This document shows, piece after piece, positions 1 to 64,000 of a DNA stretch of 64,000 nucleotides. The notes beneath the pieces were generated by a model, which worked only from the letters and a program-made list of their open reading frames with translations, did no database searches and was not told where the DNA came from. Location of the stretch: the NCBI GenBank assembly GCA_963777895.1, contig CAVZSF010000003.1, positions 205,832 through 269,831 on the forward strand. Reading direction: 5' to 3'. The position numbers and the translations under genes are program-made. How positions within the stretch are numbered: position 1 is the first letter of the stretch; the number at the start of each line of letters is the position of its first letter. Source of the stretch: an uncultured Thermoleophilia bacterium (GTDB lineage Bacteria; Actinomycetota; Thermoleophilia; UBA2241).

Positions 1-373
1 TCAGGAGGTCGCCGGCGGTGAGGCCGCGGGCCAGCTCGAGGATGCGCGCGGCCGCCTCGCGGCCGCGCGCATCCGGCACGGGGTGCGCGGCCTCCACGAC
101 CTCGACACGCTCGCACGGCACGCCGTGGCCGTCGCGTGTCACGACGAGCCCTTCGAGCGAGTCCGCCCTCTGCCCCCAGCGGGCCGCCGCATCGAGCTCG
201 ACGGCGCGAGCCATCGCGGCGGCGGCCTTGCCTGCGCCGACGACGACGGCGCGCCCCGCGGGAGGCGGCGGCAGCCTGCCCGGCAGCAGCCGGGCCGGGT
301 CCGCCGCCGCCACCGCGGCGTCGAACAGCGCGCGCAGGAAGATGCGCGGCTCGGTCGCACTAACGCCGCGCAT
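1..373 (-). CDS. Glycerate 2-kinase (TtuD/GckA, MOFRL family), N-terminal part; runs off window edge
   Basis: Not in the ORF track. Manual translation from ATG 373 (alternative GTG 406): ..RIFLRALFDAAVAAADP..AVVVGAGKAAAAMARAVE..EGLVVTRDGH..EVVEAAHPVPDARG.. carries the GAGKAA and EAxHPxPD motifs. Confidence 0.88.
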   Translation of the reverse strand, partial: MRGVSATEPRIFLRALFDAAVAAADPARLLPGRLPPPPAGRAVVVGAGKAAAAMARAVELDAAARWGQRADSLEGLVVTRDGHGVPCERVEVVEAAHPVPDARGREAAARILELARGLTAGDLL

Positions 374-461
374 CTCATGCAGCGAGCCCCCGCCGAACCG
401 CCTCACTGGTCCCCCTGGCCGGGCGCCGTCACGCCGTCTGCTGCGGCCTTCCGCGGCACCG

Positions 462-3194
462 TCAGATCAGGCCGTGCAGCCGCTCCGTGAGCGCGTCGAA
501 CTCGCCGCCCTTGAAGCAGTAGCCGATCTCCGTGAACGGCGAACGCAGTCGCTCGACCTCGGCTTTCACGGCGCGGCCTTCGAGGATCACGGCCGCCATG
601 AGCTCGGCGGCCGCGGCGAAGTCCTGCGGTCCCATGCCGAAGCGCGTCAGCTCCGCCACACCGAGACGCAAGCCGCCGGCCGCCGTGAACCCTTCCTCGT
701 CGGGCGTCGCCTGATAGTTGCAGATGATGTTGTTGGCCTCGAGGAGCTCGGCGACCTCCGCGCCACGGCCGTACCCGACATCCACCACGACCTGGTGGGT
801 CTCGGTGAAGTCCACGGCCGGGTCGCCCTGCACGTCGAGCCCGGCGTCGTGCAGCGCCCGGGCGAATGCCTTGGCGTTGCCGATCACGGCCTGCTGGTAG
901 GCGTCCTTGAAGTGGTTCATCTCGTAGGCCGCCATGAGTAGGCCGAGCAGCGTCCCGAGGTGGTGGTTCGAGACTGACCCGGGGAAGGCGCGCCGCTCGA
1001 TCGCCTCCCAGAGATCCCAGCGCTCCTCGGGTTCCTGCCAGTTCCCGCCGATGAGGCCGCGCTGCGTGCCGAAGAAGGTCTTGTGCGTCGAGCCCGTGAC
1101 GATGTGGGCGCCCTCGGCGAACGGCTGCTGGAAGTAGGGGCCGACCAGGCCGAGGACGTGGGCCATGTCGTACATCAGGACGGCTCTGCTGCCCGTCTCG
1201 TCGAGGAAGCGCCGTACCTCCGCCACCGGCTCGCGATGAAGGACCATGCTCTTGCCCAGGATGATGAGCTCGGGGTCTTCTTTGGCGATCAGTTCGAGCA
1301 GGGCCGGCACGTCCGGCTTGTAGGGGTTGTCGGCAAGCACCGGGATGTCTTCCACGCCCGGCTGCTCGGTGCGCGGGTCGCGGGCGACGAAATCGCGCAG
1401 CGCCCCCATGGGCTGCGCGCTCAGGTGCCCGCCCTTGCCGATGTGATTGTTGATGACCTTGCGGATGCGCCGCGGCTCTGCCTTGCGGTCGGCGCGGTTC
1501 AGGTAGTCGACCAGTGCGCTGAAGACGGCGGCGTTGGCCATCTGGCCGCTGATGACGCGGGTCTCGACCTCGGCGCAGCCCAGGAAGGCCTTCAGTTCCT
1601 GCTGGAGGAGCCGTTCGACCTCATGGATGAACGAGGTGCCTTGATAGTAGAAGACCTCGAGGTCGTAGAAGGCTTCCGTCTTCTTGTGCTCCGCGTAGCG
1701 GAAGGCGGGGTCGCTGACGCTCAACAGGCGCACCGGCGGCGAGGCCGTCATCTCGGAGGGGATGAGGTCGAGCGACCGGGACTGGCGCCACTCGTGATTG
1801 GCGATGGCTCCTTCGACGAGGCGGAGGGCGAGCCGCTCCCGCCCGCCTTCGGGGAGTGGCGGCAGCTCGGGCTCGTGGTCCCAGACGATCGCCCGCGCGC
1901 ACGGTGGTGCATCGCTGCGCAGGTGGTACGGGACGACGAGGCCGGGGACGCGCTTGCCGCGCACGTCGACCTCGACCGCGTCGTCCTCGACGACCCGGCT
2001 GTCCACGTACGCCAGGGCGATCGAGCGCAGGTCGTGGTCCCCGGTCTGTGTCGAGCACAGACCCTCGCCCTCGAGGCCCCAGTAGGGGACCGCCGTGCCG
2101 CTCGTGACCCAGCCCACGTGCTCGTCACCGCGGTAGACCGGCGCGCCTTCCCGGGCGATGCCGCGTCCGGTGATGGCCACGGGACGGGTCATCTTCGGGA
2201 GGTCGTCGACCAGCGACCAGTCGCGGATCAAGATGCGTTCGTAGGCCGCATGCTGCCGTTCGAGCGCCGCGCGCCCGACGTAGTCCCCCTTACGCGGCGA
2301 GAAGCTGACCGCGAAGGAGGCCAGCGGGCAGCTCATGATGGGGATCTCGTGGCCGCCGGGATCCAGGCCGAGCTCGTGGCCGTACAGCGGCAGGCCCGCC
2401 TCGAGGCGCAGCGTGTCGCGGGCGCCCAGGCCGACGGGCAGGGCGCCCGCCGCGACGAGCGCGTCCCACAGGACCGGCGCGTCGGCTGAGGCGACGAAGA
2501 GCTCGAAGCAGAGCGGTTCGCCCGTATAGCCGGTGCGGCCGACCCGCACCTCGACGGCTCTGCTGTGGCCGTTGCCGCCGGCGTCGCCTCCGGCGCGGAC
2601 GGTCACGATACTGAGGCGATTGCGCAGGGGCTCGGGCAGGTCGCCGGCCTCGATGAGTCCGGCCAGGATCGCCCGAGCCTCCCTGCCCTGCAGCGCCAGC
2701 ATGGCGATGTCATACGTGCGGTCCTCGATGACGAAGCCGCCGGGCTCGGGTGTGCAGCCGAATGCCTCGCCCGGCCCCACCATCGTACCGCCGAAGCGCG
2801 CCACATACGTGCGGAGGTGCTCCCAGTCCTTCTCACGGTTCGAAGCGTTCACGACGAGCAGCCAGTCGTCCTCGCCGAAGCGATAGAGGTAGGCGTCGTC
2901 GACGGCGCCGCCGGTCTCGTTCGGGATGATGGTGTACTGCGCCTCGAGCGGGTCGAGAGCCTCACAGTTGCCCGTGAGCACGTGCTGCAGGAAGGGGACG
3001 GCCCCCTCGCCGTGCAGCACGAAGCGTCCCATGTGCGAGACGTCGAAGAGGCCCGCCGCCGACCGGGTCGCGAGGTGCTCGGCGATGATGCCGGTCGGGT
3101 ACTGCACCGGCATCTCCCAGCCGGCGAAGTCGACCAGCCTCGCGCCCAGCGCGTCGTGACGGTCGTGGAGCGGCGTCTTCAGCAGGGTGGTCAT
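462..3194 (-). CDS. Fusion of glycine-cleavage T protein (aminomethyltransferase) and serine hydroxymethyltransferase
   Basis: N-half has KTPLH, DFAGWEMPVQY, LFDVSHMG, RTGYTGE, GLGARDTLRLEAGLPLYGHEL (GcvT). C-half has LIPSE, DMAHVLGL, GSTHKTFFG (PLP Lys) and FPGSVSNHH (SHMT). One uninterrupted 910-aa ORF. Confidence 0.93.
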   Translation of the reverse strand: MTTLLKTPLHDRHDALGARLVDFAGWEMPVQYPTGIIAEHLATRSAAGLFDVSHMGRFVLHGEGAVPFLQHVLTGNCEALDPLEAQYTIIPNETGGAVDDAYLYRFGEDDWLLVVNASNREKDWEHLRTYVARFGGTMVGPGEAFGCTPEPGGFVIEDRTYDIAMLALQGREARAILAGLIEAGDLPEPLRNRLSIVTVRAGGDAGGNGHSRAVEVRVGRTGYTGEPLCFELFVASADAPVLWDALVAAGALPVGLGARDTLRLEAGLPLYGHELGLDPGGHEIPIMSCPLASFAVSFSPRKGDYVGRAALERQHAAYERILIRDWSLVDDLPKMTRPVAITGRGIAREGAPVYRGDEHVGWVTSGTAVPYWGLEGEGLCSTQTGDHDLRSIALAYVDSRVVEDDAVEVDVRGKRVPGLVVPYHLRSDAPPCARAIVWDHEPELPPLPEGGRERLALRLVEGAIANHEWRQSRSLDLIPSEMTASPPVRLLSVSDPAFRYAEHKKTEAFYDLEVFYYQGTSFIHEVERLLQQELKAFLGCAEVETRVISGQMANAAVFSALVDYLNRADRKAEPRRIRKVINNHIGKGGHLSAQPMGALRDFVARDPRTEQPGVEDIPVLADNPYKPDVPALLELIAKEDPELIILGKSMVLHREPVAEVRRFLDETGSRAVLMYDMAHVLGLVGPYFQQPFAEGAHIVTGSTHKTFFGTQRGLIGGNWQEPEERWDLWEAIERRAFPGSVSNHHLGTLLGLLMAAYEMNHFKDAYQQAVIGNAKAFARALHDAGLDVQGDPAVDFTETHQVVVDVGYGRGAEVAELLEANNIICNYQATPDEEGFTAAGGLRLGVAELTRFGMGPQDFAAAAELMAAVILEGRAVKAEVERLRSPFTEIGYCFKGGEFDALTERLHGLI

Positions 3195-3243
3195 CGTCGT
3201 CCTTCCGTCGCCGCCTGCGCCGCACCGGGACGCGTCGCGCCCC

Positions 3244-4455
3244 TCACGCCTCGGCCCAGGCCTTCAGCCCGCCGAGACCTTCCTCGATCCGTTCGACCGA
3301 GATGCCGGAGTACGCAAAGCGCGCGTAGCGGCGCGTCTCGCCAGGCAGTTCGCTGCCGAAGTGCAGGCGCGTGCAGAACGACACGCCGGTCTGCTCCAGG
3401 GCGTCTTTGCGCAGCTTGTCGTAGGTCGCGAAGCCCTTGCGCTCCATGACCTTGGTGAAGTCGGGGAAGAGGTAGAAGGTCGCCTCGGGCGAGTAGCAGG
3501 AGACGCCGCCGATGGCGTTCAGCCCGCGCACCGCGGCGTCACGCCGCTCGCGCAACGTGGCGAGTATCTGCTGCGCGCCGCTCTGGTCGCCGGTCAGCGC
3601 CTCGACGCCGGCCCACTGGATGAAGTGGCTGGTGCAGGACTCCTGGTTGACGTTCATGGTGGCGATCACCGAGATGAGGTCCTTCGGCCCGATCGCTCCG
3701 CCGAGGCGCCAGCCCGTCATGGCGAACTTCTTGCTGAAGGTGTAGAGGATGACGGTGCGCTCCTGCATGCCCGGGAGCGCTGCGATCGACGTGCTCTCTC
3801 CGGAGTAGCGGATGTCCCAATAGGCCTCGTCGCTGAGCACGTAAAGGTCGTGCTTCTGAGCAAGCTCAGCGAGCGCCTCTCGTTCGCTGTCGCGGCTCTC
3901 GGCGCCGGTCGGATTGTGGAGGTCGTTGAAGATGAGCAGCTTGGTGCGTGGCGTGATCGAGGCCTCGATGGCGTCGAAGTCGAGCAGGAAGTTGGTCTCG
4001 CCGGGCACGAAGCCGTAGGGCTTGGGCACACCGCCCAGGAAGTTGATCTGCGACTCGTAGATGGGGAAGCCGGGGTTCGGGTAGAGGACCTCGTCGCCGG
4101 GATCCATCAGGGCGAGCAGGAACTTGCTGATGACGGGCTTTCCGCCCGGTTGCACCGCGACGTTCTCGGGGCCGTACGGCAAGCCGTGCGTGGCCGCGAT
4201 CTCATCGGCGAGCGCCTGCCGCAGCTCCGGGATGCCGCCGTTCGGGCAGTAGCCGGTCTTGCCGTCGGCAATCGCGCGATCGGCGGCCTCGACGACGTTG
4301 TGCGGGGTGGCGAGGTCGATGTCGCCCAGATGGAAGGGGTACACCTTGTTGCCTCTGGCCGCCCAGGCGGCGCACTCCGCGCCTACCGCGAAGGCCGTCT
4401 CGGTGCCGAGACGTCCGACCCGTTCCGCGAACGGCAGCGTTCCGCTGGTCTTCAT
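3244..4455 (-). CDS. Class I/II PLP-dependent aminotransferase
   Basis: GYCPNGGIPELR, NDLHNPTG, SDEAY and TFSKKFAMTGWRLG motifs; GAGGAGG SD upstream. Confidence 0.92.
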   Translation of the reverse strand: MKTSGTLPFAERVGRLGTETAFAVGAECAAWAARGNKVYPFHLGDIDLATPHNVVEAADRAIADGKTGYCPNGGIPELRQALADEIAATHGLPYGPENVAVQPGGKPVISKFLLALMDPGDEVLYPNPGFPIYESQINFLGGVPKPYGFVPGETNFLLDFDAIEASITPRTKLLIFNDLHNPTGAESRDSEREALAELAQKHDLYVLSDEAYWDIRYSGESTSIAALPGMQERTVILYTFSKKFAMTGWRLGGAIGPKDLISVIATMNVNQESCTSHFIQWAGVEALTGDQSGAQQILATLRERRDAAVRGLNAIGGVSCYSPEATFYLFPDFTKVMERKGFATYDKLRKDALEQTGVSFCTRLHFGSELPGETRRYARFAYSGISVERIEEGLGGLKAWAEA

Positions 4456-4489
4456 GTGGTCCTCCTCGCCGGGCCCCTGTGCCCCTGTC

Positions 4490-5641
4490 TCACCCCGGCC
4501 CCGTCGTGGGAAGGCCGAGCTCCTTTGCGTTCACGATGCTGGGGGCTGCCTGCGGCGGCCGCTCCCCCAGGAAGGCGTCGATATCGTCGGGGTCGTCCCA
4601 GGCCGGCCAGCCCTGCAGTACGGCGGCGACGTTCGTGGCAGCCAGGGTCGCCATGCCCTCGCGCGTCCAGCTCGTGGCGGAGCCGAGGTGCGGGATGCTG
4701 ACCACGTTGGGCAGGTCGAGGAGGCCGGGCTCGACGGCGGGTTCGTTCTCGAACACGTCGAGCCCGGCCTTGAAATCCGGATGCGTCCGGGCGTGCTCCA
4801 CGAGTGCCTTCTCGTCGACGAGCGGGCCGCGGCTGGCGTTGACGAACACGCAGTGTGGCTTGGTCAGCGCCAGCCGCGGCCCGTCGATCAGGTGGTAGGT
4901 CTCCTCGGTGAGCACGCTGTGCACGCTGATCACGTCGGCCTCGCGCATGACCTCTTCGATGCTGCCCGCACGCCGCACCCGCACCGGTTCCTCGCCGTGC
5001 TCCTCGAGGAAGCGCGAGTAGTCCCTCATGTAGGTCTCGAGGGCCTCCTGGCGGTGGGGGTCGAAGTACAAGAGGTCCATCTTGTGGCCTTCGACCATCA
5101 TGCGCGCGTAGGCGGAGCCGATGCGGCCGGCGCCGATCACGCCGAGCGTGCGCCGCCAGAGAAGTTCGCCCTGGAAGAGCGTCGGCAGCCAGGCGTGATA
5201 CCTGCCTGCGGCGAGGAACTGGTGGGACTCGACGATGCGGCGTCCCGCCGCGAAGGTGAGGGCGACGGCGAGCTCGGCCGTCGTCTCGGTCAATACGCCG
5301 GGCGTGTTGCCGACGGCGATGCCGCCCGCCGTCGCCGCCGCGACGTCGACGTTGTTGTAGCCGACGGCGTAGTTGCTGTAGGCGACGCCGCCGGCGGCGC
5401 GCAGTGCGTCCAGCACCTCGGCGTCCCAGGCCTCGGTGAGCTGCCCTATGACGGCGTCGCACGACCCGCCGATCGCCTCGAGCAGCTCGCTCTTGCTCAG
5501 GATCGCCTCGGTCTGGCAGACCTCAACGCGGCAGTCCGCGTCGCGCAGCCGCTCGAGCCACAGCTCGCCCGGCAGCACCTTGGTCGCCAGCACCCGCCGG
5601 CTGCCGCCGGGATGCAGGATCTCGCACGCCATGCCGCCCAT
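4490..5641 (-). CDS. Hydroxypyruvate reductase / D-glycerate dehydrogenase, plant HPR1-like
   Basis: AVGYNNVD, GNTPGVLTETTAELA, GVIGAGRIG, NASRG, GLDVFENEP, PHLGSATSWTREGMATLAA; start 5641 or 5632. Confidence 0.92.
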   Translation of the reverse strand: MGGMACEILHPGGSRRVLATKVLPGELWLERLRDADCRVEVCQTEAILSKSELLEAIGGSCDAVIGQLTEAWDAEVLDALRAAGGVAYSNYAVGYNNVDVAAATAGGIAVGNTPGVLTETTAELAVALTFAAGRRIVESHQFLAAGRYHAWLPTLFQGELLWRRTLGVIGAGRIGSAYARMMVEGHKMDLLYFDPHRQEALETYMRDYSRFLEEHGEEPVRVRRAGSIEEVMREADVISVHSVLTEETYHLIDGPRLALTKPHCVFVNASRGPLVDEKALVEHARTHPDFKAGLDVFENEPAVEPGLLDLPNVVSIPHLGSATSWTREGMATLAATNVAAVLQGWPAWDDPDDIDAFLGERPPQAAPSIVNAKELGLPTTGPG

Positions 5642-5671
5642 CTCGCTCCGTTCATTCCCTTAAAACGCGCA

Positions 5672-5700
5672 GGACAGGGCGAGCTTCCCTCACCCTGTCC
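5672..5700 (-). terminator. Putative terminator/expression-platform hairpin of the glycine riboswitch
   Basis: Minus strand GGACAGGGTGAG-ggaag-CTCGCCCTGTCC (12-bp stem with one G-U) followed by TGCGCGTTTT. Confidence 0.55.
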
Positions 5701-5738
5701 CAGTACCGCGTTGGAGCGGCCGGTCCGGGGGCCCGTCC

Positions 5739-5850
5739 CGTCGCGATCCGTGAGCCTGAGAGTTTCGGCGGCCTGCCGGCCCCTTGCCCCTTCGGCGCCC
5801 GTCTCTCCGGCTGGTCACGGCTGCCGGCGACGGTCTCTCTCGCGACGTTC
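5739..5850 (-). promoter_or_regulatory. Glycine riboswitch (single aptamer)
   Basis: Minus strand GTCGCGAGAGAGACCG...CGCCGAAGGGGCAA...GAAACTCTCAGGC...TCGCGAC matches the glycine aptamer core; lies upstream of the gcvT-containing operon. Confidence 0.88.
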
Positions 5851-5886
5851 AGTCGGGCTTCCTCTGCGATGCAGTGCAGGCGGAAT

Positions 5887-6453
5887 CTAGCAGCGCCCCC
5901 CGCAACGGGCAACCGTCTTGCGCCGGACAGGCGTGGAGAGCGTCCACAGGGCGTAGCCGGCCAGCACTCCCAACGCGTTGAGCAGCACGTCGTCGGTTTC
6001 CACGTACCTGTACGGGAAGGCAGCCGCAGCCGAGAGGGCGAGCTGGCCAAGCTCGATGACGAGGCCGGTCGCGATGCCGGCGGCGACGGCGCGCGGCCAC
6101 GTCGCGGCGCGCGCCGTCGCCGCCGGCAGCAGGAACCCCAGGGGAACGAAGAGGAGGACGTTGCCGAGCAGGATGCGCAGACTCTCCCACTGGCCCACGC
6201 CTTGCACGAGCTCGTGGATCGACAGCAGCGGCACGAGCCTCACGTGGGTGATCAGGGCGCCGGCGCCCTCCGGAGGGATGGCATCCCCGCCGACCGGGAT
6301 CGGGAAGAACGCCTGTCCGGCCAGCCAGGTGAGGTAGCCGGCAAGGAGCAGGCGTGCCGCCAGGCGTGCGGCCGGGAGGGTCCGACGGCCCGACTGCCAG
6401 ATCCATACGACGACGAGGATGCCGGCCGGCGTCAAGCACCAGGCGGACAGCAC
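5887..6453 (-). CDS. VanZ family membrane protein
   Basis: Hydrophobic helices with LGNVLLFVPLG, IELGQ and ETDDVLLNALG motifs. Confidence 0.85.
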   Translation of the reverse strand: MLSAWCLTPAGILVVVWIWQSGRRTLPAARLAARLLLAGYLTWLAGQAFFPIPVGGDAIPPEGAGALITHVRLVPLLSIHELVQGVGQWESLRILLGNVLLFVPLGFLLPAATARAATWPRAVAAGIATGLVIELGQLALSAAAAFPYRYVETDDVLLNALGVLAGYALWTLSTPVRRKTVARCGGRC

Positions 6454-7938
6454 CTAGGCGACCTCTGCCGCGCCCGGTTCGGCGCCGCCCGACGGCGCGT
6501 CGGCTGCAGTCGCCATGGGGACGGGTCCGCCTGAGGATCTGCCCCCGGCCGCCGTCATGTCCGCCAGGATCGTCTCGAGTAGCGGGAGCAGGAGCTGCAC
6601 CCTGCTGTGACGTATGGCGACGTCCCACAGCGGCTCCATCTTCTTCCAGCCCGCGGTGTAGAGCAGGTGACGCAAGCGCGCCGCTGCCCCGTCCTTCGTC
6701 GCGGCCGCCGTCAGGATGGAGCGCCAGCTGTAGAAATCCCGATAGGCCCGTCGATAGCCGGCCTCGAGCTGGGAGGGTGACATGAGTGCGGGGCTAAAGA
6801 CGGCATGGCGTGTGTCGTAGCGGTCCCAGTCGTTCGTGAGCATCCGTCCTTCTGCCGTGAGGCGTCGCTCGAGAGCGGTGCCGGGGTACGGGGTCAGGAT
6901 GTGGAAGGTGGCCGTCTCCACCCCTTGCGCGACGGCCCACTCCGCCGTGCGGCCGAACACGGAGCGGTCGTCCTGGTCCATCCCGAAGACAAAGCTCGCG
7001 TTGACCATGACGCCGAGGTCGTGCATGCGCCGGATGGCGGCCTCGTACCGCAGGCGCGTGTCGCGCCCGCCGGCGTCGGTCGCGCGCTCGAGGTTCTGCA
7101 CCTTCCCGACGGAGCGTAGCCCTTCCGGCGAGAGCGTCTCGAACCCGACGAACAGGCTGCGGCAGCCAGCCTCGACCGCGCGCTCGAGCAGGCCCGGGCG
7201 GAGCACGCCTTCCACGGTCGCCGCCGCCTGCCAGACGCGGCCCATGCCACGCATGCCTTCGAAGAGTCGCGCGGCGAAGCGCGGGCTGCCGAACAGGTTG
7301 TCGTCGAGGAAGTAGAGGTGCCGGCCGGGGAGCCTTTCGACCTCGGTGAGGGCTTCGCGGAGCGGCTGCAGGTAGAAGGAGCTGCCGCCGGCGAAGAACG
7401 ACTCCTTGTAGCAGAACTCGCAGAGGTGGGGGCAGCCACGCGAGACCACGAGCGAGTTCGGCACCAGGTAGAGCCCGCGCTTGATCAGGTCGCGCCGTGG
7501 AGGGGGAGCACCGGCCAGACTGCGAGTGTGCGAGCGGTAGATGCGGCCGGGCGAGCGCGCCTTGAGATCGGCGAGAAAGCGCGGCCAGATGTCCTCCCCG
7601 GGTCCGACGAAGACGCTGTTCGCGTGTCTTGCGGCCTCGACGGGGAGGGCAGTCGGGTGGAGGCCGCCCAGACAGACGTGGGCGCCACGGTCGCGGTAGT
7701 GGACGGCGAGCGCGTAGGCACGCCGCGCCGAGGTGACGTACGCCTCGATGACGACGAGGTCGGGCTCGCGGTCGAGGGGCACGTCTTCGACGTGCTCGTC
7801 GCAGAGCTCCACCTCGTCGTCCGGGTCGAGGTAGGCGGCCAGCGTCGCCAGCCCGAGCGGCGGGAAGAGCGAGTACTTCAAGGGTCGCCGCGGGCCGGCT
7901 GCTGCCGATTCCCGGGGCAGGATCATGAGGACCTTCAT
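6454..7938 (-). CDS. Cobalamin-binding (class B) radical SAM protein
   Basis: True start MKVLMILP at 7938 (ATGA overlap with upstream stop); PPLGLATLAA, GGLHPT, SRGCPHLCEFC (CxxxCxxC), FLDDN, GFET, TPYPGT. Confidence 0.9.
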   Translation of the reverse strand: MKVLMILPRESAAAGPRRPLKYSLFPPLGLATLAAYLDPDDEVELCDEHVEDVPLDREPDLVVIEAYVTSARRAYALAVHYRDRGAHVCLGGLHPTALPVEAARHANSVFVGPGEDIWPRFLADLKARSPGRIYRSHTRSLAGAPPPRRDLIKRGLYLVPNSLVVSRGCPHLCEFCYKESFFAGGSSFYLQPLREALTEVERLPGRHLYFLDDNLFGSPRFAARLFEGMRGMGRVWQAAATVEGVLRPGLLERAVEAGCRSLFVGFETLSPEGLRSVGKVQNLERATDAGGRDTRLRYEAAIRRMHDLGVMVNASFVFGMDQDDRSVFGRTAEWAVAQGVETATFHILTPYPGTALERRLTAEGRMLTNDWDRYDTRHAVFSPALMSPSQLEAGYRRAYRDFYSWRSILTAAATKDGAAARLRHLLYTAGWKKMEPLWDVAIRHSRVQLLLPLLETILADMTAAGGRSSGGPVPMATAADAPSGGAEPGAAEVA

Positions 7939-8632
7939 CGCGAGCCCGGCGCGGGCCGCGGATCTCGGCCCCGGCGCGCGACGGCAGAGTCGAGGAGGGC
8001 CTCGAAACCCGCCGCGAAATCGTCCGGCCGGTCCCACTCCATGAGGCGCAGGCCGACGGCCCATGAGGCTCGGGTACTCGCCGCGATGGCCGGCGAGCTG
8101 CGCCACAACGGCGGCCTTCGGCACATCACGGGCGAGCAGCTGCGCGTAGCCCAAGCCGAGCGTGAACGCTCCCAGGGAGTGGTAGATGCGGGCGGCCTCG
8201 TCAGCAGTAAAGCCCCCCTCGAGCAGGGCACGCATCAGCGCGTCCATCCAGCGCCGCCCGTTCGGCGTGCGGATGGCCGCGGTGGCGATCAGCGGCAGCG
8301 CCCGGGGGTGACGCAGGGTGGCCTCGTGGAGGCCGGCGAACAGGAACGAGGTCCGTTCGCGCCAGCGCTCTTCGTGTCCCGGAAGCCGAAGGGCCTCTCC
8401 GGCGATGGCGTCGGCCACGGCGTCGAGCAGGGCGCGCTTGGAGCGGGAAGTGGTGGTAGAGGCTCATCGGCTTCACGCCAGCATCCGCCGCCAAGCGGCG
8501 CATGTTGAGGCCCTCGAGGCCGTCCGCGTCTATGATCGCCAGGGCGAGTTCGACGACGCGCGGTCCCGAGAGGGGGACCCTCGCGTCGCGGGCCGCCCCG
8601 CTATCGGATCCTCCTGCGCGCAACACCCCCAC
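7935..8632 (-). pseudogene. TetR/AcrR family regulator with TetR_C domain, split by two +1 frameshifts (~8445 and ~8060); possibly intact in vivo
   Basis: HTH (..ALAIIDADGLEGLNMRRLAADAGVKPMSLYHHF), middle (..DAVADAIAGEAL..EGGFTADEAARIY..) and C-terminus (..FAAGFEALLDS) lie in three frames; AGGAGG SD before GTG 8632. Confidence 0.8.
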
Positions 8633-8646
8633 ACGTCCCTCCTGAC

Positions 8647-8674
8647 CGTACAAAGTACGCCTTACAAAGTAAGG
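8647..8674. promoter_or_regulatory. Two abutting palindromic operators, probable TetR autoregulatory sites
   Basis: CGTAC-AAA-GTACG (8647-8659) and CCTTAC-AAA-GTAAGG (8660-8674), AT-rich, immediately upstream of the TetR SD. Confidence 0.7.
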
Positions 8675-8789
8675 ATACTGGCGACGCGCAAGGCCTGTCA
8701 ACGTGTGACGCTTCGGGGCTGCCCCTGTCGCTGTCTACCCAGGCGTATGATGACGATAGGAGAGGTCGGAGCGGCCCAGAGGAGGATCC

Positions 8790-9224
8790 ATGGTCCATCT
8801 CGTTCTCACGGTCATCGCGACCACGCTCGACGAGCGGGAGCAACTCGCGCACGTGAATGACACGCTGGCGTGGTGGCCCGTCCAGCTCGCCATCCTCGGC
8901 CTCTACGTGGTCTTGGCGCTGCTCGCCTATGGTCCGTCGCGGACGGAAGGCGAGCACGACCGCTGGCGCATCCTCGTCGTGGCCCTCGGCGTCTTCATGA
9001 CGATCGAGTTCCTGCTCGGCCAGAGCGTCCTGGGCCTGATCGTCTGGCCGTTCTGGTTGACCGTGCCGATCTACTTGTGGCTCGTGGCGATGTTCCTCTA
9101 CTACTTCACGCGCATCGCCACGAAGACGAGACCGGGGGCGCCGGACGCGCAGGCCCAGGCGCGGGGTTCGGCGCTCGAGCACGTGCTCGGCGAGGCCGAG
9201 GCGGAGCAGCGAAGCCGGTCCTGA
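8790..9224 (+). CDS. Hypothetical multi-pass membrane protein
   Basis: GAGGAGG SD, about 3 hydrophobic segments, high-GC3 codon pattern. Confidence 0.7.
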   Translation: MVHLVLTVIATTLDEREQLAHVNDTLAWWPVQLAILGLYVVLALLAYGPSRTEGEHDRWRILVVALGVFMTIEFLLGQSVLGLIVWPFWLTVPIYLWLVAMFLYYFTRIATKTRPGAPDAQAQARGSALEHVLGEAEAEQRSRS

Positions 9225-9338
9225 GGCTCGGGACTCTGCCGACTCGGGCTGCCGGCGCTCCGCACCTGCTTGGGCGGTTCGGCTTGACGCCGCGCCGCTG
9301 GCCCCGGAAGCGGGCCGTCGGCTAGACTCCTACGGCTC

Positions 9339-10391
9339 ATGAGTGAGAACACCGACACCACGAAGGGGCCGGCCGGCGAAGCTGCGCCGGCCCGCCGCCC
9401 GCGTGTCTTCAGTGGCACCCAGCCGAGCGGCACCCTGCACCTCGGCAACTACCTCGGCGCGATCCGCAACTACGTCGCCATGCAGGAGACGCACGACTGC
9501 GTCTACTGCGTGGTCGACCTGCACGCCATCACCGTCCGTCAGCAGCGCGCCGAGCTGCGCCGCAGCACGATGGACGTGGCCAACGCGTACCTGGCGGCCG
9601 GTCTCGACCCGGAGCGCTCGATCATCATCGTCCAGTCGCACGTGCCGCAGCACAGCGAGCTCGCGTGGATCCTCAATACCATCACGTACATGGGCGAACT
9701 GCGGCGCATGACGCAGTTCAAGGACAAGACGGCGGGTGCCGAGGGCGAGAGCATCGGGGTCGGCCTCTTCGACTACCCGGTGCTGATGGCTGCCGACATC
9801 CTGCTGTACCGCGCCGACGCCGTGCCGGTGGGCGAGGACCAGAAGCAGCACGTCGAGCTGACGCGCGACCTGGCGGAGCGCTTCAACAACGCGTTCGGCA
9901 AGACGTTCGTCGTGCCCGAACCGATCATCCGGACGGAGGGCGGGCGTGTCATGGCGCTCGACGACCCGGCGAAGAAGATGAGCAAGAGCGCCGGGTCCGA
10001 GGCGAGCTACATCGCGCTGGCCGACCCGCCGGACACGATCCGCCGCAAGATCAAGCGCGCCGTCACCGATTCGGGTGCCGAGGTCAGGCCAGGTCCCGAC
10101 AAGCCCGCCCTGAGCAACCTGCTCGAGATCTACAGGATCTTCAGCGGCGAGACCGAGCAGGCCCTTGTCGAGCGCTACGCCGGCCAGGGTTATGCCGACT
10201 TCAAGGCCGATCTCGCCGACGTCGTCGTGGATGCGCTGGCGCCGCTGCAGACGCGCATCCGCGAGCTCGAGGCCGACAAGGGGTACGTTCTCGGCGTCCT
10301 CAAGGACGGCGCCGAGCGCGCCGAGGCGATCGCGTCCCGTACCATGCAGCGCGTGCGCGAACGCGTCGGATTGGTGCCGAGGCCCGAGTAG
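9339..10391 (+). CDS. trpS: Tryptophan--tRNA ligase
   Basis: SGTQPSG, HLGN (HIGH), YPVLMAADIL, VPVGEDQKQH, KMSKS. Confidence 0.97.
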   Translation: MSENTDTTKGPAGEAAPARRPRVFSGTQPSGTLHLGNYLGAIRNYVAMQETHDCVYCVVDLHAITVRQQRAELRRSTMDVANAYLAAGLDPERSIIIVQSHVPQHSELAWILNTITYMGELRRMTQFKDKTAGAEGESIGVGLFDYPVLMAADILLYRADAVPVGEDQKQHVELTRDLAERFNNAFGKTFVVPEPIIRTEGGRVMALDDPAKKMSKSAGSEASYIALADPPDTIRRKIKRAVTDSGAEVRPGPDKPALSNLLEIYRIFSGETEQALVERYAGQGYADFKADLADVVVDALAPLQTRIRELEADKGYVLGVLKDGAERAEAIASRTMQRVRERVGLVPRPE

Positions 10392-10618
10392 TCGGCGGCC
10401 ACCCGCCCCCCAGCGCGGCCATCAGAGCGACCATCACGTAGGGACTCCCCTGCGCCACTACTGAGTTCCGTCACGGCCGCCGCGCATCACCGTCACGCCG
10501 AGACGGGTAGAAGCGGGCTAGCCTGGCCGAGGGTCGGGCGCATCGGCGGAGACCGGCGTGCGTGAGGGACCAGCGCAGGTCGAAGCCGGCTCGCAGGCCG
10601 AAGCGAAAGGGGTGACGT

Positions 10619-11257
10619 GTGATCCGGACGGGGCAGGTGGAGGAGTACCTGAGGGCGCTGCGTCCGCAGGCCGACGACCTGCTGCGCGAGATGCGCGGCT
10701 TCGCGCGCGAACCCCGCATCCCGATCGCCGACCCCGAGACCGCCGCGCTCGTGGCGATGCTGGCCCGGGCCACCGGCGCCACGAGCGTCCTCGAGGTCGG
10801 CCTCGCGATCGGTTACACCGCGCTTCAGGTCGCCAGGGCGCTCCCGCCGCAGGGTGTCGTCGTCGCCCTCGAGAAGGACGACGACATGATCGCGGCGGCG
10901 CGCACCTATCTGCAGCGAGATCCGGCGGGCGCGAAGGTGCGCATCGTGCGCGGCGACGCCCGCGAGACCATGGCTGCAGAGCAGGGACCTTTCGACCTCG
11001 TCTTCGTCGACGCCGACAAGGCGTCGTACGGCGACTATGTCGCCATGGCCCTGGAGCGGCTGCGGCCGGCCGGACTCGTGGTCATCGACAACCTTCTGAT
11101 GGGTGGCGCGGCAGCCACCGGCAAGGGCGACGAGCACTGGTCGCAGCAGTCGGTGGACGCGGGCAGAGAGCTCAGCCGCAGGCTGAGCGCCGACCCGCGT
11201 CTCGACTTCGTCCTGCTTCCCGTCGGCGACGGGGTCGGTCTGGTGCAGGTGCGCTGA
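10619..11257 (+). CDS. Class I SAM-dependent O-methyltransferase (Methyltransf_3 type)
   Basis: VLEVGLAIGY, FDLVFVDADK, VIDNLL, LPVGDG. Confidence 0.88.
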   Translation: MIRTGQVEEYLRALRPQADDLLREMRGFAREPRIPIADPETAALVAMLARATGATSVLEVGLAIGYTALQVARALPPQGVVVALEKDDDMIAAARTYLQRDPAGAKVRIVRGDARETMAAEQGPFDLVFVDADKASYGDYVAMALERLRPAGLVVIDNLLMGGAAATGKGDEHWSQQSVDAGRELSRRLSADPRLDFVLLPVGDGVGLVQVR

Positions 11258-11463
11258 GGTCGCCGGATCGCGACGCAGTCCGTCCCGTTCGGGCAGGGCG
11301 CGTCACCCCGGAGGGAACGCTGCGCGCCCTGTGCGCTCATTCATCGATCCAGATCGTGTCGCCGCCGGGTCGACCCGGACCCCGACCGCCCCGCCCCGGC
11401 CACGCGGATTGGCCGCCCCGCGGCCGCGACGGTAGACTTACGGCGACCCCTCAGGAGGCTCAG

Positions 11464-11868
11464 ATGCTGTCGACCGAGACCGTGAAGTTCCGGACCGCCC
11501 AGATGGTGGGCGCTGAGTTCCCCCTCGTCTTCTGGCGCGGCAAGGGTCGCATCGCCTCCGCCGACGAGACCAGCATCGCGCTCACGGTCAGAGGACAGCG
11601 CTGCGATCTCACGTGGGACAGGCTCATCCTGACCTGGCGTCGCTTCCTGGAGAACCACACCCTGTCGGTGGACGAGCTCGGCGGTGGCGCCGACGCGGTC
11701 GCCGTCGTCAGCCTGTTCGCCTTCATGCAGGCCGACACCGTCGAGGTGATCGATGCCGACGGCCTCCTGGTGTTGCGCGACGCAGGCGGCAAGCCCGTCC
11801 ACCAGTACGCCGACGTGTCCCGCCCGGCGACATGGGCGCCGTGGTACCGCAAGATCCACGGCGACTGA
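11464..11868 (+). CDS. Hypothetical protein (134 aa)
   Basis: AGGAGG SD then MLSTETVKF; TAGACT -10-like hexamer upstream; protein-like composition only from this ATG. Confidence 0.7.
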   Translation: MLSTETVKFRTAQMVGAEFPLVFWRGKGRIASADETSIALTVRGQRCDLTWDRLILTWRRFLENHTLSVDELGGGADAVAVVSLFAFMQADTVEVIDADGLLVLRDAGGKPVHQYADVSRPATWAPWYRKIHGD

Positions 11869-11895
11869 GCAGCCCGGGCGCGGAGTGAGCCGGCC

Positions 11896-12789
11896 GTGAT
11901 CCGCGTTCCGTCCTCGCAGCACGTCTTCGCGCTCTCGGCGGCCACTACGCCTGCCGTCCGAGTCGCCGCCGGAGAGACCGTCGTTCTCGAGACCGCCGAC
12001 TGTTTCGCCGGCCAGGTGGGCGCCGGCGCGGACCTCACGCACGTCGACTGGGATCTCATCAACCCGGCGACCGGACCTGTCTTCGTCGAAGGTACGCGGC
12101 CCGGCGACGTGCTGGCCGTGCGCATCGACAGCATCGACGTGGCCGACGCAGGCATCATGGCGGTGAGCGACGAGTTCGGCGTGCTCGCGGACCAGATCAA
12201 GGGGCTGGAGTTCAGGACGGTGCCGATCGAAGGTGGCAGAGCGCGTCTTCCCGGGGGCTTTGCCGTCCCCATCGCACCGATGATCGGGGTGATCGGCACG
12301 GCGCCGCCGAACGGCGCCGTGCCCACCGGCACCCCGGGCCCCCACGGCGGCAACATGGACACGCGTCTCATCGGCGAGGGCGCGACCGTCTATTTGCCCG
12401 TCTTCCACGAGGGAGGGCTGCTGGCGGTCGGCGACCTGCACGCCGTCATGGGCGACGGCGAGATCTGCGGCACCGGCGTCGAGGTCGCCGGCGCCGTGAC
12501 GCTGACTGTGTCGATCCGGCGCGACCTGGGCCTGGACGCGCCTGCGGTCGAGACCGTTGACGTTGTCGCGACGATCGCCTCGGCCGAGACCCTCGACTCC
12601 GCCGCCGCCGAGGCCACCCGCGCCATGGCTGAGCTGCTCGAACGCCGTCTCGGTCTATCGGTGGTCGACGCCACCATGCTCCTGAGCGCCGCCGGTCAGC
12701 TCCAGGTCTCGCAAGTGGTCGACCCGCTCAAGACGGCGCGGTTCTCTCTGCCGAAGGTTCTGCTGACGGGCCGCGGTCCGCTCCTCTGA
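11896..12789 (+). CDS. Acetamidase/formamidase family protein
   Basis: NPATGPVFVEG, PMIGVIG, PGPHGGNMD, GDLHAVMGDGEICGTGVE, QVVDP. Confidence 0.92.
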   Translation: MIRVPSSQHVFALSAATTPAVRVAAGETVVLETADCFAGQVGAGADLTHVDWDLINPATGPVFVEGTRPGDVLAVRIDSIDVADAGIMAVSDEFGVLADQIKGLEFRTVPIEGGRARLPGGFAVPIAPMIGVIGTAPPNGAVPTGTPGPHGGNMDTRLIGEGATVYLPVFHEGGLLAVGDLHAVMGDGEICGTGVEVAGAVTLTVSIRRDLGLDAPAVETVDVVATIASAETLDSAAAEATRAMAELLERRLGLSVVDATMLLSAAGQLQVSQVVDPLKTARFSLPKVLLTGRGPLL

Positions 12790-12803
12790 GCCTCCGCTGG
12801 GCC

Positions 12804-14171
12804 TCAGGGGCCGACGGCGCCGGGCCCGTAGGCGGGCCCGACTCGACCGGTGGTGAAGTACCGGTAGACGGCGAGGTTCTCGGCCATCTGTGCCACGCCG
12901 AAAGTCTCGTTGCGGAGATGGCCGAAGTCGTACTCGCCAGGCTCGTAGAGGTGCTTGTCGGCGTGCCGTTCCTGCTGCTGGTACACCCACAGCAGGTGCT
13001 GCACGCCGAACGCCAGCGCGTCGTCCCCGTCACTGAAGCCCAGGAAGAACGCGAACAGATCCTCCTGGGCCATGTTTATCCGGCGGCCCATCCCGGCGGT
13101 GCCCCAGTCGTTGCCCTGGGGGAAGTAGAGTCCCGGAGCGGGGGAGCCGTCGGCCGAGGTCAGGTAGATCGTCCCGCCGGGCGCGTCATAGGGCGGCGAA
13201 GGCCAGTGCCTGCGAGTCAGGGTGTCCCACACCACGTCGCCGTTATGGAAGACCTCCCCGGGGACGGGGCGGCCGGCCATGCCGTAGATCAGGCATGCGA
13301 GGTAGCTCTGCGTGGCCGCGACCATGTAGTCGGGGTGGACGATGCCGTGGTTCATCAGCTCGCCGGCGTCCGTCATGTTGTAGCCGGCGAGCCCGTCGTC
13401 GGGGGTGGCGTACGCCGCATAGGCGTAGTCAAGTCCCGTCTGTTCCCAGCGGCGTCGCTCTGCGCCGCCGAACCGCCCGTACGGAAAGGCCGAGGCCAGC
13501 AGCAGCAGGCTGCCGTTCCACGCGTCCTCCTCGGCCTTCGTGTCGCCGGGCGTGAGCGGCGTCCCATCGGCAGCGAAGGCGGAGCGGGGCGGTCTGCCGG
13601 CGAGCCGCTGGGCCTCGGCGCGCAGCATGCGCCGCACTGCCGTCCTGTCGGCTGGGTCCAATCCGTCCCAGACCATCCACGCCGCCATCCCCACGTAGTA
13701 GGACCACAGGCCGGACTGCCACTCCCTGCCCCAGCCTCCGGCTCGCGTCGCCTCATGCCGCCTCGCCAGGCTTGCCGTGAGAAGCACAGCCCGGCGCCTG
13801 TTGCGCGCGGGGCTCACCGAGGTCCCTTCAGCAGGGAAGAAGGCCAGCCGCGAGGCGGACGCCATGGCGTAGGCCGCCATCGCTGGCCCGCGGATGTGCT
13901 GCTCGCGCCGCCCGCCGAAGACGAACGGGAACCGGTCGTCGCCGATGACGTCAGGCCACCAGGTCTCGTTGAGGTAGACGAGGCCGTTGGCGTAGGTCGC
14001 CTCGGCCAGGTCGCCGAGGGGGTCTGCGGCCTGGGCGTCCGCTGGGTACTGCGCGGCAAGGAGGAGCACGACAGGGACGAAGACGGCCAGAAGAAGGCGG
14101 CCAGGCCGCGCGCGTTTGCCATCCAGCAGAAGGCGCCCGAGCTGTCGGCGCGTGCCGCCCCTTTCTGACAC
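12804..14171 (-). CDS. Exported hypothetical protein, possibly an alpha/alpha-toroid polysaccharide-active enzyme
   Basis: AAGGAG SD before GTG 14171; signal-like segment ending DAQA; Trp/Tyr-rich, NHGIVHPDY. Function is a guess. Confidence 0.6.
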   Translation of the reverse strand: MSERGGTRRQLGRLLLDGKRARPGRLLLAVFVPVVLLLAAQYPADAQAADPLGDLAEATYANGLVYLNETWWPDVIGDDRFPFVFGGRREQHIRGPAMAAYAMASASRLAFFPAEGTSVSPARNRRRAVLLTASLARRHEATRAGGWGREWQSGLWSYYVGMAAWMVWDGLDPADRTAVRRMLRAEAQRLAGRPPRSAFAADGTPLTPGDTKAEEDAWNGSLLLLASAFPYGRFGGAERRRWEQTGLDYAYAAYATPDDGLAGYNMTDAGELMNHGIVHPDYMVAATQSYLACLIYGMAGRPVPGEVFHNGDVVWDTLTRRHWPSPPYDAPGGTIYLTSADGSPAPGLYFPQGNDWGTAGMGRRINMAQEDLFAFFLGFSDGDDALAFGVQHLLWVYQQQERHADKHLYEPGEYDFGHLRNETFGVAQMAENLAVYRYFTTGRVGPAYGPGAVGP

Positions 14172-14236
14172 TGCGCTATGCTCCTTCCGATCCGTTCGTT
14201 GTCCCGACCTCACTATCGACCGGTGGAGCATGCTGG

Positions 14237-15574
14237 ATGAGCCGCGAGGATCTCAGGGTGTGTGACGCCGAGCAGGGCGCCCTGGCTGCGCTCGACGAGG
14301 CCGCGATGGTCGAGCTGGTCCGCGAGCTGATCACCATGCCCAGTTTGGATGGTGATGAGTCGCCGGCGCAGGAGCGGGTCGCCGCTTGGCTCAGTGCCCA
14401 GGGGTTCGCGACGGACCTGTGGGAGATCGACCTGGAGGCCTTGGCCGAACACCCTGACTACTCCCACGAGGTGGAGCGGGGCGAGGCGCTCGGGGTCGTC
14501 GGGTGGTCGCGGCCGGACGGCGAGGACGCGGGCGGCGGCGGGGAGCGGCGAGCGGGCCGCGATCTGCTGCTGAACGGCCACATCGACGTCGTGCCGGCGG
14601 GCGACGAGGCGGGATGGACGACCGGGCCGTGGACGGCCGCTGTTCGGGACGGGCGCATCTACGGCCGCGGCGCCTGCGACATGAAGGGCGGGCTGGCCGC
14701 CGCGCTGTTCGCCGCCAAGGCCGTGCGCGACGCCGCGGTCCCGCTGGCCGGCCGCGTCGGCGTGGCGAGCGTGGCCGGCGAGGAGGAGGGCGGCCTCGGC
14801 ACGCTCGCCGCTTTGCTTCGCGGCCACACCGCCGACGGGGCCATCGTGACCGAGCCCACGCGACTGGCCGTCGTGGTGGCGGAGGCGGGCTCGATCATGT
14901 TCCGCCTCACGGTCGAGGGGCGCGCCGCGCACGGTTCCGTACGGGAGCAGGGTGTGAGCGCGATCGAGAAGTTCCTGCCGCTCTTCCAGGCGATCCGGGC
15001 GCTCGAGGGGCGGCGCTGCGACCCCAGACACTGGGAAGGGAAGCTCGACGACTCCGTGGGCGCCCTCTTCAGGCGCCACCGCCTGCCCTGGCCGATCGAG
15101 GCCGGCACGCTGCGCGCGGGCGACTGGGGCTCCAGCGTGCCGCAGACCCTGGTCTGCGAGGGGCGCTATGGCTTCCCACCGGGAGAGGACGAGGCGGCGG
15201 CGCGGCGGGCCTTCGAGGAGGCCATCGCCGCCGCCGCCTCGTCCGATCCCTGGCTCTGCGAGCATCCGCCGCGCGTCGAGTGGTGGGGCGGGCGCTTCGC
15301 GCCCGCCGCGACCGACCCCACGGCCTCGATCGTGACGACGCTCCGCACCGCAGCCGAGGCCGTGATCGGCCGCAGTGCGCCGCTCGAGGCGGTCACCTAC
15401 GGCTCCGACCTGCGGCTGCTCACCAACGTCGGCCACATCCCCGCCGTGCTCTTCGGCCCCGGTGACGTCAGGGACTCGCACATGCCGGACGAGTCCGTGG
15501 CGATCGACGAACTGTTGACGGCGGCGCGGGTGCTGATCGTGACCGCCGTGCGCTTCTGCGGTCTGGAGGACTGA
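14237..15574 (+). CDS. M20 family ArgE/DapE-like deacylase
   Basis: LLNGHIDVVP, YGRGACDMKGG, GEEEGG, VTEPT, FGPGD, SHMPDE. Confidence 0.92.
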   Translation: MSREDLRVCDAEQGALAALDEAAMVELVRELITMPSLDGDESPAQERVAAWLSAQGFATDLWEIDLEALAEHPDYSHEVERGEALGVVGWSRPDGEDAGGGGERRAGRDLLLNGHIDVVPAGDEAGWTTGPWTAAVRDGRIYGRGACDMKGGLAAALFAAKAVRDAAVPLAGRVGVASVAGEEEGGLGTLAALLRGHTADGAIVTEPTRLAVVVAEAGSIMFRLTVEGRAAHGSVREQGVSAIEKFLPLFQAIRALEGRRCDPRHWEGKLDDSVGALFRRHRLPWPIEAGTLRAGDWGSSVPQTLVCEGRYGFPPGEDEAAARRAFEEAIAAAASSDPWLCEHPPRVEWWGGRFAPAATDPTASIVTTLRTAAEAVIGRSAPLEAVTYGSDLRLLTNVGHIPAVLFGPGDVRDSHMPDESVAIDELLTAARVLIVTAVRFCGLED

Positions 15575-15576
15575 GA

Positions 15577-16821
15577 TCAGGCCACGTGCACCGTGTCTGT
15601 CCTCGTGATCGGCATGTTGCGCTCCACGCATTCGACACAGAACGCGTCCTGCACGCTGCGTGACAGGACCTCGGGGCAGACGATGCCCGCGTCTGTGATC
15701 TTGCCTTCGACGATGAACTCGGCATAGATGCTGGCCGGCGTGCTCGTCCCGTAGCTCACACAGGTCGCGCCCGGGATCTGACCGTTCACCCACTTGATGT
15801 CGGGCGGGAAGATGTTGAGGGTGACGCTGGCCGGCTTGCCGTTCTTCTCTCCGATGCAGTCGACGGTGACGACGCCGAAGTCGGTGATCTCGCCGGCCAG
15901 CGCGAGCTTCGCGAGCTCGTCGGCGGGCGGGTTCGGCGCCAGCGTCGCGACGAAGACGTCGATCGGCCGCACCTGGCTGCCGTCCTTGAGCGTCACGGGG
16001 TATTTGCTGGTCATGCCCGAGCCCACGAGGGCGAGGTCGGCGTCGATGGCGGCGCCGTCCGGGTCGCCGCCCATCTTGAAGTCGACGTAGCGGAGTCCCT
16101 TCTCGCCGTACTTGCCGGGGAGCAGACGCGGCAGTGTGGTGACCTCTTCGTGGTCGTGACAGATGACGGTCCCCAGCCCGAACGGCTCGGGGAACATGTA
16201 CTTCTCGCGGCGCCCGAAGATCTCCACGCGTTTGTGCTCGCCGTCCTCGTAGAGCAGCGGCGGCTGGGCGCAGTCGGTGTAGTACGTCTCCTGACTCCAG
16301 ACCTGCAACGGCACGGGGCTTTCGAACAGGGCGTAGTCCTTGATGCGGATCTCGAAGCACGCGTCGAGGTCCTGGTAGCCGATGCTGGCGAACGTGTTGG
16401 TGACGCCCGGGTCCATGCCGGTGTTGAGCAGAGCGGTGATGCCGGCCTTGGCGAAATCGTCGGCCAGCGTCATCTGCTCGAGGTAGGCCTCGTCGATGGT
16501 CTTCGTGCGCGTCTGACCCGAGGCCATGTCGAGGTACGCGGCGCTGGCCTTGAGGCAGGCGCGCATGATCGCCATGTTGAACTCCGGGATCACGGCGTTG
16601 ACGATCAGCTTGGCGCCGTCACCGGCCTTTGCCACGGCGTCCACGTCCGACGCGTCGATGAACGCGCCCGTCGCCTTGCCGTTGCCGACCTGACCGGCGA
16701 CGAACTTGGCGCGCCTCTCGTCGTAATCGGTGACGAGGATCTCGCTGACGGCCGGATTGCGGCCCAGGTTCCAGGTGAGTACCTGGCCCTGCATGCCGGC
16801 GCCGACGATGAGGACCTTCAT
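15577..16821 (-). CDS. Saccharopine dehydrogenase-like oxidoreductase (carboxy(nor)spermidine dehydrogenase-related family)
   Basis: IVGAGMQG Rossmann motif, YLDMAS, GMDPGVTN, HEEV; AGGAGGG SD. Confidence 0.8.
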   Translation of the reverse strand: MKVLIVGAGMQGQVLTWNLGRNPAVSEILVTDYDERRAKFVAGQVGNGKATGAFIDASDVDAVAKAGDGAKLIVNAVIPEFNMAIMRACLKASAAYLDMASGQTRTKTIDEAYLEQMTLADDFAKAGITALLNTGMDPGVTNTFASIGYQDLDACFEIRIKDYALFESPVPLQVWSQETYYTDCAQPPLLYEDGEHKRVEIFGRREKYMFPEPFGLGTVICHDHEEVTTLPRLLPGKYGEKGLRYVDFKMGGDPDGAAIDADLALVGSGMTSKYPVTLKDGSQVRPIDVFVATLAPNPPADELAKLALAGEITDFGVVTVDCIGEKNGKPASVTLNIFPPDIKWVNGQIPGATCVSYGTSTPASIYAEFIVEGKITDAGIVCPEVLSRSVQDAFCVECVERNMPITRTDTVHVA

Positions 16822-17073
16822 GGTGACTCCCTCCTTGAGGGCGGCGTGCCGCCGCGCCTGCCATGGCTCTCCGCTCCCTATGGAGCGGACCGTTCGCAGC
16901 TTGGTTGTATCAGAGAGCCGCAGACGGTCTCAAGGTGTCTGGAGTGCGGATTTCGCAGATGCAAAGGCGTGAAGCAGTCCTCTTCGTGTCAACTGCTCGC
17001 GATTCGTGACGGGTATCGTGGAACAGGTGTGCCGCAGGTGCCCGACGAGCCTCGCGGGGGTAAGCTTCGGGCC

Positions 17074-17433
17074 ATGCACGAGCTGGGCATCACGCAGGGC
17101 ATCGTCGACCGGGCGCGCGAGGCCGCCGTAGCCAACGGCGCGACCAAGGTCACCGACCTCTATCTCACGATGACCGCGGCGGCGGACTTCACCATCGACT
17201 CGATCGAGATGTACTTCGAGATGCTCACCGACGAGGACGACCTGCTGTGCGGAGCTCGGCTGCACGTCGATTGGGCTCCCGTCGCGGCAACGTGTCTCGA
17301 GTGCCACGAGGGGTTCTCCACCGAGGCGCCGCGGCCGACGTGTCCCGCCTGCGGATCGCAGGTGGTGAGGCTCGACCCTGAGGCGCCGATGGTGCAGCTC
17401 ACCAACGTGGGCATCGAGGGCGGCGAGGACTAG
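17074..17433 (+). CDS. hypA: Nickel metallochaperone HypA/HybF
   Basis: N-terminal MHE Ni motif and two CxxC Zn motifs (CLEC, CPAC); 119 aa. Confidence 0.88.
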   Translation: MHELGITQGIVDRAREAAVANGATKVTDLYLTMTAAADFTIDSIEMYFEMLTDEDDLLCGARLHVDWAPVAATCLECHEGFSTEAPRPTCPACGSQVVRLDPEAPMVQLTNVGIEGGED

Positions 17434-17462
17434 AGCCCGCCTGGCTCGTCGCCAAACCGCGC

Positions 17463-17996
17463 TCAGTCGCGTCTGGTGAAGCGGACCCGGTGCCGTCCGC
17501 GCTTCACGCCGCCGCCCTCCTTCGGGACGACGCTGATCGTTCCGTCCACCTCCAGTACGACCAGTTCGGCGTCGGTGATTGCCGCCACGCCGTGTTCTCG
17601 CAGAGCCATCTCGGCCTCGTCCACATCGACCCCCTCGCGACGCATCACGCGCTCGATCCACGCCCCGTCCCTGCCGATGACCGCGGGCTCTCCCTCGAGG
17701 AACTTGCGAAACGGCGTGGAGCGGACGCGCAGGTACGAGAGCGCAAGGTTCGTCAGGAAGAGCGTCGCCACGATGACGAGTCCGCCGAGCAGAGAGCTGT
17801 CCGGGCCCGTCATGGCCGGCTGGACGGCGTTGGCCACAAGGAGGATCAGGACCAAGTCGGTCAGTGTGAACTGGCCGACCTCGCGCTTGCCGAAGAAGCG
17901 CAGCACGAGGAGGAAGACGAGGTAGATCACGAGCGAGCGGACGACGATCTCCCACGCCGGCGTGCTCAGGTCGAACTAGCCACTCGCGGCGATCAT
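17463..17996 (-). CDS. DUF421/YetF membrane protein; in-frame TAG at codon 7 if ATG 17996 is the start
   Basis: GKREVGQFTLTDLV, ANAVQ, LEGEP, LEVDGTISV; GGAGG SD and TGATG coupling at 17996; TAG at 17976-17978; the ORF track starts it at GTG 17930. Confidence 0.82.
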
Positions 17997-19045
17997 CAGG
18001 AGCCTCCCCGCGCCGGCCCTACCGGCTCCAGGAAATAGGAGGTGACGGCGCTTTCGCCGCGCAGGGCCCGGTGACGGCAGAGCGGGCGGGCGACGGTGAC
18101 GGCGGCCAGGAAGGCGGCGCGCCGCGCCGGAGGCGCGAGGCGCGCCGCCGCCGCGCCGCCCTTCGTTACCGGGCGTCCAGCCGTCGCCATGTCGCTCGCC
18201 GCCGCCGCGCCGCCCCCCATGTCTGCGCCGCCTGTCGCCTCGCGTTGGTAGAAGCGGTGCTTCTGCAGGCTGGGGAAGCGGGATCCGACCAGTTGCGCCG
18301 CGTTGTGCCGCCGCGAGTAGTCCTCACGATGGGCGACGCGCAGACCGACGGCATCGGCCAGCGTCTGGAGCGTCTCGTCGGTGAAGTGCGTGAGGTGGCG
18401 CGGCAGGTCGAGCGCCAGCCAGCGCGGCCCGAAGCGTGCCGCCTCGGACGAGTCGAAACGCGGCACGAAGAGCACGGCGACGAGCCCGCCCGGACGCAGC
18501 AGCTCGCGGGCGCGCCGCAACGCAGTCCGCGGGTCGTGCAGGTGCTCGAGGACCGAGGTCATCGTCACGACGTCGAACGAGGCCGGTGGGAGGTCCGCCG
18601 TCTCGAAGCGGCCGGTGACGACGTCGAGTCCGTGGCGGCGACGCGCCAGCTCGGCGGCCGCCGCGGAGGGCTCGACGCCGAGCACGTCCCATCCGTCGGT
18701 GCGCAGCGCCTCGAGCAGGTCTCCCGAGCCGCAGCCGGCGTCGAGCAGGCGGCCACGGCCTGGCCGCAGCATCGCCAGCCAGGCGAGGACCTCGTGCTGC
18801 TGGCGGTCGCGGTAGGCCTGTTCGAGGCGCGCCTGCCAGCCATCGTGGTCCATGCCGCCGTAGCTCTCGGGATAGAAGGCGACGATCGCCTCCGGCGTCG
18901 GCCGTGGGTCGGTGAAAGCAAGGCCGCACTCGTCGCAGCGCACCACGGTGTATTCCATGCGAGCGGACTGGTCGAGCCGGTCGCCGGCGGCAAGCACGAC
19001 GTGACGGCGCTCCCCGCCGCAGAGGGGGCAGGAGGTCGACTCCAT
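17996..19045 (-). CDS. Class I SAM-dependent methyltransferase with N-terminal Zn ribbon
   Basis: CPLC...CDECGL, LLDAGCGSG, FDVVTMTSVLEHLHDP, LRPGG, PRHLTHF; start ATG 19045 or GTG 19060. Confidence 0.87.
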   Translation of the reverse strand: MESTSCPLCGGERRHVVLAAGDRLDQSARMEYTVVRCDECGLAFTDPRPTPEAIVAFYPESYGGMDHDGWQARLEQAYRDRQQHEVLAWLAMLRPGRGRLLDAGCGSGDLLEALRTDGWDVLGVEPSAAAAELARRRHGLDVVTGRFETADLPPASFDVVTMTSVLEHLHDPRTALRRARELLRPGGLVAVLFVPRFDSSEAARFGPRWLALDLPRHLTHFTDETLQTLADAVGLRVAHREDYSRRHNAAQLVGSRFPSLQKHRFYQREATGGADMGGGAAAASDMATAGRPVTKGGAAAARLAPPARRAAFLAAVTVARPLCRHRALRGESAVTSYFLEPVGPARGGS

Positions 19046-19115
19046 CTGAGCGCCGATCACCGTGGTCGGGCCCCCTCCAGTGCCGTCAGCGTCTTCGGCC
19101 GGGGAGAGAAGGAAG

Positions 19116-19191
19116 TGGTGGAGCATAGCGGAATCGAACCGCTGACCTCCTGGGTGCGATCCAGGCGCTCTCCCAGCTGAGCTAATGCCCC
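19116..19191 (-). tRNA. tRNA-Ala (CGC)
   Basis: GGGGCATTAGCTCAGCTGGGAGAGCGCCTGGATCGCACCCAGGAGGTCAGCGGTTCGATTCCGCTATGCTCCACCA: 76 nt, G3:U70, anticodon CGC, encoded CCA. Confidence 0.97.
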
Positions 19192-19222
19192 ACCGATGGT
19201 GCCCCGTCGCCGGGGACAACTG

Positions 19223-19251
19223 GTTATACGGGATTCCCTGGCCTCGGGCAA
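19223..19251 (-). promoter_or_regulatory. Sigma70-type promoter of tRNA-Ala
   Basis: Minus strand TTGCCC-17 nt-TATAAC, about 30 nt upstream of the tRNA. Confidence 0.7.
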
Positions 19252-19402
19252 GCCACGCCTGGCCGTCGGCCGCCTGGCGCACGGCCGCTCTCGTCGCGCC
19301 GACCGAGCATCGTCTGCCCCGTCATCCCCACGCCGAGCACCCATGTCACGTCGCCCACGCCTTGACGTACACTTCGGCGGTCCGAGCGGAGGAGGCGGGA
19401 GC

Positions 19403-20476
19403 ATGGACAGCAACGAGGTCCGGGCGCGGTGGGAGCGGGCGGCGGCGACTGCCGCGGCCACCGAGGGCCGGCCCGGGCGTCCGATGGCCCCCATCCTCCG
19501 CGACGACGTTCCCACGTTCATCGGGGCGCCGTTGGCGGAAGAGCCCGGCGACCTTGTCGGCGCGGATGTCGCGGTCCTCGGCATCCCCTACGAGGGCGGC
19601 AGGCCGCTCGATCCCGTGACCGGGGCGCCTCCCCTGGCGTCTGACGACTCGGCCTCCTACCGGTCGGGCGCCGATGAAGGCCCCGCCGCGATCCGACGCG
19701 GCTCCATCTCCTGCGCACATCGTCAGGGACGCGGCCTGGTCCCGGAGGCCGCCCGCGACCTCGTGATCCTCGACCACCTGCGCGTGGTGGACTACGGCGA
19801 CGTAGCCGGCGACCAGGGCACCGTCGAAGCGACTTTCATGGGGGCTCATGACAAGCTTGCCGACGTGTTCGCGACGGGCGCCGTGCCGATCGTCTTCGGC
19901 GGCGACCACGCGGTGTCGATCCCGGTGCTCCAGGTCCTCGCAGGGAAGCTGACCGGGAAGCTGGGCGTCGTCGTGTTCGATGCGCACTTCGACCTGGACT
20001 TCGAGCCGCGGTACGCGGCCGGGTCGCAATGGGCCCGAGCGTTCGAGCTGGGCGTGCTCGAGCCAGCCAACTTCGTGCAGATCGGCATCCGGGGCGTCCG
20101 CGAGTCCCTCGCCCAGCAGTGTGTGGCCGACGAGCTGGGGCACCGTTACTACACGATGGCGGAGGTCGACGACGCGGGCGTCGCGACGGTGGCCCAAGAA
20201 GCGCTCGAACTGGCGGCGGCCGGGACCGAGGCGGTCTACGTCTCTCTGGACGTGGACGTCCTCGACCCGGCCTGCGGCGGCCAGAAGTGTTTGGAGCCGG
20301 GCGGGCTCAGCGCCCGCGAGCTGCTGCGCGCGCTGCGTATCCTCGCGCGCGGGCGGATCGCGGGCTTCGACATCTGCTGTCTGGCGCCGCGTTACGATCC
20401 GCAGGGGCATCTCGGCCGGCTCGCGGCACGCGCGGCCGTCGAGGTGATCGCGGGCCTCGCCCTGCAGCGACCGTAG
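19403..20476 (+). CDS. Ureohydrolase (arginase/agmatinase family) with an atypical active site
   Basis: GGAGGAGG SD; GGDH, DAHFD, QIGIRG, SLDVDVLDP metal motifs present. Confidence 0.88.
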   Translation: MDSNEVRARWERAAATAAATEGRPGRPMAPILRDDVPTFIGAPLAEEPGDLVGADVAVLGIPYEGGRPLDPVTGAPPLASDDSASYRSGADEGPAAIRRGSISCAHRQGRGLVPEAARDLVILDHLRVVDYGDVAGDQGTVEATFMGAHDKLADVFATGAVPIVFGGDHAVSIPVLQVLAGKLTGKLGVVVFDAHFDLDFEPRYAAGSQWARAFELGVLEPANFVQIGIRGVRESLAQQCVADELGHRYYTMAEVDDAGVATVAQEALELAAAGTEAVYVSLDVDVLDPACGGQKCLEPGGLSARELLRALRILARGRIAGFDICCLAPRYDPQGHLGRLAARAAVEVIAGLALQRP

Positions 20477-20627
20477 CGGGCCTGCAGGCCGCGCTGTCGG
20501 GCGCGGCTGTGACGCACCCGCGCGATTGCGTCGGCGCCACGCGCCACGTAGACGCCCGTTCCATCGAGCGCGTCGCGAACGGGACCGACACTTGGTCTCG
20601 GAGGTCCAAGCAACGCCGAGGTGGCGA

Positions 20628-20801
20628 ATGACGCGCAAAGAACGGGAGCTCGTGGTCCAGGAGCTGCTTGCGCGCTACGACGGAGTAGGCAGCACGATCG
20701 TTGGCGACGAGCATTGCCTGGGGCGGCTGCTCGCCATGGTCCAGCGGGTCGCCACCAAGGGCGAGGTGATGGCCTACCTGACCGCCTTCATCGGCGCCTG
20801 A
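20628..20801 (+). CDS. Small hypothetical protein (57 aa)
   Basis: GAGGTG SD, ATG 20628, high-GC3 codons, helical-looking sequence. Confidence 0.55.
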   Translation: MTRKERELVVQELLARYDGVGSTIVGDEHCLGRLLAMVQRVATKGEVMAYLTAFIGA

Positions 20802-20834
20802 TCGGACCTCGGCACAGCCGCAGCTGCTTCCGGC

Positions 20835-23800
20835 TCACGGCTTCGCCTGACCCCGTCCGGCCAGCACCGACGCGAACAGGTCCAGCAGCTCGCGCTCGAA
20901 CAGGAAGGCGGGGCACTCGCCCAACTCCTGCAGGGCCTCGGCTTCCGAGAGCTGCCCGCGGTAGCCTCGGCCGGTGACCAGTCCCTCGTAGGTCGCCGCC
21001 AGCGCGGCGATCTCGGCCGCGCGGCCGCCCTTCTGCCCCGACCCGTCGCACGCCGCCGCCGCGGCGGCGGCGACCGCGCGGAGCTCGCGGCCGCCCATCC
21101 CGCGGGCACGGCCCACGGCGAGGGCGAGGTGCGACACGGCCGCGCGGCGCCGCTTCAGGTACGCGGCACGGGCCGCCGCCACCTCGCCCAGCGAGGCCAC
21201 GACGTCGTCCGTCACGACGGCGGCTTGTTCGGGTGTCACGCTCCCGTGCTCGGCGCTGAACGCGATGACCTGGTTGCGTCCCCGCCGCTTGGCGACGTAC
21301 ATCGCCCAGTCCGCCTTGTCGATCAGCTCTTCCTTGTGCGTGGCGTCGGCCGGACAGACGGCGAGCCCGATGCTCACGGAGAGCGAGTCGGGTCCGGCCG
21401 TGAAGCGGGTGCCAAGGATGCTGTTCCGGATGCGTTCCGCCACTTCGAGCGCGGCCTCCTCGTGCGCGTCCACGAGCACGGCGGCGAACTCCTCGCCTCC
21501 ATACCGGGCTGCTACGTCGACGTGACGCAATGACCCCTCCACGATGCGGGCGACCGCGCGCAGCGCCCTGTCACCGGCGCTGTGCCCGTGCCGCTCGTTG
21601 AAGGCGTGGAAGTCGTCGAGGTCGAGGAAGAGCAGGGCGAGGTGCGTGCCGCGGTCGAGGCAGCGGTCGAGCTCCTCGTCAAGGCGTTCGTGGAAGTAGC
21701 GGTGGTTGTAGAGGCCGGTGAGACCGTCCGTGATCGCCTCGACTTCCGTGCGGCCGATGCGTGCCGCCGCCCCCTCCACCATGGTCGCGAACGTCTGCGT
21801 GACGTCGCTCCGCAGACCCTCGACCTCGGTCTCGCCCGTTGCGGCGGGCAGGTCCGCGGAGACCGCCGCGACGATGTCGCCGTCATGGTTTCGCAGCGGG
21901 GCGGTGCCGCTGATCCAGGCTCCGAACTGATCGACGTAGAGGACCGTCTGGTCGGGACTCCATCCCGCCAGTACCTGGTTGATCTCCTCATCGACGAAGG
22001 TGTCGTCACCGAGACGGGAGTGCAGGCGCTCGTCCTCTTCGGCATCGGTGATCAGCACGGTCTTCTTGCCCTGACGAACGAAGGTGCTGAGAAAGCGCGT
22101 GGGCGGGTGCTCGTCGCGCACGGCACGGAGCACCTCGACCACGCGCCGGTACTCGGGCGAGCTCTCGTCTTGGGGCCGTTGCAGCCGCTGGTGGACCTCC
22201 GGGTCCACGCGGGAGGCCGCATCGACGGCGACGGCGAGGGCCTGTTCCCTCGTGGCCGCCATCCGTTCAAGGACCCGGCGGAAGGCGCCTACGAATGCCG
22301 GGTCGAACTGCGTTCCGCTGCAGCGTTCGAGCTCTTCCAGGCACTCCGGATACGTCAGCGCCTGGCGGTAGGGCCGCCGGAAGCTCATCGCGTCGTAGGA
22401 ATCAACGACGCACATGGCGCGGGCGATCTCGGGGATGCTTTCGCCGCCAAATCCGTCAGGATACCCCGAGCCGTCGTACCGCTCGTGGTGGTGCCGCACC
22501 CCGAGCACGAGGTCCTCCGGGAACAGAGGCCGGATGATCTCGGAGGAGTAGGCCGGATGCTGCCGCATCAGCTCCCACTCCTTGGGGTTCAGGGTGGACG
22601 GCTTGAGCAGCACCCGGTCGCTCACCCCGATCTTGCCGATGTCGTGCAGGTAAGCGGCCTCCTCGACCTGGGCGAGGAGCTCCGGCTTCCAGCCCAGTTC
22701 CTCGCCCAGCAGCACCATGTAGGCCGCCACGCGTGCCGCGTGCCCGAGCGTGTAGTAGTCCTTGGCGTTCAGCGCGCTCGACAGCGCCTTGAGGTTGCCG
22801 AGGTGCATCCGCTTGATGTCGTCGTAGAGCTCGGCGTTGTTCAGGGCGAGGGCGAGTTGCGTCGCCACGCGCTCGAGCAGGCGCCGGTCGACGGCGGTGA
22901 AGGCGTCCGGCATCTCGGAGCCCAAGCTGAGAATGCCGCTCAGGCCTTCGCCCGCCGACAGCGCGATGACGGCCGCCGAGGCGAGCCCGTCGAGACCCTG
23001 GCTGCGGAGCTCCTCAGCGTCCTCGGGCAGCCGGAAGAAGAGGACGCGGTCCTCGGCGAGGCGGTCGGCGAAAGCGGTCAAACGCCCGGGCTCGAAGGGG
23101 TGAGCTTCGTCGCGGTCGGGATGGGTCGCGTAGATGAGCTCGAACGCATCGCCGCGGCGCAGCGTGAGCATGGCGCGCTGGAGCGGCACGAGCGCGCCGA
23201 GCTTCTCGACGGCCGCTGAGGCCACTGCGGGCAGGTCCAGGCTGGCCGTCGTCGCCTGGGCGATCTCGTAGAGCAGCTCGTTCTCGCGGTTGCGAAGCTG
23301 GAGGTCCTCGACGAGGTCGGCGTTGTCGATGGCGAGCGCGGCTACGCGGCACACCGAGGCGATGGTGGCCACCTCGTCGTCGCTGAAGCTGCGAGGGCCG
23401 CGCGTCTCGAGCAGCTCAAGCACACCGATGACCTCGTCCTTCGAGATGAGGGGGAAGATGATCTCCGCCGTTTCGGCGTAGTCCTGCATGAGGGCGCGCT
23501 CGCCCGGGTTGAGCAAGGGGTCGTCGAGGTTCTCGAGCGTCACGGGCTGGCGCGTGTCGACCGCCTTCGTGAGGGCGGCCCAACTGTCGAGGGGGAATCT
23601 GTGCCCTTGCCAGCCCATGTCCACCTCGCCGTCCACGAGGCTCACCACGCACGTGAGATCCCGCTGGTCGTCCAAGGTGTAGATGTCGCAGCACGGCATG
23701 TCGGCCACTGCGCAGAGACGGTGGCCCGTGTTCAGGAGGACCTGGTCGAGGTCGAGTGTCGAGGAGAGCTCGTAGCTGACCTCGTTGACAAGCGCCATGC

Positions 23801-26800
23801 GCTCAGCCGACTTGTCCAACCGGCTGTACAGATCGGCGTTTGCGAGCGCATTGGCCGCGACCTGGGCCAGGCTCTGCAAGAGGTCGAGGTCGCCGAACGC
23901 GCGCGGCCGGTTGTCGAAGATCGAGGCGACGCCCACGACCGTGCCGCGCGTGATGAGAGGCAGCTCGACCTTGGAGCGGTGTCCGTACGACAGATCTATC
24001 GCCCGCTCCGCGTCGGACACGTCCGGATCCGCGGCGATGTCCGCCGTGGTGAAGGGCCTTGACTCGGCGATGGCCTGCTGGATCATGGCGAACTTGTCGA
24101 GAGGGAAGGTCGTGCCCGCGTAGGCCTCGTCGAGCTCCCCGTTCTCGACGCTGGTGACGCAGCGGAGCTGGTCGCCCTCGATGCTCGAGATGTCGCAGCC
24201 GGCGGCGTCCGCCGCCTCGACGAGCCGGCGCGCGACGCTCTCCAGCAGCTGTGCCGGGTCGAGCGTCCCCCCGAACTCCAGCCCGGCCTCCACGAGGTGC
24301 GTGAGCTGCCGGTTCGTGCGCTCGAGGCGTTCCAGGAGCTGGTCCGCCTCGAGCGCCCCGGCCACGATGTGGCCGACGCTCATCAGGAAGTCGCGGAACG
24401 GTCCCAGATCCCTGGGCGTGCGGTCGTAGATCTCCAGCATACCGACGACGCCCGCCTCGCCCGAGAGCGGCACGGCCAGGTCGCTGCGCCAAGGCGAGTC
24501 ACGATAGTGCCTCGCTTCTGCGTCCGAGAGCCCAGGCGTGTCCGGTCCGTTGATCTCCAGGATCTCGGCTCGATCCAGCGCTCGCTTCGTCGAGGGGAAG
24601 GACGCCAGCGAGGTGGTGTGCCCGACGGCATCGCTCAGGGCTACCCCTTCCTCCCAGGACGACAGGCACGTGAGGACGTCGTCGGTCAGGCGGAAGGTCT
24701 GGCACCCCGTGGCCCCGGTCGCCGCGGTCACGGTCCGGCCCACGGCTTGCAGCAGCGTCTCCAGCCGTCCGCCCGCCATCGCCAGACGCCCGAGCTCGAT
24801 GAGCGCCTCCTGCAGCCTCTCGCGCACGTCGACGTCGTCGTGAAGTAAGGCGTTCTTCAGTGTTGCCGCAAGGATCTGGCCGACGCTCTTGAGGAAGTCC
24901 ACCTGCTCGGCGTAGTCCCTGGGACGCTCGTCGAAGACCTCGACGAGCCCGATGACCTCGTCGTCCGCCACGAGAGGGATGCACAGCTCGCTCTTGTAGC
25001 CCCACTCCGCGTAGATCTCGCGCTCCCGGTCGGTGAGCCTGGGGTCGTCCGGGCTCTTGACGATCGCGGGCTCCATCATGTGGATGGCCGTCTGCATCAT
25101 GGGGAAACGGTCCACCGGCGTCGACGCGTCGGTCGCCTCCTGGTCGATGCCGCGCTCGTCCACGCTCACCACGCAGCGCAGCACGTCGCCGTCCAGGCGA
25201 AACACGTCGCAGTCGGCTGCGCCGATGGCCTTCCTCAACCTCTCGGCGACGGCTGCGACCGTCTCGCGCACATCGCGCGACTGGGAAGTGATCGCCCCCA
25301 GCTCGACGAGCTCGTGAAGGATCGCGGTGCGGCGCTCGAGGTCCCCGAGGAGCCTGGTGCTGCCGAAGGCGCCCGCCAGGCTGTTCGCCAGGCTCTGAAG
25401 GAAGGGAAGATACTCCGTGTACTGTCGTTCGCGGGTGTCGTACAGGTCGATCAGGCCGAACAGCTCATCCCCGACGACGATCGGCAGGCAGACCTCGCTC
25501 GCGAAGCCGTAGTCGCGGTAGACGTCGCGCTCCCGGTCCGTCAGCTGCGGGTCGTCGGGGCTTCCGATGACCATCACCTGGCCCGACGTGAAGGCGGCCG
25601 TCAGCGTCGGGTACTCCTGAACGTCCAGGAGACGCCCCACAGCGCGCTCGTCGAGGCCGCTGCGGTCGAAGCTGACGAGGCACCGCAGCCCTTCGGGACT
25701 GTCCTGGTAGATGTCGCAGTTGGCTGCGCCCACCACCTGAACGAGGCGCTCCGCGACGCGCCGGACGACGGTGTCGAAGTCCTGACAACGCCAGGCGAAG
25801 GTGCTCAGCTCGACGAGCTCGTTGAGCAGCCTGTTGCGCCGGTCGATCTGCTCGAAGAGGCGGCCGCTCTCCAGGTTCCTGGCGGCTACCTGGCCGAGGC
25901 CGCTTATCAGGTCGAGATGTTCGGCGAAGGTCCGAGGGACGAAGTCCGACAGCTCGATGATGCCGATCACGCGACCCGCCGCCATGAGCGGGACGGCGAG
26001 CTGGGACTGGTAGCCCCATCGCTCGAGCGACGAGCGGGCTGCGGGTCCGAGCAGCGGGTCGTCGAGGGTCGGCATCACGGCGATCTGGCCGGTCTGGACG
26101 GCCTTCAGCTCGCACGGATAGCGCGCCAGCGGGACCGACGTTCCCTCCCAGTCTCCGTCGAAGCGCCCGCCGTCGTAGCTCACGAGGCAGCGCATCGTGC
26201 CGGCTTCGACGAGGTAGACGTCGGCTACGGGCGTCGACGTGAGCTCGGAGAGGCGTTTCGCGATCGAGCGGAGGATGCCGTCGGTCGTTCCGAGCTGCGA
26301 CGCGTCGTCGACGCCGGCCTCGACGATGGCCTCGAGATCCTGCACGCGGCGCTCCAGGTCCGAGGTGAGGGGCCTTCCGGAGGAGGCGAGGGACGGCGAC
26401 GCGGACGCCGGCACCAGGTCGACGGGCGCTCTCGGCGCCTGTTCCTGGACGCCGCCGCTTTCGGCGGCGATGAGCATGCCGGCCTGTCCGGCGACGAACT
26501 CCGCGAACGCGATGTTGGCCGCCGTGAAGGCGCGGGGGTAGCGACCCTCGGCGAGCTCGACCACGCCGGCCGCCGCTGCGCCGACCATGATCGGCAGCAT
26601 GAGCAGGGCCCGGTCGCCCCTCCTCCGGCAGATCGTGGCCGCCCCATCGTCGAGAATGCCGGTCGAAGCCGTGTCGCTCACGATCAGCCGGCGCTGGGTC
26701 CTGATGACCTCGGCGGCCAGCGGGACGTCGGCGGGGGAAAGCGCGGCGCCGACGGCCATACCGCGCGGAGCGCTGTCGACGGCGTGACCTGCGACAACGT

Positions 26801-27155
26801 GGAACCCGTGTTCGCGATCGGCGATCAACATGACGCACGAGGTCACCCCGAGTCCGTCCGCGGCGACCTGGGCGAGGGTGGCGAGACCGGTGTGCGCCCG
26901 CAGGGAGGCGCCCAGAACGTCGAGGGGCGTCGGCGACGCCGGGCCGGCGTCGCTCGCTTCGCCGGCGCCTGCCTGGGTGCGAAGGATGGCCTCAATGTCG
27001 CTGCGCCGGAAGCGACGATGCCCGCCCGGGCTGCGGTAGCACGTCAGCTTACCGGCGTCAGACCAGCGTCGCAGCGTGTTGGGGCTCACGCCGAGCGCCG
27101 CGGCCGCGTCGCTCAGTCGCAGCCAGACCTCGCCGTCGGCTCTGCCTGCGCGCAT
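20835..27155 (-). CDS. Giant signalling protein: BldC/excisionase-like HTH + about 8 GAF + HD-GYP + Cache-like + GGDEF + degenerate HD-GYP tail
   Basis: AAAALGVSPNTLRRWSDAGKLTCYRSPGGHRRF; repeated GAF units; YLHDIGKIG, HHERYDGSGYPDG; TDGLTGLYNHR, RHVD..RYGGEEF; GGGGAGGG SD before ATG 27155. Confidence 0.9.
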   Translation of the reverse strand: MRAGRADGEVWLRLSDAAAALGVSPNTLRRWSDAGKLTCYRSPGGHRRFRRSDIEAILRTQAGAGEASDAGPASPTPLDVLGASLRAHTGLATLAQVAADGLGVTSCVMLIADREHGFHVVAGHAVDSAPRGMAVGAALSPADVPLAAEVIRTQRRLIVSDTASTGILDDGAATICRRRGDRALLMLPIMVGAAAAGVVELAEGRYPRAFTAANIAFAEFVAGQAGMLIAAESGGVQEQAPRAPVDLVPASASPSLASSGRPLTSDLERRVQDLEAIVEAGVDDASQLGTTDGILRSIAKRLSELTSTPVADVYLVEAGTMRCLVSYDGGRFDGDWEGTSVPLARYPCELKAVQTGQIAVMPTLDDPLLGPAARSSLERWGYQSQLAVPLMAAGRVIGIIELSDFVPRTFAEHLDLISGLGQVAARNLESGRLFEQIDRRNRLLNELVELSTFAWRCQDFDTVVRRVAERLVQVVGAANCDIYQDSPEGLRCLVSFDRSGLDERAVGRLLDVQEYPTLTAAFTSGQVMVIGSPDDPQLTDRERDVYRDYGFASEVCLPIVVGDELFGLIDLYDTRERQYTEYLPFLQSLANSLAGAFGSTRLLGDLERRTAILHELVELGAITSQSRDVRETVAAVAERLRKAIGAADCDVFRLDGDVLRCVVSVDERGIDQEATDASTPVDRFPMMQTAIHMMEPAIVKSPDDPRLTDREREIYAEWGYKSELCIPLVADDEVIGLVEVFDERPRDYAEQVDFLKSVGQILAATLKNALLHDDVDVRERLQEALIELGRLAMAGGRLETLLQAVGRTVTAATGATGCQTFRLTDDVLTCLSSWEEGVALSDAVGHTTSLASFPSTKRALDRAEILEINGPDTPGLSDAEARHYRDSPWRSDLAVPLSGEAGVVGMLEIYDRTPRDLGPFRDFLMSVGHIVAGALEADQLLERLERTNRQLTHLVEAGLEFGGTLDPAQLLESVARRLVEAADAAGCDISSIEGDQLRCVTSVENGELDEAYAGTTFPLDKFAMIQQAIAESRPFTTADIAADPDVSDAERAIDLSYGHRSKVELPLITRGTVVGVASIFDNRPRAFGDLDLLQSLAQVAANALANADLYSRLDKSAERMALVNEVSYELSSTLDLDQVLLNTGHRLCAVADMPCCDIYTLDDQRDLTCVVSLVDGEVDMGWQGHRFPLDSWAALTKAVDTRQPVTLENLDDPLLNPGERALMQDYAETAEIIFPLISKDEVIGVLELLETRGPRSFSDDEVATIASVCRVAALAIDNADLVEDLQLRNRENELLYEIAQATTASLDLPAVASAAVEKLGALVPLQRAMLTLRRGDAFELIYATHPDRDEAHPFEPGRLTAFADRLAEDRVLFFRLPEDAEELRSQGLDGLASAAVIALSAGEGLSGILSLGSEMPDAFTAVDRRLLERVATQLALALNNAELYDDIKRMHLGNLKALSSALNAKDYYTLGHAARVAAYMVLLGEELGWKPELLAQVEEAAYLHDIGKIGVSDRVLLKPSTLNPKEWELMRQHPAYSSEIIRPLFPEDLVLGVRHHHERYDGSGYPDGFGGESIPEIARAMCVVDSYDAMSFRRPYRQALTYPECLEELERCSGTQFDPAFVGAFRRVLERMAATREQALAVAVDAASRVDPEVHQRLQRPQDESSPEYRRVVEVLRAVRDEHPPTRFLSTFVRQGKKTVLITDAEEDERLHSRLGDDTFVDEEINQVLAGWSPDQTVLYVDQFGAWISGTAPLRNHDGDIVAAVSADLPAATGETEVEGLRSDVTQTFATMVEGAAARIGRTEVEAITDGLTGLYNHRYFHERLDEELDRCLDRGTHLALLFLDLDDFHAFNERHGHSAGDRALRAVARIVEGSLRHVDVAARYGGEEFAAVLVDAHEEAALEVAERIRNSILGTRFTAGPDSLSVSIGLAVCPADATHKEELIDKADWAMYVAKRRGRNQVIAFSAEHGSVTPEQAAVVTDDVVASLGEVAAARAAYLKRRRAAVSHLALAVGRARGMGGRELRAVAAAAAAACDGSGQKGGRAAEIAALAATYEGLVTGRGYRGQLSEAEALQELGECPAFLFERELLDLFASVLAGRGQAKP

Positions 27156-27305
27156 GCCCTCCCCGTCCTGCGCCGCGTAAGCCGGGTCGATCCCGGCGAA
27201 AACGCACAAATCCTACCCGGCGCGCCATGCGGTGTCGACTCAATGGTGAGGATTATTGGGGAGGATGTTCGACGAGGACGGCGGGGTCGCCTGCCTCGAG
27301 GGCTC

Positions 27306-30300
27306 TCAGCCGTCGGGTTCGGCACCCGGGCCGAAGACGACGACGCGGTCCCGCCCGGTGCGCTTCGCGAGGTACATCGCCCAGTCGGCCTTGTCGACGA
27401 GCTCTTCGGCCAGGCCGGCGTCGCGCGGGTAGCTGCTGACCCCGATGCTCACCGTCAGTCCGGCGCCGTCGGTCGCGAGGGTGAGCTGCGCGATGCCGGC
27501 GCGAACACGTTCCGCGACCTCTGCGGCTCCGCTCGCATCGGTGTCGATGAGCAGGACGGCGAACTCCTCACCGCCGTAGCGCGCGGCCAGGTCGATCTGG
27601 CGCAGCGAGCGCAGCAGGACGTTGGCGATGGCACGGAGCGCCTCGTCACCGGCGAGATGGCCGTGGGTGTCGTTGTAGTCCTTGAAGCGGTCGATGTCGC
27701 AGAACAGGAGGGAAAGCGGCTTGCCCTGCTCGTTCGCCCTGGCGAGCTCCTCGGCAGCCCTCTGTTTGAAGTACCGCTGGTTGTAGAGCCCCGTGAGGCC
27801 GTCGGTGACGGCGTCCACCCGCGCCCGCCCCAGGCGCGTCGTGGCGGATTCGATGACGGCAGCGAACGCACCGGACCCGATCTGGCGGCCGAACTCCGTG
27901 GGCCAGTCGTCGTCCGGCGTCAGGTCGGCGCAGGCGAGACCCACCGTTTCGCCGTGCTCGTCGGTCAGGTCGGCGAGAGCGCTCACCCAGATGCCGAAGT
28001 CGTCGAGATGCAGCACGTTTCGCTCGGCATCGAGGGCGGCCGCCTCATCGACGCCGGCCTCGATGCCGAGCACGAGGTCGCCGAGGTGCGAGTGCAGGGC
28101 CTCGTCCTCCTCGGGGTCGCCGACCATACGCCAGCCCTGGTGACCGGGCACCATCGTGGTGAGGAAGCGCACGGGGGGGTGCTCGTCGCGGATCCGCCGC
28201 AGCACCCCCACAAGGTCGCGATACTCGGCGCTCCCTTCGTCCTCGACGCTCGTGAGGCGGTCGTGTTCTCTGATGTCGACGGCAGACGCCGCCGTGTGCG
28301 CTGCCGCCTTCGCCAGCGCCTTCCGCTCCGCGAGGCGAGCCAGCACGCGCAGGAAGGCGTCGACCATGTCCGGGTCGAATTGCCGGCCGCGGCATTGCTG
28401 GAGCTCAGCGACGCACTCCTCGAACACGAGCGCCGGGTGATGCGGGCGCTGGTACGACATGGCGTCGTAGGAGTCCACGAGACAGAGCGCCCGAGCGAGC
28501 TCGGGGATGTCTGTCTCGCGCAATCCGTCGGGGTAGCCGCCGCCATCCCAGCGCTCGTGGTGGTGCCGGATGCCGAGGACGATGTCCTCGCCGTACAGCG
28601 GCCGCACGATCTCCGCGCTCGTGATCGGATGGTCGCGGAGCTCCGCCATCTCGGCGTCCGAGAGCCGCCCTGGCTTGAAGAGCACATCGTCGGCTACGCC
28701 GATGCGGCCGACGTCGTGCAGGAAGGCGGCCTCCGTGATCTCCGGAAGGCGCTCGCTGTGCCAGCCCAGCTCGCGCCCGAGCAGGAGCATGTAGCCCGCG
28801 ACGCGCGCGGCGTGACCCACGGCGTAGGAATCGCGCGCGTTGAGCGCCGTGATGAGCGCCTTGAGATTGCTCACGTGCATGGTCTTGATGGTCTCGTAGA
28901 GCCGGGCGTTCTTGAAGGCGAGCGCGAGCTGCGAACCCACGCGCGCGAGCAGTCTCCGGTCCGTCTCCGAGAACGCGTCCCGCCGGCGTCGCCCGAGGGC
29001 CAGAGCGCCGGTCAGCCCGCGGTCGTCCCACAGGCCGACCACGAGCAGTGTCGCCAGGGCAGGATCGCCCCCGAGGCCCTGTGCGACATCGGGACGTGCC
29101 GTCAGGTCGAGGATGACGGCGTGCTCCTCTTCCAGCGGCCCGACAAGGCCCGACGACAGCAGGTGTCCCATGGTGGCCGCAACGCCGTCGAGGCCGGGCA
29201 GGGAGCTGTAGATGACGCGCCAGTCGCCCTCGTGCTCGATCACGAGGCAGACCTCGTCGAACGAAAGCAGGCCGGCGAGCGCGCCGATGCTGGCGGTGGC
29301 GATGTCGCCGCTGTCGAGGCTCGCCGTCGTTATCGCGGCGATCCTGTTCAGGAGCTCGGCCTCGCGCGTGCGGATCGCGAGGTCTGCGTACAGCTCGGCA
29401 TTCGCGATGGCCAGAGCCGCGACGCGGCAGAGCGCCTCGGCGCTGGCCACCTCCTGCGGATCGAACTGGCGCCTGGAGGGAGGGTCGAAGAGTTCGTCGA
29501 GGCCACGCTGCGCTCCCGGCTCGAAGAGTTCGGCGACGCCGATGGCCCGCTTCTCGACGACCAGGGGCACGATGAGTGCGCTCTTCGGTCCGGCGCGGCC
29601 CGTCACTGCGGCCGCCGCGACGCGCGGATCGTCCGGTCCCACCACCGTCACCACGGAGCGGGACTCGACGGCCAGCCTGGCCGCGCGCCAAACGTCGAGG
29701 CGGTAACGCCTGCCGATCCACGAGTCGTCACGCTCGCCCTTGACGACGCTGGCCATGCAGACGAGCTGGCCCCCTTCAAGGATGTAGATGTCGCAGGCCG
29801 GTACCGACACCGCCTGGGCAAGGCGGCGCGCCGCCGAGCCGAGTACGTGGTCAAGGTCGAGCGACGCGGCCAGGTCGAGGCCGGCCTCGTTGAGCACGCT
29901 CATACGCGCGGCGGACTCGTCCAGCAGGCGGTGCACTCGCGCGTTGCCGATCGTCTGCGCGGCTATCTGGGCGAGACCCAACAGCAGGTCGCCATGGGGG
30001 ATCCCACCCTGCTTCTTCGAGTACATCGCGGCGACACCGATGACCTCGTTGCCCTGGATCAGGGGCAGCTCCAGGATCGAGCGATAGCCCCAGTGCAGGT
30101 TCTCTTCGCGCTCGATGCGGGTGACGGACGGATCCTCGGCGACGTCGGCCACGGTGTACGGCTGCCGCTGGCTCACGACGCGGGACGCCGCCGTGTAGTC
30201 GCTGAGGTTGTAGCGCGTCCCGGGGAAGTGCGCATCGATCACGTCACGATCGGCGCTCACCAGCCCCAGCATGGTGTCGTCCTCGAGTGCGTAGAGGTCG

Positions 30301-32012
30301 CAGGCATCCGCCTCGGCGGCGTCGCACATCCTTAGGACTACCGTACGAAGGACCTCATCGAGGTCGAGGGACGCATTGAACTCGCGTGCCGAATCGACAA
30401 GCAGGCGAAGGTCCCGGTTCGTGGTGGCGAGCCGCTCGAGCAGAAGCGCGTTGTCGAACGCCCCGCCGACGATCTGACCGACGCTGCGCGCGAAGTCGAG
30501 GTACTCGGCGTAGTCCCGACCCTGCTCGTCGAAGAGGTCGATGAGACCGACCAGCCGCTCGCCGACCACCAGGGGGATCGCCAGCTCGCTGCGGAAGCCC
30601 CACGTGGTGAACGACACCTGCTCGGTATCGCTCAGACGAGGATCATCCGGTCGCTGGACGACCAGCACGTCGTGCTCGCGAGCGGCCTGTGTCAGGCTGG
30701 GAAACTGCTCGAGGTCGATCGGCTTCGTCGCGTCCGGGTCGTCGAAGCCCGGTCGCACGTCGATGCTCACGAGGACGCGCAGCTCGCCGCCCTCGACCTT
30801 CGCGATCTCGCAGCAGGTGGCGCCGACGACGTCGATCAGGCGCTCGGCCACGTAGCGAGCGAGCGCCACGGGATCGTTCGTCTGGGTCACGCGCGCGCCG
30901 AGCTCCACGATCTCGCGAAGGGTGAGATTGCGCGACTCCAGCGCCTCCACGAGCAGCACGCGATCGAGGGTGTGAGCGGCCACGTCGCACAGCGCGCCAG
31001 CCGCCGTCAGGACGTCCGCATAGTCGCGCGGCCGATCGTCGTGGACCTCGGCGACGCCGATGACCTGCCCCTGGCTCCGCAGCGGGACGACGAGGGACGA
31101 CACGATGCCCCACTCGGTCATCGCCGCTCTTGCGGCATCGCTCATGCGCGGGTCGCTGCGGTCGCGGGTGACCTCCGGCAGTCCCGTCAAGACGGCGCTT
31201 CGCACCGCCGGCCAATCGGCCAGAGGGAACACCGATCCCTCGTAGGCGGCCTGGAATCTCCCACGCTCCCATGAGACGACGACACGTACGGCCTCGGGCT
31301 CGACGACCGAGAGGTCGACCATCGGGGCGTCGCACAGCTCGGCCAGGCGGCGGGCGATGACCCGCAGGACCTGGTCAGAACCCGCCGTCCTGCTCTGGGC
31401 CTCGATGTCGGCGTCGAGGATGAGAGCGAGGTCGGCCGCCCTGCGCTCGGCGTGCGCCAGGCGCCGCCTGGCGTCCACGAGATCGGCGATGAGGCGCACC
31501 AGCGCCTCGTGCCCGGCCACGGATGCGGCGAGATCGCGGTTGCGGTCGTCGGCGAGCTCGACGATCCCGACCACGGCGTCGTCGACCACGAGAGGTACGA
31601 TCGCCACGCTCGTCCCGTCTCCGTTCCCGTACAGACGGGAGCGCTGGCTTCGCGAGAGCCGGGGGTCGCGTGCGTCCGCGATGACCACCGTCCGCCGCGT
31701 GTCCATCGCCTGGTGGGCGGGCGGGAGATCGTCGACGGCCCAGTGAATGCCGGGGCGCCGGTGGGGCGGACGTCTCCGGCCGTGGGCGGCGAGCACCTCG
31801 CCATCGCCGTCCGCGACGGCGCTGATGAGGCAGCAGGCGACATGAGTCGCACCGCAGAGCTCTGCGGCGGCGAGCGCGAGCGTCTCGTCCGTGTCGGTGA
31901 CCGCCGAGGCGGTCAGGCCCGGCGGAGTCCCGCCGGTGGCGCTGTCGTCCATACTTCCGTCATCGGCATCGGGCGCGTCAGGCTCAACCTGGAGGCTGTC
32001 GCGCGCGCCCAT
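27306..32012 (-). CDS. Multi-GAF (about 6) + HD-GYP + Cache-like + GGDEF protein, paralogue of the neighbour
   Basis: FLHDVGRIG, HHERWDGGGYPDG, TDGLTGLYNQR, RQID..RYGGEEF; repeated GAF units. Confidence 0.9.
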   Translation of the reverse strand: MGARDSLQVEPDAPDADDGSMDDSATGGTPPGLTASAVTDTDETLALAAAELCGATHVACCLISAVADGDGEVLAAHGRRRPPHRRPGIHWAVDDLPPAHQAMDTRRTVVIADARDPRLSRSQRSRLYGNGDGTSVAIVPLVVDDAVVGIVELADDRNRDLAASVAGHEALVRLIADLVDARRRLAHAERRAADLALILDADIEAQSRTAGSDQVLRVIARRLAELCDAPMVDLSVVEPEAVRVVVSWERGRFQAAYEGSVFPLADWPAVRSAVLTGLPEVTRDRSDPRMSDAARAAMTEWGIVSSLVVPLRSQGQVIGVAEVHDDRPRDYADVLTAAGALCDVAAHTLDRVLLVEALESRNLTLREIVELGARVTQTNDPVALARYVAERLIDVVGATCCEIAKVEGGELRVLVSIDVRPGFDDPDATKPIDLEQFPSLTQAAREHDVLVVQRPDDPRLSDTEQVSFTTWGFRSELAIPLVVGERLVGLIDLFDEQGRDYAEYLDFARSVGQIVGGAFDNALLLERLATTNRDLRLLVDSAREFNASLDLDEVLRTVVLRMCDAAEADACDLYALEDDTMLGLVSADRDVIDAHFPGTRYNLSDYTAASRVVSQRQPYTVADVAEDPSVTRIEREENLHWGYRSILELPLIQGNEVIGVAAMYSKKQGGIPHGDLLLGLAQIAAQTIGNARVHRLLDESAARMSVLNEAGLDLAASLDLDHVLGSAARRLAQAVSVPACDIYILEGGQLVCMASVVKGERDDSWIGRRYRLDVWRAARLAVESRSVVTVVGPDDPRVAAAAVTGRAGPKSALIVPLVVEKRAIGVAELFEPGAQRGLDELFDPPSRRQFDPQEVASAEALCRVAALAIANAELYADLAIRTREAELLNRIAAITTASLDSGDIATASIGALAGLLSFDEVCLVIEHEGDWRVIYSSLPGLDGVAATMGHLLSSGLVGPLEEEHAVILDLTARPDVAQGLGGDPALATLLVVGLWDDRGLTGALALGRRRRDAFSETDRRLLARVGSQLALAFKNARLYETIKTMHVSNLKALITALNARDSYAVGHAARVAGYMLLLGRELGWHSERLPEITEAAFLHDVGRIGVADDVLFKPGRLSDAEMAELRDHPITSAEIVRPLYGEDIVLGIRHHHERWDGGGYPDGLRETDIPELARALCLVDSYDAMSYQRPHHPALVFEECVAELQQCRGRQFDPDMVDAFLRVLARLAERKALAKAAAHTAASAVDIREHDRLTSVEDEGSAEYRDLVGVLRRIRDEHPPVRFLTTMVPGHQGWRMVGDPEEDEALHSHLGDLVLGIEAGVDEAAALDAERNVLHLDDFGIWVSALADLTDEHGETVGLACADLTPDDDWPTEFGRQIGSGAFAAVIESATTRLGRARVDAVTDGLTGLYNQRYFKQRAAEELARANEQGKPLSLLFCDIDRFKDYNDTHGHLAGDEALRAIANVLLRSLRQIDLAARYGGEEFAVLLIDTDASGAAEVAERVRAGIAQLTLATDGAGLTVSIGVSSYPRDAGLAEELVDKADWAMYLAKRTGRDRVVVFGPGAEPDG

Positions 32013-32024
32013 CCGCGGTAAGTT

Positions 32025-33098
32025 TCAGCCCACGCTGCTCGTCGCGTCGGCGGCGATGATGCGAGCCATCTCGTCGAACGCCGCGCCCACCGGCGAGGAC
32101 GGGTCGAGAGCTGCCGGGACCCCCCGGTCTCCGCCGTCTCGGGTCGCCTCGTCGAGGGGGATCCGACCGAGCAGCCGTGTGTCCATGAGGCGGGCGATCT
32201 CGAAGGCGCCGCCCCGCCCGAAGATGTAGTGACGCGTGTCGCACGTCGGGCAGACGAAGTAGGCCATGTTCTCGACCACTCCGAGGACGCGGTGCTTCGT
32301 CATCTGCGCCATCCGTGCCGCCTTGCTCGCGGTGCGCGCCGCGGCCTCCTGGGGCGTGGTGACGATGATCATCTCGGCGTCGGGGATCATCTGGGCGACG
32401 GTTAGCGCGATGTCGCCCGTCCCCGGGGGGAGGTCGATGAGGAGGAAATCGGGGCTGCCCCACAGGACGTCGCCGAGGAACTGCTCGATCGCGCGTCCGA
32501 GCATCGGCCCCCGCCAGATGACCGGCTGGTCGCCCTCGAGAAAGAGACCCATCGACACCATCTTGACCCCGTACCGCTCGGGCGGCACGACCCTGCCCTC
32601 GTGCACCTCGGGTCGCACGTCGGGCAGGCCCAGCATCAGCGGGACGGACGGTCCGTACACGTCGGCGTCGATGAGGGCGACGGCGTGTCCGTGACGCGCG
32701 AGCGAGACGGCGAGGTTGACCGTCACGGTCGACTTGCCCACGCCGCCCTTGCCGCTGGCGATCGCGATGGTGCGGGTGGCAGAGCCGGGGCCGAAGAGCG
32801 TCTGGATCGACTGGTCTCGCGCCGTAAGATCGCGCCCCAGGGCGTCGCGTTCCTCGCACGACATCGCGTCGAGCTTGACCTCGACGTGCCGATGCCCGGC
32901 AATGGCGATCAGGGCCTTCTCGGCCTCGGCGCGGATCTGGTTGCGCAGGGGGCACGCCGCCGTGGTCAGGACGATGGTGGCGCCGATCCGTTGCTCGTCC
33001 ACGACGATATCGCGCACCATGCCGAGCTCGACGATGCTGCGCCTCAGCTCCGGGTCCTGCACGGTGGAGAGCGCCGCGCGCACGTCGTCAGGGGTCAC
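32025..33098 (-). CDS. mrp: Mrp/ApbC/NBP35 Fe-S cluster carrier ATPase
   Basis: VQDPELRRSIVELGMV, SGKGGVGKST, DADVYGPS, WRGPML, DLPPGTGD, ENMAYFVCPTC; GGAGG SD before GTG 33098. Confidence 0.93.
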   Translation of the reverse strand: MTPDDVRAALSTVQDPELRRSIVELGMVRDIVVDEQRIGATIVLTTAACPLRNQIRAEAEKALIAIAGHRHVEVKLDAMSCEERDALGRDLTARDQSIQTLFGPGSATRTIAIASGKGGVGKSTVTVNLAVSLARHGHAVALIDADVYGPSVPLMLGLPDVRPEVHEGRVVPPERYGVKMVSMGLFLEGDQPVIWRGPMLGRAIEQFLGDVLWGSPDFLLIDLPPGTGDIALTVAQMIPDAEMIIVTTPQEAAARTASKAARMAQMTKHRVLGVVENMAYFVCPTCDTRHYIFGRGGAFEIARLMDTRLLGRIPLDEATRDGGDRGVPAALDPSSPVGAAFDEMARIIAADATSSVG

Positions 33099-33324
33099 TG
33101 GTCCTCCCGCGGGTGGCTTCGATCGGGCGCGGCCGGCGCAGGGCCGCCCGCGCCTCGATTGTAGCAGGGCGTTCACAGCCTCAGCAGAAGCGCTTCACAG
33201 CATCTTCACCACTCCCGTCTACCATGACCTGAGAGACCGGCGTCTCGCGCTGCGAGCGGGACGATGTCTGCCACCCGACGAGGGAGGGGACGACCGGGAG
33301 GCCTTGGGAACGAGACAGGAGAGT

Positions 33325-33870
33325 ATGTCGATGAAGGGATGGAAGCTGATAACGCTGGCCGTCGCCCTGGGCGTCGTGCTCATGTTCGCGGCCGTGACGA
33401 TCGCGCGTGGCGCTAACGGTGGGTCACGCGGCGGCTGGGGCATGATGGGCGGCGGCTGGATGATGGGCGACCGTCAAGGGCAGGACGGCGACAACGTCGG
33501 CCCCTGCGGCGGCGCCGGGGCGGAGCTCATGAGCGACCCCGCCTTCCGCGCGGACATGCAGAAGCTGCGTGACGAGCATCGCAAGGACATGCAAACGTGG
33601 TCGGACAAGTACGGCGCGGACACCTCGAGTGCCGCGGCGCAGAAGGCTCTCGACCAGCTTCGCACGGAGCATTGGAACGACATGCGCAGCCTGTTCGACA
33701 AGTACGGCGTCGAGCTTCCCGACACGCCGCCGGCGGGTCGTGGAGGGTTCGGCGCCGGCTGCGGCGGGACGGGCGGCTGCGGTGGTCAGGGCGGCGCGAC
33801 CGGCACACAGGGCCAGAACAGCGGGACCGGCATGATGGGTGGCGGCATGATGGGGGCCGGCTCGATCTGA
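33325..33870 (+). CDS. Exported Gly/Met-rich helical protein (Spy/CpxP/ZraP-like appearance)
   Basis: AGGAG SD, signal peptide, two LRxEH..DM helical repeats, GMMGGG repeats, three Cys. Confidence 0.6.
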   Translation: MSMKGWKLITLAVALGVVLMFAAVTIARGANGGSRGGWGMMGGGWMMGDRQGQDGDNVGPCGGAGAELMSDPAFRADMQKLRDEHRKDMQTWSDKYGADTSSAAAQKALDQLRTEHWNDMRSLFDKYGVELPDTPPAGRGGFGAGCGGTGGCGGQGGATGTQGQNSGTGMMGGGMMGAGSI

Positions 33871-33883
33871 GCCGAGGACCCGC

Positions 33884-33916
33884 AGCCGCGTCCGTCCGCT
33901 TGCGACGGACGCGGCT
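33884..33916. terminator. GC-rich hairpin after the 33325 gene
   Basis: 13-bp stem AGCCGCGTCCGTC / GACGGACGCGGCT. Confidence 0.5.
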
Positions 33917-33922
33917 TGCGAG

Positions 33923-33938
33923 TGTTTCACGTGAAACA
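33923..33938. promoter_or_regulatory. parS centromere site
   Basis: TGTTTCACGTGAAACA, the perfect palindromic parS consensus; parAB about 15 kb away. Confidence 0.93.
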
Positions 33939-33940
33939 CG

Positions 33941-33981
33941 AACGGCGGAGGGCGGCCTCGCTGAGGCCGCCCTCCGCCGTT
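33941..33981. terminator. Probable bidirectional terminator between convergent genes
   Basis: Perfect 19-bp stem AACGGCGGAGGGCGGCCTC-gct-GAGGCCGCCCTCCGCCGTT. Confidence 0.75.
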
Positions 33982-34152
33982 CTCACGTGTCTTCGCCGCG
34001 CTTGGAGCCGGTGAAGACCGGCGGACGAGCGCTCACCATCCCACACCGAGCATCCCGCTTCGCGCCGCCAACCAGAACCGCTTCCCACATCGCGCGTCCC
34101 ACGTGGTCCGTCCTGCCGGCGCTCGTCCGCCGTCTCAGTCGTCAGGTCTGGC

Positions 34153-35235
34153 TCAGACCTCCGACGCCTTGATGCCGACCGGTTCGGGGTTGCCCGAGCC
34201 GGTGGCGTACGTGTCCTTGAAGATCTCCATCAGGATCGGGCTTTCTCGGACGACCTCGAGCGAGATCACGGCGTGGTCCTTCGTGTAGCCGTTGCCGATG
34301 ATCATGGTCGTGTCGGCACCGATGCCTTCGGCGCCCAGGGCGGCCGACGTGAAGCTGGTCGCCATGCTGAAGAAGTAGACGAGCCCGTCGTCCTTGGTGG
34401 CGAGGATCGAGGCCATCTCCGTGTTCGGGATGTCGACGCAGTTGATGGTGAGGTCGGCCATCTCGCCGTCTGTGGCCTTGCGGACCTCGTCCCACACGAA
34501 GAGCTGGTCGGTCGCCGAGCCCTGGATGATGACGTCGGCGAAGCCGGCGCGCTCGAGGCGCTTCTTGCCGGCGTCACCGTGCACGAGGCAGATGACCTTG
34601 CCGGTCGGCTTGACGCGCTTCTTGGCCTCGTAGGCGCAGAGCAGGCCGCTCTTGCCGCCCGCCCCGATGATGAACACGGTCTGGCCGGGCTTGCTCAGCT
34701 TCGCCGCCTGCGCCGGGGCGCCCGCGACGTCGAGGATCGCCAGGGCGAGGGCCTCGTCCATGTCTGCCGGGATCTTCGCGTAGATGCCGGTCTCGAAGAG
34801 GATCGCCTGGGCCTTGACCTTGACCTGGCAGGTGTCCTTGTCGACCGAGATGATCTCGTCGACCTTGAGCGGCGTCAGCGAAAGCGACACGAGGGTGGCG
34901 ATACGGTCGCCGACCTTGAGGTCGCGATCCTGGAGCTTGGGGCCGACTGCGGCGACCGTGCCGAGCAGCATGCCGCCCGAGCCCGTGTCAGGGTTGTGGT
35001 GCTTGCCGCGCTCCTTGATGATGCCGAGGCTGTGACGCGCCATCTTCTTGACGTCGCCGGCCTCGGCCTCCTCGATCTGCGTGAAGCTGGCTGCGTCGAT
35101 GTTGAGCGTGTCGACGTCGATGAGGATCTCGTTGTCGTAGATCTCCATCGTGTTGTCGACCTTCCAGGCCGGCTGCGGCAGGACGCCCTTGGGCTCGATG
35201 ACCCGATGGGCGCCGAACCTGTTCCCTTCTTTCAT
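34153..35235 (-). CDS. kdd: L-erythro-3,5-diaminohexanoate dehydrogenase
   Basis: GAHRVIEPKGVLPQPA, RGKHHNPDTGSGGML, LDVAGAPAQ, FSMATSF, IGNGY; context with kamDE. Confidence 0.93.
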   Translation of the reverse strand: MKEGNRFGAHRVIEPKGVLPQPAWKVDNTMEIYDNEILIDVDTLNIDAASFTQIEEAEAGDVKKMARHSLGIIKERGKHHNPDTGSGGMLLGTVAAVGPKLQDRDLKVGDRIATLVSLSLTPLKVDEIISVDKDTCQVKVKAQAILFETGIYAKIPADMDEALALAILDVAGAPAQAAKLSKPGQTVFIIGAGGKSGLLCAYEAKKRVKPTGKVICLVHGDAGKKRLERAGFADVIIQGSATDQLFVWDEVRKATDGEMADLTINCVDIPNTEMASILATKDDGLVYFFSMATSFTSAALGAEGIGADTTMIIGNGYTKDHAVISLEVVRESPILMEIFKDTYATGSGNPEPVGIKASEV

Positions 35236-35326
35236 CTCGCTCCCTCCCTCTCTAAAGGTGCCCCGCGCTCGACCACTGCGCGCGCTTCCGCGCGCGGGGC
35301 AGACTGTCGTGGTCCGGTCCAGGCCC

Positions 35327-36523
35327 TCAGGCCTCGATCTTGATGACGGAACCCGCGCCCTGGCCGCCGCCCACGCAGGCGCCGGTCAGGCCGATCTCCT
35401 GGCCGCGCTTCTGGAGCTCGTGGATCAGCGTGACGATCATGCGCGTGCCGGTGTTGCCGAGCGGGTGGCCGAGAGCGACCGCCCCGCCGTTGACGTTCAC
35501 GATGTCGGGGTCGAGGCCTAGCTCGCGGGTGGCGAGCGCAGCGACGCAGGCGAAGGCCTCGTTGAGCTCGGCCAGCTGGACGTCCTTGCTCGTCAGGCCG
35601 GCCTTCTCGAGCGCCTTCTGCGCGGCGACGGTCTCGCCCAGGCCCATGATCGCGGGCTCGACGGCGGCCGTGGCATAGCTGACGAGCTGGGCGATCGGCT
35701 TGGCGCCGAGCTCAGCGGCCTTCTTGCGCGAAGTAACGACGAGCGCGCTGGCCCCGTCGGCGATCGCAGAGGCGTTACCGGCGGTCACAACGCCGCCGTC
35801 CTTCTTGAAGACCGGCCTGAGGCCAGCCAGGGCCTCGGGCGTCGTCGCGCGTGGACACTCGTCGGTATCGACCACGATCGGGTCGCCCTTGCGCTGCGGG
35901 ATCGAGGCCGGGACGATCTCGTCCTTGAACTTGCCGGCCTTGATCGCGGCGGTCGCGTTGAGCTGGCTCTTGTAGGCGACGTCGTTCTGGAGCTCCTTGC
36001 TGATGTCGAAGCGCTCGCTGAGGTTCTCGGCGGTCATGCCCATGTGGTAGTTGTTCGCGGCGTCCCAGAGGCCGTCCCAGACCATCGTGTCGTACATGTT
36101 GTCGGTGGGCATGCCCATGCGGTAGCCGCTGCGACCGTTCTGCAGCACCCACGGTGCGCGGGTCATGTTCTCGGTGCCGCCGACGAGGTAGACCTCGCCG
36201 TCGCCGGCCTTGATCGCGGCCGCGGCCATGGCGAGCGCGGAGGCGCTCGACACGCAGACGCGGTTCACGGTGATGGCGGGGACGCTGTCGGGGATGCCGG
36301 CCTTGAGCTCGGCTTGGCGTGCCGTGTTCTGGCCGAGACCGGCCTGGATCACGTTCCCGAAGATGACCTCGTCGAGCTGGTCGCCGGTGACGCCGGCACG
36401 CTCGAGCGCCTCCTTCATGGCGATGGCGCCGAGCTCCACTGCCGGCGTGTTCGCGAAGCCGCCCTGGAAGCGGCCCTGGGCGGTCCGTACTGCTGAAAGG
36501 ATGACGATGTCGTTGTCAGGCAC
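35327..36523 (-). CDS. Acetyl-CoA C-acetyltransferase (thiolase)
   Basis: [33 protein letters not shown]; GAGGAGG SD before GTG 36523. Confidence 0.94.
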
Positions 36524-36634
36524 TTGTTCTTCCTCCTCGTGGCTCTCGTGCACGCCTGCAGGCCCCCGCCGCGCGACTCACGCTCTGCACAACGCCACTC
36601 GATTGGTTGCTCGTTCTTGCTCCTTGGGTCTCGT

Positions 36635-37372
36635 TCAGACGCGGGCTGCCTGCCGGCGCACGACCTCCTGCGCGAGGAAGCTGGCGACCTCGAGCGGGGT
36701 CGTACGCGGCCCGAAGCCCGCGTCGTAGCCGAGCTCCTTGGCGAAGGCGTTGTTGATGCGCGGGCCGCCCACGATGAGCACGAAGCGCTCGCGCACGCCT
36801 TCGGCCTCGAGCAGCTCGATGAGCTGCGTGAGGTGCTGCACGTGGATGTTCTTCTGGGTCACCACCTGTGAGACCAGAATGGCGTCCGCGTTGCGCTCGA
36901 GCGCGGTCTTGAGCAGCTGGGCGCAGGGAATCTGCGATCCCATGTTGAGCGCGTCGATCTGCGGGTAGCGCTCGAGGCCGTAGTTGCCGGCGAAGCCCTT
37001 CATGTTGAGGATCGCGTCGATGCCGACCGTGTGCGCGTCGCTCTCGATGGCGGCGCCCACGACGACCAGCTTGCGGCCGAGCTCCTCCTTGATCAGGGCG
37101 TTGATGGCGTAGTAGTCCATCGCCTCGACCTCGAGGTAGTCGCCCTTGACGTCGTCGGGGTCGATGCCCACGTCCGTACGAGCGTAGGCCACATAGAACG
37201 TGAAGTCGGGATCGATGCCCTTGCACTCGGCGATCGCCACGTTGTGGTAGCCGAGCTTCTCGAGGTACTGCTTGCCCACGTCCGGGGCCTTCACGGAATA
37301 GCCGATCGGCAGCGTGAAGGAGAACTGGATGACGCCGTCGTCGCGGGTGTCGCCGTAGGGACGGACGATCAT
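36635..37372 (-). CDS. kamE: Lysine 5,6-aminomutase beta subunit (AdoCbl-binding)
   Basis: VRPYGDTRDDG, DAHTVG (DxHxxG), LNMKG (PLP Lys), SQVVTQ, GGPRI. Confidence 0.94.
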   Translation of the reverse strand: MIVRPYGDTRDDGVIQFSFTLPIGYSVKAPDVGKQYLEKLGYHNVAIAECKGIDPDFTFYVAYARTDVGIDPDDVKGDYLEVEAMDYYAINALIKEELGRKLVVVGAAIESDAHTVGIDAILNMKGFAGNYGLERYPQIDALNMGSQIPCAQLLKTALERNADAILVSQVVTQKNIHVQHLTQLIELLEAEGVRERFVLIVGGPRINNAFAKELGYDAGFGPRTTPLEVASFLAQEVVRRQAARV

Positions 37373-38982
37373 GCCTGCACCTCCTCCTTCGCGCGGACCG
37401 ACTCGCCGGGCGGCGGCCCGGTCGGCGGTCCGCTCATGCGGCCGTCGCGGAGAGCGGCGAAGAACGGGTTGAAGTAGTCGTCGCTCACCTTGAAGACGCC
37501 CTCAACGCCGCGGCCGCCGTCGGGCTCGCGCTCGACGTCGGCGAACTCGCCCTTCTCGAGCGCCGCGAACAGGCCGATCTCGCGCACGTGCTCGATCTGC
37601 TCGACGGCCTCGGTGAGGACCTCGCCGGCGCGGCGCTCGATCATGCCGCCGGCCTTGAAGGTGACCTCGTCGCCGAGGTGGCGGCAGCCCTCGAAGAGGT
37701 ACTTTGCGTTCTTGATCGAGACGTAGCGGTCCTGCAGCAGCGGCGTGTGCAGGGCCTCGGTGAGCATCCCGAGCAGCATGACGTCCTGGCCGGTAAAGAT
37801 GCCCGTGAAGTTGAACATCGCGTCGATGATGTGGCCCTGGAAGACGTCGCCCGGCATGTACTTGGTGGGCGGCATGTACTTGGGTGAGGCTTCCGGGAAG
37901 AGCTCGCGCACGAGCAGGGCGTCGGCGACCTGGTAGACGACCTGGTCGGGGATCGCGGGGTTGATCTCGAAGGCGTGCCCAAGGCCCATCTGCCACTTCT
38001 CGAGGTTGGCGTGCAGGGCGAAGGCCTCGTTGATGAAGTCCGAGGCGATGACTGTGTAGCCCTTCTCGAAGGCGTCGGCAGTGGTGAGGTAGTTGTCCTC
38101 GCCGGTGTTGATGATGATGCCCGCACGCGCGTTGAGCAGCCTGGCGAGGTACTGGTCGACGAAGGTGCGCCGCATGTTGATGTTGCGGAAGATGATGCCG
38201 TACAGGGAGTCGTTGAGCATCATGTCGAGACGCTCGATCGATCCCATGTAGGCGATCTCCGGCATGCAGAGGCCGCTCGCGTAGTTGCAGAGGCGGATGT
38301 ATCGGCCGAGCTCCTCGCCGACCTCGTCGAGGCCCTCGCGCATGAGGCGGAAGTTCTCCTGGGTGGCGTAGGTCCCGCCGAAGCCTTCGGTCGTGAGGCC
38401 GTACGGCACGTAGTCGAGCAGGCTCTGCGCCGTGGTGCGGATGACGGCGACCACGTCGGCGCCGGCCCGTGCGGCGGCCTTGGCCTGCACGACGTCCTCG
38501 TGGATGTTGCCGGTGGCGACGATCACGTACACGTACGGGCGCAGCGGCTCGCCGATACGGGCGACGAGCTCGTTGCGGCGCTCGCGTACGGCGTCGATGC
38601 GCGCCACGCCCTCGCGGGCGAGCTCGGTTCCGCGCGCCTCGACCGCGGCGCGGCGCTCGGCCGGCACGCCGGCCAGCGTGAGCTCGCCGCGGGCGACGCC
38701 CTCGGCCACTTCCTGGGCGCCCTTGCCGCTCCGTACCATGAGGTCGACAAACGGCCGCATGATGCCGGCGGGCAGCAGGTCGCGGGCGTGCTCGACGACG
38801 ACGTTGACCAGCGGCACGTCGATCTCGTTCACGCCGGTGATGCCGAGCAGGCGCAGCGTAGCGCGCTCGGTGGAGTCGGTCGTGTGGGCCTCGATGTGCT
38901 GCTGGATGTCGTCGGCGATCGCCGCCGCGGCATCCCGGGCCCGGGCGACCAGCTTCTGGTCTACATTGATGCGTTGGGTCAC
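37369..38982 (-). CDS. kamD: Lysine 5,6-aminomutase alpha subunit
   Basis: YVIVATGNIHED, VIRTTAQSLLDYVPYG, NYASGLCMPEI, NTGEDNY, KYMPPTK; GTG start 38982. Confidence 0.94.
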   Translation of the reverse strand: MTQRINVDQKLVARARDAAAAIADDIQQHIEAHTTDSTERATLRLLGITGVNEIDVPLVNVVVEHARDLLPAGIMRPFVDLMVRSGKGAQEVAEGVARGELTLAGVPAERRAAVEARGTELAREGVARIDAVRERRNELVARIGEPLRPYVYVIVATGNIHEDVVQAKAAARAGADVVAVIRTTAQSLLDYVPYGLTTEGFGGTYATQENFRLMREGLDEVGEELGRYIRLCNYASGLCMPEIAYMGSIERLDMMLNDSLYGIIFRNINMRRTFVDQYLARLLNARAGIIINTGEDNYLTTADAFEKGYTVIASDFINEAFALHANLEKWQMGLGHAFEINPAIPDQVVYQVADALLVRELFPEASPKYMPPTKYMPGDVFQGHIIDAMFNFTGIFTGQDVMLLGMLTEALHTPLLQDRYVSIKNAKYLFEGCRHLGDEVTFKAGGMIERRAGEVLTEAVEQIEHVREIGLFAALEKGEFADVEREPDGGRGVEGVFKVSDDYFNPFFAALRDGRMSGPPTGPPPGESVRAKEEVQA

Positions 38983-38998
38983 TTGACCACCTTCCTCC

Positions 38999-40129
38999 TC
39001 AGGCGGGGACGGCGGGGGCGGCCGCGGTCTCGCCGTCCGGCATCGAGGCCAGACCATTGACGACGTCGAAGAGCGGCGCTCTGTCGCCCAGCGCCTCGCT
39101 CAATGCGTTGAAGAACACCTTCGGCTGGTACGGTTGCGGCACCCGGAAGGGGTTGACCGTGACGGCCAGCACGCGCAGAGGCCTCTGGACCTCGAGCGCG
39201 ATCCCGCGCCGGCGGAAGAGCGCGACCGTGGCGGCCGGCAGCACCAGCACGGTCGCGTCGCGTACCACGATGCGCAGGGTGCGGCGGGGCGGCAGCACGC
39301 GGGTGAAGTCCTCGACGAAGTCCCGCGTGAGAGCCCCGCCGATGAGCAGCGTCTCCGCACCGAGCCGTTCGACTTCACGCGCGACCGTGACGCCCTCGCC
39401 GATCACCGTGTCGACGTTCAGCGCCGTGGCCGTGCCGCTCTCGTCCACGGCCACGGCCCGGGCCGTCTGCTGCAGCCCGGCGTCGACCTGGGCGAGCGTG
39501 GCGGCGGAGACCTGGGGCAAGGTCAGCATGTCGTAGGTGTCGACGGTCGTCTCGATCACCTCGGGCAGGGTGTCGCCGACCATTCCGCCGGTCGCGACGA
39601 CCACCGCCTCGGAGACGCGCGGCGAGGCGCTCCCCAGCCTGTTGATGGCGCCGTCGACGAGGACCTGGCCGGCGCCGTGGACGCCGAGGCGCTCGACGGT
39701 CGTGCGCAGCTCCGCCAGCGTGGTGGGTCCGCTGACCTCGACCTCACCCTCGCCGGCGCGGCCGATGACCACGCGGCCGAGCGGCGTGACGAAGGGCAGC
39801 TCCTCGAGCACCTCGAGGTCGTAGTGCGAGCGGTCGAGCGAGCCTCTCGTCGTTGCGACCAGGGTGCCTCGCGGTGGCGCGATGCGGGGCTTGGCGAGAC
39901 CGGTGAGGTGATCGACCTTCTCGCCGTCGAGCCCGAGCGACGTGAGCCCGTAGACGCGGCCGTCGTGAGCGAGCAGGGCGTTGACGACGGTCGTCTTGCC
40001 GGCGTTCTTGACGAGGCCGATGACGGCGACGGCGCGCGCGTCTGAGTCGGCGATGAGGTCGGAGAGCGCGGCGATCGTGACCGCGTCCGCGCCGCGCTCG
40101 CCCATCGCCACGGCGCGTCCGCAGCTCAT
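38999..40129 (-). CDS. KamB-like lysine 5,6-aminomutase reactivase subunit
   Basis: GLVKNAGKTT P-loop, LTSLGLDGE, TPLG, LVDGAINR, VTVNP; directly upstream of kamD; ATGA-coupled to the regulator. Confidence 0.72.
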   Translation of the reverse strand: MSCGRAVAMGERGADAVTIAALSDLIADSDARAVAVIGLVKNAGKTTVVNALLAHDGRVYGLTSLGLDGEKVDHLTGLAKPRIAPPRGTLVATTRGSLDRSHYDLEVLEELPFVTPLGRVVIGRAGEGEVEVSGPTTLAELRTTVERLGVHGAGQVLVDGAINRLGSASPRVSEAVVVATGGMVGDTLPEVIETTVDTYDMLTLPQVSAATLAQVDAGLQQTARAVAVDESGTATALNVDTVIGEGVTVAREVERLGAETLLIGGALTRDFVEDFTRVLPPRRTLRIVVRDATVLVLPAATVALFRRRGIALEVQRPLRVLAVTVNPFRVPQPYQPKVFFNALSEALGDRAPLFDVVNGLASMPDGETAAAPAVPA

Positions 40130-40851
40130 CGAGCGCCTCCGGCCTGCGCCGCGGCGGCCTGTGCGCGCGCGGCTTCTGCGGGCCCGGCATCGCCGGGGCG
40201 GCGGATCTCCTTGAGGTAGCTGAAGATGGTGTAGCGCGAGAGGTCGAGGGCGTCGGCGATCTGCTCGGCCGAGCGCTTCACGAGGAAGGCGCCGCGCTCC
40301 TCGAGCCGCTTCACGACCTCCATCTTCTCTTCCCGCGACATCATGGCCGGGGTCTTGCCCATCTCGTTGAGGATCTTGGTGACCATGCCGGCGACGACGT
40401 CGCGGATGTCGCCCGCGAAGATCTCTTCGGCCGGCGCCGCCTCGCCGCCGAGGCGTCCGACCGCGGCCAGGTTCGCGAGCGTACGCTGCGACTGAACGAT
40501 GCCGGAGACGTCGAAGTTGAGGCCGAGGATGCCGAACACCGAACCGTCGTCGTCGCGCAGGGTGACGGCGAGCGACTTGAGCACCTTGCCGTCGCTCGAC
40601 GTCACGTAAAGACGGACGTCGGGGCCACCCTCGGAGGCCTGTCGGAGGGAGCGCAGCATCAGGTCGGTGGGAACGTCGCCGACGGTGCGGCCGGTGACGT
40701 GGCCGTTCTCGATGGCGATGATGGAATGCGGCAGGCGGCCGATGTCGTGCAGCACGACCTCGCAGTCGTTGCCGAACATCTCGGCAAGGCCCTGCACGAG
40801 CGGCAGGAGGGGCTTCATGCGCGGGTCGAGCGACTGCCTGACCACAACCAC
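40126..40851 (-). CDS. YheO/DauR-like PAS + HTH transcriptional regulator
   Basis: CEVVLHD, IENGHVTGRTVG, LKS, GILGLN, GAFLVKRS, SRYTIFSYL. Confidence 0.9.
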   Translation of the reverse strand: MVVVRQSLDPRMKPLLPLVQGLAEMFGNDCEVVLHDIGRLPHSIIAIENGHVTGRTVGDVPTDLMLRSLRQASEGGPDVRLYVTSSDGKVLKSLAVTLRDDDGSVFGILGLNFDVSGIVQSQRTLANLAAVGRLGGEAAPAEEIFAGDIRDVVAGMVTKILNEMGKTPAMMSREEKMEVVKRLEERGAFLVKRSAEQIADALDLSRYTIFSYLKEIRRPGDAGPAEAARAQAAAAQAGGAR

Positions 40852-40901
40852 GCTCCATCGGGAGATTCCACGGCTCCCAAGGCGCAGCGCCTTGGAGGTC
40901 C

Positions 40902-40931
40902 TTTCTATCTCACGGGAGGGTGGCTTGTCAA
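40902..40931 (-). promoter_or_regulatory. Sigma70-type promoter of the lysine-catabolism operon
   Basis: Minus strand TTGACA-18 nt-TAGAAA, preceded by a T-tract. Confidence 0.6.
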
Positions 40932-41038
40932 AAAAAGTCTAGGCCATACCCGCTTTAGTGGCGAACCCTTGCCCGCGGGGCGGGATGATGAGATTTGGGG
41001 GTACCCACGCCGCTGACGAGCAGGCCCATTCCCTTGCC

Positions 41039-42217
41039 TTAGCTGTTCTGAGGCCGCTCGCCAAGGGTGACGTCGACCGTCATCGTCTTCCCGTCTCGCA
41101 CCAGGGTCAGGGTGACCTGGTCGCCGGGCTGCTTCTCGGCGAGATAGGAGAGGAGGTCGTTGAAGCTGGTCACTGTCTGGTCGTCGATCTTTGTGATGAC
41201 GTCCCCACCGACAACGTACTGCTGGCCCTGGACGGTCACGGTGTCGGTGCCGCCCTGCACGCCGGCCTTGGCCGCCGGGCTGCCGTCGGCGACGGTCGCG
41301 ACGAGGACGCCGCTGTCGACCGGTAGATCGAAGGTCCGGGCGACGTCGGGAACGAGCGTGCGACCGGAGATGCCGAGCCAGGCGTACTTGACCTCGCCGC
41401 TCTTCTTGAGCTGCTCCATGGAGCGGATCGCCGTGTTGATCGGCACGGCGAAGCCGAGACCCTCGTTGCCCCCGCTCTGGGTCGCGATCTGCTCGTTGAT
41501 CCCGATGACTTGTCCCCTCGTGTTGATGAGAGGTCCTCCGGAGTTGCCGGGGTTGATGGCGGCGTCGGTCTGGATGGCGTTCGGGATGGTCGTGTCGTTG
41601 GGCGCCTGGATACTGCGGCCCACCGCCGAGACGATGCCCGACGTGATGGAGAAGTCGTAGCCGAGAGGGTTGCCGATGGCCACGACCGGTTCGCCCACGA
41701 CGACCTTCGACGAGTCGCCGAGCGGCAGCGGGAGCAGGTCCACCTTGTTCGGGTCGACCTTGATGATGGCGACGTCGCTGTCCTGGTCGACGCCGGTGAG
41801 CTCGCCGTTCACCTCGACGTCCTGCTCGCCCTGCCGCTTGAACACCACCGTCACCTTCTGCGCGGTCTGGCCTTGTTCGCTCACCACGTGCGCGTTGGTC
41901 AGGATGTAGCCGTCCTTGGAGGCGACGAACCCCGTGCCGAGTGCCTGGGCCGCCTGCGACTGGCCGAAGGGATCGAAGCCCGACGATGCGAACTCGGCGC
42001 GGACCATCACGACGCCCGCCGAGACCCTGCTGTAGATCTGGGCCGGCGAGAGCCCGTCACCGGACGTCGTGGTAGACGCCGGCATCTCCGCCGGCTGGAC
42101 GACGGTGGTGGTCTGGCTCTCGCCGAAGCCGAAGGCGAGCACCAGCACGAGGATCAGCAGCGCGGCGCCCACGGCGCCGCCGACGATTCCGAGAACGAAC
42201 CCTCTTTGTCTGGACAT
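41039..42217 (-). CDS. HtrA/DegP-like membrane-anchored serine protease with PDZ domain
   Basis: N-terminal TM, LTNAHV, DVAIIK, QTDAAINPGNSGGPL, C-terminal PDZ. Confidence 0.94.
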   Translation of the reverse strand: MSRQRGFVLGIVGGAVGAALLILVLVLAFGFGESQTTTVVQPAEMPASTTTSGDGLSPAQIYSRVSAGVVMVRAEFASSGFDPFGQSQAAQALGTGFVASKDGYILTNAHVVSEQGQTAQKVTVVFKRQGEQDVEVNGELTGVDQDSDVAIIKVDPNKVDLLPLPLGDSSKVVVGEPVVAIGNPLGYDFSITSGIVSAVGRSIQAPNDTTIPNAIQTDAAINPGNSGGPLINTRGQVIGINEQIATQSGGNEGLGFAVPINTAIRSMEQLKKSGEVKYAWLGISGRTLVPDVARTFDLPVDSGVLVATVADGSPAAKAGVQGGTDTVTVQGQQYVVGGDVITKIDDQTVTSFNDLLSYLAEKQPGDQVTLTLVRDGKTMTVDVTLGERPQNS

Positions 42218-42304
42218 CTGGTCGCGACCCCTTCCGTCGGTGGCACGCGGCACTGCGCTCCGGCCGCGGTCACGCGCTCTAGACTACCCGCTGCCGAGCA
42301 TCCC

Positions 42305-44119
42305 TCAAGCCTGCGCGCCCCCGGGACGCCGGCGCGGACTCGACCTGGGCTGGCGGCGCGGGAGCCGGACGGTGAACACCGCGCCGCCCTGCTCGCCTGA
42401 AGAGGCGGCGATGGTCCCGCCCATCAGCTCGGTGAGCTCGCGCGCGATCGAGAGCCCCAATCCGGCTCCCGCCGTGGAGGCGCGCTCTTGGCGGCCGCGG
42501 TGGAAGCGCTCGAAGACCCTCGGGAGGTCCTCAGCCGGGATGCCCGGACCGGTGTCGCTCACTGCGAGCGTCGCCGTCCGAGCATCGCCGCCGACGGCGA
42601 TGCTGACGGCGCTGTGCGGCGGCGAGAACTTCACGGCGTTGTCGACGAGGGCGCGCAGCACCTGCGCGAGACGCTCCTCGTCGCACCAGGCCGTGACGGG
42701 CTCGCCGCCGTTCTCGACGGTCATGGCGAGCTCCTTGGCCTGCGCCTGCGTCTGGAACTCGTCAAGCACGGAGCGCGCCACCGTCTGCAGTTCGACGCTC
42801 GCGGGGGCAAGCTCTATGGAGCCTGCCTCGACGCGCGAGAGGTCGAGCATGCTCACGGCGAGGTTGCGCAGCCGATCCACCTGCTGCCGCATCAGCTGCA
42901 GGAACTCGTGGCGCTCGTCCTCACTGAGGCTGCCCTCGTCGAGGAGCTCGAGGAAGCCGGCCAGCGAGAAGAGCGGCGTCTTGAACTCGTGGGACGCGTT
43001 GGCGATGAAGTCCCGACGGGCGCGCTCGAGCTTGGCCTGCGCGGTCACGTCACGCAGCACGATGATCGAGGTGAAGTCGGCCTCGCCGCCGACGGGATAG
43101 GTCGACGCCTCCATGGTGCGCTCCCCGTGCATGAAGACGACCTCGTGGACGTCGCCGCCGCGACGCGACTCGTACCACATGTTCGCGACATCGTAGGGGA
43201 AGGCGCTGCCGAGCTCGGCGCCGACCGGCAGTTCGCGGCCGAGGAGTTCGGCCGCGGCGGGGTTGGTGATCGTGACGTGGCCGTCTGCCGAGATGCCGAT
43301 CACTCCTTCGCTGAGGTCGTTCAGCAGGATCTCGATGCGGTCCTTCTCCTCGGCGATCTCGCCGAAGGCCTCCCGCAGGCGCCCGGCCATCGCGTTGAAG
43401 GCGCCGGCCAACTGGCCGACCTCGTCCTCGATCCCCACCGGCACGCTCACCGAGAGGTCGCCGGCGGAGATCGCCTCGGCGCTCGCCTCGATGCGCTTCA
43501 GGCGGCCTGCCACGAAGGTCGAGACGACGTAGCTGGCGACGAGGGCGACGAGCAGGGCGAGGGCGGTGGCCAGCAGCAGCTGGCGCTGTACGCTGGCCAC
43601 CGCCCTGTCGACATCGTCGAGCGGGACCAGAACGAGCACGACGCCGGCCACCGACTCGGACGTCCCCTGCACGAGCAGCGGCACGGCGGTGGCCGCGTAG
43701 CGGCCCCCCGCCGTCTTCACCACGCCCTGCTCCACGGCCCCTGTGCGCAGGGCGTCCTTGTAGACGGGGAAGCCGGCCGGGTCGAAGGGATCGGTGCCAC
43801 TCGAGTCGGCCCGCACCGTCCTGCCGCGATCGATCAGTACCACGCGCGCGTTCCACTTCATGCCGAGCCGGGCGATGACCTGGGCGAGAGCGTCCTCGTC
43901 GCGGATCGTGATGGCGCCCGTCTTGCTGTCGTAGGACGCGAACGTCGAGACGGTTAGGCTGGCTTCGTCGGCGTTGCCGGCCATGTCGGCGAGCTTGAGG
44001 CTCTCCAGGCGCGAGCCCAGGGGCGGCACCACGTAGACCCAGGCCACCAGCATGGCGAGCGCCACCAAGCCGACGACCAGCAGCGTGAGCCAGTTCTTGA
44101 CCGAGCGCAGGATCACCAT
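42305..44119 (-). CDS. Sensor histidine kinase (2 TM, HAMP, PAS-like, HisKA, HATPase)
   Basis: DEVGQLAGAFNAM, NASHEFKTPL, DNAVKF, DTGPGI, GAGLGLSI. Confidence 0.93.
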   Translation of the reverse strand: MVILRSVKNWLTLLVVGLVALAMLVAWVYVVPPLGSRLESLKLADMAGNADEASLTVSTFASYDSKTGAITIRDEDALAQVIARLGMKWNARVVLIDRGRTVRADSSGTDPFDPAGFPVYKDALRTGAVEQGVVKTAGGRYAATAVPLLVQGTSESVAGVVLVLVPLDDVDRAVASVQRQLLLATALALLVALVASYVVSTFVAGRLKRIEASAEAISAGDLSVSVPVGIEDEVGQLAGAFNAMAGRLREAFGEIAEEKDRIEILLNDLSEGVIGISADGHVTITNPAAAELLGRELPVGAELGSAFPYDVANMWYESRRGGDVHEVVFMHGERTMEASTYPVGGEADFTSIIVLRDVTAQAKLERARRDFIANASHEFKTPLFSLAGFLELLDEGSLSEDERHEFLQLMRQQVDRLRNLAVSMLDLSRVEAGSIELAPASVELQTVARSVLDEFQTQAQAKELAMTVENGGEPVTAWCDEERLAQVLRALVDNAVKFSPPHSAVSIAVGGDARTATLAVSDTGPGIPAEDLPRVFERFHRGRQERASTAGAGLGLSIARELTELMGGTIAASSGEQGGAVFTVRLPRRQPRSSPRRRPGGAQA

Positions 44120-44165
44120 GGCGGCGTGGCGGGGATGGCAGACCTCGGGCGGAGGCGCTCGGGCC

Positions 44166-44873
44166 TCAGAACTCGCGGAACTTGTAGCCGATGTTCCGCA
44201 CCGTGAAGATGAACTCCGGGTCCTTCGGGTTGCCCTCGAGCTTCTCGCGCAGGTGGCGGATGTGCACGTCCACGGTGCGCGCGTCGCGGTAGTCGGAGTC
44301 TCCCCAGACGAGCTGGAGCAGCAAGGGACGGCTGTACACGCGGCCGGGGTGTGAGACCAGCGTCTTGAGGATCTCGAATTCGATGTAGGTGAGGTCGACC
44401 TTGGCGCCGCGCACCGCGACGTTGCGCTTGAGCAGGTCGACCTCGAGGTCGTCGACCTTGATGACGTCCTTGCGGGCCGCCTCGGCGCTCCGGCTCATCT
44501 CTGCGCGCCGCAACTGGGCGCGCACCCTGCTGCGGAACTCGCGCAGGCTGAAGCGGTCCTTCGTGATGTAGTCGTCGGCGCCGATCTCGAGACCGAGGAC
44601 CTTGTCGAACTCGTCCGACTTGGCGGTCAGCATCACGATGGGCACGATGCTCTGCGCGCGGATGCGGCGGCACACCTCCATGCCGTCCACGCGCGGCAGC
44701 ATCAGGTCGAGGATCACGAGGTCGAAGCGCTCGCCGGAGAACGTCTCGAGCGCCTCCTCCCCGTCCCGCGCGGTCACGACCTGGTACCCCTCCTTCTCGA
44801 GGGGGAAGCGGAGCAGCTTGAGGATCGCTTCCTCATCGTCGACCAGCAGGATCCTCGCACCCGTTTCGTTCAT
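44166..44873 (-). CDS. OmpR/PhoB family response regulator
   Basis: LLVDDE, ILDLMLP, MLTAK, LTYIEFEIL, RTVDVHIRHLREKLE. Confidence 0.95.
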   Translation of the reverse strand: MNETGARILLVDDEEAILKLLRFPLEKEGYQVVTARDGEEALETFSGERFDLVILDLMLPRVDGMEVCRRIRAQSIVPIVMLTAKSDEFDKVLGLEIGADDYITKDRFSLREFRSRVRAQLRRAEMSRSAEAARKDVIKVDDLEVDLLKRNVAVRGAKVDLTYIEFEILKTLVSHPGRVYSRPLLLQLVWGDSDYRDARTVDVHIRHLREKLEGNPKDPEFIFTVRNIGYKFREF

Positions 44874-45544
44874 CGCGTGTCTCCCTCAGCCTGTGCCGCC
44901 GCGGCTGCGGCCCGGCCGCCCTGGGGCGCGGCCGGCGGGGGCACGAGCGGCCGCGCCCGGAAGCCGGCGCCGACCGCCCGGGCGATCGCCTCGCAGCCCG
45001 GCAGGTCGGCGCCCGGCTGGTCGACCGCCGTGAGCGTTGTCTCGATGCCGTGTCGCACACACTGTTCGGCGAACTGGATGACGGCCCTGTGCGCCTTCGC
45101 GAACGTGGGCCGGCAGAGCTCGTCGTAGGTCTGGGGATCGGCGGCGTTGAGGCTGATCGTGACGGCGTCCAGCCCGACCGCCGCCAAGGCCGCCGGCACG
45201 TCGACGTCGGGATTGAGAAGCCGGCCGTGACCGTTCGTGTCGAGCCGCGCGCGCAGGCGGCGCAGGCGCAGCCACTCGGTCACGGCGAGCACGACGTCCA
45301 GGCGCATGGTCGGTTCGCCGAACCCGCAGAAGACGACCTCGTCGGCGGGTCCGTCCAGAAACTCGAGCTCGATGGCCTGCGTGACCTCGTCGAACTCCGG
45401 CTCGTGGTCGAGCCGAAGGACCTCACCAAAGACGTCGTCGCTGAAGGAACGGAGGCAGAAGCCGCAGTCGCAGGAGCAGCGGTTGGTGATGTTGAGGTAG
45501 ACGTTCCCCTTGCCGCGGTAGGCGATTTTTCCCTGCTCACGCAC
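44870..45544 (-). CDS. TatD-associated-type radical SAM protein
   Basis: YLNITNRCSCDCGFC, EVVFCGFGEPT, RLDTNGHG, ISLNA; GTG start 45544. Confidence 0.85.
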   Translation of the reverse strand: MREQGKIAYRGKGNVYLNITNRCSCDCGFCLRSFSDDVFGEVLRLDHEPEFDEVTQAIELEFLDGPADEVVFCGFGEPTMRLDVVLAVTEWLRLRRLRARLDTNGHGRLLNPDVDVPAALAAVGLDAVTISLNAADPQTYDELCRPTFAKAHRAVIQFAEQCVRHGIETTLTAVDQPGADLPGCEAIARAVGAGFRARPLVPPPAAPQGGRAAAAAAQAEGDTR

Positions 45545-45676
45545 GGCGCGAGTATATCGCAGGGTACAATGGCCGGACGGATGGGCGCCTGGCCGTGCGC
45601 GCCGGCGGCGAACGCCGGTGGCTGGGAGCGCCGATGAGCTGCACGACGGCGACTTCGCTCGCCGCGAAGGGACGTC

Positions 45677-46621
45677 ATGACCGCGACCATCGACCAGCTG
45701 ATCGACCTGTGCGACGGGCTGCGCCGGGTCGTCCTCCCGGCGCTCGGCTCGCACGCCGCGCGCGGGCACGCCGGTGTCGCCGTCGGCGGCGACGTCACCT
45801 TCGGCATCGACGAGCTGGCCGAGGACTATTTGGTCGCCACGATGCGCGAGCGGCTGCCGTCGTGGGCGTTCTACTCGGAGGACGGCGGCCTCCAGGGCTC
45901 GCGCGAGCCGGAGCTGATCCTCGTGGTCGACCCGATCGACGGCACGCGGCCGGCGGCGGCGGGCTTCGAGATGGCGTGCGTCAGCATCGCCGCCGTGCCG
46001 CCCGGGCCGGCTCCCACCATGGGCGACGTGAGCGCCGCCGTCGTCCAGGAGATCAAGAGCGGCGACCGCTTCGTGGCCGAGAAGGGCGGCGGCTACAGCA
46101 TGACGCGTGCCGACGGACGCGACCTGCCGTTCTCGCCGACCGCCCGCGCCGACCTCGAGAGCCTCTTCTGGACGCTCGGCTTCCGCGGCCGGCCGGCCGT
46201 GATCCTCGCGTCCGTCCTGGAGGAGCTCATCGACACCTCATCTGTCGGCGGCTCGGTCTTCGACATCGGCTCGGCGACGTACTCGATCACCCGCATCCTC
46301 ACCGGCCAGCTGGATGCCTACGTCGACATCGGGCCGGCGATCATCGCGGCGCATGCCTCCACCGAGGCGGACTTCCGTCGCGTCGGCCGCGGCAACGTGC
46401 TCTGCAACTCGCCCTACGACCTGGCCGCCGTGCACCTCATCTGCCGGGAGGCGGGCGTCCCGATCGGCGACGCCGATGGACGCCCGCTCGACGACCGCCT
46501 CGTGCTCGGCTCGGACGCGAGCTTCCAGCTCGCCTGCATCGCGTCGGGCAACCCTGCGCTGCAGGGGTTGCTGGTCGAGATCGTCGGGCGCGGGATCGCG
46601 TCGTTTCGCCCGAACGGGTAA
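45677..46621 (+). CDS. Inositol monophosphatase / FBPase-like family protein
   Basis: TFGIDELAE, YSED, VDPIDGT, PYDLAA. Confidence 0.85.
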   Translation: MTATIDQLIDLCDGLRRVVLPALGSHAARGHAGVAVGGDVTFGIDELAEDYLVATMRERLPSWAFYSEDGGLQGSREPELILVVDPIDGTRPAAAGFEMACVSIAAVPPGPAPTMGDVSAAVVQEIKSGDRFVAEKGGGYSMTRADGRDLPFSPTARADLESLFWTLGFRGRPAVILASVLEELIDTSSVGGSVFDIGSATYSITRILTGQLDAYVDIGPAIIAAHASTEADFRRVGRGNVLCNSPYDLAAVHLICREAGVPIGDADGRPLDDRLVLGSDASFQLACIASGNPALQGLLVEIVGRGIASFRPNG

Positions 46622-46633
46622 GAAGCCGAAGCC

Positions 46634-47674
46634 ATGGCGGAACCCGAGCTTCACGAGGCGATCCTCTACGAACGCCGCGACGACGGCGTGGTGCAGTGCC
46701 ACGTTTGTCCCCGGCTATGCGTGATCAGGCCTGGCAAGAGCGGCGCCTGCCGCGCCCGCGTCAATCACGACGGGCGTCTCTACCTGCTCATCTACGACCG
46801 CGTGTGCAGCGTCGCCGCCGACCCGGTCGAGAAGAAGCCGCTGTACCACTTCTTCCCCGGCACCACGGTGCTCTCGCTGGGCAGCGTCGGCTGCAACTTC
46901 ACCTGCCGCCACTGCCAGAACTGGCAGATCGCCCACGCCGACGCCACGACGCTGGCCCGTGACCTGCGACCGCTGCCCGTGCGTAACCTGCCGGTGCTCG
47001 CGCAGCACAACGACTGCCAGGGGGTCGCCTGGACCTACAACGAACCCACGATCTGGCTCGAATACATCCTGGACGGCGCCCAGGTCGCTCACGAGCACGG
47101 CCTCTACACGGTGATGGTGACCAACGGCTACATCACCGACGAGGCCCTCGAGGTGGTCGCCCCGCACATCGACGCCTATCGCGTCGACGTCAAGGGTTTC
47201 AGCAGCGCGGCCTACTACGAGCTCTGCCGCATCAAGGATTACGAACCCGTCCTGAGCGCCGCCGTGCGGGCCAAGCGCGACTTCGGCTGTCACGTGGAGA
47301 TCGTGACGAACGTGATCCCCACCCTGAACGACGACGAGCGCATGCTGCGCGACCTGGCGCGCTGGATCGTCGCCGACCTGGGGCCGGAGACGCCCTGGCA
47401 CGTGACGCGCTTCATGCCCTACCTGGAGCTGTCCCACCTGCCGCCGACGCCGATCCGCACCCTCGAGCGCGCCGTGGAGATCGGCCACAAGGAGGGGCTG
47501 CAGTTCGTCTACGTCGGGAACGTGCCGGGTCACGCCGGCGAGAACACGATGTGCCCCAACTGTCGCCGGCTGCTGGTGCGGCGCACGGGCTACGAGATCG
47601 AGGATGTCGCCCTGAAGGGCACGTTGTGCTCGATGTGCGGACAGAACGTGAATATCCGTACGCGGATCAAGTGA
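46634..47674 (+). CDS. amrS: AmmeMemoRadiSam system radical SAM enzyme
   Basis: CHVCPRLC, DPVEKKPLYHFFPG, GCNFTCRHCQNW, TYNEP, YVGNVPG, CPNC. Confidence 0.9.
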   Translation: MAEPELHEAILYERRDDGVVQCHVCPRLCVIRPGKSGACRARVNHDGRLYLLIYDRVCSVAADPVEKKPLYHFFPGTTVLSLGSVGCNFTCRHCQNWQIAHADATTLARDLRPLPVRNLPVLAQHNDCQGVAWTYNEPTIWLEYILDGAQVAHEHGLYTVMVTNGYITDEALEVVAPHIDAYRVDVKGFSSAAYYELCRIKDYEPVLSAAVRAKRDFGCHVEIVTNVIPTLNDDERMLRDLARWIVADLGPETPWHVTRFMPYLELSHLPPTPIRTLERAVEIGHKEGLQFVYVGNVPGHAGENTMCPNCRRLLVRRTGYEIEDVALKGTLCSMCGQNVNIRTRIK

Positions 47675-47720
47675 GAAGCGGTGGCTGCGTCGGGCACTGA
47701 GCGGGTAGGATGCACGAACG

Positions 47721-48140
47721 ATGGATGAGCTGGTGCGACTCGATATCCCAGCGCGTGCCGAGTACGTGGCGCTCGGCAGGCTTGCCTTGGCGGGGCTGCT
47801 GCGCAACCGGGGGTACTCCGACGATGCCGTCGCCGACCTCAAGCTCGCGCTGACCGAGGCGTGCTCGAACTCCGTCCGTCACGCCTACGATCACGACGAC
47901 GGCCAGGTGCACCTGTCTTTCGCCGTCGCCGACGACCGCGTCGTCATCGAGATCCGCGACGAGGGCGCCGGCTTCCACGAGGACGACGTCGACTGCCCCG
48001 AATGTCAAGGCATGCCCGACCTCGAGATGGACGGCGGCATGGGCATCTCGATCATCCGCGCGGTCGTGGACGAGTTCAAGCTGGAACGGCCCGAGGCCGG
48101 GGGCAGCAAGCTCGTCCTCACGAAGCTGCTCGACGCGTAG
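47721..48140 (+). CDS. RsbW-like anti-sigma factor / Ser-Thr kinase
   Basis: IPARAEYV, DLKLALTEACSNSVRHAY, IRDEGAGF, GGMGISII. Confidence 0.88.
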   Translation: MDELVRLDIPARAEYVALGRLALAGLLRNRGYSDDAVADLKLALTEACSNSVRHAYDHDDGQVHLSFAVADDRVVIEIRDEGAGFHEDDVDCPECQGMPDLEMDGGMGISIIRAVVDEFKLERPEAGGSKLVLTKLLDA

Positions 48141-48156
48141 CGGCGCGCTCGCGCCG

Positions 48157-48876
48157 TTGAGCTCGTTCGACGACCTCATCGAACTGTTCGCGCTCGGGGA
48201 GCACCAGGCTTGGGCGCTGGACCGCTACGTAAGCCTGCTGGCCGGCTGGCGCCGTGCCAATCTGAGCGGGCTCAAGTCCCGTGATGACCTCATCGAGATC
48301 CTGCTGGGCGACTCGCTCGCCTTGCTGGACGTGCCGGCGCTTGCCCAGGCGGGCTCGCGCTGGGCCGATCTCGGCGCCGGCGCCGGCATCCCCGGCATCC
48401 CGCTGGCGATCGCCGTCCCGTCGCCGCCGCGGCTGACGCTGCTCGAAGCCACGGGCAAGAAGTGCGCCTTCCTGCGCGAAGCCGTCGTCGTGGCGGGGCT
48501 TGCCGGGAACGCGACGGTCGCGTGTGCACGCAGCGAGGAGTACGCGCGGCCCGGGGAGGACGGTGGCCGCGAGCACTCCGACGTGGTGCTGGCGCGCGCC
48601 GTCGCGCCGCTCGCCACGCTCGTCGAGCTCGCGGCCCCCCTGCTCGCGCCGGGCGGTATCCTGCTCGCCAGCAAGACGAGGGCCGCGGCGGAGGCGGAGG
48701 GGCCGGCCGGTGCTGAGTCGGCAGCCACCTGCGGCCTCAGCGGGCGGGGCGTGGTGCCACTGCCGCGCTCCCCGTTGCATGACGCGGTCTGCGTGGTGTT
48801 CGAGAAGACGCGGGCGACGCCCGGCTGGTTGCCGCGGCGGCCGGGCCTGGCCGCCAAGCGGCCGCTGGCGGGGTGA
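48157..48876 (+). CDS. rsmG: 16S rRNA m7G527 methyltransferase
   Basis: ANLSG, DLGAGAGIPG, LLEATGKKCAFL, ARAVA, PRRPG; directly before parAB. Confidence 0.9.
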   Translation: MSSFDDLIELFALGEHQAWALDRYVSLLAGWRRANLSGLKSRDDLIEILLGDSLALLDVPALAQAGSRWADLGAGAGIPGIPLAIAVPSPPRLTLLEATGKKCAFLREAVVVAGLAGNATVACARSEEYARPGEDGGREHSDVVLARAVAPLATLVELAAPLLAPGGILLASKTRAAAEAEGPAGAESAATCGLSGRGVVPLPRSPLHDAVCVVFEKTRATPGWLPRRPGLAAKRPLAG

Positions 48877-48916
48877 CACGGCCGCCAGTATCATCGCGGG
48901 GGATGGAGGGGCAGGC

Positions 48917-49670
<754 letters not shown>

Positions 49671-49678
<8 letters not shown>

Positions 49679-50558
49679 GAAGAAGGCGCTCGGGCGCGGC
49701 CTGGGGGCGCTGATCGGCGAGAACAAGGCGGCCCTCGCCAGGGCCGGCATGGCCGGCGCCGAGGGCCGCCTCCGCGAGCTCGAGCTCAGCGAGATCCGCG
49801 TCAACCGGCGGCAGCCGCGGCGCAGCTTCGACGAGGGCGAACTCGCCGAGCTCGCCGCGTCCATCGGCGCGCTCGGCGTGGTCCAGCCCGTCGTCGTCCG
49901 GCCCTTTGACGAACCGGGCGGCGGCGCGCGCTACGAGCTGATCGCCGGCGAGCGCCGCCTGCGCGCCGCGGGCCTCGCCGGCCTCGAGACGATCCCCGCT
50001 CTGGTGCGCGCGGCCGACGAGGCCGGCGCGCTCGAGATCGCGCTCGCCGAGAACGTCGCCCGTGAGGACCTGAACGCGATCGAGGAGGCGCAGGCGTTCG
50101 CCGCTCTGGTGGACGAGTTCGGCCTGACGCACCAGCGGGTCGCCGAGCTGGTCGGCCGCAGCCGCACGGCGGTCACCAACGTCCTGCGCCTGCTCGAACT
50201 GCCCGACGACGTGCAGGTGATGATCGAGCGCGGTGAGCTCTCCGAGGGACATGGGCGCGCGCTCCTGGGGCTGGCGGACCACGGTCGCCGTCGCAGCGCC
50301 GCGCGCCTGGTGGCCCAGCGCGGCCTGAGCGTACGCGAGACCGAAGCGCTCGTGCGCAAGCTCAACCAGCCAGAGGCGCCTCCCGCCGCACCGGCGGACT
50401 CCCCCTCAGAGCTGGGCGACCTGATCGATGAGCTGTACGGCCTGCTCGAGGCGCCCGTGCGAATCCGCGCCGGGCGGCGTGGCGGCCGTATCGAGATCGG
50501 CTACAAGGACCAGGCCGAGCTGGAGCGGCTGCTGGCCCTACTGCGCGGCCTGCGCTGA
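49671..50558 (+). CDS. parB: Chromosome partitioning protein ParB/Spo0J
   Basis: KKALGRGLGAL, QPR, ELIAGERRLRA, ENVAREDLN, GRSRTAVTNVLRLL. Confidence 0.95.
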
Positions 50559-50586
50559 CGGCGACGACCACTGAGCGCGGTCTACG

Positions 50587-50617
50587 GCGCGTATGACGGG
50601 CGAGCCCCGATACGCGC
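50587..50617. terminator. Hairpin between convergent parB and the B12 operon
   Basis: GCGCGTAT...ATACGCGC outer stem with inner CGGG/CCCG pairing. Confidence 0.45.
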
Positions 50618-50618
50618 T

Positions 50619-51254
50619 TCAGCCGCCGCCGTGACGATCGCCCGACTGGGTGGTCGGGACGCTCGTCGGCGTCGCGTTCGTGCCCACGGCGCCGGTCGTG
50701 TCGGTGGTGCCGGTAGAACCCGACGTGGCCGGGCCCGTCTGGCCGGGCGCGGGCATGGCCGGGGCCGTGGGTGTCGGCGTTACCGTCGGCGTCACGCCCG
50801 GCGTGGGCGTGACGCCCGGCACCGGCGTCGACCCGGCGGGCGCGGTCTCGGTGGCCGGGACGTAGACCGTGGTCCCGTCCGCGAGCCTGTAGAAGGACCC
50901 GATCAGTGTGCCGACCCCGCTCACCTGCTGGCCCTGCTGGAGGTCCAGGCGCTCGATGGTGTCGCCGTTCTTCACGACGACCTGCATGTCCTCGGTGCCC
51001 GGGTTCGTCACGATGGTCATGTCCTTGCCCGTGAGGAGATCGCTCATCCCCAGGCCGGTGAGCGCCGCCAGCAGGAAGCCGACGGCGAGCACGATGGCCA
51101 CGTCAAAGAGGTTGACGATGCCGTCGAGAGGGTCGCCGTTGCGATCGTGACGGTCGATGCGGCGTCGCTTCATGTAGTGCAGCTTCATGCCGGCGCCCGG
51201 CTCGTCGAGCACGGTCGGCATGAACTGGATGTCGCTGTCGTCGACCTGGGTCAT
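50619..51254 (-). CDS. DUF2149 family single-TM protein with Pro/Thr-rich tail
   Basis: DPLDGIVNLFDVAIVLAVGFLLA, NPG, GSFYRLADGTTVYVP; follows a MotA/ExbB gene. Confidence 0.8.
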   Translation of the reverse strand: MTQVDDSDIQFMPTVLDEPGAGMKLHYMKRRRIDRHDRNGDPLDGIVNLFDVAIVLAVGFLLAALTGLGMSDLLTGKDMTIVTNPGTEDMQVVVKNGDTIERLDLQQGQQVSGVGTLIGSFYRLADGTTVYVPATETAPAGSTPVPGVTPTPGVTPTVTPTPTAPAMPAPGQTGPATSGSTGTTDTTGAVGTNATPTSVPTTQSGDRHGGG

Positions 51255-51275
51255 CGGTCCCCTCGGGTCAGGCTG

Positions 51276-52223
51276 TCAGGACGGCTCGTCGGCCGGTCCC
51301 AGATCGGCGAACGGGTCGTCGTCGGCGACGAGCAGCGGCCGCAGGTCGATGTCGCTGAGCGGCTCGAGTACCTCGGTCGACGAGCCGTCCTCGCCCGCAG
51401 CCGGGGCCGCGACGGGGGCGGCCGGCGGCGCAGCCGGCCCGGCCGCCGGCACCAGCGGCTTCCGCGGCAGCGCGCCCGCCGCCTCCGGCGTCTCGCCCGT
51501 GGTCACGTCACCGGGCAGGACGACCTGCTCTTCGACCCAGCGCCCCTCGGTGTCCTTGCGGCGGCCCGCCTTGAGACGGCGCGGGCCGCCCTCCAGCAGC
51601 TCGAGGAGGTATTCGAGGTCGGAGATGTCCTGGGAGTAGATGCGGTCGCGGATGATGCTGATGAGGAAGCCCAAACCGCCGATGAGCAGACCGATGACGG
51701 TGACCGAGAACGCGATGCGCAGGTTCTCGGCGAGGGTCGCCGTATCGCCTTCGGCCAGGGCGGCCAGCGCAGGGGCGAGGGGGATCAGCGTTCCCATCAG
51801 ACCCAGCATCGGGCCGATACGGACCAGGATGCGCGTCCGCTCGAGGCGCTTGATCGTGTAGAACTCGTACTCCTGGAGGAGCTTGAGTGGCTTCACGGCG
51901 AGACGCTGCGTCTGGTAGTTGCGGATGAGGTCGAAGAGGAAGCGCGCGACCACCATCGAGTACTTGTTCTCCTGCAGGTAGCGGTAGGCGCGCCGCGGCT
52001 TGCCGTCGGCGAAGGCCTGGCGTGCCCGCAAGGTGCGGATCTCGAGCGCCTCGAGGTCCCGATAGCGGGCTCTGAGGTACAGCTCGTAGACGAGCCAGCC
52101 CAGTTCGATCAGCACCCACACGAGGCAGACGATCGCAGCGATGAGGACCGGGTAGAAGAGCAGCTCGGCGGCGTTGAAGATCGCCTGCTGGATGTCGTCT
52201 GCGAGGCTCGCTACTGGCAGCAT
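51276..52223 (-). CDS. MotA/TolQ/ExbB proton channel family protein
   Basis: RIGPMLGLMGTLIPL, LRIAFSVTVIGL, three TM segments; ATG 52223. Confidence 0.88.
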   Translation of the reverse strand: MLPVASLADDIQQAIFNAAELLFYPVLIAAIVCLVWVLIELGWLVYELYLRARYRDLEALEIRTLRARQAFADGKPRRAYRYLQENKYSMVVARFLFDLIRNYQTQRLAVKPLKLLQEYEFYTIKRLERTRILVRIGPMLGLMGTLIPLAPALAALAEGDTATLAENLRIAFSVTVIGLLIGGLGFLISIIRDRIYSQDISDLEYLLELLEGGPRRLKAGRRKDTEGRWVEEQVVLPGDVTTGETPEAAGALPRKPLVPAAGPAAPPAAPVAAPAAGEDGSSTEVLEPLSDIDLRPLLVADDDPFADLGPADEPS

Positions 52224-52254
52224 CAGGAGTGGCTCCCTCTCGTGGGTTCGGGTG

Positions 52255-54040
52255 TCAGGAGGTCCACGGCAACCTGGCCTTGAAGCGCTGCCACGGGGTG
52301 CCGCCGCCCGGCAAGACCTTGCCCTGCCCGGCCTCGGCGAGCGCGCCCGCCTGCCGACGATGCACGAGGTACGAGAGCGCCGCTCCCGCCGGCAGCATGG
52401 CGAGGAGCACCGCGCCGATGGCGCCGCCCTCGCCATTGTCGCCGTCCGTCGTCTGCGCCGGTGACCGTTGCGCTGGGCGACGGCAGTGGAGAGTCGCTCA
52501 CGCCGGGTGTCGGCGTCAACGGCGTGCCGGTCACGGACCCGGGGTCTGTCGTGGTCCCTGGTGTGCCTGTGGCGCTCGCCGTCGGCGTCGGGGTGGGGTA
52601 CAGGGTGGTCGTCGGGGTCGGCGTGGACGCGGGCGGCGTGTAGCCGCCGCCGGGGTTGTAGGGGGGGGTGGGGGAGCCGCCGCCGGACGACGTCGAAACC
52701 GACACCGTGAAGGTGTGCTTCACGGATCTGCTGTTGCCGGCGCGGTCTCTGATCCGGATCTCCACCGAATGAGTCCCGTTCGGGACGTCGATGAGGCTGA
52801 GTTTCACGGTCGAGGAGCCGATCTTCGCTTTGCCTGTCCTGTTGACGCCGTCGACGAAGATCCTGACGGCGCCCTTGTCGACACCGGTGCCGTTTCTGGT
52901 GTCGGCGTACGCGGCGCTCACCGCGACGTCGTTCGTGGTGGTGAACCTGGCGCCGTCGGAGGGCTTGAACGAGGAGACCTTGGGACGGAACGCCGAGGCA
53001 GGGCCGCCACTGTCGACGAAGGGGAAGGCCTCGCCGCCCAGCGCCACGGTCACCTGGGTGGTCGTCATCATCGTGCTGTCGCCGCCCGAGCTGGAGGAGT
53101 GGGCGAAAGCGCCGTTGGAGCGTTGAAGCGTGCCCAGATAGGAAAGGGCCGTCTTGACCCAGGCCTGGCCGCCGTTCTTCGTGGCATAGGCGGCTTGGAC
53201 GGCCCACGCGGTGGACTCCGCGTTCGACCTCGGGTTCGACGGCAGCGACGGGAAGCCGCCGTCCGAGCGCTGATGGTCCTTGATCCACGCCAGGCCGCTG
53301 GCGACGGCGGGGGAGGATGCGTTCTGGCCGGCGGCGACGAGGGCCTGGACCACGGCTGCGGTCTGGTCGATGGTGCTCCCCAGGTTGTCGGCATCGCCCG
53401 TGGAGGTGGTGAAGCTCCACCCGTGGTCCGGGTTCTGGGCCGCCACCAGCCAGGCCGCCGCCGCCGTGACCAGCTCGCTGCTTTGCGCCTGGTTGGCCGC
53501 CCTCAGCGCGAGGAGCGCCCACGTCGTGGTGCTCACGTCGGCCTGGCTGCGGTCGCCCGACGTCGCGAGCGAGTAGTGTCCGTCGTCGGCGCGGTACAGG
53601 TTCATCTTGTTGAGGAGGTCGATGCGGGGCGTGCCGGCGGACCAGATGAGCCCGTTGCGGCCGATGGCGCCGTAGGCCAGCATGACCTTGGCGTAGAACG
53701 CCGGCGCGTTCACGCTGCCGCGCGCCCTCGCCTCGAGGTCAGACGCCTGCATGTAGTCGAGCGGGTCCTTGCCGCTCACGTCCCAATCGGTCACCTTCTC
53801 GCCGCCGGCGGCGATCGCCAGCATCGTCCACGGGGTCGTGTTGGCGAGGTCCATGGCGAGCGAGCCGGCGTCGCCGAAGCCGCCGGAGGACTGCTGCTTG
53901 GCGTGGAAGAAGTCGAAGGCCTTGGCGATCTTCGGCGGCGGCACCGCGGCGGCGGCGCCGGGCATGGCGAAGCCGAGCAGCAGCGCCGCCGCAAGGACGG
54001 CGACGAGCACAAAGGCCGGCAGGGATCGGTTCTCGTTCAT
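52255..54040 (-). CDS. Exported prenyltransferase/squalene-cyclase-repeat (alpha/alpha barrel) protein with Ig-like domain, P/T linker and C-terminal TM anchor; +1 frameshift at ~52457
   Basis: Signal peptide; QW-like repeats QQSSGGF, AQNPDHGW, HQRSDGGF, LQRSNGAF; the shifted frame gives ..GGAIGAVLLAMLPAGAALSYLVHRR.. ending at TGA 52255. Confidence 0.8.
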
Positions 54041-54783
54041 GGCGTGTCCTCCAGTTCCACGAACGTGACACGGGTCCGGGCGCGGAACCGGGCCACAATA
54101 GTAGCAGCCTGTACGCCGAAAAGACCAGCAAACAGGCAGGTCGCGGCGATGTGTGCAAGGTCGAAGGGCAAGCCCTGGGCGTACAACGCGAGCAACGCCG
54201 GAAGTGTCCGGGGGGTGTAGGCGAGGAACATCCACAGGGTCACGAACCAGTCGAAGGCGAGGGCGAGCAGGCCGCCGCAGACGACCAGCTCCCAGCGGCG
54301 CGGCATGCGGCCGCCGCGGCCGAGCAGGCCGCCGGCGGCCCCGACCGCGCCCCACGCCAGCATCTGCCACGGCGTCCAGGGGCCCTGGCCGAAGAACAGG
54401 TTCGAGACGAGCGCTGCGGTCGCGCCGACCATGAACCCGGGGCCAGAGCCCAGGGCGACGCCGGAGACCATCACGACGAACGTCACGGGCTTGACGTTGG
54501 GCAGCGACGCGAACAGGACGCGGCTGGCGGTGGCGAGGGCCGCCAGCGCCGCCACGAGCGCGAGCTCGTGGGCGGCGTTCGCCCTCGCTCCGTACGACGC
54601 GACACCCACGGCGACGAGCGCCAGCACGATCACGAAGCTTGCCAGGCCCCAGTCGACGGCGGCGGGGTCCGCCACCGCCCACAGGGCGAGGCCTCCGGCG
54701 AGGGCCACCAGGGCGACGAGCACGAGCCGGCTCACCGGCACGCGGGCCGTCCACGGCGGGCGACGGGTACCTGAGTCGATCAC
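54037..54783 (-). CDS. ECF transporter S component (CbrT-like)
   Basis: ASRVLFASLPNVKPVT, SNLFFGQGPWTPWQMLAWG, GLPFDLAH; GTGA overlap start. Confidence 0.88.
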   Translation of the reverse strand: MIDSGTRRPPWTARVPVSRLVLVALVALAGGLALWAVADPAAVDWGLASFVIVLALVAVGVASYGARANAAHELALVAALAALATASRVLFASLPNVKPVTFVVMVSGVALGSGPGFMVGATAALVSNLFFGQGPWTPWQMLAWGAVGAAGGLLGRGGRMPRRWELVVCGGLLALAFDWFVTLWMFLAYTPRTLPALLALYAQGLPFDLAHIAATCLFAGLFGVQAATIVARFRARTRVTFVELEDTP

Positions 54784-56456
54784 TGCGGCGACACCCCCCA
54801 CGTCACCTCGTCCTCGTGAAGGATGCCGGGGAGGGCGTGACGCAGCAGGCGGTTGACCTGCGTCGAGAAGAAGAGCGAGCCGTTGAGGACGTCCGCGGCT
54901 GGGCCGTCGGCGAGGACGCCCCCGTCGCCCACGACGACGACGCGCGTGGCGCAGCGCGCCGCGAACTCGACGTCGTGGGTCACGAGGAGCACGCAGCGGT
55001 CGGCGGCGGCCCAGCGGCGCAACGTCGCTGCCAGCTCGTTCTTGTGCGTCGGGTCCATCCCGCGCGTCGGCTCGTCCAGCACGACCAGAGCCGGGTCGAC
55101 GCACGTCACGGCGGCGAGCGCGGCACGCGTCCGTTCGCCGCCGGACAGCGAGCGGGGGTCGCGCTCGACCAGGCCGCCCAGGTCGAGGTCGGCGATCGCC
55201 TTGTCGGCGAGCGTCCGGCGCTTGTCCTCATCCGGCTCGACCTGGGCCAACGTGTAGTCGATCTCCTGCGCGACGGTATCGCGCACGAAGTAGTCGTTTG
55301 GGTCTTGGCCGAGCAGCGCGCAGCCGCGCGCCGCCTCGGCCACGGACAGGGTCGCCACGTCCCGGCCGAGGAGCGAGACACTGCCGGCGAGGGGGCGCAG
55401 CAGGCCGTTGAAATGACGCACCAGCGTGGACTTCCCCGCGCCGTTCTCACCCATCAGGGCGACCACCTCCCCGCGGCGGAGTTGGAGCGAGACGTCCTCG
55501 AGCAGAGGCGCCTCCCTCTCGTAGCCGACCGTCAGGCCACGCGCGTGCAGCACCGGCTCGCCCGGGCTCTCCGGTCGCTGCTGCGACGCTCGTGCCGGCG
55601 CGCCATCCTCGATCACGTCGAGCATGTGACGTCCGTCCTTCACGGTCATGGGCAGGCCGCCGTCGGCGGCGCGTTCCGCCGCGTGGCCGTTCAGCCGTCG
55701 TGCGAAGAGACGTGCCACCGGTGGGAGGAGTTCGCGGTGGCCCGCGAGGGCCCAGAGCGCGAACTCCTGCGGTGGCGCGTCCACCACGACGGCGCCGTCT
55801 TCCATGTACAGCACCCTGGTCGCGAGATGCAGGCAGCGCTCCACGCGATGCTCCGCCAGCACGATCGTAGAGCCGGTGTCCTCCGAGAGCCGGCGCAGTG
55901 CGGCGAGGAGCTCTTCCGAGCCGACCGGGTCCAGCTGCGAGGTGGGCTCGTCGAGCAACAGCAGATGCGGCTGGACGGCGATGACGGCGGCGAGGGCGAC
56001 CTTCTGCAGCTCGCCGCCGGAGAGCTCGGCCAGGGGCGCGTGCCGCAAGCGGGAGAGGCCCAGCGAGATGAGGGCCTCCTCGACCAGTCGCGTGATCGTC
56101 GACCCATCGACGCCGAGGTTCTCGAGGCCGAAGGCGATCTCGCGCTCGACCGTGGTCATGACGGCTTGGCTCTCGGGATCCTGGAAGACGAGCCCGACGC
56201 GACGCGCCAAGTCGTGGGGCCGGGCGGTGCGGGTGTCGAACTCGTCGACCTGTACCCGGCCGGCGAACGTGCCGCCATGGAAGTGAGGGACGAGACCGTT
56301 GAGGGCGCGCAGCAGAGTCGACTTGCCGCTGCCCGAGCCGCCGACGACGAGGACGACCTCGGCCGGGTCGATGTCGAGGGTAACGTCACACAGGGCGGGC
56401 CGGGCGGCGCCGGGATAGGTGTAGGTCACGCGCTCGAAGCGGGCGATGCGCGTCAC
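54780..56456 (-). CDS. ECF transporter ATPase with two ABC domains
   Basis: GGSGSGKST / LSGGE / LDEPT and GENGAGKST / LSGGE / LDEPT; GTG start 56456. Confidence 0.93.
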   Translation of the reverse strand: MTRIARFERVTYTYPGAARPALCDVTLDIDPAEVVLVVGGSGSGKSTLLRALNGLVPHFHGGTFAGRVQVDEFDTRTARPHDLARRVGLVFQDPESQAVMTTVEREIAFGLENLGVDGSTITRLVEEALISLGLSRLRHAPLAELSGGELQKVALAAVIAVQPHLLLLDEPTSQLDPVGSEELLAALRRLSEDTGSTIVLAEHRVERCLHLATRVLYMEDGAVVVDAPPQEFALWALAGHRELLPPVARLFARRLNGHAAERAADGGLPMTVKDGRHMLDVIEDGAPARASQQRPESPGEPVLHARGLTVGYEREAPLLEDVSLQLRRGEVVALMGENGAGKSTLVRHFNGLLRPLAGSVSLLGRDVATLSVAEAARGCALLGQDPNDYFVRDTVAQEIDYTLAQVEPDEDKRRTLADKAIADLDLGGLVERDPRSLSGGERTRAALAAVTCVDPALVVLDEPTRGMDPTHKNELAATLRRWAAADRCVLLVTHDVEFAARCATRVVVVGDGGVLADGPAADVLNGSLFFSTQVNRLLRHALPGILHEDEVTWGVSPQ

Positions 56457-57460
56457 GGCGTCCTCCTCGACGGGACGAGGGCCGCGGCCGCTGCGGGCAC
56501 GAGCAGAGCGCCGAGCAGGGCCAGCCACCACGGGTCCAGGAGGGCGGGCCAGGGGTCGTCGAGCAGCGGATAGAAGCTGTAGGAGGCGGCGCCGCCGGCC
56601 AAGCCGGCGAGCAGGGCGGCGGCGGCCAGGATGCCGCCCGCCACGAGCGTCACGTCGACCGCCCGCCAGGGCCGCCGCCGCAGCCATCGGGAGCGCGCTC
56701 CGGCTCCGTAGCCCCGCGCCTCCATGGCCGCGGCCACGTCGACGGCGCGCTCCAGGCTGCGCGTGAGGAGCGCGCCGAGCAAGGGCAGGCGTGCAGCCGC
56801 GCGCTGCTTCCGCGTGCCCCGGTCGAGCTCCACGCCGCGGCAGCGCTGGGCGTCGGCGATCCGCCGCGCGTCACTCTGGAGGAGCGGCAGCAGGCGCGAA
56901 GCCAGCGAGAGGACGAGGCCGGAGCGGAAGGAGAACCGGCTGAAGAGTACGAGCTGGTCGTCCGGCGTCAACGCGACGGTCAGCAGCGCGAAGGCGAGGA
57001 CGAGCGCAGCGAGACGCAGGGCGGTCGTCACGCCGTAGACGATGCCCTGCAGCGTCACGGTGATCGTCAAGGGGCCAAGTTCCCACTCCCAGAGCACGTC
57101 GAGGCCGCCGCGGCTGAAGAGCGGGTTCAGCAGCGCGAGGAAGAGACCCACCGCGAGCGCGACGCGCAGATACGGAACGGCCGCGCGCAGGCTGCCGCTG
57201 GCCGCGAGGAGGGCGAGCACGACGGCCAGCAGGACGGCCACCTGCAGCGGGTTCGCGACCACGAGGGCGGCGAACGCGACGGCGGCCACGTAGGTGGCCG
57301 CCGCGACCGGTCGCCGCCCGGCCAGGCCGCGGCCCGGCTCGAACCGGCGGGGGCGAACGCGCCCGCGGGCCGCCCGGACCGGGGCGAGGTCCATCTGGTA
57401 GCGGGGGCCGAACGCCGCGTTGGGCTCATGCACCGTGACGGGGATGCCGGGGCTGCTCAT
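56453..57460 (-). CDS. ECF transporter transmembrane T component
   Basis: LNPLF, DAQRCRG, AAAMEARGYG motifs; ATGA overlap start. Confidence 0.9.
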   Translation of the reverse strand: MSSPGIPVTVHEPNAAFGPRYQMDLAPVRAARGRVRPRRFEPGRGLAGRRPVAAATYVAAVAFAALVVANPLQVAVLLAVVLALLAASGSLRAAVPYLRVALAVGLFLALLNPLFSRGGLDVLWEWELGPLTITVTLQGIVYGVTTALRLAALVLAFALLTVALTPDDQLVLFSRFSFRSGLVLSLASRLLPLLQSDARRIADAQRCRGVELDRGTRKQRAAARLPLLGALLTRSLERAVDVAAAMEARGYGAGARSRWLRRRPWRAVDVTLVAGGILAAAALLAGLAGGAASYSFYPLLDDPWPALLDPWWLALLGALLVPAAAAALVPSRRTP

Positions 57461-58545
57461 GTCGCCCCCCACGGCAGCGCGATGATCTTGTCGTCGACGA
57501 GGGCCACCCCGATCCTCGCGGTCAGGCTCTCAGGGGTGAGATGGAGGAGGATCGCCTCGATGTCGCGGGCCGTCTGTCCCAGCACGACGAGGAGAGGCCG
57601 GTCGGGATCGTCGAAGTTCGGCGCCGCGAGCGCGACGGCCTGAGCTCGGGGGCCTCGATCTCCGCTTGGCGAGAGCAGCGTCAGCGTGCCGGGGTCGGCC
57701 TTCACCAGGGCGAGGCCGCTCTTGTCCGCCGTCAGGAGGTCGGTCAGCCACGGCGCCGCGGCGGCCTGCGAGGCGGTCGCGAGCACCAGGCCGCCCCGAG
57801 GCTGCGCGTCCAGGCTCTGGCGAGCCTCCAGGCGCAGCCCGTTCGCTTTGGCCCACACCTCGAGTCCGGCGACGTCCTGGACGGCGGCGACCGGCAGAGG
57901 CTCGGTGTCGTACGGCCGCGGGAAGGCCGCCAGGGCCTGAGGGATGTACATCGCGTCCGACCAGCGGTGGTAGTCCCACCACACGCTCTCGCCGCCGCGC
58001 AGCTTCCAGCTGCCGGCGCCGACATCGGCCATGACGCCATCGACCCAGTAGAACCAGTCGGCGGCGCCGGCGCTGCTCGTCCCGCTGAAGCTCGACTTGA
58101 GCCCGTCGATGCCGTTGATGAAGCGTCCGCCGTAGCCGGTGTCGATCTCGGCGTTCTCGGCGAGCAGGCGGAGCACGTCGAGCTTGGCGGTGGCGGGGAC
58201 GATGACGTCGCGCAGCACCGTGGCGCCGAAGTCGCGCGAGACGACGAGCCGGACCTCGCCGTTCGTGGGCGGCCGCCCGCCGTCCTTGGCCTGCGAACCC
58301 ACCTCGGATGAGCGGGTGCCGGCGCAGGCCGTGAGGACCAGCGCCGGCAGCACGAGGGCGACGAGGATGGCCGGCAGCGCGAGCCGCCGCAGGAGACGAA
58401 GCCGGCCCGCCGGCCGGTCACGGCGCGCCGTGACGCGGGGCGACGCCGGGAGGCGGCGCGGGCGGGCATCCGCCCGCGCCGCCTCTCCCGAAGGTGTGCG
58501 ACCGCGCGCGTTCATGCCGCCCGGGGTCCGATCGGTCGGTGACAC
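57457..58545 (-). CDS. DUF4430 (transcobalamin C-terminal-like) lipoprotein
   Basis: Lipobox LTAC; VSRDFG, YGGRFINGIDG, DWFYWVDG..VGAG, WWDYHRW; exact start uncertain. Confidence 0.8.
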   Translation of the reverse strand: MSPTDRTPGGMNARGRTPSGEAARADARPRRLPASPRVTARRDRPAGRLRLLRRLALPAILVALVLPALVLTACAGTRSSEVGSQAKDGGRPPTNGEVRLVVSRDFGATVLRDVIVPATAKLDVLRLLAENAEIDTGYGGRFINGIDGLKSSFSGTSSAGAADWFYWVDGVMADVGAGSWKLRGGESVWWDYHRWSDAMYIPQALAAFPRPYDTEPLPVAAVQDVAGLEVWAKANGLRLEARQSLDAQPRGGLVLATASQAAAAPWLTDLLTADKSGLALVKADPGTLTLLSPSGDRGPRAQAVALAAPNFDDPDRPLLVVLGQTARDIEAILLHLTPESLTARIGVALVDDKIIALPWGAT

Positions 58546-58592
58546 TCGCTCATGCTTCCTCTGGTCCGGGTCTCCCCGAAGTCGCGCTCAGC

Positions 58593-59703
58593 TCACCTGG
58601 CGACGATGGTCGTGGTGAGTGGAGTCGCGCTGCGACCCCACGTGTCGGTCGCCGTCAGGCGAACGCGATACGTGCCGGGCCGGACGGGGCGTCCCGCGGC
58701 GTTGTCGCCGCTCCAGCGCAGGGTGTCGGAGCCGCCGGCGAGCCGCCGCGTCAGGGAGGCGATCAGGGCTCCGCTCCTCGAGCGCACGGTGTACTTGACC
58801 GTCGCCGAGCGCGAGAGCGTGAACCCGAACCGCACCGTATCGCGTGACGTGAACGGATCCGGTCGAGCGGTCAACGCCGTCAGTGCGAGCGGGTCGGCGA
58901 TATTGATGCTGCGCTGCAGCGAGCGCACGTAGAAAGACGTGGCGTCCGTCCCCTTCTCCGCCCAGACCCGATACGTCCCCGGAGCGAGGTCGGTGAGCTC
59001 GACCCTGCCCGTGGCGTCCGTCACAGCGGTCCGGCTGCCGATGTGCAGCGTCGCACCGGCCACCGGCTGGAACTGGGTCGGCGTCTCGACGAACGTGTCG
59101 TCGACCTGGAACCGGTCGCGATCCGCAGCCGAGTTGGCCTTCTGGAGGTCGTCGGCGTAGACGGTCACGACGACCGGCTCGCCCGCTCTCCCACGCCCGA
59201 TCGGCTTGGCCGAAGCGGACCACGAGCGCCTTGCCCGCCAGCGTCCAGTCAGGCATCTGCGTGAAGAGCACGCTGTCGCCGGCCTTCAGGTTGAAGGCGA
59301 GGGCACTGTCTTCGAAGACCGGCCAGCCGGCTCCGTTGACGGCGAAGATCCACCCGTAGGAGCCGTCGGCCAGCGAAGAGAAACCCCCGATCTCCGTGAC
59401 GAAGTTGCCACCCGACGTCGCTTCCCAGGAGAAGCCCTTCGCGCGCGCCGCGGCTGCGAGGGCGCCCAAGACTGAGGCGTGACCAGGGTGATAGGGATTG
59501 CCCGCGGTGTCGTAGAAGGTCTTCGTCCAGTCGAAGATGAGGGACGTGGGTGAGGCGATGGGATAGGCGGAGGCCTCGACGCGCACCTGCGCCTTGGCTG
59601 TGGGGAGCAGTGGCTCACCCGCGAGGGCGCTCTGCGCAGCGAGCAGTACTGCAAGCAGCGCCAGCGCCGTGGTCAGGAGCAGACGTGACCGGAATCTTCC
59701 CAT
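58593..59703 (-). CDS. Exported DUF4430-like + Ig-like + FlgD-Ig protein; net +1 frameshift near 59170-59215
   Basis: AAAGGAG SD; signal peptide ending ALA; FVTEIGG..GWIFAVNG; second frame has TDATG, PGTY, PDPF, LRWSGDNAAGRPVRPGTY (FlgD-Ig). Confidence 0.75.
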
Positions 59704-59753
59704 GGGGGACTCCTTTCCGGCGCCAGGCGGACCCTGTGCTTGCGAAGCTGCTT

Positions 59754-59790
59754 AAACGAAACGACCCCGCTGCCATCCTCACAGCGGGGT
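59754..59790 (-). terminator. Terminator hairpin of the cobalamin riboswitch platform
   Basis: Minus strand ACCCCGCTG-loop-CAGCGGGGT followed by CGTTTCGTTT. Confidence 0.6.
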
Positions 59791-59850
59791 GGTCGAACAC
59801 TCGGGGAGCGAGTACCCATCCTCGTGGGAAGCAGCTTCGCAGGCGGCTCA

Positions 59851-60025
59851 GCAGGTTTTCTGGCTCCCGGTCGTACTGCACGCGCCCCTGCTGCCTTCCC
59901 GGACCCGCGGGTCCAGTGACTCTCCTAAAGGAGAACGCAGAGGCGGCGACCGGTCACAGCGGCGGGACCGCGCCGGATTCACACCGGCTTCCCTAGAGGG
60001 CACTAGCCGCGCGCCATCTCATTGA
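59851..60025 (-). promoter_or_regulatory. Cobalamin riboswitch
   Basis: Minus strand AGGGAAGCCGGTGTGAATCCGGCGCGGTCCCGCCGCTGTGA...CACTGG..CCGGGAAGG...GAGCCAGAAAACCTGC (B12 box). Confidence 0.93.
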
Positions 60026-60167
60026 TTGGCAGCGGAATCCTACTCCCGCCACGAGGTGTCCGACAAACGGCAGCCGTTCGCCCGGGGGCTGGTACGAGCG
60101 TCTAGTGAGGCTAAGGTGATTCGTGATGTGCGCCGATACAGCGCGTGGTGACGGAGTGAACGAGACC

Positions 60168-60362
60168 ATGGACAACCAGGAACAGGACGAAGTCGAGTTC
60201 TTCGGCATCAAGCTGAAGGTCAACAACGACCGCCTCGCCACGCTGCTCAACAGCAGCGTGAACGACAACGTCGTCGTGGTGGGTCGGCGTACCCTCGATC
60301 TGCTTGCCAAGGCGGACGAGGACGACGACGACATCGCCGTGGAAGGCGTCGCCGTCGAGTAG
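60168..60362 (+). CDS. Small acidic hypothetical protein (64 aa)
   Basis: High-GC3 codon pattern; MDNQEQDEVEFFGIKLKV..; GGAG upstream. Confidence 0.65.
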   Translation: MDNQEQDEVEFFGIKLKVNNDRLATLLNSSVNDNVVVVGRRTLDLLAKADEDDDDIAVEGVAVE

Positions 60363-60511
60363 ACGGGGACGGGCAGTCCAGGACATGGCACGGGGCGGCG
60401 AGCGTGAGCTCGCCGCCCCGTCGCATTCAGGGCCCGCGGATCTCATCCCGCGCGCCGGCTGGAGGCCAGGAACTGCTCGCACCCGCTCAGGGTCGTATGA
60501 TTCCAGACGCC

Positions 60512-61588
60512 ATGGCGCCCCAGCTCTCACTTGTCATCCCGGTCTACAACGAGGTCGCCAGCCTCGAGCCTCTGCTCGCGGAGATCGATGCCGCCGTCGC
60601 CGGCCTCCAGACCTACGAGGTGGTGTTCGTCGACGACGGCTCCAGCGACGGGTCGTTCGCCGAGATGGAGCGCTTGGCCGCCCTGCGTGGTGACGTGCGC
60701 ATCGTGAAGCTGCGCCGGAACTTCGGCAAGGCGGCGGCCCTGGCCCATGGCTTCGCGGCCGCCGCCGGCCCGCTCATCGTTACGCTCGACGGGGACCGTC
60801 AGGACGACCCACGGGAGATCCCCAAGCTGCTCGCGAAGCTCGACGAGGGCTTCGACCTGGTCTCGGGCTGGAAGCAGAGCCGGCAGGATCCCGCCACGAA
60901 GACCGTGCCCTCACGGCTCTTCAACTGGACGGTGCGGCGGACGACCGGCATCCCGCTGCACGACTTCAACTGCGGCTTCAAGGCCTATCGCCGCGAGGTC
61001 GTGGAGAACGTGAACGTCTACGGCGACCTGCATCGCTACATCCCGGTGGTCGCGGCGCAGCAGGGATTTCGGGTGACGGAGGAGCGGGTGGCCCATCGTC
61101 GCCGCACGGCCGGGCACTCGAAGTTCGGCTGGCAGCGGTTCATGCGCGGCTACCTCGACCTGCTCACGGTGCTCTTCCTGGGCAGGTACCACAGCCGCCC
61201 GCAGCACCTCTTCGGCGGGCTCGGCACGCTGATCTTCCTCGTCGGCCTCCTGATCAGCGTCTACCTCACCATCGACAAGCTGTTCTTCGGCCATGCGCTC
61301 AGCGACCGGCCGCTCCTCCTGCTCGGCGTCCTGCTGATGATCGTCGGGGTGCAGCTCGTGTCGCTGGGGCTGCTCAGCGAGCTGATCGTCCACTCGCGCG
61401 CGAAGGCCGGGCCCGAGCCTGCCTGGGTCGAGCGCGTCGTCGACCCCGCGCAGGCGAGGGCCGACCTCGAGGCCGCCGACGCCGCCGCAAGCCCGGGTGA
61501 GGGTCAGGCGTCGCGGAGCGACGAGCCGCGCGCCGCGGACGCCGGGTCGCGCGATGTGGATGTCGCCGGCGAGCGCCACAGACCGTGA
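60512..61588 (+). CDS. GT2 glycosyltransferase (ArnC/GtrB polyprenol-phosphate type)
   Basis: VIPVYNE, VDDGSSD, RNFGK, LDGDRQDDP, HDFNCGFKAY, two C-terminal TM. Confidence 0.93.
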   Translation: MAPQLSLVIPVYNEVASLEPLLAEIDAAVAGLQTYEVVFVDDGSSDGSFAEMERLAALRGDVRIVKLRRNFGKAAALAHGFAAAAGPLIVTLDGDRQDDPREIPKLLAKLDEGFDLVSGWKQSRQDPATKTVPSRLFNWTVRRTTGIPLHDFNCGFKAYRREVVENVNVYGDLHRYIPVVAAQQGFRVTEERVAHRRRTAGHSKFGWQRFMRGYLDLLTVLFLGRYHSRPQHLFGGLGTLIFLVGLLISVYLTIDKLFFGHALSDRPLLLLGVLLMIVGVQLVSLGLLSELIVHSRAKAGPEPAWVERVVDPAQARADLEAADAAASPGEGQASRSDEPRAADAGSRDVDVAGERHRP

Positions 61589-61607
61589 CGTCGGGCGGCA
61601 AGGTCTC

Positions 61608-62741
61608 GTGACCGTGGTCCGCGCGATCGCGTACGTCGGCACCTACGACCCCGCCTACCCCCGCAACGCCGTGCTCATCGCCGGGCTTCGCGAGCTTGGC
61701 GTCGAGGTCCTCGAGTTCAACGCGCCGCTGCCGCCGCTCGAGGCGGCGGCGATGGCGACGCCGGCGGGCGCTCTGCGCACCGCCGGCGCGGTCGCCGCCG
61801 CCCACCTGCGGCTGCTCGCACAGCACACGCGGCGGCTCGACGTCGACGCCGTGATCGTGGGCTACCCCGGTCATCTGCTGGTCCCGTTCGGACGGGTCCT
61901 GGCGTGGGTGCGCCGGACCCGCCTCGTGTTCGACCCGCTCGTCTCGCTCGCCGACACCTTCGCCGGTGACCGCGCGCTCGTCGGCGAGCGCTCGCTCGCC
62001 GGCCGCGCCGCCGCCGCCGTCGACCGGGTCGCCTTCGGGCTCGCCGGACTCGTGCTGGCCGACACCGACGCTCATGCCCGCTTCTTCGCCGCGCGCTTCG
62101 GCCTGACGGATTCGCGGCTCGCGGTGGTCCCGGTGGGCGCGCTGCCCGAGCCGGCCGCCACGGGCGCCGCCCGCGAGCTTGGTGAGGGCCGACCCCTGGT
62201 CGTGCTGCAGTACGGGAAGTGGAGCCCGCTGCACGGCGCCGACATCGTGCTGGAGGCGGCGGAGCTGCTCTGCGGAGCGCCGGTCCGCTTCGTCCTGGTC
62301 GGCGAGGGGCAGAGCTCGGACGCGCTGCGGGCACGCATCGCCGCCCACGGCCTCGAGAACGTGGAGTGGCGCGGGATGCTCGGCCGGGAGGAGCTGCGGC
62401 GGGAGACGCTTGCCGCCGACGTCTGCTTGGGTGTGTTCGGCCGGTCCGAGAAGGCCGCCCGCGTGATCCCCAACAAGGTGTTCGATGCCTTCGCCTGCGG
62501 GCGCCCGGTGGTGACCGCCGACAGCCCTGCCGCTCGTGAGTGCCTGAGCCGCGGGGAGGACTGCCTGCTCGTGCCGGCCGGTGACGCCGCCGCCCTGGCG
62601 GCCGCCATCGACGCGCTGCAGGACCGGGACAGGCGGGCCGCCCTGGGCGCGGCCGCCCTGGAGCACTACCGGCGCCGGTTCACGCCGGCGGCGGTCGCCG
62701 GCGCCCTGCTGGCGGCGCTCGCGGGAGACGCCCGCCCGTGA
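61608..62741 (+). CDS. GT4 (GT-B fold) glycosyltransferase
   Basis: YPRN, FDPLVS, PLHG, LGVFG..KAARVIPNKVFDAFACGRPVVT. Confidence 0.88.
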   Translation: MTVVRAIAYVGTYDPAYPRNAVLIAGLRELGVEVLEFNAPLPPLEAAAMATPAGALRTAGAVAAAHLRLLAQHTRRLDVDAVIVGYPGHLLVPFGRVLAWVRRTRLVFDPLVSLADTFAGDRALVGERSLAGRAAAAVDRVAFGLAGLVLADTDAHARFFAARFGLTDSRLAVVPVGALPEPAATGAARELGEGRPLVVLQYGKWSPLHGADIVLEAAELLCGAPVRFVLVGEGQSSDALRARIAAHGLENVEWRGMLGREELRRETLAADVCLGVFGRSEKAARVIPNKVFDAFACGRPVVTADSPAARECLSRGEDCLLVPAGDAAALAAAIDALQDRDRRAALGAAALEHYRRRFTPAAVAGALLAALAGDARP

Positions 62742-63815
62742 ACGCGCCGGGCGCCCGGCCGGGCGGCGCGCGAGGCTCGCGCTTCCGCCTGCTGCAGTAC
62801 GCGCTCCTCGCGCTCTCGGCCGTCTTCGTCGGCCTCGTGCTGCGCGACTCGTGGGCCGAGGTCCAGGCCTTCGCGTGGGAGCTCGACCCCGTGTGGCTGG
62901 CGTTGTCGGCCGCCGCCTTCCTCGTCTTCTACTGGCTCCAGGCGGCGGGCTGGTGGCTGCTGCTGCGCGGATTCGCGCTCGAGGCGCCCCTGGGCTGGGC
63001 GACCACGGTGTGGGCCCAGTCCATCCTTGCCCGCTACGTGCCCGGCAACGTCTTCATGTTCGTCGGACGTGCCGTGCTCAGCCACACGCGCGGTCTCGAC
63101 CTCGATCGCGTGAGCGCCACCATGGTCTACGAGCAGGCGCTTGCAGTTCTGCGCCGCGCTCGTCACGCTCGGTGTCCTCTTCCCGTTCTGGGACTACCAC
63201 CCGGGACTGGCGGCGATCTCGCTGTTGGGCATCCCGGTGCTGCTCGTCCTGCTGCACCCGCGGGTCTTCCGCCCCCTCGCCGGCCGCCTGCTGCGGCTGG
63301 CCCGTCGCGAGCCTCTGGGGGCCGTGCTTCCCTACCCGGCCGTGCTCGGACTGCTCTGCTACTATCTGGCTACGTGGCTGCTCGTCGGTACGGGCGCCTG
63401 GCTCCTGCTCAAGGGCGTCACCGAGGACGCGGGGACCGGGCTCCTCCCCGAGACGATCCTCGCCTACGCGTTCGCGTACGTCGCCGGCATGCTCGCGTTC
63501 GTCTTCCCGAGCGGGGTCGGCGTCCGTGAGGCGGTGCTCGCAGGGTCTCTCGGGAAGGAGCTGGGCTCCGGGGTGGCCCTCGCGTGGGCCGTCCTGCTGC
63601 GGCTATGGCAGATCGCCATCGAGCTGGCCTTCGTCGGCTTGCTGACGTTGGCGCATCGCCTGCGGGGCGCGCCGCGCGACGGTGGGCCGCCTGCGGTGAC
63701 GGCGGCCGACGACGCGGGTGGGGAGCCGAAGCCGCGGGACGACGAACGGGACGGCGAAACGCCGGAGGCCGGCGGGCGCGCCGCGGAGGCCTCCGGTCCG
63801 CGGCGAGGTGCATGA
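62738..63815 (+). CDS. LPG-synthase TM/flippase-like membrane protein; +1 frameshift at ~63141
   Basis: ARYVPGN in the first frame; PSGVGVREA and LLRL in the second; an extra T in CTTGCAG joins them. Confidence 0.8.
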
Positions 63816-63816
63816 C

Positions 63817-64000
63817 GTGGCGAAACGACGGGCGAGGAAGAAGGCGGGGGCGGCCGCGGCGGCCGCGGCGAAGCCGCATGGCCGCGGCCGCCTTGCGCCG
63901 GTCTCCGAGCTCGAACCGGACGCGTACGCGGCGCTCTTCCGGCGCTGCGCCTGGTACGTGCTCGCCGGCGCGGTCGCGTTCGCCGTCGTCTTCGCCCTGC
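63817..64000 (+). CDS. Membrane protein, N-terminal fragment (runs off window)
   Basis: GAGGTG SD; GTG GCG AAA CGA.. basic N-terminus then a hydrophobic helix; frame open to the window end. Confidence 0.6.
   Translation, partial: MAKRRARKKAGAAAAAAAKPHGRGRLAPVSELEPDAYAALFRRCAWYVLAGAVAFAVVFAL

Follow-up and report, generated by a model that had tools for sequence, protein, structure and literature searches.

The window, a 64,000-nucleotide stretch of DNA from an uncultured Thermoleophilia bacterium, carries on its minus strand a glycine riboswitch followed by four enzyme genes. A single aptamer (Rfam RF00504, 5852-5734) precedes genes for a GRHPR-type 2-hydroxyacid dehydrogenase (5641-4490, 383 aa; 2-Hacid_dh_C and 2-Hacid_dh), a class I PLP aminotransferase of AspAT Ib-like type (4455-3244, 403 aa; Aminotran_1_2), a GcvT-SHMT fusion in a single frame without a stop (3194-462, 910 aa; GCV_T, GCV_T_C and SHMT) and the 5′ part of a MOFRL class II glycerate 2-kinase (406-<1; DUF4147 in the window part). 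The gaps between the four genes measure 34, 49 and 55 nt, the last becoming 88 nt with the kinase start at its first ATG. The full kinase gene encodes 474 aa and extends past the window's left end (G000:C3:204816-206237), where genes for a D-aminoacylase-like hydrolase and two EamA transporters follow in the operon. A simple promoter and terminator scan called neither at the operon. The sequence-only reading had described a riboswitch and four co-oriented enzyme genes with short gaps; all five elements were present, in that order along the minus strand, and the assigned functions hold at the family level.

The glycine riboswitch and its leader

At 52.9 bits, the aptamer cleared the RF00504 gathering score of 32 (E 4.8e-8 over the whole window), and the search returned no second aptamer in the window even at E<=10. 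Alignment of 27 leaders placed both-side changes in 12 of 44 predicted pairs, mostly in aptamer P1 and P2; within P1, columns 36/166 and 41/160 showed 9 and 10 such compensatory changes, respectively. A 5′ leader segment conserved across the same leaders (GAGGAAGCCCGAC..., 5853..5878, minus strand) is able to pair with the post-aptamer linker, a pairing predicted by RNAalifold with little covariation. By analogy with PMC5066625, this segment may form a P0/kink-turn-like element.

Two further stems were predicted downstream of the aptamer. The putative ghost-aptamer stem-loop, with a variable loop, spans 5699..5731 (minus strand) and reads CCCGG ... CUGGG here and CCCUG ... CAGGG in most relatives. 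A ghost stem of five pairs is possible in 24 of the 27 leaders; in the other three (the window, L023 and L032) the usual register contains a C-A mismatch, and an alternative register is common to them. Since its pairs are otherwise invariant, covariation gives no proof of this stem. The second is a conserved, terminator-like alternative stem found by RNAfold of the leader (GGGACAGGGUGAG..CUCGCCCUGUCC followed by UGCGCGUUUU; 5662..5701, minus strand). It overlaps the ghost stem through its 5′ arm and was kept in all 27 leaders with one-sided changes only; the simple terminator scan did not pick it up. In PMC5066625, type-1 singlets comprise an aptamer, a variable-loop stem-loop and an alternative hairpin, and every type-1 singlet glycine riboswitch is predicted to be an ON switch. 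The leader resembles this architecture, with the ghost stem as the putative variable-loop element, and would by the same token be glycine-induced; as neither the ghost stem nor the downstream hairpin shows compensatory changes, the ON sign rests on analogy.

The encoded enzymes

The GcvT domain of the fusion (1875..3194, minus strand; residues 1 to about 440) matched GCV_T with 238.2 bits, together with GCV_T_C, and passed the curated cut-offs of NF001567 (301.4 bits, cut-off 300) and TIGR00528 (239.2 bits, cut-off 235.85); residues 4-384 align with B. subtilis 1yx2. The archaeal-type SHMT domain (462..1829, minus strand; residues about 456-910) passed PF00464 with 115.3 bits (cut-off 27) and reached 238.2 bits on NCBIfam PRK00011 (NF000586), below the cut-off of 335. 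Its best structure was 4uqv/4bhd, presumably the M. jannaschii enzyme, at 171 bits over residues 463-898 (4uqv 14-421), with other SHMTs at about 90 bits. The PLP lysine motif STHKTFFG aligns with STHKTFFG of 4uqv, and the SE(M) and FPG.VSNHHL motifs are likewise kept. Free-standing GcvT (1yx2, 1woo, 3a8i) and archaeal SHMT match the respective halves over their full length, with motifs intact; the fusion differs in uniting them in a single chain of 910 aa and in insertions that its GcvT half has compared with 1yx2.

The fusion was the sole SHMT and the sole GCV_T match in this 95.5%-complete genome, which casts doubt on the earlier proposal of a 'dedicated' glycine module. It was also the sole PF00464 match in 12 of 41 family genomes, including G007 and the 98% complete, one-contig G019, which indirectly suggests that it is able to serve as the cell's SHMT. 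Furthermore, the fusion adjoins gcvH/gcvPA/gcvPB in L054, L064 and L046, and is followed by gcvP in L040 and by gcvH in L073; this adjacency, seen in Desulfobacterales and other phyla, argues that the fusion serves as the T-protein. We found no paper on a GcvT-SHMT fusion, and those public records that give the protein a name use only 'GcvT' or 'aminomethyltransferase'.

The aminotransferase matched Aminotran_1_2 with 177.5 bits and fell below every NCBIfam cut-off (PRK06107, 234 bits against 617). Its best sequence matches were class Ib aspartate/prephenate aminotransferases (Thermus 1bjw, Phormidium 1j32, Rhizobium 6f77), and among structures the aspartate aminotransferases 1j32 and 1bjw ranked highest (about 211-214 bits). 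It shares with these enzymes the PLP lysine (K242), the Asp/Tyr and Asn-Pro-Thr-Gly motifs, a C-terminal Arg motif and the GGK lysine (K106), which we take to bind the distal carboxylate and to be linked to dicarboxylate partners. It departs from them in its PGF motif, which replaces PYW, in the Phe at the position aligned to Thermus W125, in 65 C-terminal residues beyond the alignments, and in its genomic partner, the GcvT-SHMT fusion. A class V (Aminotran_5) serine:glyoxylate aminotransferase (SGAT, EC 2.6.1.45) was ruled out by this family assignment; the enzyme can therefore be at most SGAT-like in action, not a member of the SGAT family, and we propose it as a putative serine:2-oxoacid aminotransferase. 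The suggestion that it replaces a class V enzyme gains no support: a class V AGXT/BhcA-like gene adjoins the true serA, whose product exceeds the cut-off of its model with 595.9 bits, elsewhere in the genome, which also encodes further class I aminotransferases.

The dehydrogenase scored 140.6 bits on Pfam 2-Hacid_dh_C. Its best NCBIfam model was glyoxylate reductase (PRK13243; 227.6 bits, under the cut-off of 455), and it scored 182.6 bits on PGDH and 178.8 bits on GhrB (cut-off 492), so membership is established at the level of the D-2-hydroxyacid dehydrogenase superfamily only. The top structures were Pyrococcus and Thermus glyoxylate reductase/glycerate dehydrogenases (6bii, 196 bits; 2cuk, 183.5; 2dbq, 182), with human GRHPR at 128 and PGDH at 122 bits. 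Enzymes of this family commonly accept both glyoxylate and hydroxypyruvate. The full-length kinase matched DUF4147 (280.8 bits) and MOFRL (127.3 bits; locus L003), with 2b8n (237 bits) and 1x3l (233 bits) as its best structures; the window fragment, the only part scored on it, lay far below the cut-off of the archaeal equivalog NF041176.

Genomic context and conservation

The genome holds two RF00504 matches with a common leader architecture. The second (48.5 bits) lies upstream of gcvH and heads gcvH-gcvPA-gcvPB-lpd-lipA, in which lpd exceeds the TIGR01350 cut-off with 477 bits. The gcvP, gcvH and lpd genes proposed as partners of the fusion were thus located, as were fhs-fchA-folD; beyond the presence of the latter, the suggestion of an exit branch of the reductive glycine pathway gained no specific support. 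In this assembly, gcvPA contains one frame break and gcvPB two, all at non-homopolymer sites, which may be either assembly errors or pseudogenes. An SDH_alpha (iron-sulfur) serine dehydratase was not found in the genome, and a second MOFRL kinase adjoins enolase.

Synteny was examined in 37 actinobacterial loci, retrieved with the fusion protein as query, and proved to be conserved. In 31 of them the riboswitch, aminotransferase and fusion recur as a core, 31 have the aminotransferase immediately upstream of the fusion, and the riboswitch core heads a matching gene set in 32; the arrangement exceeds chance. The dehydrogenase was present in 10 of these loci and the kinase in 9. In a second sample of 151 genomes, taken at class level, aminotransferase orthologs occurred in 22, all from the window's family, and adjoined the fusion in 19; the aminotransferase also lies near the fusion in three other phyla (L046, L061, L073). 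Dehydrogenase orthologs were found in 21 of the 151 genomes, 10 of them adjoining the aminotransferase-fusion pair and 5 in genomes without a match to the fusion. Neither the dehydrogenase nor the kinase was detected at E<=1e-80 in G025 and G079, the two sampled genomes of the window's genus. Orthologs of the two are adjacent, away from the fusion, in G004, G031, G115, G121 and G145. They form a conserved pair that is at times merged into the operon, and their pairing outside it ties the dehydrogenase, by context, to a glycerate product.

A candidate route from glycine to 2-phosphoglycerate

These genes would together provide a route from glycine into glycolysis. High glycine would allow the type-1 singlet riboswitch to permit transcription or translation, and the second copy of the leader would switch on the gcvH-lipA operon. 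From the P, H and L proteins, the GcvT half of the fusion would then receive the aminomethyl group and make 5,10-methylene-THF, which the fused SHMT half would combine with a second glycine to form serine; a single polypeptide would host the closed THF cycle, perhaps with channelling. The aminotransferase would form hydroxypyruvate from serine, its acceptor probably being 2-oxoglutarate or oxaloacetate, the dehydrogenase would convert hydroxypyruvate to D-glycerate, and the MOFRL kinase would produce 2-phosphoglycerate for uptake by enolase. This route had been put forward in the sequence-only reading, and the gene content, the two-riboswitch regulon and the synteny support it, whereas the chemistry of the aminotransferase, like the specificities of the other enzymes and the direction of flux, is still presumptive. 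The lack of an SDH_alpha match and the kinase gene beside enolase speak for the route. The kinship of the aminotransferase to aspartate aminotransferases with the GGK lysine retained, the absence of the dehydrogenase from 27 and of the kinase from 28 of the 37 operons, the failure to detect either in G025 and G079, the dehydrogenase orthologs in 5 genomes that gave no fusion match, and the frame breaks in gcvPA and gcvPB speak against it.

Among known systems, the entry arm of the methylotroph serine cycle (GlyA, Sga, HprA and GckA of Methylobacterium/Hyphomicrobium) comprises four identical chemical steps, from glycine and methylene-THF to 2-phosphoglycerate, and its dehydrogenase likewise belongs to the D-2-hydroxyacid family. 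The operon differs from it in that methylene-THF would derive from glycine cleavage rather than C1 oxidation, the SHMT is archaeal-type and forms part of a GcvT fusion, a class I rather than a class V enzyme would carry out the transamination, and a glycine riboswitch is in control. With riboswitch-controlled gcv operons and type-1 singlets the operon shares the RF00504 aptamer, of which the second genomic copy governs gcvH/P/L; the B. subtilis glycine-riboswitch operon is gcvT-gcvPA-gcvPB, whereas the set described here reaches past serine to a glycolysis-entering kinase and includes the cell's only SHMT match. The photorespiratory C2 arm of plants (GDC, SHMT, SGAT, HPR1 and GLYK) passes through glycine, serine, hydroxypyruvate and glycerate in identical order, without a fusion or a riboswitch and with a class V SGAT. 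PMC2063504 places plant GLYK in the unrelated class III, whose product is 3-PG, unlike the class II kinases, which also include the animal type, make 2-PG and serve the serine cycle. The proposed likeness to the plant salvage arm therefore extends to the order of intermediates, but the kinase class is that of the methylotroph serine cycle.

A further point against the route is that, with the fusion as the only SHMT/GcvT match, an ON switch would oddly put a housekeeping enzyme under the control of its own product. That uniqueness, here and among the family genomes, fits a reading that we regard as unlikely, in which the riboswitch-aminotransferase-fusion core tunes the serine/glycine/one-carbon balance, an aspartate/glutamate-type aminotransferase redistributes nitrogen, and the dehydrogenase and kinase are an independent glycerate module that chanced to insert here; a dedicated linear route would then not exist. 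The absence of the latter two genes from most operons, the dehydrogenase orthologs that occur without the fusion, and the resemblance to AspAT Ib agree with it; however, the cell has other class I aminotransferases, orthologs of this one are confined in the class-level sample to the fusion-bearing family, adjoining the fusion in 19 of 22 genomes, and lie near it in three other phyla as well, and this very pair has repeatedly acquired the dehydrogenase and kinase as flanking genes. Alternatively, glycine could repress the operon, which would then make glycine and one-carbon units from serine. This would be ordinary end-product feedback on the only SHMT, and the energy-based consensus fold accommodates both the aptamer and the downstream hairpin. 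Glycine-cleavage operons under a glycine riboswitch are nevertheless ON in the described cases, and a route that forms glycine would have no use for a glycerate kinase. With a matching leader at the head of gcvH-gcvP-lpd, and all type-1 singlets predicted ON in PMC5066625, we consider repression very unlikely.

The remaining alternatives concern the chemistry of the individual enzymes. There is a slim chance that the operon is a second glycine detoxification arm beside GCS/SHMT, in which the aminotransferase would convert glycine and 2-oxoglutarate to glyoxylate, the dehydrogenase would form glycolate and the kinase would serve glycerate from another source. The dehydrogenase's best NCBIfam model and structures are indeed named glyoxylate reductase, and the aminotransferase keeps the lysine that we associate with dicarboxylate partners, but glycolate would probably be a dead end, the dehydrogenase family commonly uses both substrates, and at least 5 genomes have the dehydrogenase beside a glycerate kinase away from the operon, which points to glycerate. 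A phosphorylated route, in which serine would be phosphorylated, the aminotransferase would act as a phosphoserine aminotransferase and the dehydrogenase would run as PGDH in reverse to 3-PG, could account for the score on the PGDH model. We give it scarcely any credence: the operon is without DUF1015 or any other serine kinase, its own kinase is a MOFRL glycerate kinase, true SerA is encoded elsewhere, and the structures place the GRHPR-type well above PGDH. Collectively, we consider it reasonably probable that this operon mediates the glycine-induced disposal or assimilation of glycine into central carbon via serine, hydroxypyruvate, glycerate and 2-phosphoglycerate.

Organization of the operon and its enzymes

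The operon lies on the minus strand and opens with a glycine aptamer (5852-5734), which scored 52.9 bits on Rfam RF00504, where the gathering threshold is 32; relaxing the RF00504 search to E<=10 brought up no further aptamer in the window. Downstream, ORF and domain searches located a D-2-hydroxyacid dehydrogenase of 383 aa (5641-4490), a class I aminotransferase of 403 aa (4455-3244), a 910-aa fusion carrying GCV_T, GCV_T_C and SHMT in a single open frame (3194-462), and the 5' part of a DUF4147/MOFRL kinase (406-<1) that continues left beyond the window, the four ORFs being spaced by 34, 49 and 55 nt. In genome coordinates the window spans G000:C3:205832-269831. DNA to its left completed the kinase at 474 aa and revealed, 9 nt further on, a 523-aa Amidohydro_3 protein, two paralogous EamA transporters and then divergent gyrA. 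The hydrolase and the two EamA genes occupy G000:C3:201128-204803 of the window's genome (L003:9126-12804, minus strand), and the best structural matches of the hydrolase were D-aminoacylases (1m7j at 277 bits; 1m7j and 9g5m at about 280 bits). The operon seems to continue past the kinase into these genes; a hydrolase-EamA tail also follows the fusion in five other loci (L014, L015, L017, L019 and L033), and L016 has the EamA gene only. That the tail serves import and hydrolysis of an N-acyl amino acid, perhaps N-acylglycine, is pure speculation.

Upstream, a gene for a VanZ-like membrane protein (5887-6453, minus) ends 35 nt before the aptamer, so any operon promoter must lie within or just after the 3' end of this gene, unless transcription reads through from upstream. 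A simple promoter and terminator scan over the operon, uninformative for a high-G+C actinobacterium, returned no promoter-like site and one terminator-like site on the opposite strand. Among public sequencing runs, no RNA run containing this DNA was listed, and the shares in DNA runs were small, at most 0.17. The whole-window Rfam scan additionally detected a cobalamin riboswitch (59832-60022, minus, 80.6 bits) and a tRNA gene (19119-19191, minus), both unrelated to the operon.

For the dehydrogenase, the top curated model was glyoxylate reductase (227.6 bits, under its cut-off), and the best structures, glyoxylate reductase/glycerate dehydrogenases from archaea and Thermus, scored 196-182 bits versus 122 bits for PGDH. 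The N-terminal half of the fusion passed both GcvT models and aligned with B. subtilis 1yx2. Its C-terminal half retained the catalytic-site motifs and aligned end to end with 4uqv/4bhd, the Methanocaldococcus enzyme, at 171 bits, where SHMTs from bacteria and eukaryotes reached about 90 bits. The kinase matched structures 2b8n and 1x3l. The aminotransferase reached no NCBIfam cut-off, and its nearest structures were class Ib aspartate aminotransferases (211-214 bits). Alignment with the Thermus enzyme indicated that the PLP lysine K242, the Asp/Tyr pair, the Asn-Pro-Thr-Gly motif and the GGK lysine K106, which in the Thermus enzyme binds a distal carboxylate, are all retained, with Phe at the position of Thermus Trp W125. 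Its kin are aspartate aminotransferases, its role on serine is putative, and this enzyme is the weakest link of the proposed route.

A second glycine riboswitch and the genomic context

The genome (3.2 Mb in 7 contigs, 95.5% complete) was searched with profiles, and the fusion was its sole PF00464 match as well as its sole PF01571 match. The sequence-only reading had pointed to gcvP/H/L, fhs and folD as genes to be sought genome-wide, and all were found. A second RF00504 copy (C6:96326-96431) precedes gcvH, followed by gcvPA, gcvPB, lpd (TIGR01350, 477 bits, over the cut-off) and lipA. In this operon gcvPA carries one frame change and gcvPB two (G000:C6:92700-95650 = L087:3781-6650, minus), each resembling the insertion of one base outside a homopolymer, and these are either assembly errors or marks of pseudogenes. 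An intact second gcvPB-like gene, 33-49% identical, lies 27 kb away (C6:66161-68269); no second gcvPA was found in the genome. In the window itself, a TetR-family gene looks broken (6454-8701, minus): ORF 8701-8201 starts as a TetR-type HTH and, judged by eye, turns arginine-rich past 'YHHFP', and a TetR_C domain opens a 654-aa ORF (8418-6454) that continues into a B12-binding radical SAM protein, which suggests that assembly indel errors are more widespread.

On C4, fhs, fchA and folD are clustered (G000:C4:309884-315886 = L086:5884-11886), and behind them lies a gene for a NuoF-like FMN/Fe-S protein that contains ferredoxin domains. This gene order resembles the start of acetogen methyl-branch clusters; continuation as such a cluster was rejected, as two AsnC-type regulators follow instead of metF or metV. 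No SDH_alpha serine dehydratase was found in the genome. A class V AGXT/BhcA-like aminotransferase, with aspartate-glyoxylate aminotransferase BhcA as its best model (334 bits, under the cut-off), is encoded immediately 5' of the gene for a true SerA (595.9 bits; G000:C7:122789-125823 = L089:2790-5824). It may be a phosphoserine aminotransferase, or else a serine/glyoxylate enzyme rivalling the class I enzyme of the operon. Furthermore, a second MOFRL glycerate kinase, 33% identical to that of the operon, is located directly upstream of enolase (G000:C1:65867-68591 = L090:3868-6592).

Twenty-seven leaders, including that of gcvH in this genome, align over their full length and display compensatory changes in aptamer helices P1 and P2. 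Behind the aptamer lie a conserved linker, a segment whose length and sequence vary, and a hairpin that hardly changes (GGACAGGG...CCCUGUCC); a tail containing U residues comes next and, in most loci, the ribosome-binding site. The linker CCCUG can pair with CAGGG in the middle of the 5' arm of the hairpin in 24 of the 27 leaders, and in a common shifted register in the window and two relatives, although these pairs never vary, so that the comparison neither proves nor disproves the pairing. The same layout of aptamer, ghost-aptamer stem with a variable loop and alternative stem-loop is described for type-1 singlets, all of which are predicted to be ON switches (PMC5066625). The present switch is probably ON as well, mainly because the same leader controls glycine cleavage genes.

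Distribution of the fusion and its partner genes

The fusion forms more than 120 clusters at >=67% identity, designated only 'aminomethyltransferase' or 'GcvT' where named. It is encoded in 288 species-representative genome stretches across Actinomycetota, Desulfobacterota, Chloroflexota and others, of which the best 80 were compared, comprising 37 loci from Actinomycetota/Thermoleophilia and 43 others. Gene order, whose conservation the sequence-only reading had proposed to check, proved conserved for the riboswitch-aminotransferase-fusion core: among the 37 actinobacterial loci, the aminotransferase lies directly 5' of the fusion in 31 (one of the remaining six, L008, has just 376 nt upstream), and in 32 a motif scan placed the riboswitch core at the start of the operon. 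The dehydrogenase is present in 10 and the kinase in 9. The hydrolase occurs in 5 of these 37 loci and an EamA gene in 6.

The other 43 of the best 80 loci are mostly from Desulfobacterales, with Deferrisomatales, Anaerolineales, Caldilineaceae, Acidobacteriota and Planctomycetales also represented, and the fusion in them often adjoins gcvH-gcvPA-gcvPB, gcvP or gcvH. No riboswitch was detected by motif scan in any of the 43, nor by Rfam in 9 of them. Three (L046, L061 and L073) have the aminotransferase near the fusion, at 62-66% identity. In L046, an AP_endonuc_2 gene 3' of the fusion was considered as a hydroxypyruvate isomerase and rejected, being deoxyribonuclease IV (nfo) by NCBIfam. In the Planctomycetales locus L073, the interval that separates a restriction-modification pair from the aminotransferase gene contains two Acido-Lenti-1 RNA matches on opposite strands (10247-10452).

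Of 151 genomes sampled across the class, about 31, from the window's family and one other, gave fusion-type matches, and about 80 more matched the GcvT half only. Orthologs of the aminotransferase (E<=1e-90) were confined to 22 genomes, all of the window's family, and adjoin the fusion in 19. Dehydrogenase orthologs were found in 21 of the 151, 10 of them adjoining the aminotransferase-fusion pair and 5 in genomes without a fusion match; kinase orthologs were found in 29. Genomes G031, G115, G121 and G145, as well as G004, carry the dehydrogenase and kinase genes next to each other at a site separate from the fusion. Both genomes sampled from the window's genus encode the aminotransferase and the fusion, with no dehydrogenase or kinase ortholog at the threshold used (E<=1e-80). 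The motif scan found no glycine riboswitch at orthologs outside the operon (dehydrogenase loci L096-L100, kinase loci L091-L095), and no clear link emerged from the genes around them (for a PALP enzyme, a histidine kinase, EamA and DUF6951). Within the family, the fusion is the sole SHMT match in 12 of 41 genomes, one of them a single contig, and about 28 also carry a canonical glyA.

Proposed route and its significance

The simplest account of the operon remains the one put forward by the sequence-only reading: glycine would be converted to serine by the glycine cleavage system and the fusion, serine to hydroxypyruvate by the aminotransferase, hydroxypyruvate to glycerate by the dehydrogenase, and glycerate to 2-PG by the kinase. 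Its strongest independent support comes from the two-riboswitch regulon, the repeated recruitment of the dehydrogenase-kinase pair around the aminotransferase-fusion pair, and the absence of the usual serine dehydratase. The likeness to the plant C2 cycle proposed at the same time fared less well, as the operon is closer to the entry arm of the methylotroph serine cycle. Kinases of the MOFRL type (class II) produce 2-PG, and the serine-cycle enzymes of Methylobacterium and Hyphomicrobium belong to them; plant photorespiration employs a kinase of class III, which is unrelated and yields 3-PG (PMC2063504). Nor is the module clearly 'dedicated' to glycine assimilation, given that the operon holds the only SHMT and T-protein of the genome. 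At low glycine, the supply of glycine and one-carbon units may start from basal read-through, from formate by way of fhs, or from glycine made by the class V aminotransferase.

A further-reaching reading, which we consider improbable, is that the aminotransferase and the fusion constitute a transferable two-gene metabolon turning two glycines into hydroxypyruvate without freeing methylene-THF or serine. Combined with fhs-fchA-folD and a glycine cleavage system that runs in reverse as well, it would offer the reductive glycine pathway a natural way out via glycerate rather than a serine deaminase, leading from formate/CO2 through glycine, serine and glycerate to 2-PG, and in lineages that have lost glyA one glycine-sensing RNA would gate the whole serine/glycine/one-carbon node. 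The one observation pointing to the reductive-glycine exit is the presence of fhs-fchA-folD.

Literature searches, with most subscription journals outside their reach, yielded no paper that deals with the fusion by title and abstract and none on Thermoleophilia and the reductive glycine pathway; among the matches listed for a glycine riboswitch operon of this gene content, none mentions a glycine riboswitch. The operon is apparently unpublished, and represents known chemistry arranged around an uncharacterised fused enzyme. Because it would couple glycine cleavage or synthesis to serine formation on one protein, the fusion is the type of part wanted for engineered reductive-glycine and formate-assimilation pathways. 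Annotation pipelines that name it GcvT will score such genomes as lacking glyA. Control of the organism's only SHMT by a riboswitch raises the testable question of how glycine homeostasis starts up. If the route to 2-PG is correct, soil and sediment Thermoleophilia would turn glycine into a glycolytic intermediate by a compact route that dispenses with serine deaminase and is built around a natural GcvT-SHMT fusion labelled only 'GcvT' in public records.

Follow-up and report, generated by a model that had tools for sequence, protein, structure and literature searches.

In E. coli, the soluble protein PdeL (YahA) joins an active c-di-GMP enzyme to an N-terminal helix-turn-helix (HTH) domain in one chain, and it is reported to bind its own promoter under modulation by c-di-GMP (PMC5052742). 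Hybrids that carry HD-GYP and GGDEF domains with intact motifs in a single chain are rare, accounting for 74 of 1,034 HD-GYP proteins in the survey reported by Seshasayee et al. (2010, PMC2952852), and mostly follow the order (PAS)n-GGDEF-HD-GYP without a DNA-binding domain; one archaeal GGDEF-HD-GYP protein (Methanocella, 2026) is reported to have been studied in vivo (PMC13725321). PmGH of Persephonella marina (4MCW) and V-cGAP3 of V. cholerae possess a GAF domain directly before the HD-GYP domain, and V-cGAP3 has two HD-GYP modules, of which one is active and the other degenerate. The Streptomyces protein BldC (6AMA/6AMK), a 68-aa MerR-like winged HTH (wHTH), is a stand-alone monomer that forms head-to-tail multimers on AATTxxxx(C) repeats, and the B12 photoreceptors CarH/CtMerR (8JBS) are described as one-component regulators with the same HTH subtype N-terminal to the sensor (PMC11796333).

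The protein analyzed here, encoded in a 64-kb window of DNA from an uncultured soil actinobacterium of the class Thermoleophilia, shares features with all of these systems but differs from each. Compared to PdeL, which has a LuxR-type HTH and an EAL hydrolase in about 360 aa, it has an HTH_17/BldC-like domain and a predicted HD-GYP enzyme in 2,106 aa, in addition to a cyclase domain, a sensor array and a Cache-like domain that PdeL lacks. Like the known hybrids it keeps both sets of catalytic motifs intact, whereas its order is HD-GYP-Cache-GGDEF-(remnant HD-GYP), preceded by the HTH and GAF domains; with both enzymes intact, synthesis and breakdown of c-di-GMP by a single chain could offset one another. 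It resembles PmGH and V-cGAP3 in the GAF directly before HD-GYP, and V-cGAP3 also in the pairing with a degenerate module, yet both lack the HTH, GGDEF, Cache-like domain and GAF array. Unlike BldC, its HTH is fused to some 2,000 aa, and unlike CarH/CtMerR, which have a cobalamin-binding sensor and no enzyme output, it carries predicted enzymes. Our analysis established the domain anatomy, the integrity of the motifs, the conservation of the family, two newly assigned folds and a conserved promoter box. No major concept is changed, and the protein is best described as an uncommon form of a signalling protein whose general kind is already known.

Reading frame, domain order and family

One open frame, listed among the ORFs of the window, spans 20835..27209 on the minus strand and encodes 2,124 aa from a TTG codon. 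We favored the in-frame ATG at 27155, which yields 2,106 aa (20835..27155, minus strand, stop codon at 20835-20837), because M1 aligns with residue 1 in 57 of 114 homologues, residues 2-10 (MRxGRAxGE) are conserved among homologues, the 18 codons from TTG to ATG are not conserved in relatives, and a sigma-70-type promoter-like site (TCGACA-17-TAGGAT, 27210..27238, minus strand; from a consensus scan only) ends directly at the TTG. In public annotation, the gene of this cluster (P0003, 1,836 aa) is called from an internal GTG within the linker of residues 219-291, leaving out the HTH and GAF1. As no stop codon separates these from the remaining chain, P0003 represents a start-site call, and the HTH is not a separate gene, a possibility that the first-pass annotation had left room for when it proposed a single protein of about 2,100 aa. 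An annotation artefact, in which translation begins at the GTG and the HTH and GAF1 do not form part of the same chain, would agree with P0003 and with the 6 of 120 listed homologues that have no HTH, but it appears extremely improbable, given the uninterrupted frame, the conservation of HTH and GAF1 as protein, in frame with the rest, in 114 of the 120, and a conserved promoter box that lies upstream of the ATG and not of the GTG.

From N- to C-terminus, the protein consists of the HTH_17 domain, eight GAF domains, the HD-GYP domain, a 186-aa domain, the GGDEF domain and a 142-aa tail, all encoded on the minus strand. Every motif named in the first-pass annotation was found where it had been placed, with HMM E-values far beyond chance, and the "about eight" GAF repeats are indeed eight by profile search. 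GAF1 (26502..26888, residues 90-218) is of a divergent type that shares 14-20% identity with the other GAFs, and is followed by a Pro/Ala/Ser-rich linker of 73 aa (26283..26501, residues 219-291). GAF2-GAF7 (23352..26282, residues 292-1268) are six units with an exact period of 169 aa, each a 129-aa GAF plus a 40-aa linker, at residues 292-420, 461-589, 630-758, 799-927, 968-1096 and 1137-1268; Cys pairs are present in GAF3-7. The divergent GAF8, of GAF_3 type (22836..23231, residues 1309-1440), is directly N-terminal to the HD-GYP domain. Together with the Cache-like domain, the chain thus has nine sensor modules. A scan of the whole protein with 19-residue Kyte-Doolittle windows revealed no segment that would convincingly span a membrane; the maximum, 2.06 at residues 184-202, falls within the core strands of GAF1, in line with the earlier impression of no obvious transmembrane region.

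The protein is not unique but belongs to a large, lineage-restricted family of Thermoleophilia. Among 120 listed homologues, the HTH is present in 114, and the HTH, HD-GYP, Cache-like and GGDEF domains occur together in 112, so that the fusion proposed at first pass is both real and conserved. For one family of Thermoleophilia, 79 genomes were sampled and 72 of them had the core; among 400 further genomes drawn from across the phylum, none had it. In this family the GAF rod varies from one to at least ten units at exact 169-aa periods, most of which bear a C-x11-C pair, and each genome has two or three paralogues with the same HTH. Moreover, an HTH-less tandem paralogue (27306..32012, minus strand; 1,568 aa) with six GAFs, HD-GYP, Cache-like and GGDEF domains and no tail lies directly upstream, as in 12 of 34 related loci; a gene for an Mrp/ApbC-type ATPase (32025-33176) precedes it with a 12-nt gap. 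A literature search found no study of this family or architecture, in keeping with the first-pass annotation, which knew of no characterized example. Among RNA runs, none contained the locus.

The HTH head and the conserved promoter box

The N-terminal head (26973..27125, minus strand; residues 11-61) is an excisionase-type wHTH that scores above the cut-offs of HTH_17 (PF12728, 48.4-52.2 bits against 27) and of the excisionase family TIGR01764 (33 bits against 28.8). Its closest solved relative is BldC (6AMA), with an E-value of 4e-10 and 24 of 57 aligned residues identical without gaps, and the same subtype heads CtMerR (8JBS, E 2e-8); the wHTH relatives found also include the architectural binders RacA (5I41, E 0.02) and excisionase-like Gp37. 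The BldC residues T27, R30, W31, G44, H46, R47 and R48, as numbered in PMC5859096, map gap-free to identical residues of the head, and the mutations R30A and H46E are each reported there to abolish DNA binding by BldC. In all 114 family HTHs, T27, R29, R30, R41, S42, G44, G45, H46, R47 and R48 (BldC numbering) are invariant, and W31 is kept in 100 of them; at the level of sequence, this conservation points to a nucleic-acid-binding surface under strong selection. Two DNA-contact positions of BldC are changed in the head (K26 to N and K33 to D). At the head-to-tail interface, V23, W31 and G44 are kept, whereas R22 to G, which removes the salt bridge of BldC, L43 to P, I40 to Y and L11 to W are substitutions.

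The label "BldC-like" given at first pass therefore stands as to the nearest solved relative and the invariant key contacts, but does not extend to the BldC family of NCBIfam (NF033787), for which the head scores 51.1 bits (E 8.6e-14) against a curated cut-off of 77, nor to the full oligomerization interface. A stand-alone BldC-type small protein of about 68 aa was also rejected, as the HTH occupies residues 11-61 of 2,106. Classical MerR regulators have a wHTH followed by a coiled-coil dimerization helix and a C-terminal effector pocket. The head does not follow this layout, as the MerR_1 match covers only profile positions 2-48 of 69 and a Gly/Ala/Pro-rich linker follows the HTH.

A box of about 20 nt lies at the -10/+1 region before the HTH-bearing genes in 37 of 37 loci examined; its distance to the W11 codon downstream is fixed, at 72-95 nt. 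Here it occupies 27194..27215 on the minus strand (TAGGATTTGTGCGTTTTCGCCG; family consensus GAGAATTGGTGAACTTCTGAGC), and its first six nucleotides form a -10-like hexamer. When a matrix built from 21 loci was applied to 16 held-out loci, the promoter site was the top-ranked position of its locus in 8 of them and among the best five in 15. In a scan of the organism's genome, the promoters of the two HTH-bearing paralogues ranked 2 and 15 among 6.4 million positions, whereas the other top sites precede unrelated genes, giving no regulon. The box of the window itself is the weakest of the long forms, with 13 bits, and -0.5 under the held-out matrix. Judged from sequence conservation, the box is a candidate operator, but it may instead be a core promoter that has been conserved, because its first six nucleotides are a -10 hexamer and the genome scan yielded no regulon.

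The missing regulon would also fit a nucleoid-anchored enzyme, in which the HTH tethers the protein to DNA in an architectural or multi-site manner, as in BldC, Xis and RacA, rather than to particular genes, and c-di-GMP is made or removed beside DNA-bound effectors. The kinship with RacA and Gp37 points the same way, as does the report that BldC reads DNA largely through its shape, with few base contacts (PMC5859096). Nevertheless, a conserved box whose position is constant within the promoters of the family itself, together with a recognition helix that does not vary, fits a specific site better, and two or three paralogues with the same HTH would compete for one anchor; we consider such anchoring rather unlikely.

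Catalytic domains and the Cache-like sensor

The HD-GYP domain (22296..22787, minus strand; residues 1457-1620; HD_5/HD-GYP E 2e-31, HD_5 109.6 bits against a cut-off of 27.2) contains the motifs HDIGK and HHERYDGSGYP, which the first-pass annotation had rightly read as intact. It keeps seven of the eight metal ligands of PmGH in addition to the GYP motif, with Tyr in place of E185, according to a PmGH ligand numbering that we take to be correct and that agrees with the alignment offset. These ligands and GYP are conserved in the family, and HD[IVL]GK occurs in 119 of 120 listed homologues. The change of E185 to Tyr makes a trinuclear metal site unlikely, and the activity or substrate may differ. 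The best solved match is V-cGAP3 (5Z7C, E 4e-38), which shares the Tyr at this position and carries its active HD-GYP module in tandem with a degenerate one, raising the idea that 3'3'-cGAMP is hydrolyzed instead of, or besides, c-di-GMP. This seems very unlikely, however, as PmGH, a c-di-GMP enzyme, matches almost as well (E 5e-36), and the partner GGDEF domain aligns with canonical c-di-GMP cyclases and has the Asn...Asp pair that is presumably guanine-specific in PleD.

The helical tail (20838..21263, minus strand; residues 1965-2106) resembles the C-terminal part of an HD-GYP domain (Pfam HD_5 E 0.056; BLAST against the protein's own HD-GYP E 5e-4). As first suspected, it derives from a second HD-GYP domain that has lost its HD/HHE/GYP centre by deletion, which leaves the remnant catalytically dead.

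The 186-aa domain between the two enzymes (21738..22295, minus strand; residues 1621-1806) has no Pfam match over residues 1625-1810, even at E 10. It models as a Cache/PDC-type sensor fold (AF2, pLDDT 84.3, pTM 0.80), with a long N-terminal helix, a PAS-like five-stranded sheet and long flanking helices, the second of which forms a stalk into the GGDEF domain. The model resembles CitA (2J80; Z 13.7, RMSD 2.5, 127 of 129 residues aligned), DctB (3BY9; Z 13.2) and WalK (4YWZ; Z 12.8), and Foldseek matched it to 8BIY (TMt 0.77). Profile searches relate the domain to sensor domains that membrane cyclases and kinases carry outside the cytoplasm: weak sCache_3_3 or sCache_3_2 matches occur in 4 of 15 such proteins scanned, HAMP in 7 of the 15, and a hydrophobic 19-mer on each side of the domain in 8 of 9 checked. 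For the present protein an extracytoplasmic location was rejected, as it has no membrane segment.

The GGDEF domain (21270..21737, minus strand; residues 1807-1962; E 2e-42) scores 145 bits against a cut-off of 23.8, and 160 against 37.4 for TIGR00254; it matches 38 solved cyclases at E of 1e-20 or below, including PleD and WspR. Its A-site and I-site, RHVD-x5-GGEEF (RHVDVAARYGGEEF), with RxxD five residues upstream, are as first annotated. GGDEF catalysis needs a dimer, and the stalk helices of the model suggest that the protein would form one.

The catalytic motifs of both domains are thus intact, in support of the bifunctional make-and-break enzyme proposed at first pass, whose activities are predicted. 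Many GGDEF-EAL hybrids use one domain as a sensor, and here too a single catalytic domain might work in vivo with the other sensing nucleotides, for example with the GGDEF I-site reporting c-di-GMP or GTP to HD-GYP. The Tyr at E185 would be in keeping with this, and the GGEEL found in the upstream paralogue in 8 of 12 related loci implies that motif drift is tolerated in the family. Hybrids are reported often to have one regulatory domain, but the same survey judges that nearly all HD-GYP/GGDEF hybrids likely keep both activities (PMC2952852). As both motif sets are strongly conserved, with HD[IVL]GK nearly universal and RxxD-x5-[GS]GEEF in 109 of 120 listed homologues, we regard a one-way enzyme as unlikely.

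Proposed mechanism and its meaning

We propose, with somewhat better than even confidence, that the protein is a PdeL-like "trigger enzyme", with predicted DNA binding and both making and breaking of c-di-GMP. The analogy to the trigger phosphodiesterases PdeL/PdeR draws on domain logic and the conserved promoter box. The first-pass annotation had suggested a DNA-tethered bifunctional enzyme or a transcription factor with built-in turnover; the latter idea gains a precedent in the HTH-EAL protein PdeL as reported in PMC5052742, and by the same token the concept is not unprecedented.

The protein would be a soluble one-component system with two sensor-to-enzyme modules in series, for which we infer DNA binding, both enzyme activities, their coupling, dimerization and autoregulation. 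In the first module the GAF array would feed the HD-GYP phosphodiesterase, and in the second the cytoplasmic Cache-like domain would act through the helical stalk on the GGDEF cyclase with its product-inhibition (I-) site, the two being capped by the BldC/excisionase-type wHTH at the N-terminus and the dead HD-GYP remnant at the C-terminus. A parallel dimer would run along the GAF-linker rod, as GGDEF catalysis needs. Signals sensed by the GAF and Cache-like domains would shift the balance of making and breaking c-di-GMP, and the same conformational or nucleotide state would decide on DNA binding by the paired HTHs, for which the conserved box in the gene's own promoter is the most likely site. 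Turnover of c-di-GMP would thereby be coupled directly to transcription and to the protein's own level.

A bolder version, which we hold to be quite unlikely, has mixed dimers of the HTH protein and its conserved HTH-less tandem paralogue on a conserved operator overlapping the HTH gene's own -10/+1 region. The GAF rod would then serve as a graded "ruler" for redox state or metal and would switch the dimer between cyclase-on/DNA-off and phosphodiesterase-on/DNA-on states. If true, c-di-GMP turnover would be coupled to DNA in a switch that tunes itself; such a switch would have no characterized counterpart and would draw on HD-GYP chemistry and on a Cache domain that has been taken over for use in the cytoplasm.

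Thermoleophilia are common actinobacteria of soil and sediment; to our knowledge they lack genetic systems, and next to nothing has been learned of how they signal. We know of trigger enzymes so far only among EAL proteins of E. coli. If the trigger-enzyme reading is true, this family would provide the first example of an HD-GYP/GGDEF hybrid with a direct link to DNA, and would extend the idea to another enzyme class and phylum. The modeled Cache-like domain between the two enzymes suggests that sensors of a type that normally lies outside the membrane may be usable in the cytoplasm. Moreover, the family offers a natural series in which the same head and catalytic core are combined with one to at least ten exactly periodic GAF units, a good subject for work on signal transmission through long sensor rods with helical linkers.

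Reading frame and modular organization

The gene occupies a single open frame on the minus strand, running from 27209 to 20835 in the ORF listing, within a window of ~70% G+C. The interval 20835-27155 proposed in the first-pass annotation begins at an in-frame ATG and yields a protein of 2,106 residues. We took this ATG at 27155 as the predicted start, because M1 aligns with the initial residue of 57 of 114 homologous N-termini, relatives do not conserve the 18 codons from an upstream TTG to the ATG, and a promoter-like TCGACA-17-TAGGAT, a consensus match only, ends at 27210, at the TTG itself. In addition, the segment MRxGRAxGE directly after M1 is conserved across the family N-termini, and GGGGAGGG immediately 5' of the ATG was given no weight because of its short spacing. 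All residue numbers count from this ATG.

The deposited call for the gene, cluster representative P0003, uses an internal GTG start, and its 1,836 residues hide the helix-turn-helix (HTH) and the first GAF domain; automated architecture counts will therefore undercount the HTH fusion in the family. The lost N-terminus may be due to an antisense frame at 25080-30335 (+) of 1,751 residues, a spurious ORF typical of high-G+C coding DNA that spans both the gene and its tandem paralogue. Among public sequencing runs, no RNA run was listed as containing the locus, and the four best DNA runs gave short, low-depth contigs that leave 26748-26971 uncovered and include almost nothing up to 27400. We regard a mis-joined start of the gene as extremely improbable; the protein is real and intact.

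A word-indexed protein search scored 8,000 candidates, 269 of them at E<=1e-10, and the counts below refer to the 120 homologues listed, which are 1,423-2,440 residues long. Among these 120, phmmer detected the HTH in 114, HD-GYP in 119, the Cache-like domain in 118, GGDEF in 117 and the tail in 77; the first four occur together in 112 and all five in 73. The six HTH-less members, P0003 among them, start inside the GAF region.

Pfam and NCBIfam models, together with an HMM built from the protein's own repeats, divide the protein into an N-terminal HTH_17 (residues 11-61; 48-52 bits against a cut-off of 27), GAF1 (residues 90-218), a Pro/Ala/Ser-rich linker of 73 residues (219-291), GAF2 to GAF7 (292-1268), GAF8 of the GAF_3 type (1309-1440), HD_5/HD-GYP (1457-1620; E 2e-31), a Cache-like domain (1621-1806) without any Pfam match even at E 10, GGDEF (1807-1962; E 2e-42) and a tail (1965-2106). 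GAF1 to GAF7 were delineated by both Pfam and the own-repeat HMM, GAF8 by Pfam, and the tail by Pfam and BLAST. The first-pass estimate of about eight GAF domains thus agrees with the models, as does its lack of transmembrane helices: no convincing membrane segment was found, and the most hydrophobic 19-mer (KD 2.06) falls within core strands of GAF1.

GAF2 to GAF7 constitute a regular rod with a period of exactly 169 residues, in which a 129-residue GAF is followed by a linker of exactly 40 residues, six times over. Pairwise identity among these six is 23-41%, compared to 14-20% for GAF1 and GAF8, which are of other types. A search for DNA-level tandem repeats across both paralogues found none, the 507-nt period exceeding the 500-nt detection maximum. 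Each of GAF3 to GAF7 (residues 480-1169; window 23352-25715, minus strand) carries a cysteine pair, C-x11-C but x12 in GAF7, within the motifs xCD(I/V)(Y/F) and L(R/T)C(L/V)xS, which could make up five copies of a redox or metal site. A PDB sequence search with one GAF unit (residues 600-770) returned no match at E<=0.01 and therefore no ligand lead, and the NKxDE cyclic-nucleotide motif was not found in the protein.

The DNA-binding head and its promoter box

The closest solved relatives of the HTH are BldC (6AMA, E 4e-10; 6AMK, E 3e-9), followed by the HTH domain in CtMerR, a B12 photoreceptor (8JBS, E 2e-8), with weaker matches to CarH, RacA, phage Gp37 and TipA (E 0.008-0.08). The initial description of this head as BldC/excisionase/MerR-like holds in part. 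BldC is its best relative and the excisionase domain model is passed (33 against 28.8); however, the score of 51.1 bits against the NCBIfam BldC threshold of 77 places it outside the BldC family, and the MerR coiled coil is missing, since only positions 2-48 of the 69 in MerR_1 are matched.

Alignment of the HTH against BldC is gapless, with 24 of 57 residues identical and the residue numbering coinciding by chance. The BldC study (PMC5859096) describes a major-groove G contact by R30 and a minor-groove contact by H46, with binding abolished by R30A and H46E, as well as wing contacts by R47 and R48 and further DNA contacts by K26, W31, T27, T29 and K33. It also describes a head-to-tail interface of F21/V23/W31 against L11'/I40'/T42'/L43'/G44' with an R22-E16' salt bridge (PMC5859096). 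The present HTH shares R30, W31, H46, R47, R48, T27, V23 and G44 with BldC, but differs by the substitutions K26 to N, T29 to R, K33 to D, R22 to G, E16 to D, F21 to L, L11 to W, I40 to Y and L43 to P. Across the family, T27, R29, R30, R41, S42, G44, G45, H46, R47 and R48 are invariant in 114/114 HTHs, and W31 is kept in 100 of them. This conservation provides strong indirect evidence that the family HTH is a functional DNA-binding surface.

The organism's genome holds only four HTH_17 loci, none of which is a small stand-alone BldC-sized gene. One of them, on contig 5 (L077:738-1901, minus strand), encodes a 387-residue protein whose only Pfam domain is the same HTH_17 head (51 bits).

A box with the consensus GAGAATTGGTGAACTTCTGAGC is present in 37/37 HTH-bearing loci examined, 72-95 nt before the W11 codon. 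Its first hexamer resembles the actinobacterial -10 (TAGRRT), and the remainder extends over the discriminator to include the likely +1. We trained a matrix on 21 loci from a single clade and applied it to 16 other loci; scored against all positions of its locus, the held-out promoter site ranked first in eight, fifth or better in 15 and tenth in one. The window's own copy, which is among the weakest, ranks 5 of 51,958 under this matrix. Scanning the entire genome of the organism (6.4 million positions) placed the promoter of a family copy on contig 6 at rank 2 and that of the present gene at rank 15, with only 20 sites at >=12 bits. The box is a candidate operator, through which the invariant HTH might act in autoregulation; given its overlap with the -10-like hexamer and the likely +1, it may alternatively be merely a conserved core promoter. 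The other top sites of the genome scan precede unrelated genes, such as ORFs resembling an ABC permease and MurB, or have no clear reading frame after them, and no regulon can be claimed from the scan. That the HTH acts as a nucleoid anchor, and not as a specific regulator, appears unlikely to us, with the box recurring in every HTH-bearing locus examined.

We also looked through the promoter for BldC-type head-to-tail repeats (AATTxxxxC). By visual inspection, a neighboring pair of 9-mers 5' of the -35 gave a loose fit, but the pair was dropped because relatives do not conserve it. Rfam returned no match for 27080-27330 at E<=1, and thus no known riboswitch or leader. Two further conserved elements occur in related loci L001-L070, some 100-150 nt 5' of the HTH genes (window ~27255-27300). 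One is a GCAGGC-N6-8-GCCTGC hairpin just past the upstream gene, which is probably the terminator of that gene, and the other is TCCTCCCCA(A/T)T, ~55-65 nt before the -10.

Catalytic domains, the intervening Cache-like domain and the tail

The HD-GYP domain matches V-cGAP3 (5Z7C, E 4e-38), PmGH (4MCW, E 5e-36) and PA4781 (4R8Z, E 2e-24). The metal ligands of PmGH are E185, H189, H221, D222, H250, H276, H277 and D305, a numbering that agrees with the alignment once a shift of 6 is applied. The present protein keeps seven of the eight unchanged; the exception is E185, which is replaced by Tyr, a feature shared with the active module of V-cGAP3. That cGAMP and not c-di-GMP is the HD-GYP substrate seems highly unlikely, despite the top-ranking match to V-cGAP3. 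HD[IVL]GK is kept in 119/120 listed homologues. The GGDEF domain matches 38 solved cyclases at E<=1e-20, PleD and WspR among them, and RxxD-x5-[GS]GEEF is found in 109/120. The Asn...Asp pair in GLYNHRYFHERLD presumably corresponds to the guanine-binding pair of PleD. Both the HD and GYP motifs and the GGEEF with its RxxD were therefore read correctly from the raw sequence; with motifs kept in both enzymes, we consider it quite improbable that one catalytic domain serves as a sensor only.

In the AlphaFold2 model of residues 1621-1806 (pLDDT 84.3, pTM 0.80), short helices and a five-stranded sheet are enclosed between a long helix at the N-terminus and another at the C-terminus that runs into GGDEF. 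Structural search against representatives revealed that it most resembles Cache/PDC sensors, led by CitA (2J80; Z 13.7, RMSD 2.5, 127/129 residues aligned) and followed by 8BGB (Z 13.5), DctB (3BY9, Z 13.2), WalK (4YWZ, Z 12.8) and the sCache formate sensor 8PY0 (Z 11.3). Foldseek concurs, with 8BIY at a TMt of 0.77. A profile built from this segment together with 61 homologous ones taken out of related loci matched 5,815 proteins at E<=1e-3 among 1.84 billion representatives, 1,409 at <=1e-10 and 113 at <=1e-30. Matches outside the family include proteins with 5-7 tandem copies of the domain and ~500-residue proteins with the domain at residues ~45-200. Among 15 such relatives scanned, HAMP occurs in seven and weak sCache_3 matches in four, and each protein ends in a GGDEF, adenylate/guanylate cyclase or histidine kinase as its output; two hydrophobic 19-mers flank the domain in 8 of the 9 relatives inspected for them. 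Clusters in the ESM Atlas were mostly unnamed, and the single, weak hint among them was sCache_3_3 on 19% of one. From the structural matches, the profile relatives and their flanking 19-mers, we infer that residues 1621-1806 are a relative of extracytoplasmic Cache-type sensors, here predicted to be cytoplasmic and placed immediately before the cyclase.

The tail was initially described as a degenerate second HD-GYP, and an alignment of 23 family tails bears this out. The distant members L021 and L023 possess a complete second HD-GYP-like domain that keeps HHHERYDGxGYP, with CDIG or ADIG replacing HDIG. The other 21 tails, including the present one, are without the central ~65 columns holding HD, HHE and GYP, and retain the flanks with a near-invariant YR...SEAEAL.EL. 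Sequence comparison also links the tail to the HD-GYP of the same protein (BLAST E 5e-4) and to the final part of Pfam HD_5 (E 0.056). Its model is a confident five-helix bundle (pLDDT 84.8), for which Foldseek gave nothing at E<=0.001 and weak top matches (E 0.1-0.4) that are all HD-GYP domains. Judged from its sequence, the tail cannot be catalytic.

Distribution, neighborhood and proposed mechanism

JGI names the family automatically as [quoted passage not shown]. We retained 75 loci from species-representative genomes, nearly all of them in uncultured Thermoleophilia, Actinomycetes or Actinomycetota MAGs, with short forms of ~750-850 residues and few GAFs alongside the long forms. Using a 526-residue core of HD-GYP, Cache-like and GGDEF domains as query (E<=1e-80, three candidates scored per genome), we found the core in 78 of 401 genomes sampled within class Thermoleophilia. 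These comprise 72/79 in the organism's own family and 5/61 in one other, and the core was found in none of those sampled from families f2 (0/79), f3 (0/76), f5 (0/28), f6 (0/24) and f7 (0/44), nor in 400 other genomes across the phylum. The organism's genome (3.2 Mb, 95.5% complete) contains three family members, namely the present gene, its tandem paralogue and a 1,793-residue HTH-bearing copy on contig 6, in addition to two EAL loci.

The tandem paralogue (27306-32012, minus strand; 1,568 residues) has six GAFs, HD-GYP, the Cache-like domain and GGDEF (GGEEF), is without HTH and tail, and is 52% identical to the present protein over the core. Between its start and the stop codon of an Mrp/ApbC-type Fe-S ATPase gene (32025-33176, minus strand; ParA/NUBPL and FeS_assembly_P) there are 12 nt, and because of this short gap the two are probably co-transcribed. 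For 34 HTH-bearing genes, 3 kb or more of the preceding sequence was available; 12 of these have a same-strand HTH-less paralogue directly upstream, carrying GGEEL in eight, GGEEF in three and GGEEY in one; in many of the remaining loci the direct upstream neighbor is the Mrp-type gene. Downstream lies a convergent arginase-family gene, and the neighbors give no hint of a target pathway.

Elsewhere in the window, a lysine-fermentation-type cluster (35327-40858, minus strand) includes the alpha subunit (37369-39057) and the B12-binding beta subunit (36635-37372) of D-lysine 5,6-aminomutase and a thiolase (35327-36553). The long ORF at 16150-17433 (+) matches HypA, a hydrogenase/urease nickel metallochaperone, only in its final ~100 residues, and the real HypA-type gene is probably much shorter.

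By analogy with PdeL, we consider it the likeliest reading, with moderate confidence, that this is a soluble one-component protein forming a parallel dimer, in which the enzyme or nucleotide state is coupled to DNA binding. The GAF rod would govern HD-GYP, the Cache-like domain would govern GGDEF with feedback added by the I-site, and the enzyme or nucleotide state would in turn govern DNA binding by the paired HTHs. Such "trigger enzyme" logic has been reported for PdeL (PMC5052742), an HTH-EAL protein of E. coli, so that fusion of an HTH to a c-di-GMP enzyme is already known. HD-GYP/GGDEF hybrids are likewise a known, rare class, given as 74 of 1,034 HD-GYP proteins in one survey (PMC2952852), and an in vivo study of an archaeal GGDEF-HD-GYP protein exists (PMC13725321). 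In the full-text literature covered, which lies outside subscription journals, no paper combines excisionase/HTH_17 with GAF, HD-GYP and GGDEF, and none deals with Thermoleophilia, in line with the first-pass view that the architecture was not known as characterized. To this picture the present analysis adds a predicted Cache-like assignment for the domain between the two enzymes, an account of where the tail derives from and a residue-level mapping onto BldC, together with the pairing of paralogues and the promoter box.

Follow-up and report, generated by a model that had tools for sequence, protein, structure and literature searches.

A cobalamin-riboswitch operon combining an ECF importer, candidate surface capture proteins and a putative proton-driven motor in an uncultured Thermoleophilia bacterium

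A riboswitch-headed array of eight genes

The window analysed here, a stretch of 64,000 nucleotides from contig CAVZSF010000003.1 of an uncultured Thermoleophilia bacterium, carries on its minus strand an array of eight close-packed genes (g1 to g8, 59703..50619) under a cobalamin riboswitch. The aptamer (59832..60022, minus strand) matches the full RF00174 model (positions 1-189) with 80.6 bits, against a gathering threshold of 31.5, and an E value of 3e-18; it is the sole match to this family in the 3.2-Mb genome searched, which is an estimated 95.5% complete. A terminator-like hairpin with a U-tract, the putative expression platform, lies on the same strand at 59754..59790 (59764..59790 when delimited more narrowly), 42 nt past the aptamer and 61 nt ahead of the g1 start codon. 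Its stem of 10 pairs, seven of them G-C, is followed by CGTTTCGTTT, and it also forms when 59850..59690 is folded to minimum free energy (z -3.0). The riboswitch recurs in all ten related loci that share the eight-gene order. The RF00174 match agrees with the original prediction of B12 regulation, and the operon is probably B12-responsive.

From the riboswitch onwards, the minus-strand genes code for an exported protein with DUF4430 (SLBB), CarboxypepD_reg-like and FlgD_ig domains, assigned from Pfam and translation (g1, 58593..59703), a DUF4430 lipoprotein (g2, 57457..58515, alternative start 58545), the T component (g3, 56453..57460), the A component with two fused ABC ATPase domains (g4, 54780..56456) and the CbrT-homologous S component (g5, ~54037..54801) of an ECF transporter, an exported and membrane-anchored (alpha/alpha)6 toroid, hereafter the barrel (g6, 52255..54040), a MotA/ExbB-family protein (g7, 51276..52223) and a DUF2149 protein (g8, 50619..51254). 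The co-orientation and order of these genes behind a B12 riboswitch had been proposed from the letters alone and are borne out by the RF00174 and Pfam matches. Neighbouring genes overlap at four junctions: g2/g3 (ATGA), g3/g4 and g5/g6, where the start and stop codons of the S and barrel genes overlap, share 4 bases each, and g4/g5 about 22 by gene coordinates. The other three junctions are gaps of 47-77 (g1/g2), 31 (g6/g7) and 21 bases (g7/g8). The array is flanked by a GT2-like ORF (60404..61588) and by parB (49623..50558) and parA (48500..49678), all on the plus strand. According to the GC3 frame plot and three-frame reading, the reading frame shifts by one base in two genes of this assembly, in g1 near 59181-59185 and in g6 near 52449-52461; their relatives are unbroken single frames.

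Candidate capture proteins and import module

The import module is of a known type. The g3 product matches CbiQ (88.9 bits) and TIGR02454 (64.8 bits, under the equivalog cut-off). In g4, ABC_tran matches in two stretches (191.5 bits) and both NCBIfam models are passed: ECF_ATPase_1 with 349.1 (cut-off 315) and ECF_ATPase_2 with 345.1 (cut-off 330). For g5, whose start codon, a GTG at 54801, was assigned by judgement, Pfam gives DUF6580 (33.9 bits) and ECF-ribofla_trS (29.4 bits), and the only phmmer match in the PDB is the 182-aa chain 6fnp_A (E 5.2e-14), in keeping with the CbrT-like S component originally proposed. The part of PMC5997447 drawn on here identifies 6FNP as the structure of ECF-CbrT from Lactobacillus delbrueckii (Santos et al. 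2018). That system has an S component homologous to g5 as well as T and A components, and its B12 substrate class agrees with the riboswitch of the window operon. By contrast, in the window T, A and S sit in a dedicated operon with a fused double ATPase and under a riboswitch, a word absent from PMC5997447, and they are accompanied by two SLBB proteins, a toroid protein and a MotA-DUF2149 pair, none of which is mentioned in that same part of the paper.

The two DUF4430 proteins are candidates for capture. A signal peptide in g1 and a lipobox (LTAC) in g2 are predicted, both read by eye from the sequence. DUF4430 scores 52.9 bits in g2, whose C-terminal domain (152 aa) has no Pfam match, and 21.8 bits in frame A of g1, just under the cut-off of 23.8; FlgD_ig scores 33.5 bits in frame B. 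Single-ORF homologues of g1, 352-460 aa long, occur in 12 loci. Two of 366-367 aa that are 60-64% identical to it (P0127 and P0128) both carry PF14478 and PF13860, and P0127, the 64% identical one, passes the DUF4430 cut-off with 26.9 bits. In related loci, the g2 homologue is always immediately upstream of the ECF-T gene.

The genome, at its estimated 95.5% completeness, contains 13 matches to B12-binding domains, and searches of it returned no match to CbiC or CobS, nor to Omp85 or the barrel of TonB-dependent receptors. The host, a soil bacterium that the source names of homologous proteins place with Thermoleophilia-type actinobacteria, is likely B12-auxotrophic and devoid of an outer membrane.

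The toroid protein and its partners

The g6 product consists of an alpha/alpha-toroid, an Ig-like domain, a Pro/Thr-rich linker of ~90 aa and a C-terminal transmembrane (TM) helix with a conserved tail. Pfam detects SQHop_cyclase_C (51.3 bits), Prenyltrans (32.2 bits) and Big_7; the anchor, read in another frame, agrees with the C-terminal ends that homologues of 590-605 aa carry in frame. Among 31 long barrels, TM helix and tail are the best-conserved part, with a mean pairwise identity of 0.60; the barrel reaches 0.54 and the linker 0.43. By sequence, the closest relatives of the barrel are class II terpene/squalene-hopene cyclases (7xq4, E 1.6e-12). A retained DxDD-type cyclase site, which the original prediction had named as contrary evidence, was not found, and the barrel lies far under the cyclase family cut-offs (48 vs 322 bits). 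The AlphaFold2 model of residues 28-455 (pLDDT 93.6) also finds its nearest folds in terpene cyclases (Z 25.9-27.7, with 1gsz at the top). Transcobalamin (2bb6, Z 20.2, 259 aligned residues, rmsd 3.6), haptocorrin (4kkj, Z 20.1) and intrinsic factor (2pmv, Z 19.4) rank only 29th to 41st, level with many unrelated toroid enzymes, and Pfam Cobalamin_bind, the transcobalamin family, has no match in the barrel at E <= 0.01. As far as the model goes, the proposed likeness to transcobalamin thus exists at the fold level only.

Gene context, however, ties the barrel to uptake. At least ten S component-barrel fusions occur among the 120 homologues listed (P0041, P0054, P0062, P0072, P0077, P0080, P0082, P0084, P0094 and P0101), as counted from precomputed Pfam assignments, two of which were rescanned, and two more are locus ORFs in L059 and L061. 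One natural fusion of barrel and DUF4430 (P0087) has its domains ordered as in transcobalamin. A short barrel paralogue adjoins the g2-T-A-S genes in eight of 12 further loci (L053-56, L058, L059, L061 and L064); riboswitches are present in L058, L059 and L061 and absent from those of four genomes (L053-56). These neighbourhoods and fusions support the view that the barrel functionally belongs with the ECF and DUF4430 genes. The proposal that barrel and DUF4430 domains form a split transcobalamin-like B12 clamp is partly supported: its context agrees with uptake, but the barrel stands nearest to terpene cyclases in both sequence and fold.

The idea of split capture is already in print. In the part of their paper considered here, Burroughs, Balaji, Iyer and Aravind (2007, PMC1796856) predicted that CbiO/CbiQ operons encode B12-scavenging surface proteins in which SLBB (DUF4430) domains are combined with toroids. 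As in the window, the SLBB proteins described there are exported, sometimes form paralogous pairs and bear Ig domains; they are tied or fused to an alpha/alpha toroid near ECF-type genes in organisms without B12 synthesis. The window differs from the arrangement given there in having toroid and SLBB domains on separate proteins, and the main text of PMC1796856 mentions neither MotA, TolQ, ExbB nor riboswitches. Both kinds of domain present in animal transcobalamin, intrinsic factor and haptocorrin, an (alpha/alpha)6 toroid and an SLBB beta-domain, are found here, although on separate proteins and without a sequence-family match. Separate toroid (alpha-like) and SLBB (beta-like) transcobalamin proteins, as in the window, were reported for the ECF-like system lsa1836-1840 of Lactobacillus sakei in the portion of a 2019 preprint (10.1101/864751) used here, where the claimed cargo is heme, unlike the B12 reading of the window. 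Neither MotA nor DUF2149 comes up in that portion, which was selected by other terms.

What is new is the barrel's apparent link, seen in gene neighbourhoods, to MotA-DUF2149. The g7 product, sole PF01618 (MotA_ExbB) match in the genome (30.7-32.2 bits, cut-off 22.9), has three predicted TM helices in an ExbB/TolQ-like layout, read by eye. That of g8 (PF09919, 81.4 bits) combines a single TM helix, within which lies an Asp, with a small beta domain and a tail rich in Pro and Thr; a low-confidence AlphaFold2 model (pLDDT 62) shows a helix at 46-67 followed by five strands, and no sequence match between DUF2149 and ExbD/TolR was detected. This Asp, putatively proton-carrying, is retained in 22 of 27 aligned homologues and replaced in the other five, all from the genus labelled g10. 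Anchored barrel, MotA/ExbB and DUF2149 genes are adjacent in 20/20 loci of the same family and in one locus outside it, a constancy that the original prediction had missed and from which it follows that the last three genes are a separate module. In 10 of the 20 loci, this triad has the ECF module and riboswitch next to it. In the other 10, it has a divergent GT2/GT1/DUF2079 cluster on one side and parBA on the other, and riboswitch and ECF genes are absent within 8 kb upstream, which implies that the triad is not always B12-regulated in cis; genomes with a triad away from ECF genes have a second barrel adjoining them. In the tree, long barrels that have ECF genes beside them are intermixed with those that do not, indicating that this adjacency changed during evolution. 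In G060, from a different family, a riboswitch directly heads overlapping DUF4430-like, barrel, MotA and DUF2149 genes without ECF genes.

MotA-DUF2149 pairs also occur without the barrel in two genomes of the same family. Elsewhere in the class they follow other exported proteins ending in a linker and C-terminal TM helix, with PKD (L087, L088, L089 and L093) or repeat-rich (G019) heads. One pair (L095) is embedded in a heme cluster with HtaA and Peripla_BP_2. Two low-GC genomes (L083 and L084) have the pair together with CobN and DUF2162 membrane proteins, and no anchored head protein goes with it there. In the Bacteroidota, HmuU/HmuV of the heme operon hmuYRSTUV likewise form an adjacent MotA/TolQ/ExbB and DUF2149 pair in a tetrapyrrole uptake operon; that operon, however, is diderm and includes the TonB-dependent receptor HmuR, the hemophore HmuY and the CobN-like dechelatase HmuS, none of which is found in the window operon. 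The triad shares with ExbB-ExbD-TonB a MotA/ExbB-family protein, a single-pass protein with a TM Asp and a third single-pass protein whose Pro-rich spacer reaches outward, and may be a proton-driven device that acts on the anchored barrel much as in the TonB system. We compare the two by analogy and do not count the triad as a member of that system: g6 is anchored at its C-terminus rather than its N-terminus, bears a toroid head instead of the TonB C-terminal domain, and the outer membrane target is absent.

Alternative readings and a proposed mechanism

Two unrelated modules might simply abut here, the triad being a cell-envelope device for a non-corrinoid ligand (polyprenyl lipid, hopanoid or glycan) and the riboswitch-ECF-DUF4430 cassette having been inserted upstream in some lineages, so that co-transcription is incidental. 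The ten triads without riboswitch or ECF genes, the matching flanks of the array in the window, the terpene cyclase kinship and the intermixed tree all agree with this. We nevertheless find it rather unlikely, since the riboswitch of G060 heads the triad directly, S components and DUF4430 have each been found fused to barrels of this family, the S and barrel genes overlap in the window, the barrel departs from cyclases in motif and score, and a second barrel adjoins the ECF genes where the triad lies elsewhere. The MotA-DUF2149 pair could instead assist the passage of the corrinoid across the membrane by the S component or some other membrane protein, the barrel being a passive tethered binder. 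Such a role recalls the suggestion, made in the part of one review cited here (PMC12094164), that HmuT/U/V of the Bacteroidota Hmu operon act in inner-membrane transport, as well as the headless pairs of L083 and L084. It seems quite improbable given that half of the 20 triads persist without nearby ECF genes, that the gene directly upstream of MotA repeatedly codes for an exported protein that a TM helix anchors at the C-terminus, and that anchor and tail are what the barrel protein conserves best.

A cargo of heme or another tetrapyrrole instead of B12, which would parallel the claim for the L. sakei ECF system and the case of the Hmu operons, would suit the pairs in heme operons and in L095 and the modelling, in the portion of the L. 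sakei preprint used here, of heme between the two transcobalamin-like proteins. It is very hard to reconcile with a cobalamin riboswitch, rather than an iron/heme regulator, at the window operon and its ten same-order relatives, with CbrT as the only solved relative of the S component, and with a genome having many B12-binding domains and neither CbiC nor CobS found. Two one-base frame changes within 9.4 kb might also mean that the locus is decaying, g1 and the barrel gene being pseudogenes and only the ECF core, perhaps with g2, functional in this strain. There is a slim chance of this: GC3 coding signal and residue conservation continue unchanged beyond each break, a contig 93% alike (run X3) is one base shorter at 59180, the g1 break site, and so lacks the extra base, the near-identical database protein P0007 breaks frame elsewhere in g6, and similar g1 breaks in three of the related loci inspected (L034, L041 and L055) fit indel errors in such assemblies.

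The best explanation of the whole, to which we give an even chance, is a single B12-responsive uptake locus with capture by g1, g2 and g6, ECF import and a motor-driven toroid protein. When B12 is scarce, the riboswitch would permit read-through of the terminator and all eight genes would be made. Outside the cell, the corrinoid would be captured by g1 (free or wall-associated), the lipoprotein g2 and the anchored toroid protein g6, and passed to the CbrT-type S component for ATP-dependent import by the dedicated T/A module. The toroid protein, with its linker potentially spanning the wall, would be served by a dedicated stator unit made of MotA/ExbB and DUF2149; in an action analogous to that of ExbB-ExbD-TonB, protons flowing through this stator may move or pull it, and so either strip off B12 that the capture proteins hold tightly or reel the loaded head in towards the transporter in the membrane. 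Gene content, riboswitch, family assignments, conserved neighbourhoods and fusions are observed; that the toroid and SLBB domains bind B12, that it is handed over to the CbrT homologue and every motor step are what we infer. The operon unites a known type of B12 importer with putative surface capture proteins and a small, putatively proton-driven motor, a pairing previously undescribed, and bacteria that lack an outer membrane may use it to power the capture of B12.

A riboswitch-headed operon around an ECF importer

The cobalamin riboswitch that heads the operon matches Rfam model RF00174 at 60022..59832 (-), with 80.6 bits against a gathering cut-off of 31.5 and over model positions 1-189. 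Eight minus-strand genes had been noted to follow it, and their presence and order are borne out by the GC3 frame plot, the list of open reading frames (ORFs) and the Pfam/NCBIfam scans from which the genes were called. They code for an exported DUF4430 protein with an Ig domain, a DUF4430 lipoprotein, the T, A and S components of an ECF importer, an anchored alpha/alpha toroid (hereafter the barrel), a MotA/ExbB-family protein and a DUF2149 protein. A G+C-rich hairpin of 10 pairs (59790..59764), 42 bases 3' of the aptamer and followed by a U-tract, resembles a terminator. Folding the leader to its minimum free energy (z -3.0) also yields this hairpin, so that termination of transcription is the most likely mode of action of the switch. 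The operon's first start codon lies at 59703. Four gene junctions overlap, by 4, 4, about 22 and 4 bases, and the remaining three gaps measure 21-77 bases, with 21 bases between the MotA/ExbB and DUF2149 genes. No convincing internal terminator was found in the operon, its two weak matches being at the level given by shuffled sequence, nor was a sigma-70-like promoter found in 50300..60400; the GC content of the operon region is 0.65-0.78. There is no RNA run among the 20 listed sequencing runs that share sampled words with the window, each sharing at most 0.16.

The T component of the importer belongs to the CbiQ family (PF02361, 88.9 bits, cut-off 25) and the A component carries two ABC domains (TIGR04520, 349.1 against a cut-off of 315; TIGR04521, 345.1 against 330). 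The S component has a sole PDB match, 6fnp_A (182 aa, E 5.2e-14), a chain of the ECF-CbrT vitamin B12 transporter 6FNP (PMC5997447) that, judging by its length, would be CbrT itself. With this chain as its only solved relative, the 'CbrT-like' label initially given to the protein stands, and from its sequence it is a CbrT homologue and the predicted cobalamin S component. As for the DUF4430 (SLBB, PF14478) domains, that of the lipoprotein scores 52.9 bits, above the gathering cut-off of 23.8; that of the exported protein stays under it at 21.8 bits, and a 64%-identical homologue, P0127, reaches 26.9.

In this assembly, the gene for the exported DUF4430 protein shifts frame near 59181-59185, after '...QADRAWESG' as positioned by alignment, and the barrel gene does so near 52449-52461; past each break, both the coding signal and the similarity to homologues carry on in the new frame. 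Relatives of the exported protein are single ORFs of 352-460 aa in 12 loci, one further locus having only a 221-aa ORF, and a search with its N-terminal domain restricted to longer proteins gave only two proteins from the database, 366-367 aa long and 60-64% identical, both of which combine DUF4430 and FlgD_ig. The barrel anchor is in frame in 31 homologues of about 580-690 aa. Because homologues are plain single ORFs, a programmed frameshift was ruled out for both genes. A metagenomic contig 93% alike has exactly one base fewer at 59180, the site of the first break; the listed metagenomic contigs, many of whose joints at side 20-36 resemble other organisms, span this break and not the barrel site. 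Similar breaks affect the exported-protein gene in the related loci L034, L041 and L055, and P0007, which represents the window's barrel protein in clustering at 90%, is broken at another position; such differing breaks across related assemblies suggest that assemblies in this group are prone to indels. Both interruptions are probably assembly indels, with real mutations as the less probable alternative.

Fold, family and partners of the barrel

The barrel is an exported protein in which a toroid and an Ig-like domain are joined, through about 90 residues of Pro/Thr linker, to a transmembrane helix at the C-terminus. Residues 28-455 were modelled with AlphaFold2 from 68 sequences; the model reaches a pLDDT of 93.6 and has a toroid of 12 helices ahead of a beta-sandwich. 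Among solved proteins, sequence comparison puts class II terpene cyclases and squalene-hopene cyclase nearest (7xq4, E 1.6e-12), and cyclases are also the closest folds in both Foldseek and VIA-align (1gsz Z 27.7, 8paj 26.4, 8zg0 25.9). The protein lies far under the cyclase cut-offs (TIGR01787, 48.3 vs 322.7; TIGR01507, 38.9 vs 431.1), and the DxDD-type catalytic site of class II cyclases, which the original prediction had named as evidence against its reading, is not present, D.DD being absent from all 526 residues. VIA-align also recovers transcobalamin (2bb6, Z 20.2, rmsd 3.6 with 259 aligned) in 29th place, haptocorrin (4kkj, Z 20.1) in 33rd and intrinsic factor (2pmv, Z 19.4) in 41st, level with toroids that are unrelated (glycosidases, epimerases, prenyltransferases). 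There is no transcobalamin in the best 50 rows of Foldseek against the PDB, no transcobalamin chain among the phmmer PDB matches of the barrel at E <= 1, and no Cobalamin_bind (presumably PF01122) among the Pfam matches of the barrel ORF at E <= 0.01. The proposed transcobalamin-like character is not borne out by the sequence family, and by fold cyclases are closer; as modelled, the barrel is a non-catalytic-looking toroid that resembles transcobalamin at the level of the fold only. A complex prediction for the barrel (residues 1-320) with the SLBB domain of the exported DUF4430 protein (residues 30-166) gave a score of 0.00 without controls, which speaks neither for nor against binding.

Fusions and gene neighbourhoods connect the barrel with the importer. 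S-component Pfam families also occur on 10 of 120 listed barrel homologues (two confirmed by rescan), seven further listed homologues are named S components by one source, and two more S-barrel fusions are ORFs in loci L059 and L061. In P0087, the toroid is directly followed by DUF4430, which is the domain order of transcobalamin. A second, short barrel adjoins the lipoprotein, T, A and S genes in 8 of 12 further loci, from same-family genomes whose long barrel lies away from the ECF genes; in a 40-row tree, which left out HSPs of < 220 residues from loci or < 200 from database proteins, the short barrels form one clade with support 100/99. These 'Rosetta stone' and neighbourhood signals support the view that the barrel works functionally with the ECF and DUF4430 proteins. 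Just outside two of the loci with ECF genes and short barrel (L055, L056), cobalamin riboswitches at G033:C3:1002467-1002640 and G026:C51:36852-37051 point away from them. As a lone query for related loci, the barrel sequence yielded only two weak, unrelated ones (L001, L002).

Of the original proposal of a split transcobalamin-like clamp, these fusions, P0087 and the short barrels support the functional grouping of barrel, DUF4430 proteins and importer, with the clamp itself as a conjecture, and the proposal was largely anticipated in print. Burroughs et al. 2007 (PMC1796856) describe, among other proteins, bacterial transcobalamin-like SLBB proteins with the toroid fused on either side, with Ig domains and as paralogous pairs; they place SLBB proteins in CbiO/CbiQ operons of organisms without B12 synthesis and predict B12 scavenging. 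A 2019 preprint on L. sakei (10.1101/864751) includes an ECF operon with separate alpha-like and beta-like proteins, for which heme is argued. Literature searches on DUF2149, on cobalamin riboswitch plus ECF and on ExbB plus ECF, supplements lying outside their scope, returned no paper on a toroid-MotA-DUF2149 module. The transcobalamin-like capture idea is already in print; the new element, judged by these searches, is that an anchored toroid protein goes together with a MotA/ExbB-DUF2149 pair, under predicted B12 control and in a bacterium that lacks an outer membrane.

Gene neighbourhoods and genome setting

The barrel was detected in 34 of the 36 genomes of the window's family. We fetched about 14.5 kb around 20 barrel matches, picked for long contigs; the genes for barrel, MotA and DUF2149, hereafter the triad, are adjacent in 20/20 loci, and the anchor was found by tblastn in 17 of them. 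The two DUF4430 genes and the T, A and S genes lie directly upstream of the triad in 10/20 loci, all of them with the riboswitch, which was not found in the remaining ten. The co-occurrence of all eight genes thus holds in half of the loci, the other triads being devoid of a riboswitch. Since only half of the triads have the ECF module upstream, the ECF cassette and the triad are separable; the window's genus and a few others are where the two are joined. G060, a genome from another family within the class, has a riboswitch ahead of four genes that overlap and code for a DUF4430-like protein, a barrel, MotA and DUF2149, ECF genes being absent, so that the triad is tied to B12 independently of the ECF cassette. 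At a second locus of this genome, two riboswitches diverge, and the genes encode DUF4430 proteins, T, A and a fusion of S with barrel. In its locus L060 (10581-12917, +), a second, divergent cobalamin riboswitch precedes the gene for an exported protein of 705 aa whose matches, to collagen repeats and Ig-like domains, are all weak.

The flanks of the operon recur as well. A divergent glycosyltransferase-like ORF (60404-61588, +) lies upstream of the riboswitch, a position occupied in related loci by a GT2/GT1/LPG_synthase_TM/DUF2079 cluster, and ParA-like and ParB-like ORFs (48500-50558, +) converge on the operon end. In the four riboswitch-less loci whose flanks were scanned (L043, L044, L047, L052), a divergent GT2/GT1/DUF2079 cluster stands beside the triad; Pfam matches in L044 place parBA on its other side, both flanks being shared with the window, which makes this a conserved chromosomal position.

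The window's genome (3.2 Mb, 7 contigs, estimated 95.5% complete) has 13 matches to the B12-binding domain, and the source names of proteins homologous to its own indicate Thermoleophilia/Solirubrobacterales. Neither CbiC nor CobS was found in it, nor were Omp85 (PF01103) and the barrel of TonB-dependent receptors (PF00593), the outer membrane components that TonB-dependent uptake employs. For these reasons the organism looks like a heavy B12 user unable to make the vitamin and lacking an outer membrane. Its one cobalamin riboswitch (RF00174) is that of the operon and its sole MotA/ExbB-family match is the operon's own: a single stator-type protein is kept in a single operon under predicted B12 regulation. 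Two of the B12-binding-domain profile matches fall within the window, at about 36689-37066 (-) and about 7582-7866 (-) (G000:C3:242520-242897 and 213413-213697), and likely belong to B12-dependent enzymes. The window also holds a glycine riboswitch aptamer (RF00504, 5734-5852, -, 52.9 bits) and a tRNA gene (RF00005, 19119-19191, -, 63 bits).

A candidate motor for B12 uptake

The MotA/ExbB-family protein (PF01618, 30.7-32.2 bits, cut-off 22.9) reads, from its sequence, as a three-helix ExbB/TolQ-like protein. Its DUF2149 partner matches PF09919 alone at E <= 10, with no ExbD/TolR match, but shares with ExbD/TolR a single N-terminal transmembrane helix bearing a conserved Asp. Of 27 aligned homologues, 22 retain this residue, which lies in 'NLFDVAIVLAV'; it resembles the proton-binding Asp of ExbD, TolR and MotB and would be the equivalent of Asp25 in ExbD. 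The AlphaFold2 model of the DUF2149 protein is of low confidence (pLDDT 62, pTM 0.26), with a helix at 46-67. By analogy with ExbB-ExbD-TonB, the anchored toroid protein would take the place of TonB, and the stator may have a 5:2 stoichiometry, rotate and touch the barrel anchor.

That this motor may act on the barrel is suggested by the barrel anchor, which comprises a conserved Pro in the transmembrane helix and a GGGTPWQR(F/L)K tail: unlike what would be expected of a passive anchor, helix and cytoplasmic tail are the most conserved region of 31 long barrels, with a mean pairwise identity of 0.60 (toroid 0.54, Ig domain 0.52, linker 0.43). With no outer membrane and no other MotA-family gene in the genome, the usual clients of a stator appear to be missing. 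DUF2149 is rare in the phylum (12/301 sampled genomes), and elsewhere in the class MotA-DUF2149 follows other exported proteins of this build, in which low-complexity sequence links a head and a PKD/Ig domain to a C-terminal transmembrane helix (L087, L088, L089, L093), the head being repeat-rich in genome G019. In L095 (G060:C56, 497-9640), MotA-DUF2149 comes after a PKD-domain protein, and the cluster also encodes Peripla_BP_2, an ABC ATPase and two heme-binding HtaA proteins, which hints at a heme-directed form of the module in a monoderm. Rfam detected no riboswitch in 12 other MotA-DUF2149 loci, L093, L094 and L095 included. The absence of barrel, lipoprotein and DUF2149 alike from G032 (97% complete), with these queries, fits coupled loss as a single case.

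Other observations count against the motor acting on the barrel. The triad often lacks B12 regulation. In genus g10, all five triads (L042, L043, L046, L047, L052), which have no adjoining ECF genes or riboswitch, carry Pro, Leu or Thr where DUF2149 otherwise has its Asp. Two family genomes possess the MotA-DUF2149 pair without a barrel, and DUF2149 has neither a sequence link to ExbD nor a good model. Finally, two low-GC genomes of the phylum (L083, L084) combine MotA and DUF2149 with CobN-like ORFs of 1810 and 1642 aa (Pfam scan of the L083 protein) and DUF2162, with no anchored head, a gene set that is HmuSTUV-like, here in Actinomycetota. With the Hmu type (hmuYRSTUV), the window's operon shares the adjacent MotA/ExbB and DUF2149 pair, whereas CobN-like HmuS, TonB-dependent HmuR and HmuY are absent from its eight genes; for HmuU/HmuV, the literature offers guesses, either powering of HmuR or inner-membrane transport.

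Animal transcobalamin-type binders grip B12 so tightly that its release requires proteolysis, and a bacterial version that recycled its binder would therefore need an energy input. By analogy, the stator would pull the barrel, either to release very tightly bound B12 or to bring the loaded head back across the wall, where ECF-CbrT would receive it. In a broader reading, tentative and rather unlikely, such loci are a monoderm counterpart of TonB-dependent uptake, in which a MotA/ExbB-DUF2149 membrane stator would serve an exchangeable client: a ligand head with an Ig/PKD spacer, carried on a Pro/Thr or Gly/Ser linker that spans the wall and ends in the conserved C-terminal transmembrane helix. 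The head would be a toroid for B12, of PKD type near HtaA heme genes and repeat-rich in G019, and proton flow would pull or turn the client so that tetrapyrroles bound very strongly at the surface are released to an importer, here ECF-CbrT.

Apart from the ECF-CbrT core, little is understood of how monoderms obtain B12 when it is scarce, and this locus, with the only stator found in its genome, putatively proton-driven, beside a predicted binder and an importer under the only B12 riboswitch, renders the idea testable. If true, the monoderm counterpart of TonB-dependent uptake would give HmuU/HmuV a defined role and offer a possible task in heme uptake for HmuU and DUF2149/HmuV of Bacteroidota from gut and mouth; force-transducing uptake would then reach beyond diderm bacteria.
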